Shown here: positions 1 through 64,000 of the stretch, piece by piece | Layout: each line of letters opens with the position of its first letter | How positions within the stretch are numbered: the stretch's first letter is position 1 | Assembly (NCBI RefSeq): GCF_964204865.1 | Contig: NC_135262.1 | Span: 7,502,001-7,566,000, forward strand | Length of the DNA: 64,000 nt | Reading direction: 5' to 3' | Source of the DNA: Styela clava | Taxonomy: Eukaryota | Notes under the pieces: model-generated | The model's input: the letters and a program-made list of their open reading frames with translations, nothing else | What the model was told of the DNA's origin: nothing | The model's database searches: none | Position numbers and translations under genes: made by a program

Positions 1-548
1 TCGACGACTGGTGATCGTACGTGAGGACGTGATTGGCGATATGATGAAGCCACCTCTTCCTTGGGGAGAATTTGATAACCCCATCATTTAGTAACTAATG
101 CATGTATGATGTGGAACAGGAAGAGAGAGGTTTATTGTTTCGTCAACTAGAAAACAAAAAAGTTAAGTCGGTTTAGACTTTAGGGAGCGTTGCAACCACA
201 CGGTAACCGCGGGGGGTGGCGCGACCCTTCTTCAACTGCCAATGTTTTCCGTTTTATATTTATTTTATTGATATTTATGTGTATCATCTCTCATATTGAT
301 TCTTGCATGAAAGAAATGAAACATCTTATGTCCGTCCGTTCATAAGGTAAGGTGAGCTTCGGAGTATGGAGATACCGGTATACCTTTCACTAATCACGCG
401 ATGGCGTGAATGATTTTCTTATTTTGTTTTGGTAGATTTTGGCGGACAACACTAAAAGGCTGGAGGAAGAAACGGATGAAGTGGAGGGAAAACGGAAGTT
501 GAAGTGTTCCCAAAGGTGAAAAATTAAAAAACACTAAAAGGCTGAACA

Positions 549-970
549 CTAAAAGGAAGAAGTGGATGAAATTTCTTCCGACGGGTAGTTAGTTAGGTGG
601 CTGAAGTCACTAAAAAGCTGAACACTAAAAGGAAGAGGTGGATGAAATATTTTCCGACGAATAATGAGGTGGTTGAAGTCACTAAAAAGCTGAACACTAA
701 AAAGAAGAAGTGGATGAAATTTCTTCCGACGAATAATGAGGTGGTTGAAGTCACTAAAAAGCTGAACACTAAAAGGAAGAAGTGGATGAAATTTCTTCCG
801 ACGAATAATGAGGTGGTTGAAGTCACTAAAAAGCTGAACACTAAAAGGAAGAAGTGGATGAAATTTTTTCCGACGAATAATAAGGTGATTGACGTCACTA
901 AAAAGCTGAACACTAAAAGGAAGAAGTGGATGAAATTTTTTCCGACGAATATTGAGGTGGTCGAAGTCAC
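549..970 (-). repeat. Left arm array, ~6 units of a 72-bp tandem repeat
   Basis: Reverse complement of the unit in 3195-6030; 24-aa periodicity in the ORF track. Confidence 0.95.
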
Positions 971-1835
971 TGCGTGAATTCACGATTGCGTGAATAAAGA
1001 ATGTTGATTTAAAATCTGAAATAAAGGCATTTCTACGTTGTCGTTTGGCAGCACTCTTGAACGATATTTTACATACGCGACCTGATACCAAAAAAATTGT
1101 AAACAATTTTGTGTCCAAGTGCTTTTCGTACCTAGTAGAAGGGAAGACGCTAATTATAATTAATCACCTCAAGTCACCATTTATTTTACAACAAATCAAT
1201 ACCCCGACCAATATCATAGCTAATATCGTTACCGGGAAATTCATAATTTTATTTACGGAATTTGCAAATTCAACACTCCAAAAAAAACGTCTTTGTAACT
1301 CTTAATTTCCGAAAATGATTTTCTATTCGGGTCATGCATGCGGAGGCTAATAACATCTTTAAAATCTGGTAACTTTATTTTAGATATCTTATTTGGGTTG
1401 ACGTTTCTACATTTACGGACTAGTGTCGGCACGCTTTTTGCATAATAACAGTGGAAGCCGAGGGTGAATTCTCGCGTAATCCAAGCGATCGATTTACCGG
1501 CGTGAATTCCGTGCCCAAGCAAAGCGGTACAGATTATGTGGTATTGTACATACGAATAGTAAAATGGCATTCGAATATTTTAATATTGTATTCGCTATTC
1601 GAATATTTTGCACAGCCCTAGACCGGCCATGCTTAAAAACTCATTTCGCAAAGATAGGTAGTGGAAAATGATAGCAAGATTGGAAGCGGTTGTGAACCGC
1701 GCTTTGTGAAATTTATATAAATCCATCGGACGGTTAAATATCAGTTATGACGTCATAATACTGCAAAAAAGCAATTCTCTGCGGAACACCCGGAGGTCTC
1801 TCGCGGAACACCGGTTGAAAATCAATGATCTATAG

Positions 1836-2176
1836 CAGTGGCCGGCAACCTTTTTTCAGTAACGGACCGGTAAAGCCTGACCAAAATTTTGGCGGACCAC
1901 CTTTATACAAACGAACTAATCTAATGTAATAAATAATATGCGTTAGAAAATGTATGTTGACAATACATTCAAAAACGAAGGTGATACTATTCACGTAACG
2001 TATTTCTTACGTTAAACCCACTTCGATCTTTCGTTTTTGTAATTGCCATTTTAAAAACCCAACCTCACATGAAGATAACAATGGCATTGTACGTTTTCAT
2101 GTCACCTTTCTGCGGACCGGTAGTGACCTTTCCGCAGACCGGCGATGGGCCGCGGCCCGGTGGTTGCCGACTACTG
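1836..2176. mobile_element. hAT (Buster/Charlie-like) MITE nested in the Foldback loop
   Basis: TIRs CAGTGGCCGGCAACC / GGTTGCCGACTACTG; perfect 8-bp TSD ATCTATAG (1828-1835, 2177-2184). Confidence 0.9.
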
Positions 2177-3194
2177 ATCTATAGTATATGAAGGAATTTG
2201 CATACAATAAACAATGGAATAACTGTTATCTACAACATGACTATATTACCATGCATTTCATGTTTGCAGATTACTGCGATATATTTTTATATACCATGAG
2301 TTACGTCATCAGAATTAAATTAATACGGCAAGCATTTAAAATAGTGCTATCGGTCATAGATTTGAACATTTTGCGCAACACAAAATCATCCTAGTAAAAG
2401 TCCATACTTTTAAATACCAACCATTATCCAAATTATTTGCCAAAAAGCGGGATAAAGTATAAATTATATTTCTGACTTGCGACAATTTTTTCGTGAGTAC
2501 GTAAATACGAATGGATTTTTTTTATATTCGGGCACTTCAATGTCCGCATATATATCTTTTATTATTTTATAAATACGAAAATATGTATCAAGAATTAATT
2601 ATAATCGGGCAGTTTACCACACATTTTAAGTCCATGGATCGCCGTTGTATTTTGTAAATACGAAAATAGGAATCAAAAATTAATAATAATTGCCGTGATT
2701 AATAATAGATTGCCGTGATATTGTGCCCGAATATAACTTATTTTTGATTCCGTATTTCATTCCTTGAACTTAATATCTGTTTTTATAAATTTTGCAAGCA
2801 GTTCACGCACGAAGACTTTGAATAATGATGTATTAGTCAAATCGAAGTCCTGTTAGACCACTGGTTCTCAACCAATGGGCCATGGGCCACTGGTAAGCCT
2901 CAGAGGCATTTTGAGGTGGGCCACAAACATATTATAAATTACAAGGTTTGTTGATCTAGAACAGCTAGATATGAAAATATATATATATTAATTTGTTTGC
3001 ACATTACATCAAAATTAAAAAGAATATAACGAGAATGTCATGGCCTTCAATTCGCCAGGCTCGAACTGAGCATAACATATAAAAAATTAACAAAAAACGA
3101 ATCCACGAGGACATTGTCTCATAAATACGAACAGAACAAACATTGAATTACCCAATTCCTAATATATTAAATTTTCACGTATTCCTCACTATCC

Positions 3195-6030
3195 ATCGGA
3201 AGAAATTTCATCCACTTCTTCCTTTTAGTGTTCATCTTATTAGTGACTTCAACCACCTCATTATTCGCCGGAAGAAATTTCATTCACTTCTTCCTTTTAC
3301 TGTTCATCTTTTTAGTGACTTCAACCACCTCATTATTCGTCGGAAGAAACTTTATTCACTTCTTCCTTTTAGTGTACAGTTTTTAGTGACTTCAACCACC
3401 TCATTATTCGTCGGAAATTTTTTTATCCACTTCTCCCTTTTAGTGTTCAGCTTTTTAGTGACTTCAACCACCTCATCAATCGTCGGAATAAATTTTATCC
3501 ACTTCTTCTTTTTAGTGTTCAGCTTTTTAGTGACTTCGACCACCTCATTATTCGTCGAAAAAAATTTCATCCACTCCTTCCTTTTAGTGTTCAGCTTTTT
3601 AGTGACGTCAATCACCTTATTATTCGTCGGAAAAAATTTCATCCACTTCTTCCTTTTAGTGTTCAGCTTTATAGTGACTTCAACCACCTCATTATTCGTC
3701 GGAAGAAATTTCATCCACTTTTTCCTTTTAGTGTTCAGCTTTTTTGTGACTTCAACCACCTCATTATTCGTCGGAAAAAATTTCATTCACCTCTTCCTTT
3801 TAGTGTTCAGCTTTTTAGTGACTTCAGCCACCTAACTACCCGTCGGAAGAAATTTCATCCACTTCTTCCTTTTAGTGTTTTTAGTGACTTCAACCACCTC
3901 ATTATTCGTCGGAAATTTTTTTATCCACTTCTCCCTTTTAGTGTTCAGCTTTCTAGTGACTTCAACCACCTCACCACCCGTCGGAAGAAATTCCATCCAC
4001 TTCTTCTTTTTAGTGTTCATTTTTTTTGTGACTTCATCCACCTCACCAGCCGTCGGAAGAAATTTCATCCACTTCTTCCTTTTAGTGTTCATCTTTTCAG
4101 TGACTTCAACCACCTCATTATTCGTCGGAATAAATTTCCTCCACTTCTTCCTTTTAGTGTTCAACTTTTTAGTGACTTCAACCACCTCATTATTCGTCGG
4201 AAGAAATTTCATCCACTTCTTCCTTTTAGTGTTCAACTTTTTAGTGACTTCAACCACCTCATTATTCGTCGGAAGAAATTTCATTCACTTCTTCCTTTTA
4301 GTGTTCAGCTTTTTAGTGACTTCAACCACCTCATTATTCGTCGGAAGGTAATTTCATCCACTTCTTCTTTTTAGTGTTCAGCTTTTTAGTGACTTCAACC
4401 ACCTCATTATTCGTCGGAGGAAATTTCATCCACTTCTTCCTTTTAGTGTTCAGCTTTTTAGTGACTTCAACCACCTCATTATTCGTCGGAAGAAATTTCA
4501 TCCACTTCTTCCTTTTAGTGTTCAGCTTTTTAGTGACTTCAACCACCTCATTATTCGTCGGAAAAAATTTCATCCACCTATTCTTTTTAGTGTTCAGCTT
4601 TTAAGTGACTTCAACCACCTCATTATTCGTCGGAAGAAATTTCATCCACTTCTTCCTTTTAGTGTTCAGCTTTTTAGTGACTTCAACCACCTCATTATTC
4701 GTCGGAAGAAATTTCATCCACTTCTTCCTTTTAGTGTTCAGCTTTTTAGTGACTTTAACCACCTCATTATTCGTCGGAAGGTAATTTCATCCACTTCTTC
4801 CTTTTAGTGTTCAGCTTTTTAGTGACTTCAACCACCTCATTATTCGTCGGAAGAAATTTCATCCACTTCTTCCTTTTAGTGTTCAGCTTTTTAGTGACTT
4901 CAACCACCTCATTATTCGTCGGAAGAAATTTCATCCACTTCTTCCTTTTAGTGTTCAGCTTTTTAGTGACTTTAACCACCTCATTATTCGTCGGAAAAAA
5001 TTTCATCCACCTATTCTTTTTAGTGTTCAGCTTTTTAGTGACTTCAACCACCTCATTATTCGTCGGAAGAAATTTCATCCACTTCTTCCTTTTAGTGTTC
5101 AGCTTTTTAGTGACTTCAACCACCTCATTATTCGTCGGAAGAAATTTCATCCACTTCTTCCTTTTAGTGTTCAGCTTTTTAGTGACTTTAACCACCTCAT
5201 TATTCGTCGGAAGAAATTTCATCCACTTCTTCCTTTTAGTGTTCAGCTTTTTAGTGACTTTAACCACCTCATTATTCGTCGGAAGAAATTTCATCCACTT
5301 CTTCCTTTTAGTGTTCAGCTTTTTAGTGACTTCAACCACCTCATTATTCGTCGGAAGAAATTTCATCCACTTCTTCCTTTTAGTGTTCAGCTTTTTAGTG
5401 ACTTCAACCACCTCATTATTCGTCGGAAGAAATTTCATCCACTTCTTCCTTTTAGTGTTCAGCTTTTTAGTGACTTCAACCACATCATTATTCGTCGGAA
5501 GAAATTTCATCCACTTCTTCCTTTTAGTGTTCAGCTTTTTAGTGACTTCAACCACCTCATTATTCGTCGGAAAAAATTTCATCCACTTCTTCTTTTTAGT
5601 GTTCAGCTTTTTAGTGACTTCAACCCCCTCATTATTCGTCGGAAGAAATTTCATCCACTTCTTCCTTTTAGTGTTCAGCTTTTTAGTGACTTCAACCACC
5701 TCATTATTCGTCGGAAGAAATTTCATCCACTTCTTCCTTTTAGTGTTCAGCTTTTTAGTGACTTCAACCACCTCATTATTCGTCGGAAGAAATTTCATCC
5801 ACTTCTTCTTTTTAGTGTTCAGCTTTTTAGTACTTCAACCCCCTCATTATTCGTCGGAAGAAATTTCATCCACCCCTTCCTTTTAGTGTTCAGCTTTTCA
5901 GTGACTTCAACCACCTCATTATTCATCGGAAGAAATTTCATCCACTTCTTCCTTTTAGTGTTCAGCTTTTTAGTGACTTCAGCCACCTAACTACCCGTCG
6001 GAAGAAATTTCATCCACTTCTTCCTTTTAG
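3195..6030 (+). repeat. Right arm array, ~39 units of a 72-bp tandem repeat
   Basis: Unit TAGTGACTTCAACCACCTCATTATTCGTCGGAAGAAATTTCATCCACTTCTTCCTTTTAGTGTTCAGCTTTT repeated head to tail; most homogeneous from ~4100 to 5900. Confidence 0.97.
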
Positions 6031-6137
6031 TGTTCAGCCTTTTAGTGTTTTTTAATTTTTCACCTTTGGGAACACTTCAACTTCCGTTTTCCCTCCACTT
6101 CATCCGTTTCTTCCTTCAGCCTTTTAGTGTTGTCCGA

Positions 6138-6156
6138 TTTTGGCGGGAATTTTCAA
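6138..6156 (+). promoter_or_regulatory. Candidate E2F site (TTTTGGCGGGAA) with an adjacent CHR-like hexamer upstream of DTYMK
   Basis: Matches the E2F consensus; GGCGG-N4-TTTCAA has CDE/CHR spacing with one mismatch to TTTGAA. It lies upstream of an S-phase gene. Function is inferred. Confidence 0.4.
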
Positions 6157-6946
6157 TTACAAAAACTGGACAGGTTATTTTGTGGTATCCCAAGTTAGAA
6201 AAGTTAATTTAGAAAACACTGTTGGACTACAAAACTCACATTTATTAAAATTTATTTTCCGGTTAATTTGTAATTATTAGATACCGGTATTAAAACTTGT
6301 CACGAAAATTTGGTTAAACATTCAAATTCCTATCGCAAAAATGGGTAATCATACAGTTAACTTACAGACTCCAGAACATTTTTATTTTCAGTAATTTTAT
6401 AGCTTCGTGTTGGGTCTAACTTCCAGTCGTTGTGCAATAGGCTAGTACCGGTAGTCAGAGCACTAGGTTCAGAGAAAAAAATACTCACAACACAGCTATA
6501 TGTGTCTGTGTGTTAAATCCAATGATCCACTAGGCATAGCATGTGACTTTCAGGAGAAACACATAACACCCAATCTGCCAATAGCCTAATGCTGTAGGCT
6601 ACCGCAGTGTAATGGAACTGAAGGCAGGGAGTGAGACAATCATTATACCAGTACTAAAAATATTACAAATATTAAAAACACTACAGTCAGACAGTATAAA
6701 TTTCATCCCACTGTTTGGGTACCGTACCGGTACCGGTACTGAAATTGTGCATCTTTGTTTTAATAACAAACTAATTCTGATATTACACACTTCACAAGTC
6801 TGCATGTGGAACAGCATTGTAGAATTTGGAAGGCGTTCAATATAATGATCAATATAGTTATCCCTTCTTTCTAAGACTCCTGGTAGTACTGTAGTAATAG
6901 GTACGGTAGTAGTAGTATACTTTGTATACCACACAATCACAATGCG

Positions 6947-7452
6947 TAGGCTTACCATACGTCCCGGTTTAGCCGGGACAGTCCCGGTTTTAGCGTGTTT
7001 TCCACCGTCCCGGCGATGGACTCAAATGTCCCGGTTTTGCAGTATGACAGTCATAAATAACTTTTCTATTTGATACTATTACAAAATTGCTTTTTTTTCA
7101 ACGGACGCAGCCGATTTACCACTGATTTGCGTCTCACTCACTAGTTCAGATAGAGAGAAAATTGTTATGACATGACGTATGAAACATATATATAATATAA
7201 CATCCAAGTGTACTGTCGTTGAATCATCAAAATGTCGAAAACAAAGTGCAAGTTTTCTAATGAGTTGAACAATTTTCCAAAGACCAATAGAGGATTTTTC
7301 AATATAATTCACAGCTAATTTTGGTCCCTATAATATGCCCACAATGGTATGGTAAACGATCAGAGTATTACTAAACCCCTAGAATCAAACCAAAGTTGGC
7401 TTGTCCTATCCGCTTCGTCCCGGTTTTTTGTTTCAGAAATATGGCAAGCCTA
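6947..7452. mobile_element. hAT MITE inserted at the DTYMK start codon
   Basis: TIRs TAGGCTTACCATA / TATGGCAAGCCTA; subterminal GTCCCGG repeats; perfect 8-bp TSD ACAATGCG (6939-6946, 7453-7460). Confidence 0.92.
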
Positions 7453-7455
7453 ACA

Positions 7456-8094
7456 ATGCGACCAATATCTCGTGGAGCGTTAATTGTTGTTGAAGGTATC
7501 GACAGAACTGGAAAATCAACACAATGCGATCTTCTGGTAAAATCGCTACAAAAACGAGGCCAATCAGCGAAGCTAATGAAATTTCCAGACCGGTCGACAA
7601 CCATTGGTGAAATGATTGATTCCTATTTGAAAAAAGGATGCGATCTTGATGACCATGCTATACATTTATTATTCTCCGCTAATCGCTGGGAAGCAAATGA
7701 GACTATGAAAAAGGATCTTCTCAATGGTACAACGCTTGTCATTGATCGTTATGCTTTTTCTGGAGTTGCTTACAGCTCAGCGAAAAAAGGAATGGATATA
7801 GAATGGTGTAAAAAATCTGACGTTGGATTACCAGAACCAGACGTCGTCATGTTTCTAAATCTTAAAGCAGAGGAAGCCCAACGTCGTTCTGGATTTGGAG
7901 AAGAACGTTATGAAGAAAGAGATTTTCAAAAACGGGTTGTGAATAATTTTATGACGCTTAGTAATGCAGGAGGTCACTGGGTGCACGTTGACGCTGGCGG
8001 CACAATTGAGGATGTTAGTAAAACAATGAGTGAAATTGCCCAAATAACAATTGATCAGGCTAAAAATTCAGAAATCAAGAAATTATGGGTTTAA
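7456..8094 (+). CDS. DTYMK: Thymidylate kinase (dTMP kinase), intronless, 212 aa
   Basis: RGALIVVEGIDRTGKSTQ P-loop, FPDRST, HLLFSANRWE, DRYAFSGVAYS, GLPEPD and FGEERYE are typical of eukaryotic TMPK. Length from the ATG at 7456 fits the family. Confidence 0.95.
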   Translation: MRPISRGALIVVEGIDRTGKSTQCDLLVKSLQKRGQSAKLMKFPDRSTTIGEMIDSYLKKGCDLDDHAIHLLFSANRWEANETMKKDLLNGTTLVIDRYAFSGVAYSSAKKGMDIEWCKKSDVGLPEPDVVMFLNLKAEEAQRRSGFGEERYEERDFQKRVVNNFMTLSNAGGHWVHVDAGGTIEDVSKTMSEIAQITIDQAKNSEIKKLWV

Positions 8095-9354
8095 TAAGTA
8101 ATATTTTAGTGTTTTTTTTCATAAAATTGTGTGCATATTCTGTTTGATGGCAATTAACGAAGCTGCGTAACAATATGTCGCATTTGTTCGACAACCATTC
8201 TGAATTGCTAATTTTCTGTAGTGCCATGTCCAATGTTGTCATTGAGATTCACATTTTACACAGACGTTAAAAAAATTTCAAATGCATGGTATATATGGCA
8301 GACGTTGAAAAAAAATTTCAAATGCATGGTATATATGGCTGATTAGGGTAGCTGTTCCAAACTACTGAACTATTTATTTTTTTGTTGTTTCCTATGTTAC
8401 ATCACACTTTCACAATTTCTTTCTTTATTATTTCATCTGGCCGAAGTCAGACGTCTTCAGACAAGCAATTTATAACATAAGTTTTTACAACCTCCTCACA
8501 TAATGTTTTATTGTACCCAAAGTGCCATGTTTGGGCTCACTAGTTCATGTTATATGAATTGACTAAATATCTTTCATACTTCACTACAAGGGTCAAATAA
8601 TGTTAAAAAGGTAAATGGTAAAATTATATCACAAAAATAGCCAAAATAACTAAACATAGAATTTCAATTTGTGGTTTTCACTGAATGGCCACAAAGACAA
8701 CAGTGACAACTTCTCTTAGTAAGCACTTATCAATGATCATTATTTTTGTGATTTTCTTTAATTTTTCTTCTCTGCAACTACCGAGAACATTTTTTTTAAA
8801 TAAGACAGTGACAGTGATAACGGATAGAAATACTCTTTCGGATAAGTTTATTTCTATTAAAGAATTTATTCATTAAATCATTGTTAGAATTGTAACAATC
8901 ATGTGCTAAGTTCCATTCAATTAATATATTGTAATCTCAGAATTCAGATTTTCTTCCCTGGATTTAAATAACATACGGATTAAAGGGGAGACTCCAAACT
9001 TCGAGTCTTTTAAAAGAGTCTCGTCCTCTTATTGACAAAAATTGACTCAAAGTTGAAGGATTTCTATTCATACTTTAGATCTAAATTTGAAGAAAACCTG
9101 CTGTAATTTCGCTTACAAAATATTAATTAGCAATTGAAAGCTTTCTGTTGAGAATGCATAGTTACCTCGAACCTTTTTTAATTATTGTTGAAACTTATCG
9201 ACGAACAAATTGTCACAGAATAGGTCAGATTGGTCAAAATAGGGACAAATAACTGTTTATGTATCATTTTTGTGTAATTCTTGTATGTGTCTGCTTGTTT
9301 ATACAATTTAGAATCTTAATCCTAACATATTCCTTACATAAAATCCTTGTTACT

Positions 9355-12300
9355 ATGGATAAACTATCGAATTCTGAAGTTGACAGGGGTGGAGATTGTA
9401 TCAAAATATTTGTTCGTGTTCGTCCAGCGGTTACAGAAACAAACGTTTGCTTGACTGTCAAATCTGAACAAGAAATAATTCTCCAGAATCACTCAAATCC
9501 GAAATTGTATCAATTCGATCACGTCGCCGATCAAGTGACAACTCAGGTGATTAAATGATTGTCAACTTTTTTCGCAATAAATTTATAAATATTTTCGACA
9601 GTGTACAGAAAATAGATTGCAATTAAATTTTGTATAGGCCTACTTATTATAAATGATTAAATTTTTTTTTGCTGTAAATTTTAGGAAACTGTCTTCAGTA
9701 GTGTTGGAAGACAAATTGTTGAAAGTTGCGTAGAAGGCTACAATGGAACCATATTTGCTTAGTGAGTATTGGCATGATGTTCTAGACTGGGACTGAGCTA
9801 ATTGAAAATACCGTAAAGAATTTTTTTTAGATTTGATTTCACCCACCTTATTTTGGATATTTACATTTTAAAACTTTTACTTTATTTCATTATTAATGTT
9901 CCCTTCACGTATTTTCAACAATTTTTCGAATAAAATATACTTTCCCCTCACTATCTGTTATTTGTAGCTTGTTGTCAGCTAGTTATTTTTGGGGTGTGAC
10001 GCGAGACTTGACAAATTCTAAAAAGGGCCTTGGCTTAAAAAGGTTGAGAGCCACTTTTCCAGACCTATACAAACTGTCAATATTTTTTCATACAAAGCCT
10101 TAAAATTAATTTCAATGGTATTCTAATTAAATTAATTTCAAAAAATCGGTGTATTAGTATTTTAGGGAATGTTTTTTTATGTGAAGAAATTTGCCATCGA
10201 CCTATGGAAACTTTGCTGGATTTGTGTTGTTGGTGACACAATTATCATTCTTGGGTAAAAACTGTTTTCTGATTGCAACTAATTGTCCAATTGATTTGAA
10301 GATAGAGAAAGTCGCTAAAAGGCCATTTTGTGTATTTTTTTTCAAATTTCCTCGGAATTTCCCGAGCTCAATGGAACCAGATACTCCACGAAAAGTTTTG
10401 ACGATTTACTTCAATTGAATTGGACTGTTTTTTATTCACAACACTTGATCTTCCAATCTTTGGCGCTCGCATGCATTGCTGTAACAGTACCGATACAAAA
10501 TCTTCTTGTCTATATATTTTAGCGTTTCTCTCTATTTTAACTTCTAGTGGGCAAACTGGATCAGGAAAAACCTACACAATGTTGGGTCCAGGTGAAGATG
10601 CCATGGCAAGCTTTGAACACAGATTGAGAGGAATTATACCAAGAAGTCTGCAATATATGTTTGAACTTATTCAAAGAAAACAAGAAATGGTACGATTATA
10701 TTCGAATAGTTTATAGCAGGTAAATCCTGCTTCATAACATTGTTCCCAGCCTCCCACCCCTTGACTTCATAAAACGTCTTCCTATACTTAACATTTTTGA
10801 TGCTTATTTTAAGTGTGTTTTCAGGAGTCATTTGCAATAACAAACTGGTTTACTTGTTTTATAACCACCATTTTTATTCAGTACATTTCATCTGCCATTG
10901 TTAGTTCAATATCAATCAAACAACAAACATCAATCAATACCCAATACCAATAGTCATGGCTACAGGAGCTTTACAGGCATTGTTACCTTTTTCGACATCG
11001 TATTCATTTGAGGCCGGGTTTTCAATATTGAAACTACAAAAACGAAATATCAAACTAGGCTGTATCAGCTACTGCTTTCCACCATATCTTCAAATTAGGA
11101 ACAGTTGATAGCCAGTAAACAAATACAGATATCGCATTAAATAGCATCACCTTCGTTTTTGAATATATTTTCAACATTAATTTCCTAACGTGTATATTTT
11201 ATCACATAAGCTCAGTTTGTTTGTATAAAGATGGTCCGCCAAAATTTTTCACCTATTGGCCTAGTGGTTGAAGCGTTATAATTGAATATCTTGGCTTCAC
11301 AGGTTAAATCCCATGTCTATTGTCTGCCACCTCACCCTCGGTGTAATTAAATGGTTATGCAATGCTGAACCACAAGTATTCCGCCCTATACTAGCTCCTT
11401 ACCTGGTAGTAGTCTCTTATGTAGAGCCTTGTTCAGAGCAAAATACGTTGTATAAAATGAGATTTTTTTCAACAGCATGGAAAACAATTTGAATGCACAT
11501 GCAGAGCATCGTTTCTTGAGATATACAATGAACAAGTGTTTGATTTACTCGATCCTTCAAGTCCGAAACTTCAGGTTCGAGAATCGAAGAATCGAGGAGT
11601 TTTTGTAGAAGGAATTATTGAAAAATATGTCACAAGTGGCTCAGAAGCTTTCAATGTAAGTATGGTTCGTTACCTTGTCTGAGATCGATCGATCGATTAT
11701 ATACTAGGAATTTTTGTAGAAGGAAATATTGAAAAATGTGTCGCTAGTGGCTCAGAAGCTTTCAATGTAAGTATGGTTGGTTAGTGGTTACCTCGTCTGA
11801 AATCGTAGATTAATCTAAACAGAAGAAGAAAATTAAGGTTAGGATTCAGGTAGAGAAGTAGAGAATAAACTCACACTGGGTATGAATGTTTAAAAAAAAT
11901 TGGGGACAAACAAAAGTGGTCACAAAGTAGAATTATTTATAGTTTGGAATTAAAGGCATATGATATGTTGATATTATCCATGGGCATGACAAGAATCAGG
12001 GTTGTGGAATCAGAGAAAATTTACAATCAGTATTCTTGAAAATTTGACTTCAACTCTCACTCCGGGTTTTTGACTGCAGCTCCAAGCTTGAAAAAATCTA
12101 TTTTTGATAACAAAAACCTTGCTTGGTGTACGCAAGACTTCTTTAATATGCTGTAAATTTAGGACACTTGATGAAATGAGTGTTTTTTTTTTATTTTTTG
12201 TAGAAAATTTTGATACACTTTCAGAATTTCGAAACTTTTTCAGATATTATCAGAAGGTTGGTGTAACAGAAGAGTTGCTTCAACATCAATGAATAGAGAG

Positions 12301-15300
12301 AGTTCTAGAAGTCATGCTGTGTTTACAGTAACTGTCGAAACTAAAGAACATACCGGTTTGTATTTTGTGTTAATCTTACCCCAGAACAAGTGGTGATAAC
12401 TAATTTAACGCTCTAATAAAGTGTCTCAAAAATGGTATGTACCACTTGTCTACTTGTTCCGCACTTTGGAACGTTTATTTGCGGTGGCTCCGCCAGGGAC
12501 AGTGGTTTTTGGAGGTGAATCATGAATCAGAAATGGACCCATAAAAGAGTTCTGAAAATCTATATTATAAATAATACTTCAAATTTTGCAAAAAGTTCAC
12601 AAACTACTCATAAATGAAGACTAATAAATTGTGAATCTATGAGACTATGACCCACATTCTTGTTATCCGTGAAAAATATATAATGTGTGTTTCACCCATT
12701 CAGTGAAAAGGGTTGCAACCTGCACTGTTTGGGATGGATGAAAATTCAGAAATACCTCGGTAGTCGAACGACTCGATACTTCAACAATTCGGTAGTTGAC
12801 CAAAAAATTCCAGTCAAAATGATGCGGCACTCGATCGATGCTCAAACACACGAGCATGCTGCCAAGTGAGATGACGCTACTCATCCTCGCATCTCGACTG
12901 CCTCTCGACAAGAGAGCGATGCTCGATTATGTGCATACAAGCTTAATTTTCCATTTTAACTTTAATTTTTCAGCTAGCATTACCAAAGTGAGACAATCTG
13001 TATTAAATCTTGTTGATTTGGCTGGTTCTGAGAGACAAAAAGATACACTAGCAAGTGGAACACAGCTTAAAGAAGCCGGAAAAATAAACGGATCCCTTTC
13101 AGTTCTCGGACAAGTTATCATGGAATTAGATGATGTTGCTCACAATAAAACAAGACATATTTCTTACAGGAACTCAAAGTTGACATTTTTATTGAGGGTG
13201 AGATTTAGGCAGAAGTTTGTTTTTTATTCACTTGGTTTGTTTGTTATTGTTATTTGTGAGTTTGGATTAATCAAGATTATAAAACAAAATTATGGTATAC
13301 ATCAATATCATGCCTAAGTAGGTAGAGTTTGGAATTAAATCGCGGGGACCTGGTGGTGTGCTGCGATTGGGCCTGTTATAACTATAAGGTGATACCTCGG
13401 TAATCGAACAACCTGATACTCGAACGAAAATTCAGTGCTAAAACACAAGAGTGTGCCGCCCAGTGGGATGACGTCACCCATGGAACCCACATCTTTATCT
13501 TTATTAATACACGTTTAAATAATTATGTTGTTTAGGTACGTTTACGTTTTGTTGATAAATTGGGTATTTCGGAATGCTTAGGTACGAATTAAAATAATTT
13601 CCATTTTTTAGTGCAAAAAAAAGGTTCGTTACTCGAACAAATTTTTAGTCGAGCACCTATCCTGAACGAATTATGTTTGCCAACCGAGGTTATCACTGTA
13701 ATTATGTTAGCATCGCAAATTAAGATTCCAAATCTTCAGTAATTGTAAAAAATACTATCATTGAGCCTAAGTTTGTGGAGAGAAGTTGAGTATTTCCATG
13801 AGAATGATGTAAATCAAACTTTTCTAAGTGGACGAAGCATTTTTATTAGTCTATTAAATGAGGATTGCATATGCCAAAGTTTTTTTCAATCAAGTTTGAT
13901 TTCTTCTTGATTTTAGAGACAAAACTAATATCAACCCGAATTTGGGGTTCAAAGTCGGAGTCAAAATTTCTGATTTGGGGTCAACGGTCAATAATCTGTT
14001 GCCAATTTCTTTCCAGAGCCGTGATATAAAACTTAAAATTTCTTTTAGGATTCTCTTGGTGGAAATGCGAAAACTTTTATAATCGTTAATGTTCATCCGA
14101 ACGCACAATTCTTCGGTGAAACTACTTCTACTCTACAATTCGCGGCTCGAGCGAAACAAATCAAAAATAGAGCAAGAGTGAATGAAAATACTCAAGGAGA
14201 TTATACACAATTACAGGTAAATGCAATTTAATTTTTTTTTTTAAGAAATTTCCTAATATTCAATGGCAGACTGTTTTGATTCTTTTCCTGCCATTGTGAC
14301 AAAACAATACTTTCTTTAGCTTTCATTTGATTACTGTGCTGGATTAAGTTTTAAACTGTAACTGTTACTCTGACTTTTGCACAGTTTAATGAGTTTTCAT
14401 CGGTGCATGAAAATGTAGTACAAATTTACAATAATACTATTGTTTAAACCAGGGGTGTGCAACCTTTAATACAGAAGGGTCAAATACAAATAACTGGGTG
14501 AAGCCACGTGCCGCACCTTTATTCAAATGTGCTTTCTAGTAGTTGCAGGCACAAAAGTGATTGGAAAGAGATTGGAACTTCTCAGTTCTCACACAAACCA
14601 GATTAAACTAAATCAAAAATTCTTTTTGTTGCCGCACACCATTCAAAATTGCCACTTTCGCACAATTTGGGCCGCATTCGGTCCTCGGATCGTACATTGC
14701 ACACACCTGATTGAAACTATACAGAATACAAAGTAATACTTTTTGTTTTCCCTTCCCAAAAATTCGTCTTGGGGAAATATTTCTACTCAGTTGGGAAACG
14801 CTGGCATTTTCATTATCGGTCCTGTCATAGAGCTTGCTTCTATATATTATATTCTTAACTTCTGACCAGCAAAAAGTATCTCCTAATCAAATAAAATGGC
14901 CTTTGTAATTGTAAGCCATATTTCATTATTCTAGACTGAGATAGAAAGATTGAAAGCCATAATATGTCGATATGAAAGTAGCGGAAAAAACAGAACATTA
15001 GCAAGTATAAGTGATCAAGTGGAATCTGAACTTTCTAAAGGTTTGTCTGATATTTTAAACGTAGTAATTTTTCAATTGGTGGCTCATATAAATGATCGAA
15101 AAGTTTTCCAGTATTACTTCTCAATATTTTTTAATGTCGTTTTTATAGGCTTTTCAATTCGAACGAAGCCTTGTACGAGCAGCTACTGCTAGGTATGAAG
15201 TTGCTATAGTTTTAGAGGAACGGCATTTACCACGACCTGGGTCAGGTGGTGACCATGGGATTTGAACCCAAGATTTTTAACCTGCGATGCCAATACTGCC

Positions 15301-18300
15301 GATTTAGAACCGCTATGTGGCCCCTTCGCAGGACAAAGGCACTGTTAGAGAAACCTATTCTGTTTTTTTTTTTATGTGTATTCTACCTGGCCCAAATATA
15401 ATGACACCTTTTTTTTTTCAGATTATTATTACGACGATATAAGACAAATGTTTTTTAACGCGATGCAAATGAATCACAGACTAAGAGACGAACTAGAAGC
15501 GACTAAAAATCATATCACAAAAATGAATAACTTTAATATGTCCCGTAATTTTATTATTAAATTACGAGATTCAAAAATTTCTGAGTTGAGAAAAGGAAAA
15601 ACTCCAGAAAGGGATGAAGAAATTGAAGCATTGAAAAAAGAACTGCAAGCTGTGAAAGACCAGGCTAGTAGACTCTGTAGCTCTTTGGACTTACTCTCTC
15701 AGTCTCAAATATCAATCTCCTTTATTTATGACTGAGTGAGTGTGACCTTGTTTTGAGTAATTTTTGGAATTTGAATCGATTGGATTATGATTTTCAGGAT
15801 TTTTACAGTGATAATAGAAATCAAAATTTTTAACAAAAATTCTTAAAATAATTAGGTATGCCAAATAAAGCTCATCATCAAAATATGATTTTTTAAGTTC
15901 GGAGCTTCAGTCCAATCCAAATTTTCACCAACTCAAAGTCAGTATCAAGAGTCAAAATTCTCGAGTCGAGTCTATTGTAGAATATTTCCAGACTATACCA
16001 TCCTGTATAGAACAACAGTCAAAATTCATAAGTCTCAATATTAGAGATATTCAAGATGCAATTTATAAATATATCATATTCATTATTAACAGCTTTTGCA
16101 TAACCCTGAAGTTGCTTTACAAAAGACGAAAATAACGGAGTTACAACACGAAGTCGAAAAACTTCGACAGACTACATTAAGAGTCAAGGTACATACCGAA
16201 CATTTTGAGTATTATATATAGGATTGCTCAGCGAGAAAAGGGCACTCACTCAAGACGGAGTGAAACCCCCCTCACTCTAAATTTGAGGCAATCTGTTTCA
16301 TATTTATGGACAAGGTCATAATATGGTATATCTGTTTTAAATATATTGTTTTATTCTGTTATAAATCTTTTGTATTTGTGATTCTGAAAATTTTTTCCTA
16401 ATGTTAACTGTTTCAATAAACACTTGTTAAAGTCGGACTGGTGCCAAAACAGATAACGCCTAACACCAGTTAGCTCCCTAGCATCTGTGTTCAAAACAGG
16501 GGCGCTCAATATCCCGACTTTAACTCATTGTTATTCCTATATGGTCCTTCTTTGCATGTTCAAAAATAAATATTGTCATCTCGTAAATGTATTTCTTTAT
16601 AATACGAATGAAGATATTAACATTTTATAATATTAACTACATCATCACCAAGTAAATTCTGTTTGGTCGAGATGCCGTAAAACTGTAAAATTTCTATTCA
16701 AGCTATTAAAAGAACAAGAAAAAGAACTGGATCAATTGTACGAGCAATTGCTCAGTGAAATGGAACCAGATTCGTTCATGCATAGCAGAAGAGAATCTGT
16801 TTTCGATTCCAATGGTTCGACACCAAATTTTGTCAACGATGCCGCTGACAAAGCAAAAATAGCAGAATTGGAACAAAAATTGAAATCCAGAAATGATGAA
16901 TTTGCACAATTAGAGTAAGTATATTATTAGAAAAAGTATAATTTCAATTATTTAACCAGATTTGCAAAGTTTCAATTTTACGACCCTGTTATTATGCACG
17001 ACAGTTACATGATTGAATTCTGGGCTCGGTGGTTAGCGGATTGTGCCACATACTCGCCGTCGCACCTCTTATCACCCTACACGGGTATGCAAGTTTGAAT
17101 CCTGTGTGGCATAGTTATATCAAAAGGGTTACTATTACTAGACTCCTTGTCACTGATGGGTGGTTCATGTATCAATTCCACTCGTGCATTTGAAACAAAT
17201 AACTGATTATATATTCCCATACCCAACATGGATTGCTAACTGGACGAGAGGCTGTAGTACGCCATATGATAAAGACGTTATATGATTATATCATCATTCC
17301 GATTACCTTTTCGACGAATGAATATGAAATGACTTTTTTTAAAAGCTGTGAAAGTGTTTAATTAATCAAGTAATATACTCGAAGAAGTGAATTATTACGT
17401 TTGGCCCATCTCTGCAAGTAACATACACCCTCGTTTAGAGAAAAGAGCGCGAACCTTGAGGCTGAACTTAAAAGCACACAAAATCAAGTGAAAGACTTGG
17501 AAGGAGTTTTACACGCTAATCTAGCTGAGGACACAATGCAGCGAAGAAGATTAAGTAAAATGCATGAAAATGCCATCATTCGCATCACAACACCCAAAAG
17601 AAAAAACACAGAAGGTGCTAGTTCGTCACGTTCCAAAATAGCACGAGGTAGTTCGATACCATCTGGATTAGATAGTAAGTAAACGTTTATAGTAGAACAG
17701 TCTTGCAAGTTGGACTCAAGTTACCAGTTGTCAGAGAGTCTTCCAAATCAGTGTTTCTCACATTGAGTGTCCATGACCCCTGGGGGCCTTGATGTCTACA
17801 CAGGGGTCCGCAAAGATATGATAAAAGTCTGATTGATCTTTAATGATCGATTTCAATTTGAAAGCCATTGCAAATTTTTGGTCAAGCGTTGCGGACGAAT
17901 ATCCATTATAGTCAAATAATGCAATAACTTTTTTTTGCTCCTGAAACTACCTACATGTGTGAGGCAGCATTTTCAGCTCTTACCAATATGAAGACAAAAT
18001 ACAGGTCTAGACTTGCCGTAGAGTCTGACTTAAGAGTTTGTTTGTAACAAATTGCTCCGAGAATTGATAAATTATGCAGTAGGAAGCGACCGCATCATCA
18101 CATCAATGTCGTTTGTGTCGTATTGTAAATGAAAACATTATCCTTCTTCATTGGTTAGGCATAAAAATTGATACGGCATAGGATGGGGATCAGTCATAAC
18201 CAAGATTCATAAATAGGGGTCCATCACCTGAAAAGTTCAGGAACCCTGCTCGAAATGGAACGACCTGACCTGTGATCAACTAACCCCCAATGAGACTTAA

Positions 18301-21300
18301 CTCAGCGATTGACTCGACTTCGGATTTGATGAGACTTAATAGGCTCGTTACCCGGGTTTAGGGACCCGGCACTGTAGTAAATAATGATCGTTTATAGAAA
18401 TCCAATGTCGGGAGACTCGAGTTAGATTCATTTATCAAAGAGCCGATTTTGAAAATGCCTGAAATCACAAATTGAAAACCATTGACTTTATTGATAAGTC
18501 ATATCTTTTCCTTTTCAATAAATCGAATTACTTGTTGCTTTTTTATTTCAGTGTTCACTGTTTAGTGTTCATAAAATTCTGTTCCATTTTCACAGGTTCT
18601 GAAGCACTTTTTGATGATGATTTCTTTTTGAATGTATCGATGTTAACGGATCAAAAAATGCCTGAAGTTATGGAAAAAATGGTCCATGAAGAATTACAGG
18701 AAGAACTTCAACAAGTATGTAATGTTGTACAATTTTAATCTTTTTTTACTTTGTTTCATGTATCATTGCTAGGGATTTGGATCAAGAGTTGGCTTGTTTT
18801 TATTGATATTGGAATCACAGTTGTATTTTCAAACTACCCAGAGATGAATGAGTCGAACTTTTAAATTGTTAAGAGTAGAAAGTTCAGACTTGTAAATTAT
18901 AATGAAGATCAAACATATTGGACAGAAACTAGAAGCATTAAGTTCACCACCCGTAAATATTCTTAATATTCAATTGAAGATGGCTTGCACATATCAAATT
19001 TTGGTTTTCTTGTAGTTTTAAGACGGTGTTATTGTCAAAATTTTCTTCGAATAAAAAATGGCTTTCAGAAGTCAATCATGAAATTTGCATTGCATAAAAA
19101 CAACAGCAATGGGTCTTATTAACATGTACTGCATAATTTAAATTGGATCTGTGAACTTATAAAAAAATTATAGTTGCCTCAAAACTCATGGCTGAAAAAT
19201 TAAAAACAAGTTCGACTCTGGGTTGTTAACCTAATTCAACTCGCACTCCAGATTAAAAAAATATTCGACTCTGACCCAGTTCTGAACTCTGAGAAATCCA
19301 ATCAAACTTTGAGATTTTTTGTCTTCGTTCTTTCTCTGGTTGTCTGTTGATAATGCCAAGTCAGAACTTGATGCTCTATGTGTTTCTGGCATAAATTTTT
19401 ACTATGATCAACATTACTACAAAAATCTAAAATTAACTGAAGTTTTGATTTGACGCCAAGTTTAAACTGACGACACCAAATTCACTGCTATATATATTTC
19501 AAGTAAATGACTGTTCTAACTTCTAAAATCATTTCGTTGAGTCCTGTTCTGGGGCGCCATTCGCCAAACTTCTTTATCGTTTAACGTGTTAGTAAAGCAC
19601 CCACTTTCTCGTAAAAGGCAAAAATGGTATTCTCGAAGTATCGTTAATATTCGAGAGAAATTTTTGCGCGCCAAAACAGGCGTCTCGTAAAGAGTCTTCT
19701 CTCATTTTACCGAGAATCTGTATTCACCAACGTACTTTAACGCACCGGAGTGCTCGCAAACTAACGAGGGAAAAATTTTACTCGTTAACAGTAGTTCGGC
19801 CTGTTCTTAGCATGAATTAAAGTGAAAATGTATGTGTGTTTGTTTGTAACAGTATCTACATAATAATTAAACGGTATAACTAAGACGGGATACATGTTCA
19901 ATACCTTACTGGCCTAAGACAAGTACGTGCGACATGCACCCCAACAAATGCTGTGGTGTTTGCATACAAAAATTTGTATCAAAAATCTCTAAATGCCTAA
20001 CTTAGGTAGGAGTGACTGCAGTCTAGTGACTGTGGACCAACCTACATATGCCAACTAACAACGTACCAACATCAAATATGGGATTACATATTCATCTATT
20101 TTGTTGTCTGTTACAGAAGTAGTTTAACAATATGTATCTAAGAATTTATTCCATTCATCCATAGATTACTGCTATATTCCCCAAACTTTAAATCACAGGC
20201 TGCAAAAAGTAAAACAGAGATTATTGCAAAATAGGCTTATCTGCGCTGGGAGGCTGGCGGCAGTGAATGATACGATTGAGTGATCATACAGTGGTTTTTG
20301 TTCATTGACGACTGTGCGTTAGATTTCGAGAGAACTTGCGTGACCGTGCGTAAAGTTTTTAGATTGTTTCGTGAATCGCACTTAACGAGATTTCGTAACT
20401 GCGTTTTTGAGAGACAAGGTTACGTGCTCGTAAACGCGGCTTTTTACGAAGTTTGGCGAATGGGATCCCAGGTCAGTCTTCTAAAATTGTTAGCTCACTT
20501 CAAAATCAGAGCTATGATCATTTTTGTCCTTACTGTCCCATGTAACGATGTAACATAATTTTTTTTTTATTTTTTCAATATTTATCACAGGTCAAACAAG
20601 AAATGGAAAAATTTAAAGAAGAAAGCTTATCTAAGGATTGTGATTTGGCTTCAGTTAGGAAATCTGAAAATACATTGATGGAAAAGTTAGCTTTAATTAC
20701 GCAGGTTTGTATACTAATACTCATGCTTTTGTAACTTCATCCTGATTGGTCTAGATCTGTGTAGTGGGAATCCGAAATGTTTTCACTGGATTCGTAGTCT
20801 GTCGTATTTTCCAATTTTCCATAGCATAAACCAGGGGTAGGCAAGGTTTTGTGCACCAGCGGCGAAAATTTCTCCCATTCGAACTGGCGATCATGTAAGT
20901 GTTACATAAATGATTTGTTACAGTGGCAAAGAATATTGTATTCTCTTAAAACAGCAAAGTTTTTTTGTCATACAAGAAGCACTGCAGTTGATCCAGTCTT
21001 TTGACAATTCCTTCCTTTTTGAAATGTCTGGTCCTGTTATCGATTTTTATTTCCTTGACAGTCTTGTGTAAAAATTAGGCTCTAATAATTTAGCTATCAA
21101 TCTTCATGAATTAGAGTCGGAAAAGGGATCCAGCAACAGTTTAACTATACTACATGGCAAGAATTTGTGAGCTAGGAACAAAATAATAACATTAAGATAG
21201 TGTTGTGGTGAGTTAACAAAACTTTGTCATAACTAAATTGAAACGTTAGGCTGTGCATGGCCACACACGACAATCGCAAGAGGCAAAAGAAAGATGTGTG

Positions 21301-24300
21301 CAAGAGTTAGAGAGACGGGGTAAAATTTTGTAGTCTGGAGTCATCGTTCCTCTGTATTCTAAGGATGGCTATAGTTTCCTAGTCTTGGTTTCTAAGTATT
21401 TTTATCTGTTATCCATCCTGATCAAACTTTATGGGTTGTGGTTTGAAATTTGGATTTTGTTTTTAGAATCTTTCGGATGCAAAAAATCAACTATATTGGC
21501 TGGAAGCTGATGCAGCGACACATAAAGCAAATCTTCAAGGTAAAAAGCATTTCATATATTTGCCCATTCTACAATGATCTTTTTAAAGGCTGTATGATAA
21601 GCCAAGGCCAAGTAAATTTTGTAACGAAGATATAGAATTTCAAGTAAAAACATATTTCCGGGAAATGAACAAAATTATGTAGCACCAAATTGTTTATTTA
21701 ATCATAAGTTTTAATCTTGTTATGAATTAAAGTTCTCATAATTAAATAATCTAATTAATTAAATAATCCAAAAAATTTCTATTATTCCACTGTTTTGATA
21801 TGCTTAATCTAATCAGTTGCTTTTCCTGACCCATGACCCCATAGATGGTGTTCTTACACTTCATCATTTTATTTCCTATTTTAAATGTATTTTCGAGAGT
21901 GAGCGTCGAAATTGGTTGTTTCAAAAACATGGTTTTGTTACAAAATTTACAAGTAGCTTCCATTCTAAAGTATCGATAGCTAAATTTGAAAAGCTTCGTC
22001 TATCCCGTTTTTTTGGCCGATTCCAATTGAGTAAAAAGATAACATATGAACATATGAAAACAAGCCAATGATTTCAGTCATGCATCAAATTTTAGTTGTA
22101 ATGTCATTGTTGACTTATTCAGAATTAGTCACGATCACGAATATGGACAGGAAATTTTGGGAAATATCTATTTTCAGCATGCAGATATAGCAGATATACT
22201 TTTTTCTCTATTTTCTTAGGTAAAATGGAAGAACTTGATGAGGCAAGGATAATGTTGGAAAGTCAAGGGGAAGTGATAAAAGAATATAAAGACAAAGAAA
22301 AGTCACTAACAACGGTATTATTTAATATCAGTGCTGTTCAACCTTTTTCCCTCTTGTGTGGTATGCTATTGGCTTACATGGAACCCTAATTAGGAAAAGT
22401 AAAAACACATATCAATGTATGAAGGTTGGTATTGGTCATTCCAACGATAATAATGCGGAGTTACCACAACAGTTAAATAATATATTGAATCTTCATTTCT
22501 TGCATTTATCTCACAAACTGCTGAAATCTTGGCCCTAGAGTGGTTCATACAATCATGCTCATATCTACACTACTCAAGCGACTTATGGGTTAGTTTTTCA
22601 CTGTTGTTAAAAGTAGAAACTGTTTCACGCAAATAAAACTGGCAAATTGTACAGTTTACACACACAGGTTCGGGAGTGTAAGCGGACGGAAGGCTGTGAT
22701 TCGACATTTGATTAGGTCATCTTGTCGACTTTTCTCTGGATAAATATGTAAATTCTATATTATCAATGAGCGAGATTCTTCCACAGAATCCTACAGAATC
22801 CCATAGAGTGTTTTGTGGAACATCAGGGCTATTCTATTGTTGGAAGGCTTGAGTAATTGATGTACTTAAGTTGTACAGAGTCACCTTATATCAAAGATTC
22901 GAAGGCATTCGTCATCAACTAACCACCATTCAGATTTAACTTTGATGGACTCGACAAATGACTCTGTCCTGTGGTCTTCTACCCAACACGGTTATAGTGT
23001 AAACATCTTGAGCCGCTGCCATTAACAGCATAATAACTTATTTTTTCATACAGTTCTGTCCTGTGCATACTAAAGTATAAGAAGTTAGTATTTTTAAAAG
23101 GCTATAACCCTTTCCGTTCTGTATTGCTCGACCAATTTATAGTACCCTTGTGAGGTGTTGAGCACGAGGTGCGAGCAAGAGTCTCACTCACATAACACAC
23201 TCACTCACATGTTTCAGAGAATCACTAATTTGGAAGCAGAGTTGTTCCAGAAGCAAATCCACCATTCTAAAATAGAAAAAGAAAACGAAGATTATTTAAA
23301 AGAAGCGCAGACTTTAGAAGTTGACGTTTTGAATCAAAAACTTGAACTCGAATTCTTTGGAGGAAAATTAAAAGAAAAAACTCAATTGTTAGAATCAGAA
23401 CAAATTAAAAACAAAGACTTGATTGCAGATTTGAAGGTTTGCTTCGATAATTTGAATTTAGATAGTTTATATTTATTTCAGAGATAAAAAGTTGATCGCT
23501 TTGTTTCTGGTGGGAGTCGTAAACTGGAGCAAACTAGCCTCGGCAATGGCTAGTAAAATTGCTTTTGTCTCCGCGAAGTGTACAAATAGATCGTTTTTCT
23601 GCATTGCTGTTGTGAGAAACCGCTTTTCTTCACAACTGAGGGATCAATCAATTTCAAATTTTCATCGCTTGAAAATGATCAAAGCTGCTAGAAGTCCGAG
23701 CCCTATAGGACCCCCGTATATTTCACCCAAAATTTTACTTTTTTATTTCGATTCACAGGAACATTTTTTATGTAATATGGGAACTCTTTATTCTGTCATT
23801 CTTGTCTGTCTACCTTTTCAGTAAATTTGGTGGTCCAAAAAGGCCCAGTAGGGATAGTGACCTCTGCGTCCATATAGCTACATATTGCTCACCAAGTTTT
23901 ATTTCAAGTATTCTACGGGGCTCTTTGGTAACTGCTTTTTTAACGCAAAAGTCGCTTAATTCGATCAGATCACCACCCTGTTTTAAACTCAATATGGAAC
24001 TTACTATGTCATTTTTCTACGTCAGGAGAAAGAAGCACTTTTGGTACAGGAAAAAGAAAACTGTTTTACGCTGCAACAACAATTAGAAGGTGAAAGTAAA
24101 ACAACTTCTGAACAATTATCATTATTGCGCAATTCTAAATTTGAATTAGAAAAAAGACTTGCAATCAGGGAAGAGGAAATTACTACACTGAATACAGGAA
24201 AAGAAAATTTAAATATAGAGTTAGAAAATGTGAAAAAGGAGAGATTGGAAGATCAGGTTGGTTTAAGTAAAACTTAACTTGTAGGGTTTATTTTAAATAT

Positions 24301-27300
24301 GCTCATACTACATTGGAAATGTGTTTTTATGAGCACAATGGCTAAATTGTTGAGTCTGATCGTTCCCAACACATTTCAAGAAAAGGAAGCGCGATCTGAA
24401 ATTGTCACGATTGGATTCCTTGGAATAAAATTACTAATGTACCGAAAAAAAAAACTTTGCGCTGAAACAGAATTTTAAAATATTGCAGCGAATGAAACTA
24501 ATGGTGCGAAATACTGAAAATAACATGTAAGTATTTGACATAGTTCAACACGGTCTGTTGTCCTAACAATAATACGATTATCCCAATCCTTAGAAAAAAA
24601 AATTTTTAGAATAATTTTGTACTGTTAGTCTGTTCATTTTCATACCTAACTTTGTCTTCCATTATTTATTGTGTGTTAATGGCAATCCAATGAATAGTCA
24701 TCTACGGACACCCTCATTCAAATGGTACTTTTGACTTAATTTTTTATTATCTATGCCAGGGTGGTCCAAGGTTGTCGGTCTTGCGGGCCACACTATTATT
24801 TTTGGATTGTTCGCGGGCCACAATAGTGCCAAGAATAGATAAACAGTGCAATACAAAACAAACATTTTTATTGTCCAAACATATTGATCATTATTTGTCA
24901 TTTATCAAGCTAAAACACGCAAAAACCACCAGAAAACTCACTAAAACCTGCACAGATCGTACCATATCTACATTTAGTTGAAGATTTCCAACTCTGCCAT
25001 AAGGAGAAAATGCTGCTTTAGATTGTCACTGACACAACTTGCATACATATCAAGAAGGCATTGTGGTATTTTCCATCCCATATCCAGTCAAAAATCTGTT
25101 TGAATTGGTCAGTTTTCTTCAAACTCATGTTTACAAAATAACTTACAAATATCTGCTGATTAATTGATTACCGAATTTTAGTAAATTCGAGATACAGGCG
25201 ATTAATAATATTTAGTTATCAGGCATAGTCAACCTAGGCTAATAAATTCCAATCTCGATTTTTAGTTTTGTATGAAGCCTATTTTGTTAGCATATATTCC
25301 TGACCAAAAAAATAGAAATCCAGCAGTTAACAATATAGACTGCCAAGCACATTATTCAACTTCGCTACAACTAGCCATAACACTAGTCACTTCGGTGACA
25401 TTAGTGATGTAACAATATGTCCAAAGATTTTTCTGGCGAAACAACACCAAATGAGATTTTTGTTTATCCTCCCGCAAATGCGACGCGGGCCACAGATTAT
25501 GAAGTGGCGGGCCAGGGTTTGGACCACCCTGATCTATGCAATGCCATTCCTATCACTAACTTACTGTTTACCAGATTGCTATTAAAACACTGCATAAACA
25601 ATACATGGAATTGCAAGGTTCTTATTTTGAAATGCAAAATCAAAATATTGGATATGAAGCTGAAATAGAGGAATTTAGGGAAGAGATGAAAAGATCTGAG
25701 TCTTATTTGGAAAAAGAAAGAAAATTGAGGGAAACGTTTGAAAGGAAATTGAATGATGAAAGAGAAGTTTATAAAACAAAAGAATCGAAATATGAATTTC
25801 AGGTAAGACTTTTAGACATCAATTTTATAAAAATCGCTTTTCTCTTCAACTACTAGACCAATTGTTTTGAAATTTTCAGTGGTTAAAGATTGTATTTTTT
25901 GCTAGAAGGCTATTACTTTTGTTTATTTAAAAAATTTCTGCGATTATGTCTTCACGTTAACGATCTTGTGGTTCCATGAAGTCGTATATACTGTGGTGCC
26001 AGATGACTACGGTGACCAACTGCTTACTTGTACTACTTTGTGTTCGTATATTTGAGTATTGCTCTCTTGTTCTATTCTTATATCGGCAATCAGGTTGGCG
26101 GTCAGCAACTAAGAAATCAAATTTTGAATGCTAAAAAATTGGTAATAGGAACCTTCTTTAATAACCTGTTAGGAACGATTGGTCAACTATTTTTAGTTGC
26201 TGTAGAAATCTCTACTCGACGAATTCAAAATTTTGATTCTGGGGGGTTTGAAAATATGAATCCGGTTCTGGTGTAATCATGCCATACTGCAACTCCCTTA
26301 TTGTGCTCTTAATCTGCTATGTCTTATAACCTGTGTTGCAATACATCTATGTAGTTTCGTAATAAATTTACAGATGGAGTCGTTACAAGAAGACGTGATT
26401 TGCTGGAACGAACAATATTCTGCTTTAGATAAAAAACTAAAAATTGCAGAAGAAAAGGTGGAAGATACTAAGAAAACCATTGAAAATTTACAAAAGGAAA
26501 TTAACAAAAGAGAAGAAATAATAATAGAAAAAGGAAAGGAGACTGAGGTTGGCCTTGTCTTACTCCCATGACGGTTCACATTGATTTTACCTCAGTAGTA
26601 TTAAATTACATTGTCCTTAGCCCATCATTGTACGGTAATCACATTGTCAGTGACTTCATCATCTTGATTTTTTCAGCTTATGTGAAACGAACGAAACATA
26701 GCTCAAACTCAAGTGAATAAGATAAAATCAAATTGTTAGCCTCGACTCTAACTCAATAATAATTTTTATAATATTCTTGTCTCATTTCTTTTAATTTTTA
26801 GAGAATCTTTCGGTTTTGTGAGTTTGTAGCAATTCTTTCCAATTGTATTTACCTTGAAAAATATATTTGAATAGTTTGTCTTTTCCCAAATCTCAAATAT
26901 ATGGACATAAAGGCTACCATCGATAAGGCCTGAGAGGATGAAAGTACCGAGTTCACTCTGAAAAGATTGGCGTAGAAATGTAACAGTATGGTTAACCATA
27001 ATGGAATAAAAAGTTTACCCTTTATTTAAAATAAAATGCAAAATTTTGGTGAAATACTGTGTCCTTTGGTGGTGGTGGTAATATAGGCTAAACTAGCCAA
27101 ATTTGCAACGAAAGGTTGAGTTGACTTCTTTCATCGTCAACTTTGTCTTTTGTGTGTTTTAGGTGAAATTAAAAAAAATTGAGAGCTTGAAAGAAGAATT
27201 GGTTGAGAAACACAAGATTGAACTTAGAGAAACAAGAGAAATGTTGTAAATATAATTTCCTATATTTTTGTATCAATTCAAACAATGTTATTGAAAATCT

Positions 27301-28826
27301 GATGTTTCGTCACAGTCCTAAAATTGTTAATTGCAACAAATTGTTAAAGTATGGTATTATGGGATAAAATACCAAAGAGGGTTCATCATTTCAGGATAAA
27401 TAACAAGATATTCAACAAAAAAAACTAGTGCATTCATCATGATCATTTCAGCATGAACAGTTATAAAGGCTTCATTCAGTTTCTAAATTTCAAAACACTG
27501 ATTAGATAATCTTTTGTAGGGCTATGGAGTATGAACAAATGGTTTCATCACTGAAAAACAACAATAAAGATCAATCAAACCAACTTCAAGATATGCAAAA
27601 TCAACTCGAAGAAGCCCAGCAATTCAGAAAACATGCGGAAGAGGTAATTTCTGGATATTTAAACATTTCAACAAAAAAAACGTTAGACTCTGTGAGAGCA
27701 ATGTTGAAATATATGAACAAGGGGGTTGGGTATCAGTTGAAAAAAATGAAATGGAAAAAGGCCAAACGATGCTTCTTCCATATTCATGTACTAAAAATTT
27801 GATATTGATTGGTCCTTAGTCATAAAGAAAAGTGATTTTTCACAAATATTTAGCAAAATGGATCGGTCCGTATTCATCAAATATATTTAAATTGTATTTA
27901 TTTCATAACTGAAAATGCTTTTTTGATCACCATATTTTTTTGAGCGAATAACATCACAAAGTTGAATCTTTGTCTATGATGTATAAATGACATTTTAATA
28001 TGGGTGCTTTCCACTGCTTTGTACAGAGATGGGTGGGTTTTTCGTACAACTCCAAAATATGCAGGCATTCTTCTGGCCTTTATATTATCAATATTGTTTG
28101 TATGATTTATTCAGGAACTTGAAAAGATTCGGGCTAAAAAAGAAGAATTGATGACTGAAAATGCTGCTTTAGCTGGACATTCAAATCATCGTCAAAAAAT
28201 TCAGTATTTGATAAAATTCAAAGAGAAATACAATACACTTGAAATGGTGAGCTTTTTCAAATGGAGTATTTCAGTATTCAGTATTATCTATATATTCATT
28301 ACCTTTCAGCTGTTTTTCTAATTGTACTGAAATCCAGCATCAGTTACTATATACTAATTCATGCATATTTTCATTGTTCTCTGGGTTAGATGTTGATTGG
28401 GGTAATGGCATCTGACCCCATGTCAGTTGCTATTGGCATTTAGTGGTGCCCGCATCTTCACCCCTGGAGATCAATCCTGAGTGAATGCGCATTTGCTTTG
28501 AGAGTCGGGCAGTTGTGCGACCTGTAATTTAACCAATTAGTTGCATAGTCAGGCAATGTTAGTACAATAGGTATAGAACAACACCTTTGCAACTTATCTG
28601 TAGTTAATTATTGTATTCTCTGTTACAGGCACACACCAAAACAGCTATGGAACTGCAGAGAGCGTTGTTGGCTTTGAAGAAATATGAACCTGATTTTATT
28701 CCTTCTCGTAATGCTCTTACCGTTAATACCAGCAACATGAGCAATCATCGCTCACCTTTAAAGCCAAAAGATGTGAATGATCAAAATGAATGTCAGTTTA
28801 TAACAGAGGGAATAGAAAATGCATGA
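9355..28826 (+). CDS. KIF15: Kinesin-12 family motor KIF15, ~24 exons
   Basis: Exons read manually with phase-compatible junctions, starting at 9355, 9685, 10548, 11476, 12244, 12974, 14049, 14935, 15422, 16093, 16703, 17439, 18596, 20591, 21467, 22220, 23218, 24026, 25575, 26374, 27163, 27520, 28115 and 28629. Motor motifs: [43 protein letters not shown] long coiled coil and a C-terminal [13 protein letters not shown] (HMMR_C-like) motif identify KIF15. Confidence 0.9.
10960..11119 (+). mobile_element. Decayed Buster/Charlie hAT transposase C-terminal remnant (intronic)
   Basis: Translates with frameshifts and a stop to [16 protein letters not shown]...KTKYQTRL...KQIQISH*, the hAT dimerisation-domain pattern. 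Confidence 0.75.
11257..11420 (+). mobile_element. Degenerate tRNA-derived SINE (second family)
   Basis: A-box-like TGGCCTAGTGG and B-box-like GGTTAAATCCC; a related minus-strand copy lies at ~15170-15315. Boundaries approximate. Confidence 0.5.
13386..13700. mobile_element. Tc1/mariner (Tigger-like) MITE
   Basis: GTGATACCTCGGT... / ...ACCGAGGTTATCACTG-TA inverted ends; related fragment at ~12747-12930. Confidence 0.6.
14450..14709. mobile_element. hAT MITE
   Basis: CAGGGGTGTGCAA / TTGCACACACCTG; degenerate 8-bp TSD GTTTAAAC/ATTGAAAC. Confidence 0.75.
17020..17330 (+). mobile_element. Old diverged copy of the main tRNA-SINE family
   Basis: Colinear similarity to the reverse complement of 33002-33353 (CTCGCC..CGCACCTCT, GACTCC, CCCATACCC.AC, GGACGAGAGGC.GT, GCCATATG). 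Confidence 0.7.
17749..18248 (+). mobile_element. Internally deleted Buster/Charlie hAT element
   Basis: CAGTGTTTCTCA... / ...CAGGAACCCTG ends; contains [41 protein letters not shown], the transposase C-terminus. Confidence 0.8.
19552..20468. mobile_element. PIF/Harbinger-like non-autonomous element
   Basis: Inverted ends GGGCGCCATTCGCCAAACTT / AAGTTTGGCGAATGGGATCC flanked by CTG/CAG. Confidence 0.65.
24757..25531. mobile_element. hAT MITE
   Basis: Perfect 13-bp TIR CAGGGTGGTCCAA; perfect TSD ATCTATGC (24749-24756, 25532-25539). Confidence 0.92.
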
Positions 28827-30133
28827 CCAGAACGATGTGGATTAGTTGGAAGAGATAGATATTTTGTCATCCGCAACATAGAATGATAAAATGCCATATC
28901 AGTTTTATTGTTCTCTGTTATGTTGATTATTTTACATTAGAAATTGCTTTTTAAATGAGCGCTATTCATGAGAGACTATCGGACTGCAATATAGTTTGCA
29001 AATTTGATTCTTGAGGACTACTCGCTGCCTGTACTGCCAATCAAGCGTAATTTAAAAACTTCAGTCTTCGCTGGAGCTTTGACTAGATCTTATCATTAAT
29101 AGCTATTCGTTTGAATGACGTATTTGTTTTTGGTACCTCATTAACATATAAACTCAAAATATGTAATAATTTCTCAATCTCCTTTGATTTCAATGTAATG
29201 ACTTCACAGATATAATGATGCGACCATAGAATATAACAGCATTAATATGCGCTGCAAGTTTGTGATCCTCGTAATATATATTTTCAAATATTGAGTGATT
29301 TTAAAGTTCTATATACCGGTAATAGTTTGGCTGCATCAAGTCTAACAAAAACTTGGACAACTTGATAGAGTTTTATTATAAACCTTTTGGTATTCCCAGC
29401 AAGGTAAATGGTTCAATTTGGAATAGGCCCACTAATACAAGGTATCAAAACAATGCGATCAAAATGATGTAAGGGTGCTACTGCCAGATCTATCTTATAA
29501 TAATCTTGCGTAATTTTCTACATACCTTTGGTAAAGGCTCAAATGAGATGCTGGCCTTGATTGAATTGTCAGGCAAAGCTCTGCATTGTGAGGCATTGAC
29601 CACTTTCAACACAGTAGTCAATGCTTGCATCCCCTGCATGAATTCTCTTATTTTTTTCCTAATGTTTCTTTCATTAAGTTATATATTCACATCTAAACTA
29701 TTTTTACCAATATACTTGGAATTTTGAAAAAGCAAGTGAGGTATGATAAAAACCGATTTGCGTCTCTGGGAATTTTCTCTCTCGGAAAATGAACTTGCTG
29801 AACGGAGCTGTATTTTGGTATTAAAATATTTGCATTTTATTTGTAATCTATTGGCGTTTATACCTGTCCTAAACCAAAAAAATGTTCTATCCAATGTAAT
29901 ATTCGTTGTTTCATGAGAATTTACGTAGATTGCAAACAACTTCGTCTGAATTTGGCAGTCGTTATGACGATTCTTTCGATTAACTGAATTTTGGTAAAGA
30001 TTTCACACAGCATCAGGCATAATTGATGAAGTTAACTACTTTGACCTGAAGCTTACTATGTAAACACTCAAGGATGTGCATTATGTTCGAATCTGGAATA
30101 GCATAAAACCAAGTGGGCAAGTGAATTCCATTT

Positions 30134-30462
30134 AGGATAGGATTTACATATTTATCCCGGGGGAGAGGAAAGCCGATAAGACGGCTTATCCATATGGCGA
30201 ACCACAGCCTCTCGTCCGGTTACCATTACAAGTCTGGTATGGGATTAGTTATATTGTTTGTTTTCGGAAGCATTGACTTGGTGGTGGAGGAAGCCGTAAC
30301 CGACCAGCGGTTACGTGAACTACCCAACGACGGCGAGGAGTCCAGCAATCCTCTCGCACATAACCATCTCTGCATGGGATTCGAACCTGCGAGCAGAGTA
30401 ATTAGAGGTGCGGTGGCGAGCGTATTCCTAACGCTTAGCCCGTTGAGCCACATCGCCGCGCC
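30134..30462 (-). mobile_element. tRNA-derived SINE with (ATCCT)n tail
   Basis: Minus strand: A box TGGCTCAACGGG, B box GGTTCGAATCC, tandem ATCCT tail; very similar to the copies at 33002 and 33737. Confidence 0.9.
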
Positions 30463-31157
30463 TAATTTCAATAGAAAATGCAAGTCTGGTGTGAGTGCTC
30501 ACCAAGAGGCAGATAGATCAATTAATCATCATTTTATTCGTCAGCACAAAATAAACGTATCATAAGAAAAATACGTTTCAGACACAATGGGAATCTAACT
30601 TAAGTTGTGTGACAGGAGTCGCGAGGGACCTCGTAATGTCTTCAGGCAGCGATCGCCAATATTCTCCCGTTAGTTTCAAACTTGCCGATGTCACATGGTT
30701 GTGATTTGGACATAATGGTGAGAACGACAAACTTGAACCAATGGAAAGATTGCGATTATATTCTAGTAATGTTTATAAAAGATCTTCCTCGTCATTAAGA
30801 GGCGAAAAAACATGAATATCACGAAACATTTCTGCCGCGAGAATTGTCGCTCTTGGTACGCCATGACGTCATAAAGGATTATTTGTCGAAGTTGGTTTTT
30901 AAGCTTGAAGCCTTTGGTAATGATCACAGTGCTGCCTACGCGTTACAGGTCTTGTAAACGGAATGATTGTTATGCCCGAGATATTTTGATATCGTAAAAA
31001 AATTCGCTAAGTTCAGTCGTAAGCTTAGACGGCCGTTTTTAATCGGTAAATTGGCGTAAAGGGTAAACTACCGGTACCGTACCATCGGTCAGTAAAGACT
31101 ATTTTGCCCATTTGCTAGACTGGCCTTTCTTTATGTACTAAGGTCAGATCATGTAGG

Positions 31158-31320
31158 CAATAGACAATAGACAATAAGTTTATTTCGTCGTGCAAGAAAT
31201 CACAACACAAATTCAGTATTACAGTACACTTCAAATACAGTAACGGATTTCATCGCAATTGACAGGAAGTCGCGAAGGACCAGGAATGGTCATCACAAGT
31301 CTGCGACACCAAGATTAAAA
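31158..31320 (-). mobile_element. Probable 3' end of a truncated retroposon (L2/CR1-type tail)
   Basis: Minus strand ends AATAAAC-(TATTGTC)n. The TGACAGGA.GTCGCGA.GGACC block is shared with 30610-30660. The 5' boundary is unclear. Confidence 0.45.
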
Positions 31321-32299
31321 ACGAGTCAATAATAAAAAATTGAAATAAGGGAAAGCAATATGCACAAAGAAAAGCTTATCCATTCATAAATTAACCAACA
31401 AGGTTGGTATGAATCATTATATATGATTTGGGAGAGAAAGTAAAAGTAAAAGTCGGGAAAATTCAATTGATATACAGTAATTATAAAAATAAATCACCAT
31501 ATCATTCAGCTGTGTTTTTGTACAATTGCAGCGATTAAATTTTTATATATTGTCATATGCAACATTAAATTGAGCGATCATTTTATTTGATGAGAAAAAT
31601 TAAATTAAGCAACCTCTATGTACGAATTATAAGGCACAATTCATACTCAATGTACAACCATCCACATAAAACTTTTAGGGTAGAAAATAAAATTTGGCAC
31701 CAGGCCGATGTTAGGCGCATATATCCAGATCGGAGGCGACTCCAACCACATCTTAGTTACAGTTGGTTAGCTACGGAGGGCAATCATTTGTCAACGAACT
31801 GGAAAATTGTTCAGGTTGCTGAGCGACCGCACGCGCTAATTGAATCATCCAGTAGGCCGGGCCTCTTTGACAATAACAGTCTGACAAAACCCCTTTGCTT
31901 TTCCGTGCGGACATCCATTAGCGGTACCATGTCTCATTTTGATTCCCAGACATTACGGTACAACAGTGGTGACTTGAATTGTACAAATCTTGTGTAAATC
32001 AAATATTGCACTCATCTACCGACCAGTATGAATTTCATGGCCTTTTCCCGCGAGAAATCGGGCGTACAGTCCCGGCGTGAAAAATTAGAAACCTCGGAGT
32101 GCAATTAGTGACCGCGACACGCCAAACGTCCGCATGCAGAGATACCGAGATCGCGTGAAAACCTATATTTTCAGCCACGTTCAACTCTTGCAGTCCGCAG
32201 AAATTTTTGAAATAAGTATGAGTAATAAGAAAAAATGGCAACAAAATCAATGTTCAACCACTGAAAATTTCAAAGCAATTGGTCCAGTATTTGAAGTAA

Positions 32300-32520
32300 G
32301 GCGCGAGCCGAGGCCCTGAAAAACGCCTAGAAAGTGAGTTTCGTAGCGCACATCAGGTAACTACCTGAAAATAATTTAAAAATGTTCCTTAAAAATTTAG
32401 TAACAAATATTGCCTTGTTCCCACTTCCAAAAGTTGCACGTTTTACAGAAAAGACGCTTTTCAGGTAGTTACCTTATGTGCGCTGCGAAACTGAAAGATA
32501 AATGGCCTCGGCTCGCGGCC
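32300..32520. mobile_element. PIF/Harbinger (Tourist-like) MITE
   Basis: TIR GGC(C)GCGAGCCGAGGCC with extended inner inverted repeats (CAGGTAACTACCTGAAA); TAA on both flanks. Confidence 0.8.
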
Positions 32521-33001
32521 TAAAGAGAAAAGCGATTTCAACATGACGAAGGAGAAAAAGAACAACAACATAATATTGAAACGATCGTTGTGTACACTGA
32601 CGTGTCCAAAAACAAGTATAAAATTATTTGGACGAAACAGTGCAACCAACGACTACCAGTGCAACTGATTGCTTTGACGCAAACCACGGTGACGATGCGT
32701 ATTTTTGTTTAGGTCAAAGGTCAAATAATTGACGCGAACAAAACGCAAACAGGCTAAAAAGCCTTGCGTTTCAAGACTGGTCTATTTACAGATTTAGTTG
32801 ATAATCGTCATGTTTTTGGCGCGCTTTTGAGTTCGCTATTTGATTAAGGCGTATAATTAAGCACTAGCCTAGTATTGTAACCTGAATTTGCAGAAGGCCT
32901 GAAGTACGGTATGCCAGATGGAGACGACGAGGAGGAGGCAAATGAAGAAAGTGATAGAATGGAAGAAGAAGAAGAATTTGTAGAACACGTAAATACTTTT
33001 A

Positions 33002-33353
33002 GGATAGGATAGGATAGGATTTACATATTTATCCCGGGGGAGAGGAAAGCCGATAAGACGGCTTATCCATATGGCGAACCACGGCCTCTCGTCCGGTTAC
33101 CATTCCAAGTCGGGTATGGGATTAGTTTTACTGTATTGTTTGTTTTCGGAAGCATGGACTTGGTGGTGGAGGAAGCCGTAACCGACCAGCGGTTACGTGA
33201 ACCACCCAACGACGGCGAGGAGTCCAGCAATCCTCTCGCACATAACCATCCCTGCATGGGATTCGAACCTGCGAACCCACGCAGAGTAATTAGAGGTGCG
33301 GTGGCGAGCGTATTCCTAACGCTTAGCCCGTTGAGCCACACCGCCGCGCCGGG
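33002..33353 (-). mobile_element. tRNA-derived SINE inserted in LINE ORF1
   Basis: A and B boxes, (ATCCT)n tail, TSD CTTTTA (32996-33001, 33354-33359). Confidence 0.92.
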
Positions 33354-33736
33354 CTTTTAACATCAAATTTCCCTACAACAGATGGTTGAAAAGAGAAGAA
33401 ATAAAGAAATTGATATATGATCAAACGGCAATAGGAAGCATATCTAGCATATACTTTTTGGATAAGAAGAGCTGCTGGAGGATCAAATTGAAAACCAAAG
33501 AATTCTATGATAAAATAATCAAAAATGGAATTTCATACAAACACCAGGAAAATGTATACAATGCCAAACCAGAAGAGGTATATTCTAATGCCACTGAGGT
33601 AACACTCAGCTATGTACCTGTGGAAGTACCAGACAACACAATTAATAAAATTTTATCAAAATTTGGGGAGATAAAGTCGTTCAACAGATATTTGGACGAT
33701 GATGGTACGGAAAACGGAATCAGAAAGTGCAAAATA

Positions 33737-34090
33737 GGATAGGATAGGATTGGATTTACATATTTATCCCGGGGGAGAGGAAAGCCGATAAGACGGCTTA
33801 TCCATATGGCGAACCACGGCCTCTCGCCCGGTTACCATTCCAAGTCGGGTATGGGATTAGTTTTTACTGTATTGTTTGTTTTCGGAAGCATGGACTTGGT
33901 GGTGGAGGAAGCCGTAACCGACCAGCGGTTACGTGAACCACCCAACGACGGCGAGGAGTCCAGCAATCCTCTCGCACATAACCATCCCTGCATGGGATTC
34001 GAACCTGCGAACCCACGCAGAGTAATTAGAGGTGCGGTGGCGAGCGTATTCCTAACGCTTAGCCCGTTGAGCCACACCGCCGCGCCAACC
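33737..34090 (-). mobile_element. tRNA-derived SINE inserted in LINE ORF1
   Basis: Nearly identical to 33002-33353; TSD AAATA (33732-33736, 34091-34095). Confidence 0.92.
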
Positions 34091-35505
34091 AAATAATCAT
34101 GCATAGTGACATTCCACCAATAGTCAGACTTCCAAGTAGCTGTACAGGTGATGAATTTGGGGTTTATTACACCACAAGACCAGCTAACTTGAGGAAATTT
34201 GACAATTGGTGTTACATATGCCATTCTCTAAGTCACGAAGTGGAGGCTTGTCCAAGACGAAGGAAATGCAAATATTGTGGAGGAAAAGGAAAACCCCATT
34301 TAGAGAAAGATTGTATTGAGAAAAAACAAATCCAAAAAAGTCAAAATGCTAATCAAGAAAATACTGAAAATACAGATACGTCAAAATCTTATGAAAGAGC
34401 TGCCAGAGATCAAACCGTTTCCGTAATCAGTGAAATAACAAAAGAATTACAGAAACAAACAAGTGTAAACAAACAAAATACACAGTCACCATCAACAAAA
34501 ACTGGAAATAAAAATATATCCCAGAATAATGCCGGAGTCTCAAACTCAGGGCAAGAAATAACTAGAGGGAATCCAATAAATAACGTTGAGATGAGAAATA
34601 CAATACAAAAAACAATAAATCCTGAATCCTCGAAGAAAATAACAAATACCACAATAGATACTAGGTCAGCAAATAGCAATGTTGCGAAGATAAATCCCAG
34701 GAAGGACAAGAGCGCCGAGAATAAACCAGACTCATCAATGGAAGCCACTGAAACTGAAAATATGTTAACAGCCAGCAACCAGTCGGAGAACAAGAATGAA
34801 ATTCTACTCATTGGCGACTCCCAGATGGCGCACATGCAAAGAAAAATTAAAAACAAAAAGATTATAAAAAGAACTTACTCAGGAGGAACTTTTGAACGCA
34901 TAACCTTCGAAATAGAAAATGAACAAAGGAAATTTGGAAAAATTGTTGTTTATGCAGGTACAAACGATACCCATAAAACAGACGACGAAATTAAACAAGA
35001 TATACGGGAAATGATACACAAAGCAAGGGAATATAGTGACAATGTTTATATCTGTGGCATCATACCAATTCATGGAAGAAGTGCTGGTAAATATGGTTGT
35101 GACAGGATTAACAAACAACTTGAAAAAGAAGCACTGAAACAAGGAGTAGTATTTGTCCCAAAACCAGATTCTTTCTCAGAAGAAAAAATCATGGACAGCT
35201 ATTATTTAGATGATATGATGCATCTCAGTGCAACAGGAGCGGAAGTAGTCATCGAAAATATAAACGAATATGTGACACTTAGAGAACCAAAGCTAAAAAG
35301 GGCGACAGACGACAGCCCTCCAATAGCCAAGAAGCATGTGAAAAAATACCAACATGCATTGGATAAAACTGGAAGTTGAAACTCAACTACACTGATACAT
35401 GCAATTTGATAGCCCACATTAGCTCGTATTAGAAGTGAAGTATTTTTTTGCTTTCATAGGGAGATATTATCATAGTTTTCTTTTTCTTCATACAGGATAC
35501 ACATC

Positions 35506-38500
35506 ATGCATTTTAAAGAGGGAGTAAAGGTTTTAACTTATAACGTTAAGGGAATTCGAAACATGGCTAAAAGAAAATCAATTTTTGAATTTTTAAAAAG
35601 GGGAAAATCAGACATAATTTGCCTGCAAGAAACGCATTGTGGGTCAGATGAAGAAGCAGACGATTGGACAAAGGAATGGGGGAATAACGCATTTTGGTCC
35701 GTAAGTTCTAATATAACATGTGGTGTAGCAATTTTATTTTCAAGTAAAATGGATTCAGACTTATTTATTAAAGAAATTGACATAAATGGTAGATATATAA
35801 TTTTGACTTGGCAATCATCTGAATCTCTCCATATGTTAATAAATATATATGCACCAAATTCTTGTAGGGATAGAAAAGAATTTTTTGAGTTTATTGATAG
35901 TAAAATTGAATTTTATATAAGTTTGTTAACAACTCCACTATATCAAATTTGGCTGGGAGGTGACTTTAATTGCGTGTTAGATAAACTAGATAAATACCCG
36001 GAACAAAATTTCAGAAGAGATAATAGTATTGTAAAATTGGAGGAAATTATAGATAAATGGAATCTTGTTGATATTTGGCGTCATTTAAATTTAAATTCTA
36101 AAGTATATACATGGAAACAAAAAAGAGGCTGTTCGCGAATGGCCCAGAGTCGTTTAGATAGATGGTATTTATCTTCAAATCAAATCTATAATGTTATTAG
36201 AACAGATGTTGAAATGGCCACCTTTTCTGACCACTATCCATTTCAAATTGTTACTTCATCCTTTAAAAATGTAAAAAGAGGACCGGGTTATTGGAAATTT
36301 AATGCACAACTGATTGAATTTGAGTATTTTATCCTGGGAATTGAATCAATACTACAGGCATGGCATTTTAAATTATGTAACTTGGATGATGCAGAAAAGG
36401 GAGCTTTTTGGGACACATGTAAATCCAAAATAAAAATATGGGCAATCCATTGTAGTAAAATAAAAAAAGAATCAGACAATCAAAGGGAAGATAAATTACT
36501 AGTAAAATATAGAGAAGCATACAGGGAAATGCAAGATAATATAGAGGATGAGGACACTCATCAAGCAATACATGATACAGAATTAGAAATTAAGGAGTAT
36601 TATGAACAAAAATCCAAGGGGGCAATAATTAGGGCTAGAGTTAATTGGGCGGAAAAAGGGGAAAAATCGAATAAATATTTTTTGAATTTAGAGAAATCTA
36701 AAGGTAAAGCAAAAATGTTCAAATCTTTGAGGAAATCTGACAACTCTTTAGTTTATACATGTAAAGAAATTCAGGAAGAACAGGTCCAATTTTATAAAAA
36801 TCTGTATCAAAGTGATGAAAATTTGGACGTTAATATTCAAAATTATTTATTAAATAATTATCAGCAAAAAGTGTCAGATGAGCAAAAACAAGAAATGGAT
36901 AACGATTTAACAGAAGAGGAATTGGAAAATGCGTTCAAACAAATGAAGTTAAATAAATCCCCCGGCCTAGATGGTTTAACAAAAGAGTTTTATGTCAAAT
37001 TTTGGAAACAATTGCGCCCAATTCTCTTACTAATCTATAATAGTTATCATAAACAATCATGTCTGTCTCAGAACACAAGTCTTGGTGTAATAACTTTACT
37101 TTATAAAAAAGGAGATAAAAATGATATAAAAAATTGGAGACCTATTACTCTACTTAATTTCGAATATAAATTAATCGCAAAAGTTTTAGCTTTGAGAATG
37201 AAAGCAGTACTGCCTGATATAATAAATCATGACCAAACAGGATTTATTGAAGGAAGAACGATTCATGAAAATTTATTAACAATAAGAGATGACATTTTTT
37301 GGGCGAATAAACAAAACCAACCGTTAATAATTTTTAGTATAGACCAAGAAAAGGCTTACGATACTGTTGATAGAGTTTTGTTACTAAGAATATTAAAAAA
37401 AGTTAATTTTGGTAATTATTTCATTCGATGGGTCAATACCCTATTTAACAACACCAATGCAAAAATAATAACAAATGGATTTTTATCAAAGCAATTTAGT
37501 ATAACACGAGGAGTTAGACAAGGTTGCCCCCTTGCCCCACTTTTATATATTATAATGTCCGAATTGTTAGCATCCAGCATCAGATACAATAGAGCAATAA
37601 TAGGTTTTCAAAATTGTGCAGGAGATAGAGAGAAATATAAAGGTTTTGCGGATGACACTATTGTCACAGTAGAAAGTTTATCCTCCATAGATGAAGTATT
37701 AAAATTAATGGCAGAATTTGAAAAAGCTACAGGCTTGAGAATAAATATTCCAAAATGCAACATAATGTTGTGTGGGTCAGCAAAACGGCTAAACTTAGGA
37801 CCTTCATACAAGGGTATTCAAATTCAAGAAGAGCTTAAAATTCTAGGAGCTTATATAGGAAACAATGTTGTATCAAGAGATAAAAACTGGTTGAAAATCA
37901 TTAACTCAATTCAAAATGTAGTAAATTTATGGCAGGGACGAAAGTTATCAATGATAGGAAAAATTATTATTGTCAAATCATTAATGTTATCCAAAGTGTG
38001 GCACATTGCCAATTTTGAAATTATGCCAGGAAACTTCGTTCGAAAATTAGAATCTATAATATGGAAATTCATTTGGAATAATAAAACTCAACTAGTGTCA
38101 AGACAAATTACATCTAATATTTTCACATCCGGAGGTTTGAATATGTTAGACCTCAGGAGCCAAATAAAAGCTCTTCAGGTCAAATGGATTTTTAAAATCC
38201 TCAAAAACGAGAGTAGGCCATGGAGTAAAAGAGCCAATTATTTTATTAATAATTATTGTAATATTTTGTCCAAAGATAATTTGGAATGTCTGTATTTGAA
38301 AGTCCAATTTGACAAAGTAACTACCATACCTAATTTTTATACCGCCATTATCAATTCATTCAAGGATATTAAGTTGGAGAGAAATCATCCCTTTAATATT
38401 ACAGAGGTTAAAAATGAAATTTTATGGTACAATCCCTTAATCTCAGAGCAAAATTATAGATTTTCGTCCAAATGGATCCAAGCAAAAGTCATTTCTGTGG

Positions 38501-39306
38501 CTGATATTGTGGATAACACTGTGCATTATTTAACAAATAGAATATATTCTATTGATCAAATTGGGGATCACAGAAGAAAGCTCTTTTATTTAAATAGATG
38601 CTCTAGTGAAATCCAACAGGTTTGGGGCAATCTACCTATTAGCTGGAAAGAAATTCTATCGAGAAATCATAATTTACCCGAAAACAGACTTGGAATCGAT
38701 AGATATATGAACTCCAATTTATCCACCAAAAAAATAAGTAGTTTATTGAAAATAAGGAAAATCACAGAAATTGCTACACAGCATGATATGTACATTACAC
38801 AAAAATTAAATTTGAATATTCCTATAGACTGGTCAAATATTTGGCAATATAAACTCTCAAATAAATATAAAATTCTAAGTTGGAAAATTTTACATAATGG
38901 TTTACCTACGGGGGACAAATTAAAATATTGGTTTGATGATGAGAATGGACAATGTGTATTTTGTAATGAAAATGAAGAAACCTGTATACATTTATTTTGT
39001 TATTGTGATTGGATAATTGACTTTTGGCAGTGGTGCAATGTAAGGGAAATCAATTGTGACATAATTATTGCTAATAATATTCATAGTGAAGTGGTATCAT
39101 TAATCATTCAATGTGGAAAATCAGCCATATGGGAGTTCAGGAATAGTGTCAAATATGATGATGTATTCCAAATGCAATGTAACTTGCGAGCTATTTTTAA
39201 ATGCAAACTCCTGGGTGTAATCAGATTAATGTCAGATTTTGATAGGCAAAAAATATTATCTGACGAAATTGTTGATGAAGTACTACAAAAATCGATAATG
39301 AGTTGA
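35506..39306 (+). CDS. LINE ORF2: APE endonuclease, reverse transcriptase and C-terminal Zn finger (1266 aa, intact)
   Basis: YNVKG, CLQETH, GDFN, SRLDR and FSDH (APE); RGPGYWKFN (L1/Tx1 linker); KSPGLDG, NWRPITLLN, GVRQGCPL and FADD (RT); CVFC..ETCIHLFCYC. Confidence 0.96.
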   Translation: MHFKEGVKVLTYNVKGIRNMAKRKSIFEFLKRGKSDIICLQETHCGSDEEADDWTKEWGNNAFWSVSSNITCGVAILFSSKMDSDLFIKEIDINGRYIILTWQSSESLHMLINIYAPNSCRDRKEFFEFIDSKIEFYISLLTTPLYQIWLGGDFNCVLDKLDKYPEQNFRRDNSIVKLEEIIDKWNLVDIWRHLNLNSKVYTWKQKRGCSRMAQSRLDRWYLSSNQIYNVIRTDVEMATFSDHYPFQIVTSSFKNVKRGPGYWKFNAQLIEFEYFILGIESILQAWHFKLCNLDDAEKGAFWDTCKSKIKIWAIHCSKIKKESDNQREDKLLVKYREAYREMQDNIEDEDTHQAIHDTELEIKEYYEQKSKGAIIRARVNWAEKGEKSNKYFLNLEKSKGKAKMFKSLRKSDNSLVYTCKEIQEEQVQFYKNLYQSDENLDVNIQNYLLNNYQQKVSDEQKQEMDNDLTEEELENAFKQMKLNKSPGLDGLTKEFYVKFWKQLRPILLLIYNSYHKQSCLSQNTSLGVITLLYKKGDKNDIKNWRPITLLNFEYKLIAKVLALRMKAVLPDIINHDQTGFIEGRTIHENLLTIRDDIFWANKQNQPLIIFSIDQEKAYDTVDRVLLLRILKKVNFGNYFIRWVNTLFNNTNAKIITNGFLSKQFSITRGVRQGCPLAPLLYIIMSELLASSIRYNRAIIGFQNCAGDREKYKGFADDTIVTVESLSSIDEVLKLMAEFEKATGLRINIPKCNIMLCGSAKRLNLGPSYKGIQIQEELKILGAYIGNNVVSRDKNWLKIINSIQNVVNLWQGRKLSMIGKIIIVKSLMLSKVWHIANFEIMPGNFVRKLESIIWKFIWNNKTQLVSRQITSNIFTSGGLNMLDLRSQIKALQVKWIFKILKNESRPWSKRANYFINNYCNILSKDNLECLYLKVQFDKVTTIPNFYTAIINSFKDIKLERNHPFNITEVKNEILWYNPLISEQNYRFSSKWIQAKVISVADIVDNTVHYLTNRIYSIDQIGDHRRKLFYLNRCSSEIQQVWGNLPISWKEILSRNHNLPENRLGIDRYMNSNLSTKKISSLLKIRKITEIATQHDMYITQKLNLNIPIDWSNIWQYKLSNKYKILSWKILHNGLPTGDKLKYWFDDENGQCVFCNENEETCIHLFCYCDWIIDFWQWCNVREINCDIIIANNIHSEVVSLIIQCGKSAIWEFRNSVKYDDVFQMQCNLRAIFKCKLLGVIRLMSDFDRQKILSDEIVDEVLQKSIMS

Positions 39307-40051
39307 AGAAATTGAGATTGTCTTGATTTAGGAGGTTTGACTATATAAATGATTGCATAACATAGACAGATTAAATGAAAATCTAGTAGCATGATAGGTT
39401 TTTGAATTTTCTGTCTAATTTTTTTGAAACCTTCTCTTTTTCCATGCTAATATAAAATAATTAATTATATATGTACATAAAAATGTTATATTTATGACGA
39501 AATATGGACAATCTTCAATACAAACGGATATATGACGAAAAATGGATTATCATCACTGGGTTTGATATGTATTAAAAATTGTTTATCCAACTGTTTTAAT
39601 TTTCCTCAATTACCGTAATTGGAACGCAATACATGCAATTGGTTTCCAACAAACAAAAAAAAAATAAAATTATATAAAACAAAAACTGAAAATTTAATTG
39701 GATTCAAAAACATAATTAAATAATTCCATATTGACTCTGGAATTGAATTTGGCAAAAAAAAAAAAAAAGTTTTTGGCGTTTTGGTGAAAAGCCGAAAGGT
39801 GCGTGTTATCTATAACCAGTCAGTTTCTAATGTCAATACGGTACTTGTTAGCACTGTTTATTGACAGCGTTTTCATTCCACCACCGTTCATACTGTCAGT
39901 GTCAGACAGTAATGGCAGAATGGTGACTGGTGACAATCACGAGTTTTACCCGTGAAAGTGGATTTTCGCTCGCGTGTATTTTCGGGGAGCGCTAGCGTGC
40001 AATTGTCATGAAATCCAATCTGGCCTGTCGGTAGTTATCAAGTTGTATTAA

Positions 40052-40655
40052 ACGACACGCCAAACGTCCGCATGCAGAGATACCAAGACCGCGTGAAAAC
40101 CTAGATTCTTAGCGTGCAACTGGGAGAATGGCTCTATTTGAGAAAAGCCTTAATAAACAAATATAAAATTATTTGAACGGAACAGTGCAACTGCGTGACT
40201 TGACGCAAACCACGGTGACGATGCGTATTTTATATAGGTCAAACGTCAAATAATTGACACAAACAAAAAGAAAGGAACAGTTTCGTACAGGTATAAATTC
40301 TTTCGTTTTAAGACTGATCTATCTAGTTGGGATAGGATTTACATATTTATATCATTGATAATCGTCATGTTTTGCTGAAAAGCGGAAAGGTGCGTGTTGT
40401 CTATAACCAGTCACTTTGTAATATTGAAACCTGTTAGCACTGTTTGTTGACAGCTGTTACATTCCGCCACCCTTCATCTGTTCATACTGTCAAATATAAC
40501 TGTAATGGTGACTGGCTGACTGGTGAACAATCACGAGTTTTCTCTGTGAAAGTGGATTTTTGCTCGCGTATATTTTCAGGGAACGCTAGCATGCTCGGCG
40601 TGCAATTGCCATGTGATCCAATCTGACCTGTCGGTAGGTACCCTATCAAGTTGAA
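40052..40655 (+). repeat. Second copy of a tandemly duplicated CpG-rich promoter-like segment
   Basis: Colinear with 32115-32170, 32617-32821 and 39779-40050, i.e. the copy split by the LINE. Confidence 0.85.
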
Positions 40656-40766
40656 TTGAATATTTTTTTTAAAATTCATGTCTTTCATGCGGGTGATGTA
40701 ACAGGTTTAAATCATTTCTTTTTATAATAATCTGTTCTTCCAGCATTGTCAACAAAAATATTTACA

Positions 40767-42287
40767 ATGTTTAACCCACTGAACTTATTATCTGCCGAAT
40801 CACTTATCTTAATTTGCACACTTTTCTTGCTTGTGAGATATCTTCTTCAACGCAAATGGAGCATTCTCTCATCCTGGAATATTCCGCACGACCCTCCATC
40901 TGTTAGAAATTTTGGTCACGCAAAGATCATAGTATCAGAAAAAGTTTTTGAATACGAGTTAGAATGCAAGAAAAAATTTGGTCCCATATGGGGGTATTAC
41001 GTCATGACCGCTCCGAGAATTGTCATCCATGATCCAGAGATTCTGAAAGTAATATATATCAAAGAATTTTCAAAATTTCCAAATCGAGTGAATAAATTCA
41101 GACTCGTTCATGGAGAAGAATTAGCAAATGGTTTGTTGTTTACGCTTGATGATCAATGGAAGCGCATCAGAACGACTATGACGCCTACTTTTTCCACAGC
41201 AAAATTGAGGCAAATGGTTGGAATAGTGAAACGGTGTGGTGACGATACTATTGATGTATTTCGTCGCAAAATAAATTCAACAGATGGAATTTTTGTGGCA
41301 AGAAGTGTTTTTGGGGGACTTTCGATGGACGTTGTTTGTGCGGCTGCATTTAGTACTGACGTAAATTCGCAAGACGAAACCAAGATACAGCCTCGTATAA
41401 CAGCCAATGCAAATAAGTTTTTCAGGACTGGATTTTTTCAAGCTTCATTTCTGATTGCTGCAATATTTCCGTTTTTAGAGGGTTTGGTATCAAAACATGC
41501 AAGCCAGAGAAGTCATATTGTGTATTTTCGTGACTTGTGTCATGATTTAATGGAACAAAGACGTAAAGAAAAAGGGGATAGAGTCGATTTAATGCAATTA
41601 ATGTCAGATGCGGAAGTTCCAGAATCAGAATTGAAAGATGATGCTAAAAAGGGAATGTCAGAATTGGAGATAATCGGAAATTCTATCACAATGCTTTTTG
41701 CTGGATATGAAACAACAAGTACAGCTATGTCATTTTTGGCATACAACTTAGCCCAGTATCCCGAAACCCAGAAGCAACTTCAGACAGAAATTGATAAAAT
41801 GTTCGAAGAATGTGTTGAGTTGGATTATGATAGTGTAAATCAGCTGAAATTTCTTGATATGTGCTTGAATGAGAGTTTACGTTTGTATTGCCCCATTCCA
41901 CGGAACTCAAGAATCGCCAAGGAAGAAGTCACCATTGGTGGGCTCACCATTCCGAAAGGATCACTTGTAGCCATTCCGATTTATGCCTTGTGTCATGATC
42001 CCGACTACTGGGAAGATCCGATGGAATTCAAGCCAGAAAGAATGAGAAATATGGATGAAATTGACAACATTATTTTCCAACCGTTTGGCTGTGGACCAAG
42101 AAATTGCATTGGAATGAGGTTTGCAATGATGGAAATCAAAATCACATTCTGCAAACTCCTGCATCTATTTAGCTTTGAACCAACAGCTGAAACACCGAAG
42201 CCACCACTGAAGCTTAAATATGATTTGACCACCAGATCTAAAGTTAATTTTAATCTGAAAGTCGTGCCCAGAGATAGAAACCCCTAA
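40767..42287 (+). CDS. Cytochrome P450 clan 3 (CYP3-like), intronless, copy 1
   Basis: N-terminal membrane anchor, WKRIR, AGYETTS, ESLR, PERM, FGCGPRNCIG heme motif. Confidence 0.95.
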   Translation: MFNPLNLLSAESLILICTLFLLVRYLLQRKWSILSSWNIPHDPPSVRNFGHAKIIVSEKVFEYELECKKKFGPIWGYYVMTAPRIVIHDPEILKVIYIKEFSKFPNRVNKFRLVHGEELANGLLFTLDDQWKRIRTTMTPTFSTAKLRQMVGIVKRCGDDTIDVFRRKINSTDGIFVARSVFGGLSMDVVCAAAFSTDVNSQDETKIQPRITANANKFFRTGFFQASFLIAAIFPFLEGLVSKHASQRSHIVYFRDLCHDLMEQRRKEKGDRVDLMQLMSDAEVPESELKDDAKKGMSELEIIGNSITMLFAGYETTSTAMSFLAYNLAQYPETQKQLQTEIDKMFEECVELDYDSVNQLKFLDMCLNESLRLYCPIPRNSRIAKEEVTIGGLTIPKGSLVAIPIYALCHDPDYWEDPMEFKPERMRNMDEIDNIIFQPFGCGPRNCIGMRFAMMEIKITFCKLLHLFSFEPTAETPKPPLKLKYDLTTRSKVNFNLKVVPRDRNP

Positions 42288-42698
42288 CTTTCCTCCAGGA
42301 ATACCAGTATATGTATCTCCTATTTTATCCACTTATATGCATGTTTGAATGTAATAGAATCATGTAAAATGAGTTATATAAGTCTTCTATAAAAATCTAG
42401 TCAAACTACTATTCTATCAGGAACTCGACTTGCTACATAGTGTAATTTACAACATGTTGACGAGGCAAATTGAGGGAGTTGCAAAATGCAGCAGAATTGA
42501 AAAATAAGAATAATTTATACTCTAGATCAAATGGAATTTGCTGAATTTCAGCTTGGATGAAACTTAACTCAAATATTTTTATACATTTTCTATATCTTTC
42601 GACTCTGGACAAGGCTCTGCACAATAAGCCACTGATATTGCTATTTAATTTGTAAAGATTGAAATGTAACGTAACATGTATTGTTCCTTGATATTGTA

Positions 42699-43006
42699 CA
42701 GGGGTGTGAAACATTTTTTGTTGGTGGGCCATATAACCAACTTCAGACATTCAGCTGGGCCACACAAAAATTTTTGTTTTTCCATGTACACAACGATTTA
42801 AAATATTCTCACAAGGCAAAATTTAATTTATAGAATAGGAGAAAAAAACATGATATATTTTTACCCGCGTGAGCGTTTTTTAAACATAAACTGTCGGAAT
42901 AGGATTTCATACTTAATAGGGATTAATTTGAGTGTCGACAAGAGCCACACTAAATGGCTTTGATAGGCCAGGTTATGGCCTGCAGGCTGCCTGTTGCACA
43001 CCCGTA
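42699..43006. mobile_element. hAT MITE
   Basis: CAGGGGTGTGAAACA / TGTTGCACACCCGTA; TSD ATATTGTA on both sides. Confidence 0.7.
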
Positions 43007-46000
43007 ATATTGTATATATTTGTATTGTTCTTGTGCCTTGTATGTGTCAAACACACCACTGTTTTCCATAATATATTAATTGATATTTTTGGGCAAAAAA
43101 ACACATGGTTATCTATGCAGGATGTCTTAAAGACAGGATTCAATTGAAAAAAAAGTTAGATGCAATAAAATAATCGAATCCTTTTATTCTCAGATTCAAA
43201 TTCTGCCGTTAATACCAAAATGTACTCGATTCTTTTTTGTGACTTTTGTGACTTGTGACAATGTGACTTTTGTAACATTTGATGAAAAGTTCTACAATGT
43301 GTTCTTAGGTTAGGTATTTAACTTCGGGCAAATTGTTTTAGTAAGCTTAAGATGGGGTTTATTATGGAACCAATGGTTTGGCAAAATGTAACCAATATTA
43401 GAATTGATTTATATTATATTTCTTTTTCTCTCATGCTGCCTTTCACATGATATTAATATGATATATCATATATGTATATTTTTAAATTTCATCTTATATT
43501 GTTTATATGATGCATGCTTGGAACTTGCTCTAATATTTCACTCAAGATGATCTTTACACTAAAAAAATTTGTTCAGTTTTCAGCAACAAAACTATTGCAA
43601 CTTTAAATGTAATACACATTATTTCACTTTCAGGAAATTTATTCTATACACGACAACACATACATGTATTCTATTGTTAATAGGTTGATCTTGCTTTGAT
43701 ACACATAACTATTGAAAATATATCATTTCTTCAGTGAGGTGCTAGTCACCCAATCTGTTTTTACAGTAACAAATACTTGAAAATAAGTTTTACATCTTGT
43801 CAGGTATTAAATTATATGTTTCGAATTATATTATTTGTTTTGCTTCTCTTTATAACATAGAGTATAATATTGCTGTATATACATTTTTTGATTTTTTGTT
43901 TAATCATAACACATTGTTTAACTTCATTTTTAACCCGAAGTTTTCAATTTTCTTCTTCTCGTTTAGTCATTTGCTTGAATAGTAGGGTCCGATGCTGCAC
44001 AGCTGTTTGTTAAATGTATGCTGTGTGATAAATTTAGCACTTACATGGTGTTGTATACTCAAGGGTGTTATTTCCACTTCAGAAAACTGTTCTTCACAGT
44101 AAAAAATTCTTTCACATTTTCTGATTTTTTTTATGAAAGAGATAGGTTTTGAGTTGCTGTCATTTGTTTTATTATTAAGTGTTGTTTACAAAATTATTGG
44201 AAATCCCACATTAGGAAGCTATTAACTGTATTCACATTTTGCACTTTCATTATTTTAAGTGCAGTTTATTATTTGCTAATAATAATCATCAAGGATGTGA
44301 AATAAATATCTAAAGTGTAATGTAGCTCTTACTACTATAGTATTTAGCACTGTATAGCCAAACTAAAATATTGTGTTTATCCATATTGTCAGCATGATAT
44401 TTTTTTCAGGTGGCTCAAAAGAGGCCTAATTGCAACATTTTTTTACACATATTTAAAAAAAATATATAATCATATTATGTTCCTTCCCTCTATATATTTG
44501 TGTTTTTTTTTTGTAGATTTTAAACTTGAATAATGATGATGTACTTAACTTGACTGACCTATTAGAAGAAATCCAGAAGTGAGATTATTCTATTTTTCTA
44601 TCGTGAATAGTACATGCATTGGAAGTATGCATCTTCTAACTCAAATATTCATGATTATATGATACTGAACCATGGATGCATATATAAGCAAGTAAGCGTA
44701 AGTAATATTTTATTCCTGTTCTATTAGATTTCACACTTTCGGGGAAGATATATTTGCATAACAGCAAGTATTTTATATATTTTATTTACCATATTTGAAT
44801 ATAAATTTTATTGGTAATAATCTATGGATTTCCACTTGGATTGTACTTACACTACTTTTACTGTTATGTATCGATATAAAAAGGACTGTAAATTATGTAA
44901 AAATTGCCAATCAATCCAATTTTGCAAGGTTTCTTTTTTTATTTTGCCATAAAATCACAGTTTGGTCAGGTGTGCTTATATATTTATCTAACCCTGACAT
45001 GGGCAAGTTACGGCCAGAGGGCCAATTCAATCTGGCCCGCCTGATACTTCCGCCACCAAATTGAAACCAAATTTTGATTATTTAGCGTAAGAAATAGCTC
45101 AAAAAATTTGTTGAGATTGCGATCAGATTTAGGTTTGGCACAAGGTTTATTTTTATCCACTTTTGCTTTCGTAACACTGTAAATATTGTTCATAAAATAT
45201 ACCTAACTTTTATGTCACATTTACATGGTCCGACCTTCTAGATGGGCAAAATTTTTGGCCCTTCGTCGAAAACCTTGCCCACTCCTGTATTAACCTCAGA
45301 TCAAGATTTATGTATTTCATGCAAATTTAGTTCCTAATTAATTTTGGTCCTTCTGAAGTATGCGCACCAAGATGGCGCACAACCTGAACTCAGGTTATTA
45401 CAGTAGTTTAAATCCATATTTCTCATTTCAACCCAATATTGCATATTTTTTGAAAAGCTATGAATTTTACTGTATGCTAAACTTGAATCGATTAAAATTT
45501 AGTAAAAATATTTCATTTGAATGAATAGACATATTTTGTTAACAACACTCCTACTCTCCTAGTATACAAATCTGATATTAAATTAATAATACTGGCGGTT
45601 GTTTACCTTGAAACCTAACTATTGTTTTTGACATGTACCGGTAATACTTTTCAACCTTATAAAAAACCTTTTGTGATAATCTGTATTGTAGATTTATATC
45701 AGACTTGAAAGAGATTTTTTTTCCATCCATTATAATATTAGGTATAAAGAGTTAAATCAAATATTATTTTTCATTATACAATCCTCAGAATACATGTTAA
45801 TTTTCACTGATTGAGGTTATTGTATTGGGAATTTGTTGCTGCCCCATATTAGATATTGAAATTGGGCTATTTGTTAGTAAAAAGTGTTATCTATTATGCA
45901 CCTTTCAACATACCTAAGTCAAACTGGATTTGGTAGTATTTGATGAGGTTGACTTGTCAAAATTTTTCAGCCATGTACCTTGACAGTTGACATATATTGG

Positions 46001-46349
46001 TAGTATTTTTTGTTGTAATCATTACTCTTATTAACATTTTTGGCAACTACCGTAGTTTTCCTCAAGTTTAATGCATTTGCCATCAAAATTTTATTCTCCA
46101 TACCCATTTTTGGCTTTGTTTAGTTCAATTTTTTTGATAAATTTGTTTTCACCTGATATGCTTTGGTTCCAAAAATCTTGTAATTACATACTGTAGTCTG
46201 TATTGGTTTATAAAGTCAATTCAAAACTCCAGAACAATATTTTTGGCATTAACTCCGACTGCTCAGTATAAGCAAGAAAGGTAGCCGATTTTTAACCCCT
46301 GTAAATAATACTTGTGTTTATTTTCAGAAAATTACTACCTATCATAATT

Positions 46350-47885
46350 ATGCAATATTTTTTTGAATATTTGTCCTTTGAAACATGGATACTATTAGGC
46401 TCTTTGATCCTGTTGGCAAGATATTATATTCAACTAAAATGGAGTATGTTGGACAGCCTGCATATTCCACATGACCCACCTTCTATTTGGAACTTCGGGC
46501 ATTTGAAGCAAGCAGTTATGAACAGAATTTCCAATTATGACTCTGATCAGAAAGAAAAACACGGTCCAATTTGGGGTTATTATGTTTTCTTTCGGCCTAG
46601 GATAGTCTGCCATGACTTGGAAATACTTCAGCAAATATTTATTAAAGAATTTTCAACTTTTCGTAATAGATTGGGTGGATTTGCGGGTTTAAATGGAGAG
46701 GAAATGGCGAATGGTTTACTCGAAGCTGCGGACAGCCAGTGGAAGCGTATGCGTAAAACAATGACCCCAACATTTTCTACTTCCCGGCTGAGACAAATGT
46801 TTAATATCATTGACTGGTGTACGAATAATACTCTTGCTGTATTTAAAAATACGGTTGACAGGAAAAATGGAGTGTTTACAGCCAAAGATGTTTTCTCAAG
46901 ATTGTCCCTTGATGTCATATGCTCATCTGCTTTTAGTACTGATGTTAATTCACAAGATGATTCTAAAGATGAGCCTCAAATCTCTGTCAATGCTAAAAAT
47001 CTTTTTAAGAATAGTCGTTTTGATCCAACATTTCTTATTAGCATTATGTTTCCATCACTTGGGAGTAAACTTTTTAAATTTAGTAAGAGAAGTCCTCTGT
47101 TTCGTTATTTTAATGATGTATGCAAGAAAATAATACAGCAGAGAAATGCTGAAGATTCTCTTTCAAATCGGATTGACTTATTACAACTTATGTTGAATTC
47201 TAAAGTCCCTGCTTCTGAGTTGGACAAAGATTCCAAGAAAGGAATGTCAGAAATAGAGATAATTGGAAATTCGATCGTTATGATTTTAGCTGGATATGAA
47301 ACCACCAGTACTGTCATGTCATTTCTTGCTTATAATTTGGCTCAATATCCTAAAGTTCAACACAAACTTCAAGCTGAAATAGATGAAATGTATGAAACGA
47401 AAGATTCGCTAGACTTTGACACTGTGAATTCACTTCAATATCTTGATATGTGCATTAATGAAAGTATACGCCTCTACACACCAGTTCCCAGAACAGTTCG
47501 TAAGAGTAATAAAGACATTACTCTTAGTGGTTTAACAATACCTAAAGACATGTTGATTGTAATACCAATTGCTTCACTTTGCCACGATCCTGAGTATTGG
47601 AACGAACCCATGGAATTTCAACCAGAAAGAATGAGAAATGTAAATGAAATGCATCCTATGGTATTTCAGCCATTTGGAAGTGGACCAAGAAATTGTATTG
47701 GTATGCGGTTCGCATTAATGGAGGTAAAAGTTGCATTCTGTAAACTCCTGCATGAATTTAGTTTTAAGCCGACTTTAGATACCCCTGTACCTCCACTGCA
47801 AATAATAGTTAATGCGTCTACCATTCGGCCAAAGGTAAACTTTAATCTTCAAATTGTACCAAGGATGAATCAGGTAGATAGATAG
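46350..47885 (+). CDS. Cytochrome P450 clan 3 (CYP3-like), intronless, copy 2
   Basis: AGYETTS, ESIR, PERM, FGSGPRNCIG. Confidence 0.95.
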   Translation: MQYFFEYLSFETWILLGSLILLARYYIQLKWSMLDSLHIPHDPPSIWNFGHLKQAVMNRISNYDSDQKEKHGPIWGYYVFFRPRIVCHDLEILQQIFIKEFSTFRNRLGGFAGLNGEEMANGLLEAADSQWKRMRKTMTPTFSTSRLRQMFNIIDWCTNNTLAVFKNTVDRKNGVFTAKDVFSRLSLDVICSSAFSTDVNSQDDSKDEPQISVNAKNLFKNSRFDPTFLISIMFPSLGSKLFKFSKRSPLFRYFNDVCKKIIQQRNAEDSLSNRIDLLQLMLNSKVPASELDKDSKKGMSEIEIIGNSIVMILAGYETTSTVMSFLAYNLAQYPKVQHKLQAEIDEMYETKDSLDFDTVNSLQYLDMCINESIRLYTPVPRTVRKSNKDITLSGLTIPKDMLIVIPIASLCHDPEYWNEPMEFQPERMRNVNEMHPMVFQPFGSGPRNCIGMRFALMEVKVAFCKLLHEFSFKPTLDTPVPPLQIIVNASTIRPKVNFNLQIVPRMNQVDR

Positions 47886-49187
47886 TTTTATTGGAGTTCA
47901 CTTCAAATTTCTTGAACTTTTCTTATATATGGAATACATCTCGAACAAGTATTATATTATATATACACAATTAAATTTCTAAATATATTACATCTCCACT
48001 TCATATCAATAACACATACGGTATATTTTTTAAAGGCATAACTCGGGTTTAAATATTTCAGATTCAATGGTACTTGATATACCAGTATTTTAAACTCAGG
48101 GGAATATTTAATAATTCAAATGGTATTTTTCTACTATATTAGAATTATATATATTGGTATGGACCCTCTTCCAAAGTCATTGACTGTGGCGCTAGCTGAA
48201 TAAATTTGTATAATTACTCACCTACATCATTTATCTGTATTGATATGTATCAGTACTTGATTTATAATATTAGCTAAAGAGATACCTTTTCATAACCATG
48301 TAGATTTTTATTAGTATAATCATATTTTTAGATTACTGCCACAAGATTATCAGTTTCATAAATGTTATTTATTATTATTTCATTTTTCATTTGCTGTAAA
48401 TATTGCATTACTTTTTATATTTTATACCAGAATCATAGTTTGATATATTTTCAGCATTAGTGTATCATTAGAATTGTTTCAGGATCTATGTATCATTTTG
48501 CAAAATTATTATTGTTCTTGTTGGGGTTTGTTGCCTTGTGGGGTATTCTTCTCTCTTTTCTCCACCAATAATGGACCAATCAATTCTAACTTTGTAGTAC
48601 TTTAATTAATAAAGTTCTATACTAATTCTCAGCTAAGCTTTCACTGGTACTGAAGTAAATTGCCTCAGTTGTTGTCTATGACCGACTATTCACTTATTTC
48701 AAGTCTTTTATTATTTATTTCACCTTCGTTCCCATATTTCTGAACATTTCTATATTATTTATATTAAGTTTAATAGTAGTAAAATTCAGTCAAAAATAAG
48801 GAATGGCTTGTGACCTGTCGTGAGTTCTAAAAAAGTACAGAAGCTAAATTGTTGGGGCATTTATTAAAACTCATGCATATGCATATTTTTACAGTAGGCC
48901 TTTTAAGTTATTGCATGTTGTTAGAGTAGTACTTGAAATGAAACTAGATTTCTGTTACTGGTAATATATTGTCATGAAATACTCTCAAGTTGGTCACACA
49001 ATACACTTGAAGTTCATTGTATTATTTATTTGTGTATTTGAACTTGTCTTTTTTCACTTGCTCCAACTTGTCAGTATTCAATATGTCTTATGATTTTGTA
49101 CAGTTCTATATCATATGCAAATAAACTGTCATCTTTTTTTTTATCAGTTCACATTCAGTATTTGCTGTCTGTATTTTGTCAGGAATT

Positions 49188-50708
49188 ATGACTTATTTTT
49201 TGGAATATTTGTCATTTGAGACATGGATACTCATTGTCTTTTTGTTGCTGCTGGCAAGATATTATATTCATCGTGAATGGAGTGTTTTGAGCCGGCTGCA
49301 AATACCTTATGATCCACCTTCCATGCTCAACCTTGGTAATTTGAGACAAGCGATGTCGAATGAGGTGTTTACTTATGACTTGGACCACAAGGAAAAATAT
49401 GGTTTGATTTGGGGTTTCTATGCATTACTGAGACCCAGAATAGTTTGTCATGATTTGGAAATACTTCAACAAATATTCATCAAAGAATTTTCGAGTTTTC
49501 CAAACAGATCGCCAAATGCTGCAGGAATAAACGGGAAAGAAATGCAAAATGCTCTGATAGAATCAAAAGATGGCCAATGGAAACGTATGCGCAAAACAAT
49601 AACTCCAACATTTTCTACTTCTAAGTTGAAACAAATGCTCAATATTATGGACTGGTGTGTCAAAAACACTTTTTCAAGTCTCCAGAAAAAGATCGAACAA
49701 ACAAATGGAGTTTTTTCAGCCAAAGATGTTTTTGCAAAATTGTCACTCGATGTCATATGCTCATCCGCTTTTAGTACTGATGTTAATTCACAAGATGAAT
49801 CTAAACAGGAGCCTCAAATCTCTGTCAATGCAAGAAATATTACTAAAATGGGTAATGACCCTACTCTTTACCTGAGCATTTTGTTTCCATGGATTGGTCC
49901 TAAACTTTATGAATACAGCAGAAGGAAACCTGGGATTCAGTTTTTAAGTAATGTTTGTAAAAAAATAATACAGCAGAGAAATGATGATGATTCTGTTTCA
50001 AACCGGGTGGATTTACTACGGCTTATGTTGGATTCCAAAGTCAAGACTTCTGATATAAATAAGGATTTGAAAAAAGGATTGTCAGAAATAGAGATCACCG
50101 GAAATTCGATTATTATGATTCTAGCAGGATATGAAACCACCAGTACCACCATGTCATTTCTTGCTTATAATTTGGCTCAATATCCTGAAGTTCAACGCAA
50201 GCTTCAAGCTGAAATTGATGAAATGTACAGAATTAAAGGGGTACTTGATTATGATGCTGTTAATTCTCTTCAATATCTTGACATGTGCATAAATGAAAGT
50301 ATTCGTCTCTACACACCTATTCCCAGAACTTACCGTACAAGCAATAAGGAGATAACTCTCAGCGGCTTTACCATTCCCCATGGTATGGTAGTTGTAGTTC
50401 CAATTTATGCTCTTTGTCATGACCCAGAGCATTGGAATGATCCCATGGAATTTCAACCAGAAAGAATGGAAAATATAAATGAAATGCATCCAATGCTGTT
50501 TCAGCCATTTGGAAGTGGACCAAGGAATTGTATTGGTATGCGGTTCGCATTAATGGAAGTGAAAATTGCATTCTGTAAACTTCTACATGAGTTCACATTC
50601 GAGCCGACATTGGATACTCCCAAACCCCCATTGAATCTGGTAATAAATGGTAACACTAGTCGCTCAGAAGTAAATTTCAATCTTCGAGTTGTGCCTAGAG
50701 AAAGTTGA
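49188..50708 (+). CDS. Cytochrome P450 clan 3 (CYP3-like), intronless, copy 3
   Basis: Same motifs; closest to copy 2. Confidence 0.95.
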   Translation: MTYFLEYLSFETWILIVFLLLLARYYIHREWSVLSRLQIPYDPPSMLNLGNLRQAMSNEVFTYDLDHKEKYGLIWGFYALLRPRIVCHDLEILQQIFIKEFSSFPNRSPNAAGINGKEMQNALIESKDGQWKRMRKTITPTFSTSKLKQMLNIMDWCVKNTFSSLQKKIEQTNGVFSAKDVFAKLSLDVICSSAFSTDVNSQDESKQEPQISVNARNITKMGNDPTLYLSILFPWIGPKLYEYSRRKPGIQFLSNVCKKIIQQRNDDDSVSNRVDLLRLMLDSKVKTSDINKDLKKGLSEIEITGNSIIMILAGYETTSTTMSFLAYNLAQYPEVQRKLQAEIDEMYRIKGVLDYDAVNSLQYLDMCINESIRLYTPIPRTYRTSNKEITLSGFTIPHGMVVVVPIYALCHDPEHWNDPMEFQPERMENINEMHPMLFQPFGSGPRNCIGMRFALMEVKIAFCKLLHEFTFEPTLDTPKPPLNLVINGNTSRSEVNFNLRVVPRES

Positions 50709-50799
50709 ATGGATAAATGATTTTTTATTTCAATAATTACATTTCCCTAATTATGCAGTACGCTATTCTTCAATTATTATTGATATCAACATCACAATT

Positions 50800-51055
50800 T
50801 CAGTAGTTGAAAAGCTTAACCCTTTTCAAGAGTCACTGGCAAATGGGTAATTTATGTTGAAGACGAACACTGGGAACGTGTCAGAACAACTATGACTTCA
50901 GCATTTTCAGTTGCGGTTGATGATGAAAAACGTATTATGAAAAAAATGGAAATATGAAAATTTGATGAAAAGATGATTTTTGGAGATTGTTAGTTGTGCA
51001 TCTGCTGTAATACAGACATTCATTCTAGAATACTCCCAAAAAAGAACCGCAGACC
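50800..51055 (+). pseudogene. Heavily deleted CYP3-like pseudogene fragment (copy 4/5 type)
   Basis: GTTGAAAAGCTTAACCC...GAACACTGGGAACGTGTCAGAACAACTATGACTTCAGCATTTTCA aligns to the VEKLNP..EHWKRVRTTMTPAFS region with frameshifts. The following ~51100-51420 resembles the 3' flank of copies 4 and 5. Confidence 0.8.
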
Positions 51056-52204
51056 CAGTGTGACTCAACAAATTGTCATTTGATCACACCTTACATGCTC
51101 ATGACATCAAAATTTACAATTGTCTTGTAAACGGTTTAATGAAAGCAGTTTTTATAGGCTTATTGTTTCACAACCCTTATCTGTATCATGCAATTTGTGT
51201 TGCGTCTTTCAAGATATTTTGATTAATTGTTAGTGCTAACTAAATTGTTATATCTATTAAGTTCCTATCCTATTGTTCTCTCTCTTCTACAATCACTGTT
51301 AAACATTGTATTTTGAGCAACTAAATTGTATTAATATTAGTCTGTCTATCAACCAAATCCTACTGTTTGGGTATATTGCAGTGTATTATTTTATTTTTTC
51401 AATTGATGTTATCAGCAGTATGTTGCATTCCTTTTACTTCAATTCAATTCATATAGTTTGCTAGTAGTGTCCGACGTTTTATCATCGCTAATTCATTGCT
51501 ATTTTTAATTTAGATAGATTTTGATAGATTAAACATATTTTAAATTGTCCCATGAAATATTGATACATTTTTCATCAGCATTGTTTCTGATCTATCTATA
51601 TTTGTTCTGAAGAAAAGAAAAGAATTTGAATATGGGATGGAAGTTGTAGAAACAACCAGTTGAAGAACCAGCAGGTAAGATGGTTTTGACGAGAGTGTGA
51701 TATTTTAGGTAGGACTTAAAAAAGTTTCTATGCAATGGTATTGGTGACTTCAGATATATGACTCGCATTTTGTATAGGTCATATGATGGAATTTTGCCTT
51801 GCTGTTGCTGTGTTTGCCATTCTTGGGATATTATAAATATTTCCATTCTTGCCATTGTAAAATGTTGTGTGAAACTGGTAAAAACCATCATATGGATAGC
51901 AACGAATATTTATTGTAAATTAGGATATATCTATAAGGGATTATTTCTGTGTTAATATTATGAATCATTCATAATATAAATTTATGCGTCCTTCCATACC
52001 ATAGCCAAGTCATATATGAAAACCAGTTATATACCATATTATTGATAATAAAGACTTATATACAGTGTAAATATATGGGCTTCAATATTTTTCATTATTC
52101 AGATTCATGTTGAACTTTCTCTGTACAAATGCTAAAACAGAGATTGAAATAAGGATATACTTGATGATTTGAGCAATATAAAAGAATTTTTCCGTTGGAT
52201 AAAG

Positions 52205-53728
52205 ATGATCTGGCCTTCAGATCTACTGTCTTCTGCTACATGGTGCCTTCTCGTCCTCATCATTGTTTTGATCAAATATTATTTGCATCGGAAATGGAGT
52301 TTGTTAAAGAACTTGAACGTTCCGCATATTCCTCCATCTATCAGAAATTTTGGGAATGCACGGGCAGTATGGTCAGAAAAGCCATTCATGTTTGATCTTG
52401 AATGCAAGGAAAAGTTCGGTCCAATTTATGGATTTTATATTATGACGAAACCCAGAATTGCCGTTCATGATTTAAACATTTTGCAGCAAATATTTGTGAA
52501 GGATTTTTCAAATTTCACTAATAGAGCAGAAAATCTTAACCCGGTTGAAGAATCAGTGGCAAATGGTTTATTGTTTATTAAAGATGAACATTGGAAACGT
52601 GTCAGAACAACAATGACTCCAGCATTTTCAAGTTTAAAACTAAAATTGATGACAGGAATTGTTGAGAGATGTGTCAGCAATACTATAGAGGTGTTAGAGA
52701 AAAAGTGTAAAAATGAAAATGGCATTTTTAATGTGAAAGATGTTTTTGGAAGATTATCTCTTGATGTCATTTGCGCATCTGCTTTTAGTACTGATATCAA
52801 TTCTCAGGATACCTGTAAAAAAGAACCCCAGATTTCTATTCAGGCTAAGAAAATATTTAAGGCAGGATTTTTTAACATATATTTTCTTATTGGGATTTTG
52901 TTTCCGTTTCTTATCCCCTTCATAGGAAAGATATTGGCGAAAAAACCCTTTATGGTTTACTTCAAGCAACTATGCAATAATATCATGAATCAGAGAGACG
53001 ATCATCAACATGGCAATAACCGTGTGGATTTGATGCAGATTATGTTAGACTATAAAGTGTCTGATACAGTGATTAAAGAAGGCGCCAGAAAAGGAATGTC
53101 AGAAATTGAAGTTATCGAAAATTCTGTGACAATGCTTTTAGCAGGATATGATACTACAAGCATTGCAATGGCAAATTTAATATATAATCTGGCTCAATAT
53201 CAAGAAGTACAGGAGAAACTCCACTTGGAAATTGATGAAGTGTTTCGTAAAAAAGATGGAAATTTAGATTATGATAGTGTTAATGACTTAAATTTCCTTG
53301 ATTTGTGTATAAATGAAAGCATTCGTTTGTATCCTCCAATTGCTAAGACAACAAGGGTGGCTAAAAAAGAAATAAACATCCATGGATTGACTATACCAGC
53401 TGGAATGCTTATGGTAATGCCCATTCATGCATTATGCCATGATCCTGAATACTGGGACGATCCAATGGAATTCAAGCCGGAAAGAATGAAATACATGGAT
53501 GGAATGAATCCCATGGTTTATCAACCATTTGGTAGCGGACCAAGAAATTGCATTGGAAAGAGATTTGCACTCATGGAAATGAAAATAGCAATCTGTAAAT
53601 TACTTCATCAATATAAATTTTTCCCCACAAGTGAAACTCCAAAACCTCCATTGAAGTTGAAATTTGATCTCACAGTTCATCCTAAAGATGAAATCACTCT
53701 TAAAGCTATTCTTCGACAAAACCGTTGA
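52205..53728 (+). CDS. Cytochrome P450 clan 3 (CYP3-like), intronless, copy 4
   Basis: AGYDTTS, ESIR, PERM, FGSGPRNCIG. Confidence 0.95.
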   Translation: MIWPSDLLSSATWCLLVLIIVLIKYYLHRKWSLLKNLNVPHIPPSIRNFGNARAVWSEKPFMFDLECKEKFGPIYGFYIMTKPRIAVHDLNILQQIFVKDFSNFTNRAENLNPVEESVANGLLFIKDEHWKRVRTTMTPAFSSLKLKLMTGIVERCVSNTIEVLEKKCKNENGIFNVKDVFGRLSLDVICASAFSTDINSQDTCKKEPQISIQAKKIFKAGFFNIYFLIGILFPFLIPFIGKILAKKPFMVYFKQLCNNIMNQRDDHQHGNNRVDLMQIMLDYKVSDTVIKEGARKGMSEIEVIENSVTMLLAGYDTTSIAMANLIYNLAQYQEVQEKLHLEIDEVFRKKDGNLDYDSVNDLNFLDLCINESIRLYPPIAKTTRVAKKEINIHGLTIPAGMLMVMPIHALCHDPEYWDDPMEFKPERMKYMDGMNPMVYQPFGSGPRNCIGKRFALMEMKIAICKLLHQYKFFPTSETPKPPLKLKFDLTVHPKDEITLKAILRQNR

Positions 53729-54659
53729 ATGTAATTTTGTTTGAACTTTATTATAGAAAACAAAAAGTTATAAATACTTTAATACCTGCGACTGACTCGA
53801 TAAAAAGACACAATTGTATTTCTCAGCAAAAATGTATTTCGTTGCATATCACACGTATGTCATATTTTGACCATATAACTTTCTATAATATAAGTACCAA
53901 GATAAGGAAATGTGACTCAAGAAAATTGTTTGATGATGTGCATGCTGTATAGCCGAATAGTTAAAGTTTTGTAAAGAATCCTTTGTTTCTACAATGATTC
54001 ATTTTTTATTGAAATTTTAAATCTGCATGTTTTCTCATATGCATTTCTTAACAAAACATCAGAAGGAATTAAATTGTATATTAAAGTTCTTTCATGCAAT
54101 ACTCACCACTTTTCGTTAACAGTTTATATATGTATATATATTAATATTTACACCTTACACACCAATTAACATTTTACAATTAAGTGTCTTTTAAATGATT
54201 TGATAAAATTTTCGTCCTAATCAGGTTTTAATTGTTACTTTTACAAATTAATATCATGAATTTTTGTTCGCTTATGAGATTATCCTATTATAACTATTTC
54301 TTTGTATTTACCTATTAGCTATGTTTATAGGGTTTGGGTTCCACAAGCCTTTCCTGTATCATGCAATTTGTATACTTTTAGGAAACTTTGTGCCTTTGTT
54401 ATCAACTAAAATTATTATATCTAAAAAGGACATATGGTTCTCTTCTCCAATACCGTCAATTTTTATTTACAAATATTTGAATTTTGAGCCACTGAATTGT
54501 GTTACTGATAATACCTGCAACCCTCAACCATATGCAATCATATATCTTTTTATTAGGAATGGTGTGCTTCGACAAAATCCTACTATTGGTATATTGAACT
54601 GTATCTTTGTACCTACCGTTATCAGTTGAGTTAAGTTTTTCTTTCAATCATGTCTATGC

Positions 54660-54870
54660 CCCATACAGAACGTAAAATGTGTTCCTGGATAGGGTTTGGC
54701 TATAATTTCAGGTACAAATACTATGAGAGTCACTCGACTAGAACTCGAACTTGTAATTGTAACTTGTAAATAAGGAAAATTGGAAAAAAATTCTAACCTA
54801 ACCCTAACCTGGTACACATACTACATTCCGGTGTCCGCCATCTTGGTTAACATACTTCGGGAGTACCCAG
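54660..54870. mobile_element. Unclassified interspersed repeat (possibly Helitron/Helentron-related)
   Basis: Absent from the paralogous flank near 58650. Contains CTAACCTAACCCTAACC; its end CCGCCATCTTGG..CATACTTCGG recurs inverted at ~45346-45390. Confidence 0.5.
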
Positions 54871-56009
54871 AAAAGTTCTTGCCTTTTAAAATAATTTTTT
54901 TGTTTGCTTTCATAACCCTGTTGCAACTTATCCATGGTTGAAATACTTATACACAATTATTGCATTTATACAGATCTTAATGCAATATTTTAATGTTTAT
55001 GACATGGATAATATTTGATATAACACATATAAAAGATAAATTCGAGTTTCTATAAGCCTATGATCATGAGGAAGTGTATTATAAGTGTACTCTGCAATAT
55101 GGATTCTACATTGGAATGAAGAATGAAATTTCTGAATTTGTAGGTATAATAGTAAGTTAAGGGATATTTTTACAAAATGTTACAAACATATTTTAAGGAA
55201 ATTTTATGTAGGTCAAAGACTTGATCAATAGCCTATTGACTAATTTGACTCACATGACACTGACAAGCGATTTTGTACTTTGGACCATACTGCCATTTTT
55301 TAAATAATTTGAATCGTATGAATGGTTCAATAATATATTTACGATTTAAATCAAAATTGTTCAAAATTATATTAGCTTAATTGAGCATTTTACAACCAGA
55401 TACCAAAAGGTATATTTCTCAATACCTATTCCTAATATGATCATATATAATTGGGAAATATGTTTTTCTTCTTTTAAAATGTAGCATGATATGTTACATT
55501 TTAATTTGTACTATAATGGTGAAATTCATATTGCTAATTTATTGTTTGTTTCGTTTATTGGCAAACAACTATTTTTACTTTTTAATCAATCTTTTGTATA
55601 AGTAATTTCAAAAGTACTAAATATTTGAAAGCTTATAAAACTAAAACTTAGAACTAGGAGCCCAAAATTTCATTTTGCATGATGGTTTACATTCCGATGA
55701 TAAACGAAAATGCCATTATCAAATACATTTCGAAATAAAAGTGATTGTTTTCTCAGCATTTTGGTAGAATATTTTGCAAATCAGCATTTAACCCGTATAT
55801 TAACCAAACCTTCTTTCTGTTTTATTCTGGCCAAATAGGCTACCTATGCACATATATAGTCTTTTCCAATATTTTTTATTATCCAGATTTGTGTTAAACT
55901 ATAGGCGTATTACTCAGTACAAATGCTAGAACAGAGATCGAAATATGGATATACTTGCTGACTTGAGCAATATAAGGGACTGTTATTAAAATTTTTCAGT
56001 CGGATAAAG

Positions 56010-57539
56010 ATGATCTGGCCTTCAGATCTACTTTCTTCTTTCACATGGTGCCTTCTCGTCCTCATCATTGTTTTGATCAAATATTATTTGCATCGGAAAT
56101 GGAGTTTGTTAAAGAACTTGAACGTTCCGCATATTCCTCCATCTATCAGAAATTTTGGGAGTGCACGGGCAGTATGGTCAGAAAAGCCATTTACGTTTGA
56201 TCTTGAATGCAAGGAAAAGTTTGGTCGAATTTATGGGTATTATATTATGACCAAACCCAGAATTGCCGTTCATGATTTAAACATTTTGCAGCAAATATTT
56301 GTGAAGGATTTTTCAAATTTCACTAACAGAGTTGAAAAGCTTAACCCATTTGAAGAAACAATGTCAAATGGTTTATTGTTCATTGAAGATGAACAATGGA
56401 AACGTGTCAGAACAACAATGACTCCAGCATTTTCAAGTTTAAAACTGAAATTGATGAAAGGAATAGTCGAGAGATGCGTCAGCAATACTATAGACGTATT
56501 AGGGAAAAAGTGTAAAAATGAAAATGGCATTTTCAATGTGAAAGATGTTTTTGGAAGATTATCTCTTGATGTTATTTGCGCATCTGCTTTTAGTACTGAC
56601 GTTAATTCTCAGGATACCTCCAAAAAAGAACCCCAGATTTCTATTCAGGCTAAAGAATTATTTAAAGCGGGATTTTTTAACATATATTTTCTCATTGGGA
56701 TTTTATTTCCGTTTCTCGAAACCTTCATAGGAAAGATATTGGCGAAAAAATCCTTTATGGTTTACTTCAAGCAACTATGCAATAGAATCATAAATCAGAG
56801 AGACGATCATCAACATGGCAATAACCGTGTGGATTTGATGCAGATTATGTTAGACTATAAGGTGTCTGATACAGTGATTAAAAAAGGCGTCAGAAAAGGA
56901 ATGTCAGAAATTGAAGTTATCGCAAATTCTGTGACAATGCTTTTAGCAGGATATGATACTACAAGCATTGCAATGGCAAATTTAATATATAATTTGGCTC
57001 AATATCAAGACGTACAGGAGAAACTCCACTTGGAAATTGATGAAGTGTTTCGTAAAAAAGATGGAAATTTAGATTATGATAGTGTTAATGAATTAAATTT
57101 TCTTGAGTTATGTATAAATGAAAGCATTCGTTTGTATCCTCCAATTGCTAAGACAACCAGGGTGGCTAAAAAAGAAATAAACATCCATGGATTGACTATA
57201 CCAGCCGGAATGCTTATGGTAATGCCCATTCATGCATTATGCCATGATCCTGAATACTGGGACGATCCGATGGAATTCAAGCCGGAGAGAATGAAATACA
57301 TGGATGGAATGAATCCCATGGTTTATCAACCATTTGGTAGTGGACCAAGAAATTGCATCGGAAAGAGATTTGCACTCATGGAAATGAAGATAGCAATCTG
57401 TAAATTACTTCATCAATATAAATTCATCCCCACGAGCGAAACTCCAAAACCCCCGTTAAGGTTGAAATTCGATCTCACTGTTCATCCTAAAGACAAAATC
57501 ACTCTTAAAGCTATTCCCCGACAAAACCATTCAATGTAA
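56010..57539 (+). CDS. Cytochrome P450 clan 3 (CYP3-like), intronless, copy 5 (recent duplicate of copy 4)
   Basis: Same motifs; near-identical to copy 4, including the flanks. Confidence 0.95.
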   Translation: MIWPSDLLSSFTWCLLVLIIVLIKYYLHRKWSLLKNLNVPHIPPSIRNFGSARAVWSEKPFTFDLECKEKFGRIYGYYIMTKPRIAVHDLNILQQIFVKDFSNFTNRVEKLNPFEETMSNGLLFIEDEQWKRVRTTMTPAFSSLKLKLMKGIVERCVSNTIDVLGKKCKNENGIFNVKDVFGRLSLDVICASAFSTDVNSQDTSKKEPQISIQAKELFKAGFFNIYFLIGILFPFLETFIGKILAKKSFMVYFKQLCNRIINQRDDHQHGNNRVDLMQIMLDYKVSDTVIKKGVRKGMSEIEVIANSVTMLLAGYDTTSIAMANLIYNLAQYQDVQEKLHLEIDEVFRKKDGNLDYDSVNELNFLELCINESIRLYPPIAKTTRVAKKEINIHGLTIPAGMLMVMPIHALCHDPEYWDDPMEFKPERMKYMDGMNPMVYQPFGSGPRNCIGKRFALMEMKIAICKLLHQYKFIPTSETPKPPLRLKFDLTVHPKDKITLKAIPRQNHSM

Positions 57540-57767
57540 TTTTGTTTGAATTGTAATATATAAAACGAAAAGTTATAAATACGGTACTTGAAGACCTGCA
57601 GCTGACTTGATAAAAAGACACAATTGTTTTTCTTAGCAAAAATGTATTTCCTTGCATATTACGGGTACCTTATGTCATATTATGACCATATAACTTTCTA
57701 TAATGCAAGTACCAAGATAAGGAAATGTTACGCAAGGAATTGTCTTGATGATGTGCATGCTGTATAG

Positions 57768-57905
57768 CAGGGGTGAGCAACTTCCCTAGTCAGCGGGCCA
57801 TGTATGTACGATGTACGAAAATGAACCGGATTATTACAAAAAATACTTCCAATCTTTGAGATAAAAATCTGGTCGCGGCCATGAGCCTTATGTTGCCCAC
57901 CTCTG
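57768..57905. mobile_element. Short hAT MITE
   Basis: CAGGGGTGAGCAAC / GTTGCCCACCTCTG; TSD CTGTATAG/CCGTATAG; absent from the paralogous site at ~53950. Confidence 0.85.
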
Positions 57906-59790
57906 CCGTATAGTCTAGTAGCTTAAGTTTTGTAAAGAAGCCTTTGTTTCTACAATGATTCATTTTTTGCCAATTTATATGAAAAAAAATTAAATTGTAT
58001 ATTTAAGTGTATTCGTGCAATTAACACTACTTTATGTTAACAATTTGTATAATATATCAAATTAAATTATATATTGAAGTGTATTTGTGCAATTAACACC
58101 ACTTTATGTTAACAATTTGTATAATATATGTATATATAATTGCACGTTACACGCCCAAAAAATAAAATGAAATTTTACAATTGAGTGTCTTTTAAATGAT
58201 TTGATAAAAATTTCGTCCTAATCAGGTTTTAATTGTTACTTTTACAAATTAATATCATGAATCTTTGTTCGCTTATGAGATTATCCTATTATAACTATTT
58301 CTTTGTATTTACCTATTAGCTATGTTTATAGGGTTTGGGTCTCACAAGCCTTTTCTGTATCATGCAATTTGGATACTTTTGAGAAATGTTTGTGCCATAT
58401 TTTGACTTTTTGTAGCTGTTATCAACTAAAATATTATGTCTATTAAGGTTCTCTCTGATAACATCAATTTTTATTTATAATAATTTAAATTTTGAGCCAC
58501 TGGATTGCGTTATTAATAATAATTGCAACCTCTGTCACATGCAATCATATGTATTTTTATTAGGAATGATGTGCTTCAACCTAATCCTACTCTTGGGTAT
58601 ATTGAACTGTATTCTATTTGCCTACGAGTAGTTTTTCTTCCAATCATGACAATGTCAACCAGAGATATGTTCCTGGCCCTGCCTTATAATATAATTTTTT
58701 TTGTTTGCTTTCACTAGCCTGTTGCAACTTTCCAGTGTTGAAATACTTATAAACAATTATTACATTTATACAGATTTTAGATCTAAATGCAGTAGTTTAA
58801 TATTTATGACATGGATATTATTTGTTGAAACAGATTTAAAAGAGAAATTTGAGTTTTTCTAAACATTGTCTCATGAGAAAGTGTATTATGAGTGCAACAT
58901 GGATTCTACGTTGGATCACAGAATGAAATTTCTGAATTCGACAATGATGTTTTTGAAATCAAGACCACAGTAAGCTGATGGATATTTTTGAAAAATATTA
59001 AAAACAAATTTATGTAGGTCAAAGACTTGATCAATATTGACTCACATGACACTGACGAAGCGACTGTGTACTTTGGACCATACTGTCATTGTGTTTAATA
59101 AATAATTTGAATCATGAATGATTCCATAATATATTTATGATTTAAATCAAAATTGTTCAAAAATATGTTAGCTTAACTCAGCATTTTTAATCAATCTCTG
59201 CAATATGGATTCTACATTGGATCACATAATGAATATTCTGACTTTGACTTTAAAGCTTTTGAAATCAAGACAAGTTTGGTAGGTCTAACGGTAATTTGAG
59301 GGATAATTTGAAAAAATGTTAAACACGAATTCTAGTCGCTATGTAGGTCAAAGACTTGATCAATATTGACTTATTCGACTCTCATGACACTGACAAGCGA
59401 CGGGTGTACTTTGGACCATACTGTCATTTTTTTAAAAATAATTTGATTTATATAAAATGGTGCGATAATATATTTATGATTTTAATCAAAACTGTTCAAA
59501 AATATGTTAGTTCAACTGAGCATTTTACAACTATGTACAAAAATGTCCATTTTGTCAATATTCCAGATAATATTATATATACCGCCACTGCTAATATTTA
59601 TATACACAGGTCCTTTAAATATTTTCGTATTTTCACATATGTTTACCTGCTTATAAAAATATGGTATGTAAAAATATGTTAATATTTTACAATGTAATTC
59701 ATACCATTACAGTAAAATTCAAATTGCAGCTTTTTTCGTTGTGGTCACTGGCAAACAAATATTTTATACCTTTTAATTAATCTTTTATAT

Positions 59791-60181
59791 CAGTGGTTCC
59801 CTAACTCTTTAGAGTTGGGACCCACTATTTTTTACCACAGCTTATGGCGACCCATTTAACTTTAATAAATTAATAAAACATTGATGGAGGAAACAAAATT
59901 TATTTTCCTAAACTGAATTTTCAGTGAAGCTAGTGAGAAAGATGAGATTGTTTCTTGCTATTTTCCACTAAAGACTTGACATTTTTTTCAATTCCAGATA
60001 GTTTTAGACATGAAAAATTGAAAAAGTTGCAGTTTATTTCAAAATTTGCTTTTAAATTTGCTTTGCCACCGATCCTAATAACCAGTATAATTGATCAAAG
60101 CTTTCTACATCTTTTCACGACCCACTGAGATTCCTCTTGCAACCCACCAGTGGGTCGCGACCCATAGTTTGGGAACCGCTG
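59791..60181. mobile_element. hAT MITE
   Basis: CAGTGGTTCCC / GGGAACCGCTG; perfect TSD TTTTATAT; empty paralogous site at ~55590. Confidence 0.9.
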
Positions 60182-61031
60182 TTTTATATTATTATATTTG
60201 AAAATAGTAAACATTTGAAAGATAACGGAATATACTAATTTCATTTTGCACTGATGGCTCACATTTCAATGATAAATGAAATGCTGTTATCGAATAATTT
60301 TCCAATTGAAGAATATTTTGCATATCAGCATTTAACCCATATGTTAATCAAAACCCTTTTTCTGTTTTATTTTGGCCAATTCTGATGCCAGGTTCTTTAA
60401 CAGAACCAATGCAGTTTTGCTATTTACTATCAGTTCTGGCATTGTGTTGTAGTGTCTTCAATTATCTTTCAACTTATCCTTATTCAAATTGAAACGATCT
60501 GCCCTAATCAATATAATAAGATATCATGACATAACTTGTGTTATTGAGCTGATCAGATTCATGCTTTTGAAATTTTTGTTAAAATTCTTAGTAAGCTCTT
60601 AACTTGCGAACATTAATTTGTTTAATCAAGTGGCAAATGTCAGAATATTCAACTTGAACCATGGTAATACTCAAAACTAACTAAACTAACTTTTTTCTTG
60701 ACAAAGTGACTTCGGGCTGGAGGATTGGCGTTTTGTCCCAGTTTCAGTAAGAATGCTGAATGAAAGCAAAAAAATTACTTCAACTGAATATTGCATTATG
60801 ATTGGAACTATTATGTACCGAGTCATGTTGGAGTTTCTCAACCATTGTGGTATATTTTACAGATATTGATACGCTCATTAACTACAGTATAGTATTCGAT
60901 AGCAAACAACAATTAGTTTTTGTCCGTAACTGCTCATTATCTGCAAGAGAATCGCGATCACTAAAAAATCAGTAGTAAAGTTGAGATTGTAAGTATAAGT
61001 TGAGCAAGGTTGTTAGTAGTCAGTATCCAAC

Positions 61032-63276
61032 ATGAATGAAATTGAAGCTCAAAATGAGAATCCGGAATGGGAAAAAGCAAGGAAAGCACTCGAAAACCTC
61101 AATCAAGACAAGAGTGGTAGCAATAACAGTAAGGTAAGTTATGAATTGAGGAATACATTACTTGAATCTGGTTTTCCAGTTCAATATTATTGTATTTTCT
61201 TTAGAATGCAGTAAACTAATAATCGAATCATTTTGTTTTTTCAGTATGGCAAAGGAACACCTAGGAATGGACCAGATAAGTTTTTTCAAGGTAACAACAA
61301 CATGAGGAATATGGGATATCATCCTTCAGGTTCATGGGGTTCGCCATTTGGATATGGAGCCATGGGAGGGTATAGTCCAATGCAAAGAGGACCCTACCCA
61401 CCTATGGGATACATGAACCAATTTGGATCGATGGGTCCAGGAATGCGTAGAGGATCTCCAATGCAAGGAAATAGATTTCGTATGGGAATGAATAATATGT
61501 CTCGAGTAAGTATGCAGTATTTCAAATGAAATGATTGGTGTTACAAATTGTTTTGAATGTTGACTATAACAAAATTCTTTATTTAGATGCCATCAAACCC
61601 TTATGGAAATTTATATACGGGATTTGGATCATCACCCAATGGCCGGAGGATTGATGATAGTCCAAACAAAAATGTCTCTAGTAGAGATCATAGAAATGAC
61701 GACAATGAACCGCCTCTGCCTCCTGATTCATCTCAGGGCCCTCCTCCACCGCCACCAGGTTCTGAAGGGAAACCATCTTTCCCTAAACCAAGATTGCCCA
61801 ATAATTCCTATCGATTTAGGCATGACAAAGGTCCAGGTAGGTCATTATTAATAGCGTTATGTAATTGGTTATGTGGGTTTCATGTATTACAACTTTAGAA
61901 TATGATTTATTATGTTTTAATAAGGACCTATTCGATTTAATCTTGGATCAACAAAATCAGAGTCAGAAAAATCAAACCCAAGTAAAGAGAAGATGAGTGA
62001 AGGGAGATCATCTCGTAGTCCACCCAAGATAGATGATCATCAGATGAAAAATGATGAATCCAAAAATGAAACGAAACAACCTGATGGTGCAAATTCTTTT
62101 CAAATGGGGAATAAGTCTTGGTCTCCAGAATTAATGTTAGTAGTTTCTATTTGTTATATGCCGTAACAGTTATCAATTATTATGTGTTAACGTTTTCAAG
62201 CCTATCAACTTTCATGGTCACATCATCACATGCCCCTTTTGTTCGGTATGGTTGAATGAATTTTCTTTATGTACTTTGTGGCATAACTTGTCGTTAAATT
62301 TCCCAAATTACTTGATTATTTCTGCTAAGTAAAATTCAAACTTGCTCAAATTTGTTCCTGTCTAACTTCCTACACCATAATTATAATATTATATCATTTT
62401 ACGAAATCTTATCTTTTATCTCACAGTTAAGTGCAATCTTCTTCACACTTACAAGGTGTTAGATTGTTATCACTTTTATCTTGGCACTTCACAATTGCTT
62501 CATTGGTACAGTTACAGAGCTTTTATCTGAATGTTAATAAGAAACAGTTCACTGACAAATATGTATTCTTGCAGGGAATATATTCAACGTTCATTTCAAG
62601 CGTGCACCTCTGAAAGTGATAAAGATAGAACAGAAGCATATTTGAAAAGTCTTTTAAATGAAAGAATGAAGAGTGGGGTGGCACATCAAATTGATTGGAA
62701 TGTTGAACCTCTGCCTATGTAAGATTAAAATGAAGTTTTTGTTGTTGTTTTGTAGTAGGATGAGATCTTAGTTACAGAAATCTTCTCATCCAAATTAACC
62801 CAGGATAGAAAATTTGTCATTATGTAATTTTATTTAGGCTCACTTATATGTATCAAGAAAATTTATTGAAATCATGAAATTGAGATAAATGATCCTTAAT
62901 TACCGATATGTGTAGACTGATGAGTATCAATAGCCTACTTATATTTTTAGGCTCAGACTATGACTGGGATTAAGTTTACAACTGTTTTGAGATTCTTGCT
63001 GCCATACTCTAGCTAATGTAACTCAGTAATCTAGTCCTCTTCAAGATTACCGGTACATATTAACAATTTATCAGTTGTTTAATCAGCCTGGCAATTTCTT
63101 ATCAGGCTGCAAAATTGATTTCCCCTGATAATATCTCATAGCTTTCATTTTTTCCTACTCAGTGATCTGATAAAACCGAAACCAGAGTTAAAAATGGAAT
63201 TACGAAATAAACTATCACAGAGACATGATAGCTCACCAAAGCAAAGTAGAAATACAGATAGAAGGAAAATTTCGAG
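61032..63276 (+). CDS. LENG8: LENG8 (SAC3/GANP-family RNA-processing factor), 5' exons only; continues past the window
   Basis: [13 protein letters not shown]-terminal motif and [26 protein letters not shown]...IDWNVEPLP motif match LENG8 as I recall it. Phase-compatible exons: 61032-61133, 61245-61505, 61587-61836, 61925-62135, 62575-62718, 63163-63276. Confidence 0.85.
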
Positions 63277-63695
63277 GTTTGTAACCTTTACAAAGATAAT
63301 ATGTATAATTGTTCTATTTCATTTGGTATAGTCTTTTATATGACAAAATGTTACCAATAGCATGCAGTTACTGGCTAATACTGTACTTTTATTTTTGGCT
63401 TCATATTTGCCTAGCCAGTTATGATTAATCTTTCAAATGAATATTTGTTTTCTGTGTCATATTCATGAATCATATAAAATGTAATCGCTTTCAATAATCA
63501 GTATCCAATAAAGCAATGGTAGCAGCCTTTCATATTGCTTTTTTGAATATTGACCCGTAATCCTTTTCCGATCTGAAACCATAATACTGTTTACATATTC
63601 TTGTTATTGCAAATGGTTGTCAATATGGTATGTTCTGTAATGATTAGATTTGTTTTTGCTATGCTCCATTAAATATGATCAATAATGATTTGAAC

Positions 63696-64000
63696 CAGGG
63701 GCGGACACCCGGGGGGGGCGAGGGGGGGCGGTCGCCCCCCCAATAATTTAGTAAAAAAATTTAATATATGTTGTTTCCGCCTTACAAAATTATCATTTCC
63801 GAAAAGTGCGATAGTCATAGTCAAACGCAATTAAACGGTTGATAGTTACCGATATTATAACTGTTTTCTTACAATAATGTGGACCAGAGCGCCTTGGAGC
63901 ACCTCACATTTTCGTAAAACATGCGCGCCCGCACGGGTAATACTCCGTCTTCAAACGCACCGCCGATCACGCGCCACGGTTTTGCACTAATTCATTTTTG
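63696..64000. mobile_element. Left end of a probable hAT-type element in a LENG8 intron
   Basis: Abrupt CAGGGGCGG start with a G-run/C-run hairpin and CpG-rich interior; the other end is not in the window. Confidence 0.5.

Follow-up and report, generated by a model that had tools for sequence, protein, structure and literature searches.

The window, by which we mean the whole 64,000-nt stretch of DNA analysed here, carries a LINE with an upstream ORF1, a long open ORF2, a poly(A) tail and a target-site duplication (Table 1), and 5'-truncated copies also occur. Scoring of 40 candidates gave, at a level of at least 98%, 8 copies of full length and 9 that are truncated. The ORF2 product contains the Pfam domains PF03372, PF00078 and PF13966, and its nearest solved relative is human L1 ORF2p (E 8e-87), with R2 giving E 6e-22; the best matches among database proteins reach 29-36% identity and include no near relative from another tunicate. 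A sister family, L036, is 72% identical in ORF2. Judged by these sequence features, the element is a young L1-clade LINE. It may belong to L1 proper or to Tx1, whence the provisional label L1/Tx1; the flanks of the 8 copies, compared by eye, are unrelated, without Tx1-type target-site specificity.

ORF1 encodes a C-terminal esterase (PF13472, E 9e-8; PDB 4c1b, an ORF1 esterase, E 4e-6) and is broken in the window copy by two SINE-like insertions. In the sibling copies ORF1 has 579-585 codons and is open in six of seven. The original prediction proposed that splicing kept ORF2 expressible despite these insertions; since both SINEs are private to the window copy and missing from all seven others, no such rescue route is needed, and we reject this motive. 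The 5' UTR measures just 45-90 nt and consists mostly of spliced-leader (SL) relics.

Table 1. Features of the LINE, in window positions
Feature	Position	Strand	Remarks
5' target-site duplication, 10 nt	32812..32821	+	letters same as 39769-39778 beyond poly(A)
SL relic, variant B	32832..32848	+	last 17 nt of 21-nt exon, exact; matches exon in tandem arrays L078-L080
Second, older SL relic, variant A	32850..32861	+	11 nt exact at 3' end; also in L029, L032
5' UTR remainder	32862..32910	+	no ATG; acceptor-like site ends at 32893, possibly used
Donor-like 9-mer over ORF1 ATG (32911)	32906..32914	+	ACG context private to window copy
ORF1, broken by two SINEs	32911..35379	+	C-terminal SGNH/GDSL esterase
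SINE-like insertion 1, antisense	32996..33353	-	ends uncertain by 6 nt; missing from 7/7 siblings
SINE-like insertion 2, antisense	33726..34090	-	99% like insertion 1
Inter-ORF spacer, 126 nt	35380..35505	+	T-rich; no AATAAA/ATTAAA
Upstream acceptor-like tract	35443..35459	+	differs among copies
Strong acceptor-like tract	35476..35495	+	10 nt 5' of ORF2 ATG (35506); identical in 8/8 copies; candidate only
ORF2, open, 1266 aa	35506..39306	+	AP endonuclease, reverse transcriptase, zf-RVT
3' UTR and poly(A)	39307..39768	+	poly(A) 15 nt, 39754-39768
3' target-site duplication	39769..39778	+	pairs with 32812..32821

Spliced-leader relics at the 5' ends of LINE copies

Two stacked SL relics at 32832-32861, absent from the original prediction, lie inside the target-site duplication and ahead of ORF1. 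Predicted SL-gene tandem arrays were found on C4 and C6 (L078-L080 and L216), with a unit that comprises the 21-nt exon, a GTAAG or GTGAG donor, a hairpin, a T-rich Sm-like site and a common upstream element. The last 13 nt of the exon agree with the Ciona SL, as given in Table 1 of the Ciona report (PMC1488885), at 12 of 13 places; an Rfam search of the arrays gave no match. We predict that these arrays are the spliced-leader genes of the host. The earlier suggestion of a tunicate host whose SL trans-splicing is used by the LINE thus stands in part: such a host is probable and the LINE appears to meet its machinery, but the evidence lies at the 5' end and not before ORF2.

SL-like ends are present in seven of the eight copies of this family, and among 149 SL-motif sites examined across the genome 91 head a LINE ORF1, in 47 families (14 motif matches are SINE look-alikes and were classed separately). 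In these 47 families the joins end at the last base of the exon, without letters of the SL intron, and variant A or B can occupy one and the same junction in sibling copies. Eleven copies in seven families begin just past an AG that lies further downstream in a longer sibling; two offsets do not follow this pattern. In L033 the SL sits precisely at the T-tract AG of its genomic source, L422, a comparison of DNA copies and not of RNA. The SL also heads an LSM-domain ORF that resembles a processed host pseudogene. Odd fragments lie between some of the relics (L035, L308 and L312), and no second genomic source was found for a 26-nt piece of the L035 5' end.

Because relics of the array exon sit at the 5' ends of the copies, the full-length RNA is likely to have been trans-spliced before it was copied back. 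We favour the reading, at a probability of roughly 0.64, that the full-length LINE RNA is SL trans-spliced at its 5' end and that ORF2 is read from this same, otherwise unspliced two-gene RNA. Taken separately, trans-splicing of the 5' end before copying back is very probable on the sequence evidence, and the reading of ORF2 from the unspliced RNA is probable. According to this model, a LINE copy would be transcribed from upstream, probably by flanking promoters given that the 5' UTR is so short and largely made of SL relics. The spliceosome would then join a new SL either at the final AG of the existing relic or at a nearby AG downstream, whereas joining at an AG upstream of the old relic would lead to stacked relics. 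Joining of the SL would trim the flank and renew the 5' end of the element in every cycle. By analogy with L1, ORF1p and ORF2p would both be made from the full-length RNA and copy it in cis, with ORF2 started by re-initiation or by internal entry on the T-rich spacer, and the acceptor-like tract at 35476-35495 would mostly be a by-product of the spacer that is rarely or never used.

Acceptor-like tracts before ORF2 and competing readings

The T fraction, measured on sibling L033, is 0.36 in the spacer and 0.19 in ORF1; a stable fold was sought in the spacer and not found (z 0.17). The letters and places previously reported for the spacer, its two acceptor tracts, the donor 9-mer and the ORF starts proved correct throughout, and 32822-32910 indeed holds no ATG. 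What had been called a textbook 3' splice site at 35494-35495 holds up as a motif: by an ad hoc score, designed after the site was seen, the AG at 35495 is the top one among 441 sense AGs of the element, and of 5,659 AGs in the flanks only one reaches its score. Its excess over chance shrinks, however, from P 0.0002 in mononucleotide shuffles to P 0.025 once pyrimidine runs are kept intact, and a YAG follows such a pyrimidine tract within 8 nt in 18% of cases. The tract at 35476-35495 is identical in all eight copies, and L036 has a similar one. Spacers of L1-type relatives from other hosts score at least 11 in 8 of 16 cases, one of them above the window site; these controls are metagenome sequences. 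Shuffles were beaten at P<0.05 by 4 of the 23 L1-type spacers scored, by 0 of 11 from the other LINE type and by 2 of 16 from other hosts.

Several observations count against the preferred reading. No RNA sequence that joins the SL to this LINE was seen among the contigs listed. The score at 35495 far exceeds those of the junction AGs at LINE 5' ends (1-6) and at L422 (7.3), the tract-AG is retained 7 nt 5' of the ORF2 ATG in L036, and intronless host P450 genes have similar acceptors 10-102 nt 5' of their ATG. A small reading frame with its own ATG lies in the spacer before ORF2, at about 35398, and would hinder simple re-initiation at ORF2. In favour of the ORF2 part of the preferred reading are the eight places with an ORF2 start, all of them full-length and unspliced, the lack of an SL before ORF2 at the sites counted below, and the high scores of half the spacers from other hosts.

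A rival reading is a tunicate-type operon, in which the 5' end is likewise SL-capped but some of the RNA undergoes a second trans-splicing, at 35496. ORF2 would then have an mRNA of its own, and the protein made from it would act on the full-length RNA. The first SL would renew the 5' end and replace the promoter, and the choice of splice site would determine how much RNA serves as genome and how much as mRNA for the reverse transcriptase. We consider both this reading and the splice choice it implies unlikely. It would account for a top-ranking AG placed 10 nt before the ORF2 ATG with no ATG in between and kept as a tract-AG in L036, and it fits with upstream donors that are all weak (best 3.4) and with SL machinery predicted in the host; in Ciona, as outlined in PMC2760879, downstream operon genes are resolved by the SL and the 5'-most genes are mostly single-exon. 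An SL directly before ORF2, however, was found at 0 of 149 SL sites, 0 of 79 L1-type loci and 0 of 8 family places. Seven candidates for such a head were rejected, four that contain no ORF2 (L048, L071, L074 and L077) and three in which ORF1 sequence comes first (L281, L282 and L326). We regard this absence as weak evidence because ORF1-less RNA retrotransposes poorly; human L1 RNAs lacking ORF1p mobilise in trans at a low level only, according to the portion of PMC5860796 consulted. Ciona polyadenylates the upstream mRNA at the acceptor, by the account in PMC1488885, yet no ORF1-only copy ending there was found, all eight family matches spanning the spacer. Further against the operon are the run-preserving P of 0.025, the few spacers that beat their shuffles, in numbers similar to those from other hosts, and the finding that the first functional acceptor is the main trans-splice site in Ciona (PMC11155486).

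Improbable, in our view, is that the LINE is driven by an internal promoter and that the relics arose when reverse transcriptase, on finishing the cDNA, switched template to SL RNA or to host mRNAs that carry the SL cap. Such switching would explain the L033 duplication, which encloses the SL together with some 150 nt of a locus that is unrelated and is followed by no LINE in the assembly, as well as the odd fragments separating relics in L035, L308 and L312. It would be expected to land anywhere within a host mRNA, whereas the joins fall exactly at the last base of the exon in 47 families, with no SL intron letters, and the shifted ones fall after an AG in 11 of 13 offsets.

Least probable is the original proposal that cis-splicing removes all of ORF1 (32909-35495) as an intron, in the manner of retroviral env. 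GT and AG are both found in all eight copies, weak donors occur in Ciona (PMC11155486), and splicing of this kind yields the env mRNA of Oikopleura Tor3a LTR elements (PMC4402516), but the donor itself is weak and copy-specific. The sequence before its GT is GAA in six of eight copies and ACG in the window copy only, where it stems from 5 extra bases missing in the seven others. Scored with generic weights, the donor reaches 2.2 in the window copy, 3.4 in one copy and 0.4 in the six that lack the -1 G, which is not above chance; the GT accompanies the ATG context, and a similar overlap is not prominent at the ORF1 starts of the sister families compared. No copy lacks exactly 32909-35495, and none of the eight genomic places with an ORF2 start lacks ORF1, although spliced human L1 RNAs leave such copies (as described in part of PMC5860796).

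Relation to known retroelements and SL systems

LINEs pose two standing questions: by what means the 5' end and the promoter survive every passage through RNA, and how an RNA with two genes allows ORF2 to be translated. In R2 the 5' end is trimmed by a ribozyme, and a ribozyme reportedly trims that of L1Tc as well. These elements work in a like manner in that the 5' end is cut from a longer co-transcript, whereas here the host spliceosome would make the cut and add a cap.

SL relics are known from dinoflagellate retrogenes, where, as here, 5' ends hold DNA copies of the SL that become stacked over cycles (Song et al., 2017, PMC5585692, citing Slamovits and Keeling, 2008). The AG of the SL was noted there as one to which a further SL might be spliced. 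In that protist system host genes carry the relics, whereas in the present, probably chordate, genome most carriers are autonomous LINEs, and the SL variants make the cycles traceable. Relics are hinted at in Schistosoma mansoni, in which genomic SL exons on retroelements were read, as here, as possibly trans-spliced and retro-transcribed; the excerpts available describe six cases, for which the authors allow for assembly chimeras (PMC5832876). The present set, by comparison, has 91 sites spread over 47 families and shows target-site duplications, exchanged variants and joins shifted to another AG. Our literature searches retrieved no published report of LINEs headed by an SL in a chordate, nor of so many relics among the LINEs of any probable tunicate.

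With human L1 and fish and frog L1 (PMC5381506, in part) the element shares ORF1, a spacer, an APE-RT-CCHC ORF2, poly(A) and the duplication. The inter-ORF spacers of fish and frog L1 are long, and that of fish L1 is T-rich too, with internal entry or re-initiation proposed there (same source). In contrast to L1, this LINE has SL relics in place of a long promoter-bearing 5' UTR, and the C-terminal part of its ORF1 is an SGNH esterase resembling that of PDB 4c1b. Ciona operons, in the sections of PMC1488885 and PMC2760879 drawn on, share with it a single-exon upstream gene, after which an unpaired acceptor closely precedes the start codon of the following gene; here, however, we found neither an SL-ORF2 product nor an ORF1 product that stops at the acceptor. 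Human SpIREs and Oikopleura Tor3a env likewise involve internal splicing of retroelement RNA (from parts of PMC5860796 and PMC4402516), yet these are cases of cis-splicing with demonstrated products, of which none was found for this LINE.

If our reading of the 5' end is true, many chordate LINE families would have borrowed the host SL to keep their 5' end, and the SL would trim the flanking transcript, provide a cap and furnish an AG to be used in the following cycle. It would also mark complete reverse transcription, and its variants would let copying lineages be counted. Moreover, the relics would offer a direct handle on whether ORF2 has its own mRNA.

Contigs of sequencing runs

Contigs, not reads, of 4 of 15 runs were compared, the RNA nature of these runs being a guess. 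In all four, contigs join across SINE insertion 1, and the 5-nt difference at 32904 recurs in contigs of X1, X2 and X10. The 15 contig joints listed, with a further 316 outside the list, include none at the proposed sites, and the 24 loose ends listed, with a further 1,632 outside the list, include none at 35496. SINEs swamp both lists, and a 21-nt SL tip, shorter than the assembly word, would probably be clipped, so that the contig comparison speaks neither for nor against splicing. Contigs of X1, X2 and X4, again of guessed RNA status, bridge 35495 unspliced (35115-35833, 34091-35663 and 34995-35864, respectively). Finally, one X1 contig extends 22 letters past 32856, a number that equals the length of an SL plus one base, as in L033, which we take as a hint only.

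Spliced-leader relics at LINE 5' ends

The genome (377 Mb searched) holds eight full-length copies of the element's family at 98-99.5% identity, and nine truncated ones at 98% or above among 40 of 202 candidates scored. Their 5' ends differ and bear short motifs ending in TAAG, a motif with 1,177 genome matches compared with 0 for a control. Most of these lie in tandem arrays of predicted spliced-leader (SL) genes, whose units consist of a 21-nt exon (three variants on contig C4), then GTAAG or GTGAG, then a hairpin and a T-rich site, and have an upstream element in common; 12 of the last 13 nt of the exon are identical to the Ciona SL (PMC1488885 Table 1). Together with P450 look-alikes most frequent among Chordata, which are a lead only, this likeness makes a tunicate host probable. 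SL-like ends, often stacked, are present in 7/8 family copies, including two relics in the window (Table).

We sampled 149 distinct SL-motif sites among the matches listed by four patterns, a set biased to low-numbered contigs rather than a full census. LINE ORF1s were headed by 91 of them, in 47 families at 90% (three loci with tandem SLs are counted twice, and the references come partly from the same loci); the rest comprise 8 that are array genes or lie as inserts within such genes, 7 inside copia-like LTRs, 14 in a hairpin family, 14 SINE look-alikes and 15 others. At one site the SL precedes a short ORF with an LSM domain, by appearance a processed host pseudogene. Siblings carry variant A or variant B at the identical junction, and 11 copies from 7 families begin directly after an AG lying 7-41 nt inside a longer sibling; two offsets depart from this pattern, one by an additional G and the other by a 6-nt insertion. 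Moreover, one sibling copy (L033) has within its duplication an extra SL together with ~150 nt of foreign DNA; at L422, the locus from which that piece came, a T-tract AG lies exactly at the SL position. SL relics thus stand at LINE 5' ends, joined at an AG, in exchangeable variants.

We propose that the RNA copied back is already SL trans-spliced. Transcription would then start upstream, probably in the flank, because the 5' UTR is short and an AG can be spliced only if other sequence precedes it, and the SL's own final AG could be reused as acceptor, which would make the 5' end self-renewing. For dinoflagellate relics, Song et al. point to the same AG for reuse (PMC5585692, in part), and six SL-bearing elements of Schistosoma are a near parallel (PMC5832876, in part). 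These are the nearest precedents: a literature search that covered main texts, largely from open-access journals, found no account of tunicate LINEs headed by an SL, nor of an ORF2 mRNA made by trans-splicing.

Features of the window and of related loci (window positions unless a locus or contig is named)
Feature	Position or locus	Remark
72-bp tandem repeat	518-1043; 3060-5831	two blocks, oppositely oriented
Abundant SINE-like family	30123-30468; 32996-33353; 33726-34090	
5' target-site duplication, 10 nt	32812-32821	second duplication after poly(A)
SL relics, two	32832-32848; 32850-32861	missed by the original prediction
ORF1	32911-35379	
Poly(A)	39754-39768	then second duplication
Intronless cytochrome P450 cluster, five tandem frames	40767-42287; 46350; 49188; 52205; 56010	
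SL array on contig C6	~19.27-19.78 Mb	490-bp unit; GTGAG donor; several hundred matches
SL array on contig C4	~23.30-23.45 Mb	variants A, B, C alternate; GTAAG donors
L1-type element in the C4 array	L185:1754-7520	also L080, L206, L210
Short SL-headed pieces	L071, L074, L077, L262, L278, L279, L288, L289, L300, L303, L304, L309, L310, L313, L319	100-235 nt

The element and the acceptor before ORF2

ORF2 is open over 1266 aa, with endonuclease, RT and zf-RVT domains, and its closest solved structure is human L1 ORF2p. ORF1 is interrupted by two antisense SINE-like inserts, both absent from 7/7 sibling copies, and both frames are open in 4/8 family copies. In this L1-clade LINE, as in L029 and L039, ORF1 combines a weak RRM match with a C-terminal SGNH esterase, a domain known mainly from the ORF1 of CR1/L2-type LINEs, and has motifs that by eye resemble cysteine-histidine knuckles.

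Every coordinate of the original prediction is correct (the 126-nt spacer, acceptor-like tracts to 35459 and 35495, the ORF2 ATG at 35506), along with the donor-like site overlapping the ORF1 ATG (32911) and a 5' UTR free of ATG. By an ad hoc score devised after the site was seen, the acceptor at 35495 ranks first among 441 sense AGs, with P 0.0002 against mononucleotide shuffles and 0.025 when pyrimidine runs are kept intact; in 18% of cases, such a tract has a YAG within the next 8 nt. The tract is identical in 8/8 copies, which says little at 98-99.5% identity. A sister family (L036) has a comparable tract and AG at a one-base offset; the stretch that matches the element starts at the tract. 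L1-type loci fell into 41 clusters, of which 7 were skipped for want of a usable ORF1, 9 had short spacers and 2 lacked an AG; of the 23 scored, 4 exceeded shuffles at P<0.05, as did 0/11 spacers of the other LINE type. From 80 metagenomic loci of unknown hosts, 21 were distinct with ORF1 and 16 had spacers of at least 40 nt; of these, 15 were T-rich, 8 scored at least 11, one of them 15.7 compared with 15.3 in the window, and 2 reached P<0.05. Fish L1 spacers are likewise T-rich without trans-splicing (PMC5381506, in part). The site is therefore a good one, yet its motif class is clade-wide.

Expression of ORF2

We favor translation of ORF2 from full-length SL-capped RNA, on which ribosomes would either re-initiate or enter internally, both routes having been proposed for vertebrate L1 (PMC5381506, in part). 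An SL headed an ORF2 at 0/149 sampled sites, and in 79 L1-type loci, drawn from 144 rows of matches and from the family's own hits, none lay near the ORF2 start, the 16 with an SL match all having it 1,315-2,946 nt upstream of ORF2. Were a separate mRNA the main source, cis preference should leave SL-ORF2 copies, an argument that is weak where ORF1p is needed.

Trans-splicing of a second SL to the ORF2 acceptor, as in an operon, seems to us unlikely, in view of the preference for the first functional acceptor in Ciona (PMC11155486, in part) and of the lack of any ORF1-only copy ending at the acceptor among family copies in the genome, set against several points in its favor: this acceptor outscores the AGs used at LINE 5' ends (1-6), resembles those ahead of the host's intronless P450 genes and has only weak donors upstream, and Ciona operons with single-exon first genes are resolved by trans-splicing (PMC2760879, in part). 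Three contigs, whose runs we guess to be of RNA origin, cross the acceptor unspliced, which is compatible with every reading.

Cis-splicing that removes ORF1 as an intron (32909-35495) has a parallel in the env mRNA of Oikopleura Tor elements (PMC4402516, in part) and is highly improbable here, since the donor context ACG/GT is private to the window copy, owing to 5 extra bases (the others have GAG/GT in 1 and GAA/GT in 6, the latter scoring 0.4 by generic weights), and a 20-letter pattern from the last acceptor base into ORF2, which would match any cis- or trans-spliced copy as well, occurs at exactly 8 genomic places, all full-length copies, with no retrocopy lacking the interval. In humans, L1 RNAs that have been spliced give rise to retrocopies, although those lacking ORF1p move only weakly (PMC5860796, in part). 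Overall, the observation behind the original prediction is confirmed and its interpretation partly supported.

Each frame of the P450 cluster is preceded by an acceptor-like T-tract whose AG lies 10-102 nt ahead of the ATG; these are likely trans-spliced host genes. In L1-type families represented by six loci (L041, L044, L136, L139, L187, L188), the ORF2 lacks an in-frame ATG close to where the endonuclease begins, making them candidates for a non-AUG start or splicing.

SL arrays and other SL-bearing sequences

The SL arrays are of two kinds, and whereas Ciona has one major SL, the Styela clava genome has several exon variants. Within the C4 array, an L1-type element with two open frames, of 513 and 1157 codons, and an AP-type endonuclease is lodged in an SL RNA gene just behind exon and donor, the rest of the gene following its poly(A); nearby, the start of an SL intron likewise comes after a second poly(A). 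The element would seem to belong to a family that targets SL genes, as do NeSL and CRE, but its endonuclease is of a different class.

A copia-like LTR element (L062, L063, L066, L067, L284, L285) carries SL variant A in both LTRs, ~35 nt before the LTR end, and the SL may now be part of the LTR. Some genomic variants of the SINE-like family have a 15-nt stretch resembling the SL 3' end (14/149 motif sites), probably by chance. Lastly, the ~15 short SL-headed pieces form a family, several members of which have an inverted copy just upstream; by likeness they are possibly ends of Penelope-like elements.

What the first reader, a model, noticed from the sequence alone, without database searches (positions are those of the whole stretch)
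32911..35379. Hybrid ORF1p: RRM-like and CCHC gag modules fused to an intact SGNH esterase in an L1/Tx1-type LINE
Seen: the reconstructed 583-aa ORF1 has an acidic N-terminus and an RRM-like region (EVTLSYVPVEVPDNTINKILSKFGEI..ENGIRKCKI). It then has CX2CX4HX4C and CX2CX6HX4C knuckles, a ~170-aa N/T/K/Q-rich linker, and an SGNH hydrolase with all four blocks (GDSQ, GGT, GTND, DMMH; Ser-Asp-His triad present). Known: esterase ORF1s are described mainly from CR1/L2/RTE-related elements, whereas L1/Tx1 elements carry RRM/CCHC or coiled-coil ORF1s. ORF2 here has the L1/Tx1 RGPGYWKFN signature and the element ends in poly(A). Inference: module capture between clades giving an uncommon architecture, possibly membrane- or lipid-binding RNPs. 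I cannot confirm that it is undescribed.
Basis: partly seen in the sequence, partly recalled or inferred. Interest (0 to 1): 0.7.

Follow-up and report, generated by a model that had tools for sequence, protein, structure and literature searches.

The report
LINE ORF1 with RRMs plus esterase
A jumping gene of the LINE-1/Tx1 group, probably from a sea squirt, encodes an RNA-packaging protein that also carries an intact lipid-type esterase, a pairing that a 2013 structural study reported never finding and thought might be mutually exclusive.

Summary
Observation confirmed. 32822-39768 is a full-length LINE with a 10-bp target duplication and poly(A). Its ORF1 is interrupted here by two young SINEs; removing them by their own duplications gives 583 codons, and SINE-free contigs from two other studies show that form exists. 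ORF1p is two RRMs (own-sequence model pLDDT 89), two CCHC knuckles, a 162-aa linker and an SGNH esterase with all catalytic residues (Pfam above cut-off; best solved match is the ZfL2-1 ORF1p esterase). ORF2 is L1-group, though no labelled CR1/L2/RTEX sequence could enter the tree. Four natural relatives (two named from Styela clava) keep the same order; 0 of 80 related LINE loci carry an esterase. Schneider 2013 states no esterase ORF1p had an RRM; ten paper searches found no such element, Repbase unchecked. Against the simple membrane model: this esterase is near-neutral (pI 6.6) and lacks the H191/S228 pair. Extra: the element starts with a spliced-leader-like motif. New variant of a known kind.

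The parts
32812..32821 (+). 5' copy of the element's 10-bp target site duplication (GTTTTTGGCG)
   Evidence: a paralog at 40183-40660 (74%) matches both flanks across the empty site
32822..32910 (+). 5' UTR, 89 nt; 32836-32848 matches the last 13 nt of the Ciona spliced leader at 12 of 13 positions
   Evidence: 0.31 such matches expected in the whole window, both strands
32911..33001 (+). ORF1 piece 1: start codon, acidic N-terminus, start of RRM1
   Evidence: acidic N-termini also in P0001, P0003, P0004
33002..33353 (-). SINE insertion 1: tRNA-like head with A/B boxes (read by eye), (TCCTA)n tail, 6-bp duplication
   Evidence: absent from X6 contig 8
33354..33736 (+). ORF1 piece 2: RRM1 and first part of RRM2 (ZCCHC3/Tx1-type tandem RRM)
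   Evidence: AlphaFold pLDDT 89.4; Foldseek top hits all tandem-RRM proteins, best E 2e-6; Z 9.3, rmsd 1.8 A over 68 residues to an RRM
33737..34090 (-). SINE insertion 2, 337 of 339 aligned bases identical to insertion 1, 5-bp duplication
   Evidence: absent from X5 contig 1 and X6 contig 8
34091..34209 (+). ORF1 piece 3 begins: rest of RRM2
   Evidence: aligns with intact relatives; strands in the P0003 model
34210..34314 (+). two zinc knuckles, CX2CX4HX4C and CX2CX6HX4C
   Evidence: 15 to 26 of 35 residues identical in four relatives
34315..34800 (+). 162-aa low-complexity linker
   Evidence: all 4 listed non-synonymous ORF1 differences in other runs fall here
34801..35274 (+). SGNH esterase, Ser-Asp-His triad and oxyanion Gly/Asn present
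   Evidence: Pfam PF13472 above cut-off; PDB 4c1b E 1e-6 with the catalytic positions aligned
35275..35379 (+). basic C-terminal tail (pI 10) and stop; basic cluster kept in relatives
   Evidence: an NLS pattern matched 4 of 6 tails, not the window's own
35380..35505 (+). 126-nt spacer with a 7-codon uORF (ATG 35399) and two pyrimidine-tract + YAG sites (35457, 35493)
35506..39306 (+). intact ORF2, 1266 aa: APE endonuclease, RT, zf-RVT; L1-group
39307..39768 (+). 3' UTR ending in 15 A (39754-39768)
39769..39778 (+). 3' copy of the target site duplication

Best explanation
A small, old family of L1/Tx1-group LINEs, probably of ascidians, in which an ordinary type I ORF1p (tandem RRM + two CCHC knuckles) gained a C-terminal SGNH esterase from the pool shared by other retroelements. 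Shown: the architecture, its persistence in relatives at 21-43% identity, the intact catalytic set, the L1-group ORF2. Inferred (my odds): capture from another retroelement and not from a host gene, 0.75; the domain is an active short-acyl esterase, 0.7; RRMs and knuckles package the element's RNA while the esterase, on its flexible linker, docks the particle on membranes or lipids, with the basic tail supplying the positive charge that the domain lacks, 0.4. The copy in the window is dead for ORF1p because two SINEs landed in it after insertion.
For: Frame and motifs. SINE-free contigs in two studies, one running into ORF2. Tandem RRM fold of the window's own piece; RRM-RRM plus SGNH folds in the model of the intact relative P0003. 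Four relatives with the same order; all 4 proteins found by the RRM-only profile among 8000 scored candidates carry the esterase; pairwise identities of RRM part and esterase part track each other (Spearman 0.61, p 0.06, 10 non-independent pairs); family esterases form one group, SH-aLRT 86. Triad kept in 4 of 5 complete domains. Best solved match is a retroelement esterase (1e-6) ahead of bacterial ones (2e-3). ORF2: zf-RVT above cut-off, human L1 ORF2p E 8e-87 against R2 6e-22. RT falls in a 100/99 group with L012, whose ORF1 is RRM-like + knuckle without esterase. No esterase in 1789 ORFs of 80 related loci. ZfL2-1 esterase is active and binds anionic lipids (PMC3905857).
Against: No DNA context for the four relatives was obtained, so their link to an L1-group ORF2 is untested. 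No labelled CR1, L2, RTEX or Tx1 sequence is in the RT trees, and the AU test did not reject a tree holding the window with five RTE-like rows (p 0.19). Esterase pI 6.6 (relatives 5.5-9.3); Y/C replace H191/S228, whose double mutant was inactive in ZfL2-1; the gate residue I144 is Gln in all members. P0028 has lost the catalytic His. The Pfam score is only 1.2 bits above cut-off. The similarity to L012's ORF1 is weak (hhalign probability 0.4, E 0.16). Group support of 86 for the family esterases is below the starred level. Nothing was assayed.
Confidence: 0.72

Rival explanations
1. Same architecture and history, but the esterase does not work at membranes. It removes acetyl or other short acyl groups from a soluble or RNP-bound substrate, and the basic tail is a nuclear import signal that takes the domain to the nucleus.
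For: Near-neutral domain (pI 6.6) and a polar Gln at the acyl-pocket gate in all 6 family rows; basic tail with Ser-Pro in most relatives; fold matches include acetyl-xylan esterase and PAF acetylhydrolase.
Against: ZfL2-1 esterase showed no peptidase, phosphatase or histone-peptide deacetylase activity (PMC3905857); the NLS pattern missed the window's own tail; three relatives do have basic domains (pI 8.9-9.3).
Confidence: 0.3
2. The SGNH domain is kept as a non-catalytic binding module (as in Oskar's OSK domain) or is a fading passenger.
For: Weak OSK hit, E 0.021; P0028 has lost the His and the block I Gly; H191/S228 equivalents changed.
Against: Ser, Gly, Asn, Asp and His are all kept in 4 of 5 complete domains that are only 24-39% identical to the window's; the one listed difference inside the domain in other runs is silent; OSK also scores weakly on 50 of 119 esterase hits.
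Confidence: 0.15
3. The element belongs to an esterase-bearing clade (RTEX, CR1, L2) and it was the RRM-knuckle part that was captured.
For: No labelled references in the trees; AU test against RTE-like rows not significant (p 0.19).
Against: zf-RVT present, no PF14529 or DUF1891 hit at E up to 1; endonuclease closest to L1 endonuclease structures; RT sits in a 100/99 group of zf-RVT elements apart from the 100/100 RTE-like group; poly(A) tail, which PMC13343379 says only Zenon has among CR1-group elements.
Confidence: 0.05
4. The fusion is an accident of this copy or of the reconstruction (an esterase fragment nested in frame).
For: The copy is interrupted twice and the family is scarce in the databases.
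Against: SINE-free contigs and four uninterrupted natural relatives with the same order.
Confidence: 0.02

Closest known systems
ZfL2-1 ORF1p and type IV esterase ORF1ps of CR1, L2, RTEX and Penelope-like elements (PDB 4c1b; PMC3905857, PMC4120745)
   Same: C-terminal SGNH esterase in ORF1p with S/G/N/D/H in register, behind a poorly conserved linker.
   Different: Those have a coiled coil and often an arginine-rich motif and, by PMC3905857, no RRM or other folded RNA-binding domain; none of the 24 elements in its Table S1 is L1 or Tx1. Here: two RRMs and two knuckles, L1-group ORF2, near-neutral domain, Y/C for H191/S228, Gln gate.
Type I ORF1p (RRM directly followed by CCHC knuckles) of Tx1-type, plant L1, Jockey and I elements; host ZCCHC3 RNA-binding domains (PF23057/PF23058)
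   Same: Tandem RRM then gag-like knuckles; weak PF23058 hits in three relatives; ZCCHC3-type clusters at 0.93 in the Atlas for P0004 residues 20-232.
   Different: An added 158-aa enzyme domain; the second knuckle has CX2CX6HX4C spacing.
Human L1 ORF2p / Tx1-type ORF2
   Same: APE endonuclease, RT, C-terminal zinc finger, poly(A), target duplication.
   Different: Target duplication is not A-rich; closest database RTs are only about 40-47% identical.
Unclassified invertebrate ORF1-like proteins with esterase followed by CCHC knuckles (P0006, P0030, P0043 and others)
   Same: Esterase and knuckles in one chain; Y/C is the commonest pair at the H191/S228 positions (29 of 127 rows).
   Different: Opposite order, PHD or coiled coil in front, no RRM family with more than one member among 119; their host elements were not seen.
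GDSL ORF3 of bdelloid Vesta LTR elements and Athena/Terminons (PMC5408684)
   Same: Independent gain of an SGNH esterase by a retroelement that already has a gag-type protein.
   Different: Separate ORF in LTR or Penelope-like elements, not fused to RRMs; reported not to cluster with LINE esterases.

Membership tests
L1 group (L1/Tx1) non-LTR retrotransposons | ORF2 with N-terminal APE endonuclease of the L1 type | tested here: met
   Top 9 solved matches are L1 endonuclease or its variants, E 1.5e-17 to 2e-13, ahead of cellular AP endonucleases
L1 group (L1/Tx1) non-LTR retrotransposons | RT closest to L1, with C-terminal zf-RVT finger | tested here: met
   Human L1 ORF2p E 7.7e-87 over residues 7-901, R2 5.8e-22; PF13966 46.5 bits, cut-off 27.5
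L1 group (L1/Tx1) non-LTR retrotransposons | RT phylogeny against labelled clade references | tested here: inconclusive
   No labelled CR1/L2/RTEX/Tx1 rows available; window in a 100/99 group apart from RTE-like rows (labels by motif, recalled); AU p 0.19
L1 group (L1/Tx1) non-LTR retrotransposons | poly(A) tail and target site duplication | tested here: met
   15 A and a 10-bp duplication
Tx1 subgroup | RT groups with Tx1 rather than L1 proper; often sequence-specific insertion | tested here: inconclusive
   Type I ORF1 and grouping with L012 fit Tx1; one insertion only, inside a locally duplicated repeat
Type I ORF1p | one or two RRMs directly upstream of CCHC knuckles | tested here: met
   definition from PMC4120745
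SGNH hydrolase | blocks I, II, III, V with Ser, Gly, Asn, Asp/His on a five-stranded flavodoxin-like fold | tested here: met
   for the window's sequence; fold from the model of relative P0003
SGNH hydrolase | ester hydrolysis | not testable with these tools
   needs an assay
ZfL2-1-like (type IV) esterase ORF1p | coiled coil in front of the esterase and no folded RNA-binding domain | tested here: not met
   tandem RRM and knuckles present; a long helix follows the knuckles in P0003, coiled coil not tested in the window
ZfL2-1-like (type IV) esterase ORF1p | transposon-specific H191 and S228 | tested here: not met
   Tyr and Cys in the window; H/S in only 21 of 127 aligned esterases
ZfL2-1-like (type IV) esterase ORF1p | strongly basic esterase that binds anionic lipids | tested here: inconclusive
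   pI 6.6 for the domain, 10.0 for the tail; binding itself not testable

The most novel reading that the evidence does not exclude
An undescribed ascidian L1/Tx1 lineage whose ORF1p joins the two ORF1p classes thought to exclude each other, with an active esterase under selection, and which is expressed like a host operon: the RNA is capped by spliced-leader trans-splicing at its 5' end (the leader is copied into new insertions) and ORF2 is released as its own mRNA at an acceptor just before its start codon.
Probability: 0.22. Interest if true: 0.82.

Novelty: new variant of a known kind. Interest (0 to 1): 0.6.

Why it matters
The role of the esterase in LINE ORF1 proteins has been open since it was described. 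PMC3905857 found no esterase ORF1p with an RRM and suggested the two might be redundant or mutually exclusive. This family shows they coexist over long divergence and extends the esterase to the L1 group, so the esterase is better seen as an add-on than as a substitute for RNA binding. Because RNA packaging sits in separate folded domains, the esterase can be mutated without destroying the particle, which makes a cleaner test than ZfL2-1, whose ORF1p was dispensable in HeLa cells. The limit: ORF1 domain shuffling and repeated esterase capture are both known, so the kind of event is not new.

Tried and rejected
No whole genome is held, so copies could not be counted directly. DNA context for relatives: the family profile found nothing in metagenome or viral contigs; an alignment of other esterases and the ORF2 alignment found nothing in viral contigs. 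CR1/L2 references: no PQGS-type RT motif (motif recalled) among the 80 loci and no second RT in the window. The careful 78-row RT tree did not finish; the quick tree gave the window no starred set, so a 31-row tree chosen by me was built. No RNA holder listed; X5 and X6 are only guessed to be RNA, so expression is not claimed. The SINE's 3' end does not resemble this LINE's 3' end (best E 1.4), so I rejected this LINE as its obvious partner. ARAGORN and Rfam did not score the SINE head; the single Rfam hit (MIR8675, far below gathering score) is a flank hairpin. Earlier scan notes held no look-alike by sequence or place. Khazina and Weichenrieder 2009 is not held. PMC10351740 passages gave no statement that ZCCHC3 derives from Tx1, so that link rests on Pfam/Atlas similarity only. 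No stolidobranch leader sequence was found in the papers read. No complex prediction was run.

Full report
1. What is in the sequence. The region holds three ORF1 pieces in different frames and an intact 1266-aa ORF2 at 35506-39306. The gaps are two minus-strand copies of one SINE of about 350 bp (tRNA-like head read by eye, TCCTA-repeat tail), 337 of 339 aligned bases identical; a third copy at 30130-30462 is 94% identical. Each insertion has its own duplication (6 and 5 bp). Keeping one copy of each gives 583 codons without a stop, with knuckles at residues 195 and 214 and esterase blocks at 396, 419, 444 and 529. The element is bounded by a 10-bp duplication at 32812 and 39769 and ends in 15 A; a paralog at 40183-40660 matches both flanks across the empty site. 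It is therefore a full-length insertion of about 6.2 kb that later took two SINEs. As it stands, this copy's ORF1 stops after 31 codons.

2. The reconstruction is real. Four runs were laid on 32500-40000. X6 contig 8 (2134 nt) covers 32857-32995, 33354-33725 and 34091-35663 in one record, skipping both SINEs and entering ORF2; the six letters between pieces two and three fall in a stretch the tool masks. X5 contig 1, from another study, crosses the second junction. Of the 22 listed differences that fall in the two ORFs (69 further rows were not shown), 11 are silent and none is a stop; the 4 non-synonymous ORF1 changes are all in the linker. In raw reads of X19 the LINE body has depth of about 3 and the SINE several thousand, so the LINE family is scarce; there was no single-copy control.

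3. Domains. The window's own piece 33356-33736, folded with four relatives' segments, gives pLDDT 89.4 with a complete RRM and the first part of a second. All Foldseek rows shown are RRM proteins (best HuR RRM1-2, E 2e-6), and the wide search gives Z 9.3, rmsd 1.8 A over 68 residues. Pfam alone barely sees it (RRM_1, E 0.088). The esterase passes the Pfam cut-off narrowly (34.1 against 32.9 bits). Its best solved match is the ZfL2-1 ORF1p esterase (E 1e-6), with Ser, Gly, Asn, Asp and His in register. I did not fold the window's esterase; a model of intact relative P0003 (mean pLDDT 64, higher in the domains) matched SGNH esterases and tandem-RRM proteins.

4. A family. Searching 1.84 billion representatives with the C-terminal piece gave 119 hits. 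P0001, P0003, P0004 and P0028 carry RRM, knuckles, linker and esterase in this order without interruption; P0002 and P0005 are esterase fragments. P0002, P0004 and P0028 are named from Styela clava; P0001, P0003 and P0005 are unnamed. From this I infer an ascidian host. Identity to the window is 25-42% in the RRMs and 21-39% in the esterase, 67% for the P0002 fragment. An RRM-only profile found 4 proteins among 8000 scored candidates, all four with the esterase; the whole-family profile found 2 of 7809, so these word searches are lossy. The six family esterases form one group at SH-aLRT 86 in a tree of 66 rows (60 of 108 other esterases used), with no supported sister. P0028 lacks the first RRM and the catalytic His and ends in an Ets domain, probably a merged gene model. 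I could not get DNA around any relative, so their ORF2s are unseen.

5. Clade. ORF2 has Exo_endo_phos, RVT_1 and zf-RVT above cut-off and no PF14529 or DUF1891 hit. Human L1 ORF2p matches at 7.7e-87, R2 at 5.8e-22; the endonuclease's best nine matches are L1 endonucleases or variants. In a 31-row tree the RT sits in a 13-row group (100/99) that includes L012, apart from plant-L1-like and RTE-like groups (labels come from motifs I recall). L012's ORF1 has a knuckle and weak in-register similarity to the RRMs but no esterase. Against: no labelled CR1/L2/RTEX/Tx1 rows, and an AU test did not reject holding the window with the RTE-like rows (p 0.19). L1 group is well supported; Tx1 versus L1 proper is not settled.

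6. How rare. An esterase profile built from 127 segments hit none of 1789 ORFs in the 80 related loci; 18 of these loci have the ORF2 start and at least 1.2 kb upstream. Pfam on 19 upstream ORFs of 15 loci gave coiled-coil, Transposase_22-like, knuckle or NADAR hits and no SGNH. Among the 119 esterase hits, 4 have knuckles only upstream (the family) and 51 have a knuckle-like motif downstream (pattern count); the only RRM-type family with two or more members is PF23058, in family members. So esterase with knuckles is common in databases; esterase with RRMs is not.

7. Mechanism. Shown: architecture, conservation, catalytic residues. From PMC3905857: the ZfL2-1 domain hydrolyses pNP-acetate and butyrate slowly, binds anionic lipids and not oligo(A). 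Inferred: RRMs and knuckles bind and chaperone the element's RNA, and the esterase is an accessory on a flexible linker. I put activity at 0.7 and a membrane role at 0.4. The domain is not basic (pI 6.6; relatives 5.5-9.3), has Tyr/Cys for H191/S228 and Gln at the gate; a basic tail (pI 10) follows it and could supply charge or act in nuclear import. An NLS pattern matched 4 of 6 tails but not the window's.

8. A lead outside the finding. Bases 32836-32848, within 27 nt of the 5' duplication, match the last 13 nt of the Ciona leader (PMC7986045) at 12 positions; 0.31 such matches are expected in the whole window and one other occurs, at 60479. The test was made after I saw the motif. By the table arithmetic, X5 contig 1 stops matching at 32856 with about 22 letters unlaid, which would fit a leader of about 28 nt joined at 32862; X6 has 51 unlaid letters, which does not fit; I did not see these letters. 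The only two pyrimidine-tract + YAG sites on the element's sense strand lie in the 126-nt spacer before ORF2, but the background is 1.8 per kb and 5 of 14 related spacers have such a site too. Operon-like expression is possible, not shown.

9. Literature. [quoted passage not shown] PMC4120745 (passages): type IV only in CR1 and L2 subgroups; ORF1 shuffling is common. PMC5203782 (passages, section 16, one of two supplementary files searched): L1 ORF1 survey with no esterase; the unsearched file may bear on this. PMC5408684, PMC13343379, 10.1101/788562, PMC11203168, PMC10351740, PMC5478143, PMC5940361, PMC3691228, PMC3074122, PMC7986045, PMC1636649: passages only. Searches listed no paper describing an esterase ORF1 in L1/Tx1; search 92 none on trans-spliced tunicate LINEs. 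Not seen: Repbase, Dfam, Kapitonov and Jurka 2003, Khazina and Weichenrieder 2009, Kojima and Fujiwara 2004. I put the chance that the architecture is undescribed at about 0.65.

10. Verdict. Real, a small family, L1-group, and a counter-example to a published generalisation. It works like a type I ORF1p with a ZfL2-1-like enzyme added; it is not a member of the ZfL2-1 class, whose defining lack of RRMs and H191/S228 pair are not met. New variant of a known kind; interest 0.6.

Noticed in passing
window 32822-32861: The element's 5' end carries a spliced-leader-like motif (12 of 13 to the Ciona leader's 3' end) followed by a shorter similar stretch also ending in ATTAAG, like a leader plus a relic.
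   Followed up: partly
window 35380-35505: Two splice-acceptor-like sites and a 7-codon uORF just before the ORF2 start; such sites occur nowhere else on the element's sense strand, but in 5 of 14 related spacers.
   Followed up: partly
window 30130-30462, 33002-33353, 33737-34090: A very abundant young SINE (tRNA-like head, TCCTA tail); two near-identical copies hit the same ORF1 736 bp apart in the same orientation. Its partner LINE is not this one by 3'-end similarity.
   Followed up: partly
window 32657-32821 with 39779-40052, and 40183-40660: The LINE sits inside one copy of a locally duplicated repeat (74% identical paralog); whether this is a preferred target is unknown.
   Followed up: partly
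window 40731-57536: Cluster of at least five intronless cytochrome P450 ORFs of 518-527 codons on the + strand, plus a sixth partial match near 50848.
   Followed up: no
window 7375-8091: Intronless thymidylate kinase ORF (Pfam E 4e-47).
   Followed up: no
window 532-971 and 3184-6047: The same 72-bp tandem unit in inverted orientation (6 and 40 copies) flanking about 2.2 kb, resembling a foldback-type element.
   Followed up: no
window 32333-32495: Hairpin with 35-bp inverted arms (94%) upstream of the LINE, likely a MITE.
   Followed up: no
L003:1-996: ORF1 of an L1-group element ending in a NADAR domain (E 2.5e-44); 9 of 119 esterase proteins also carry NADAR.
   Followed up: no
P0006, P0030, P0043, P0055 and others: 51 of 119 esterase proteins carry CCHC-like knuckles downstream of the esterase, some with PHD or RNase H1 N-terminal domains in front; this too departs from the 2013 statement. 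Host elements not seen.
   Followed up: partly
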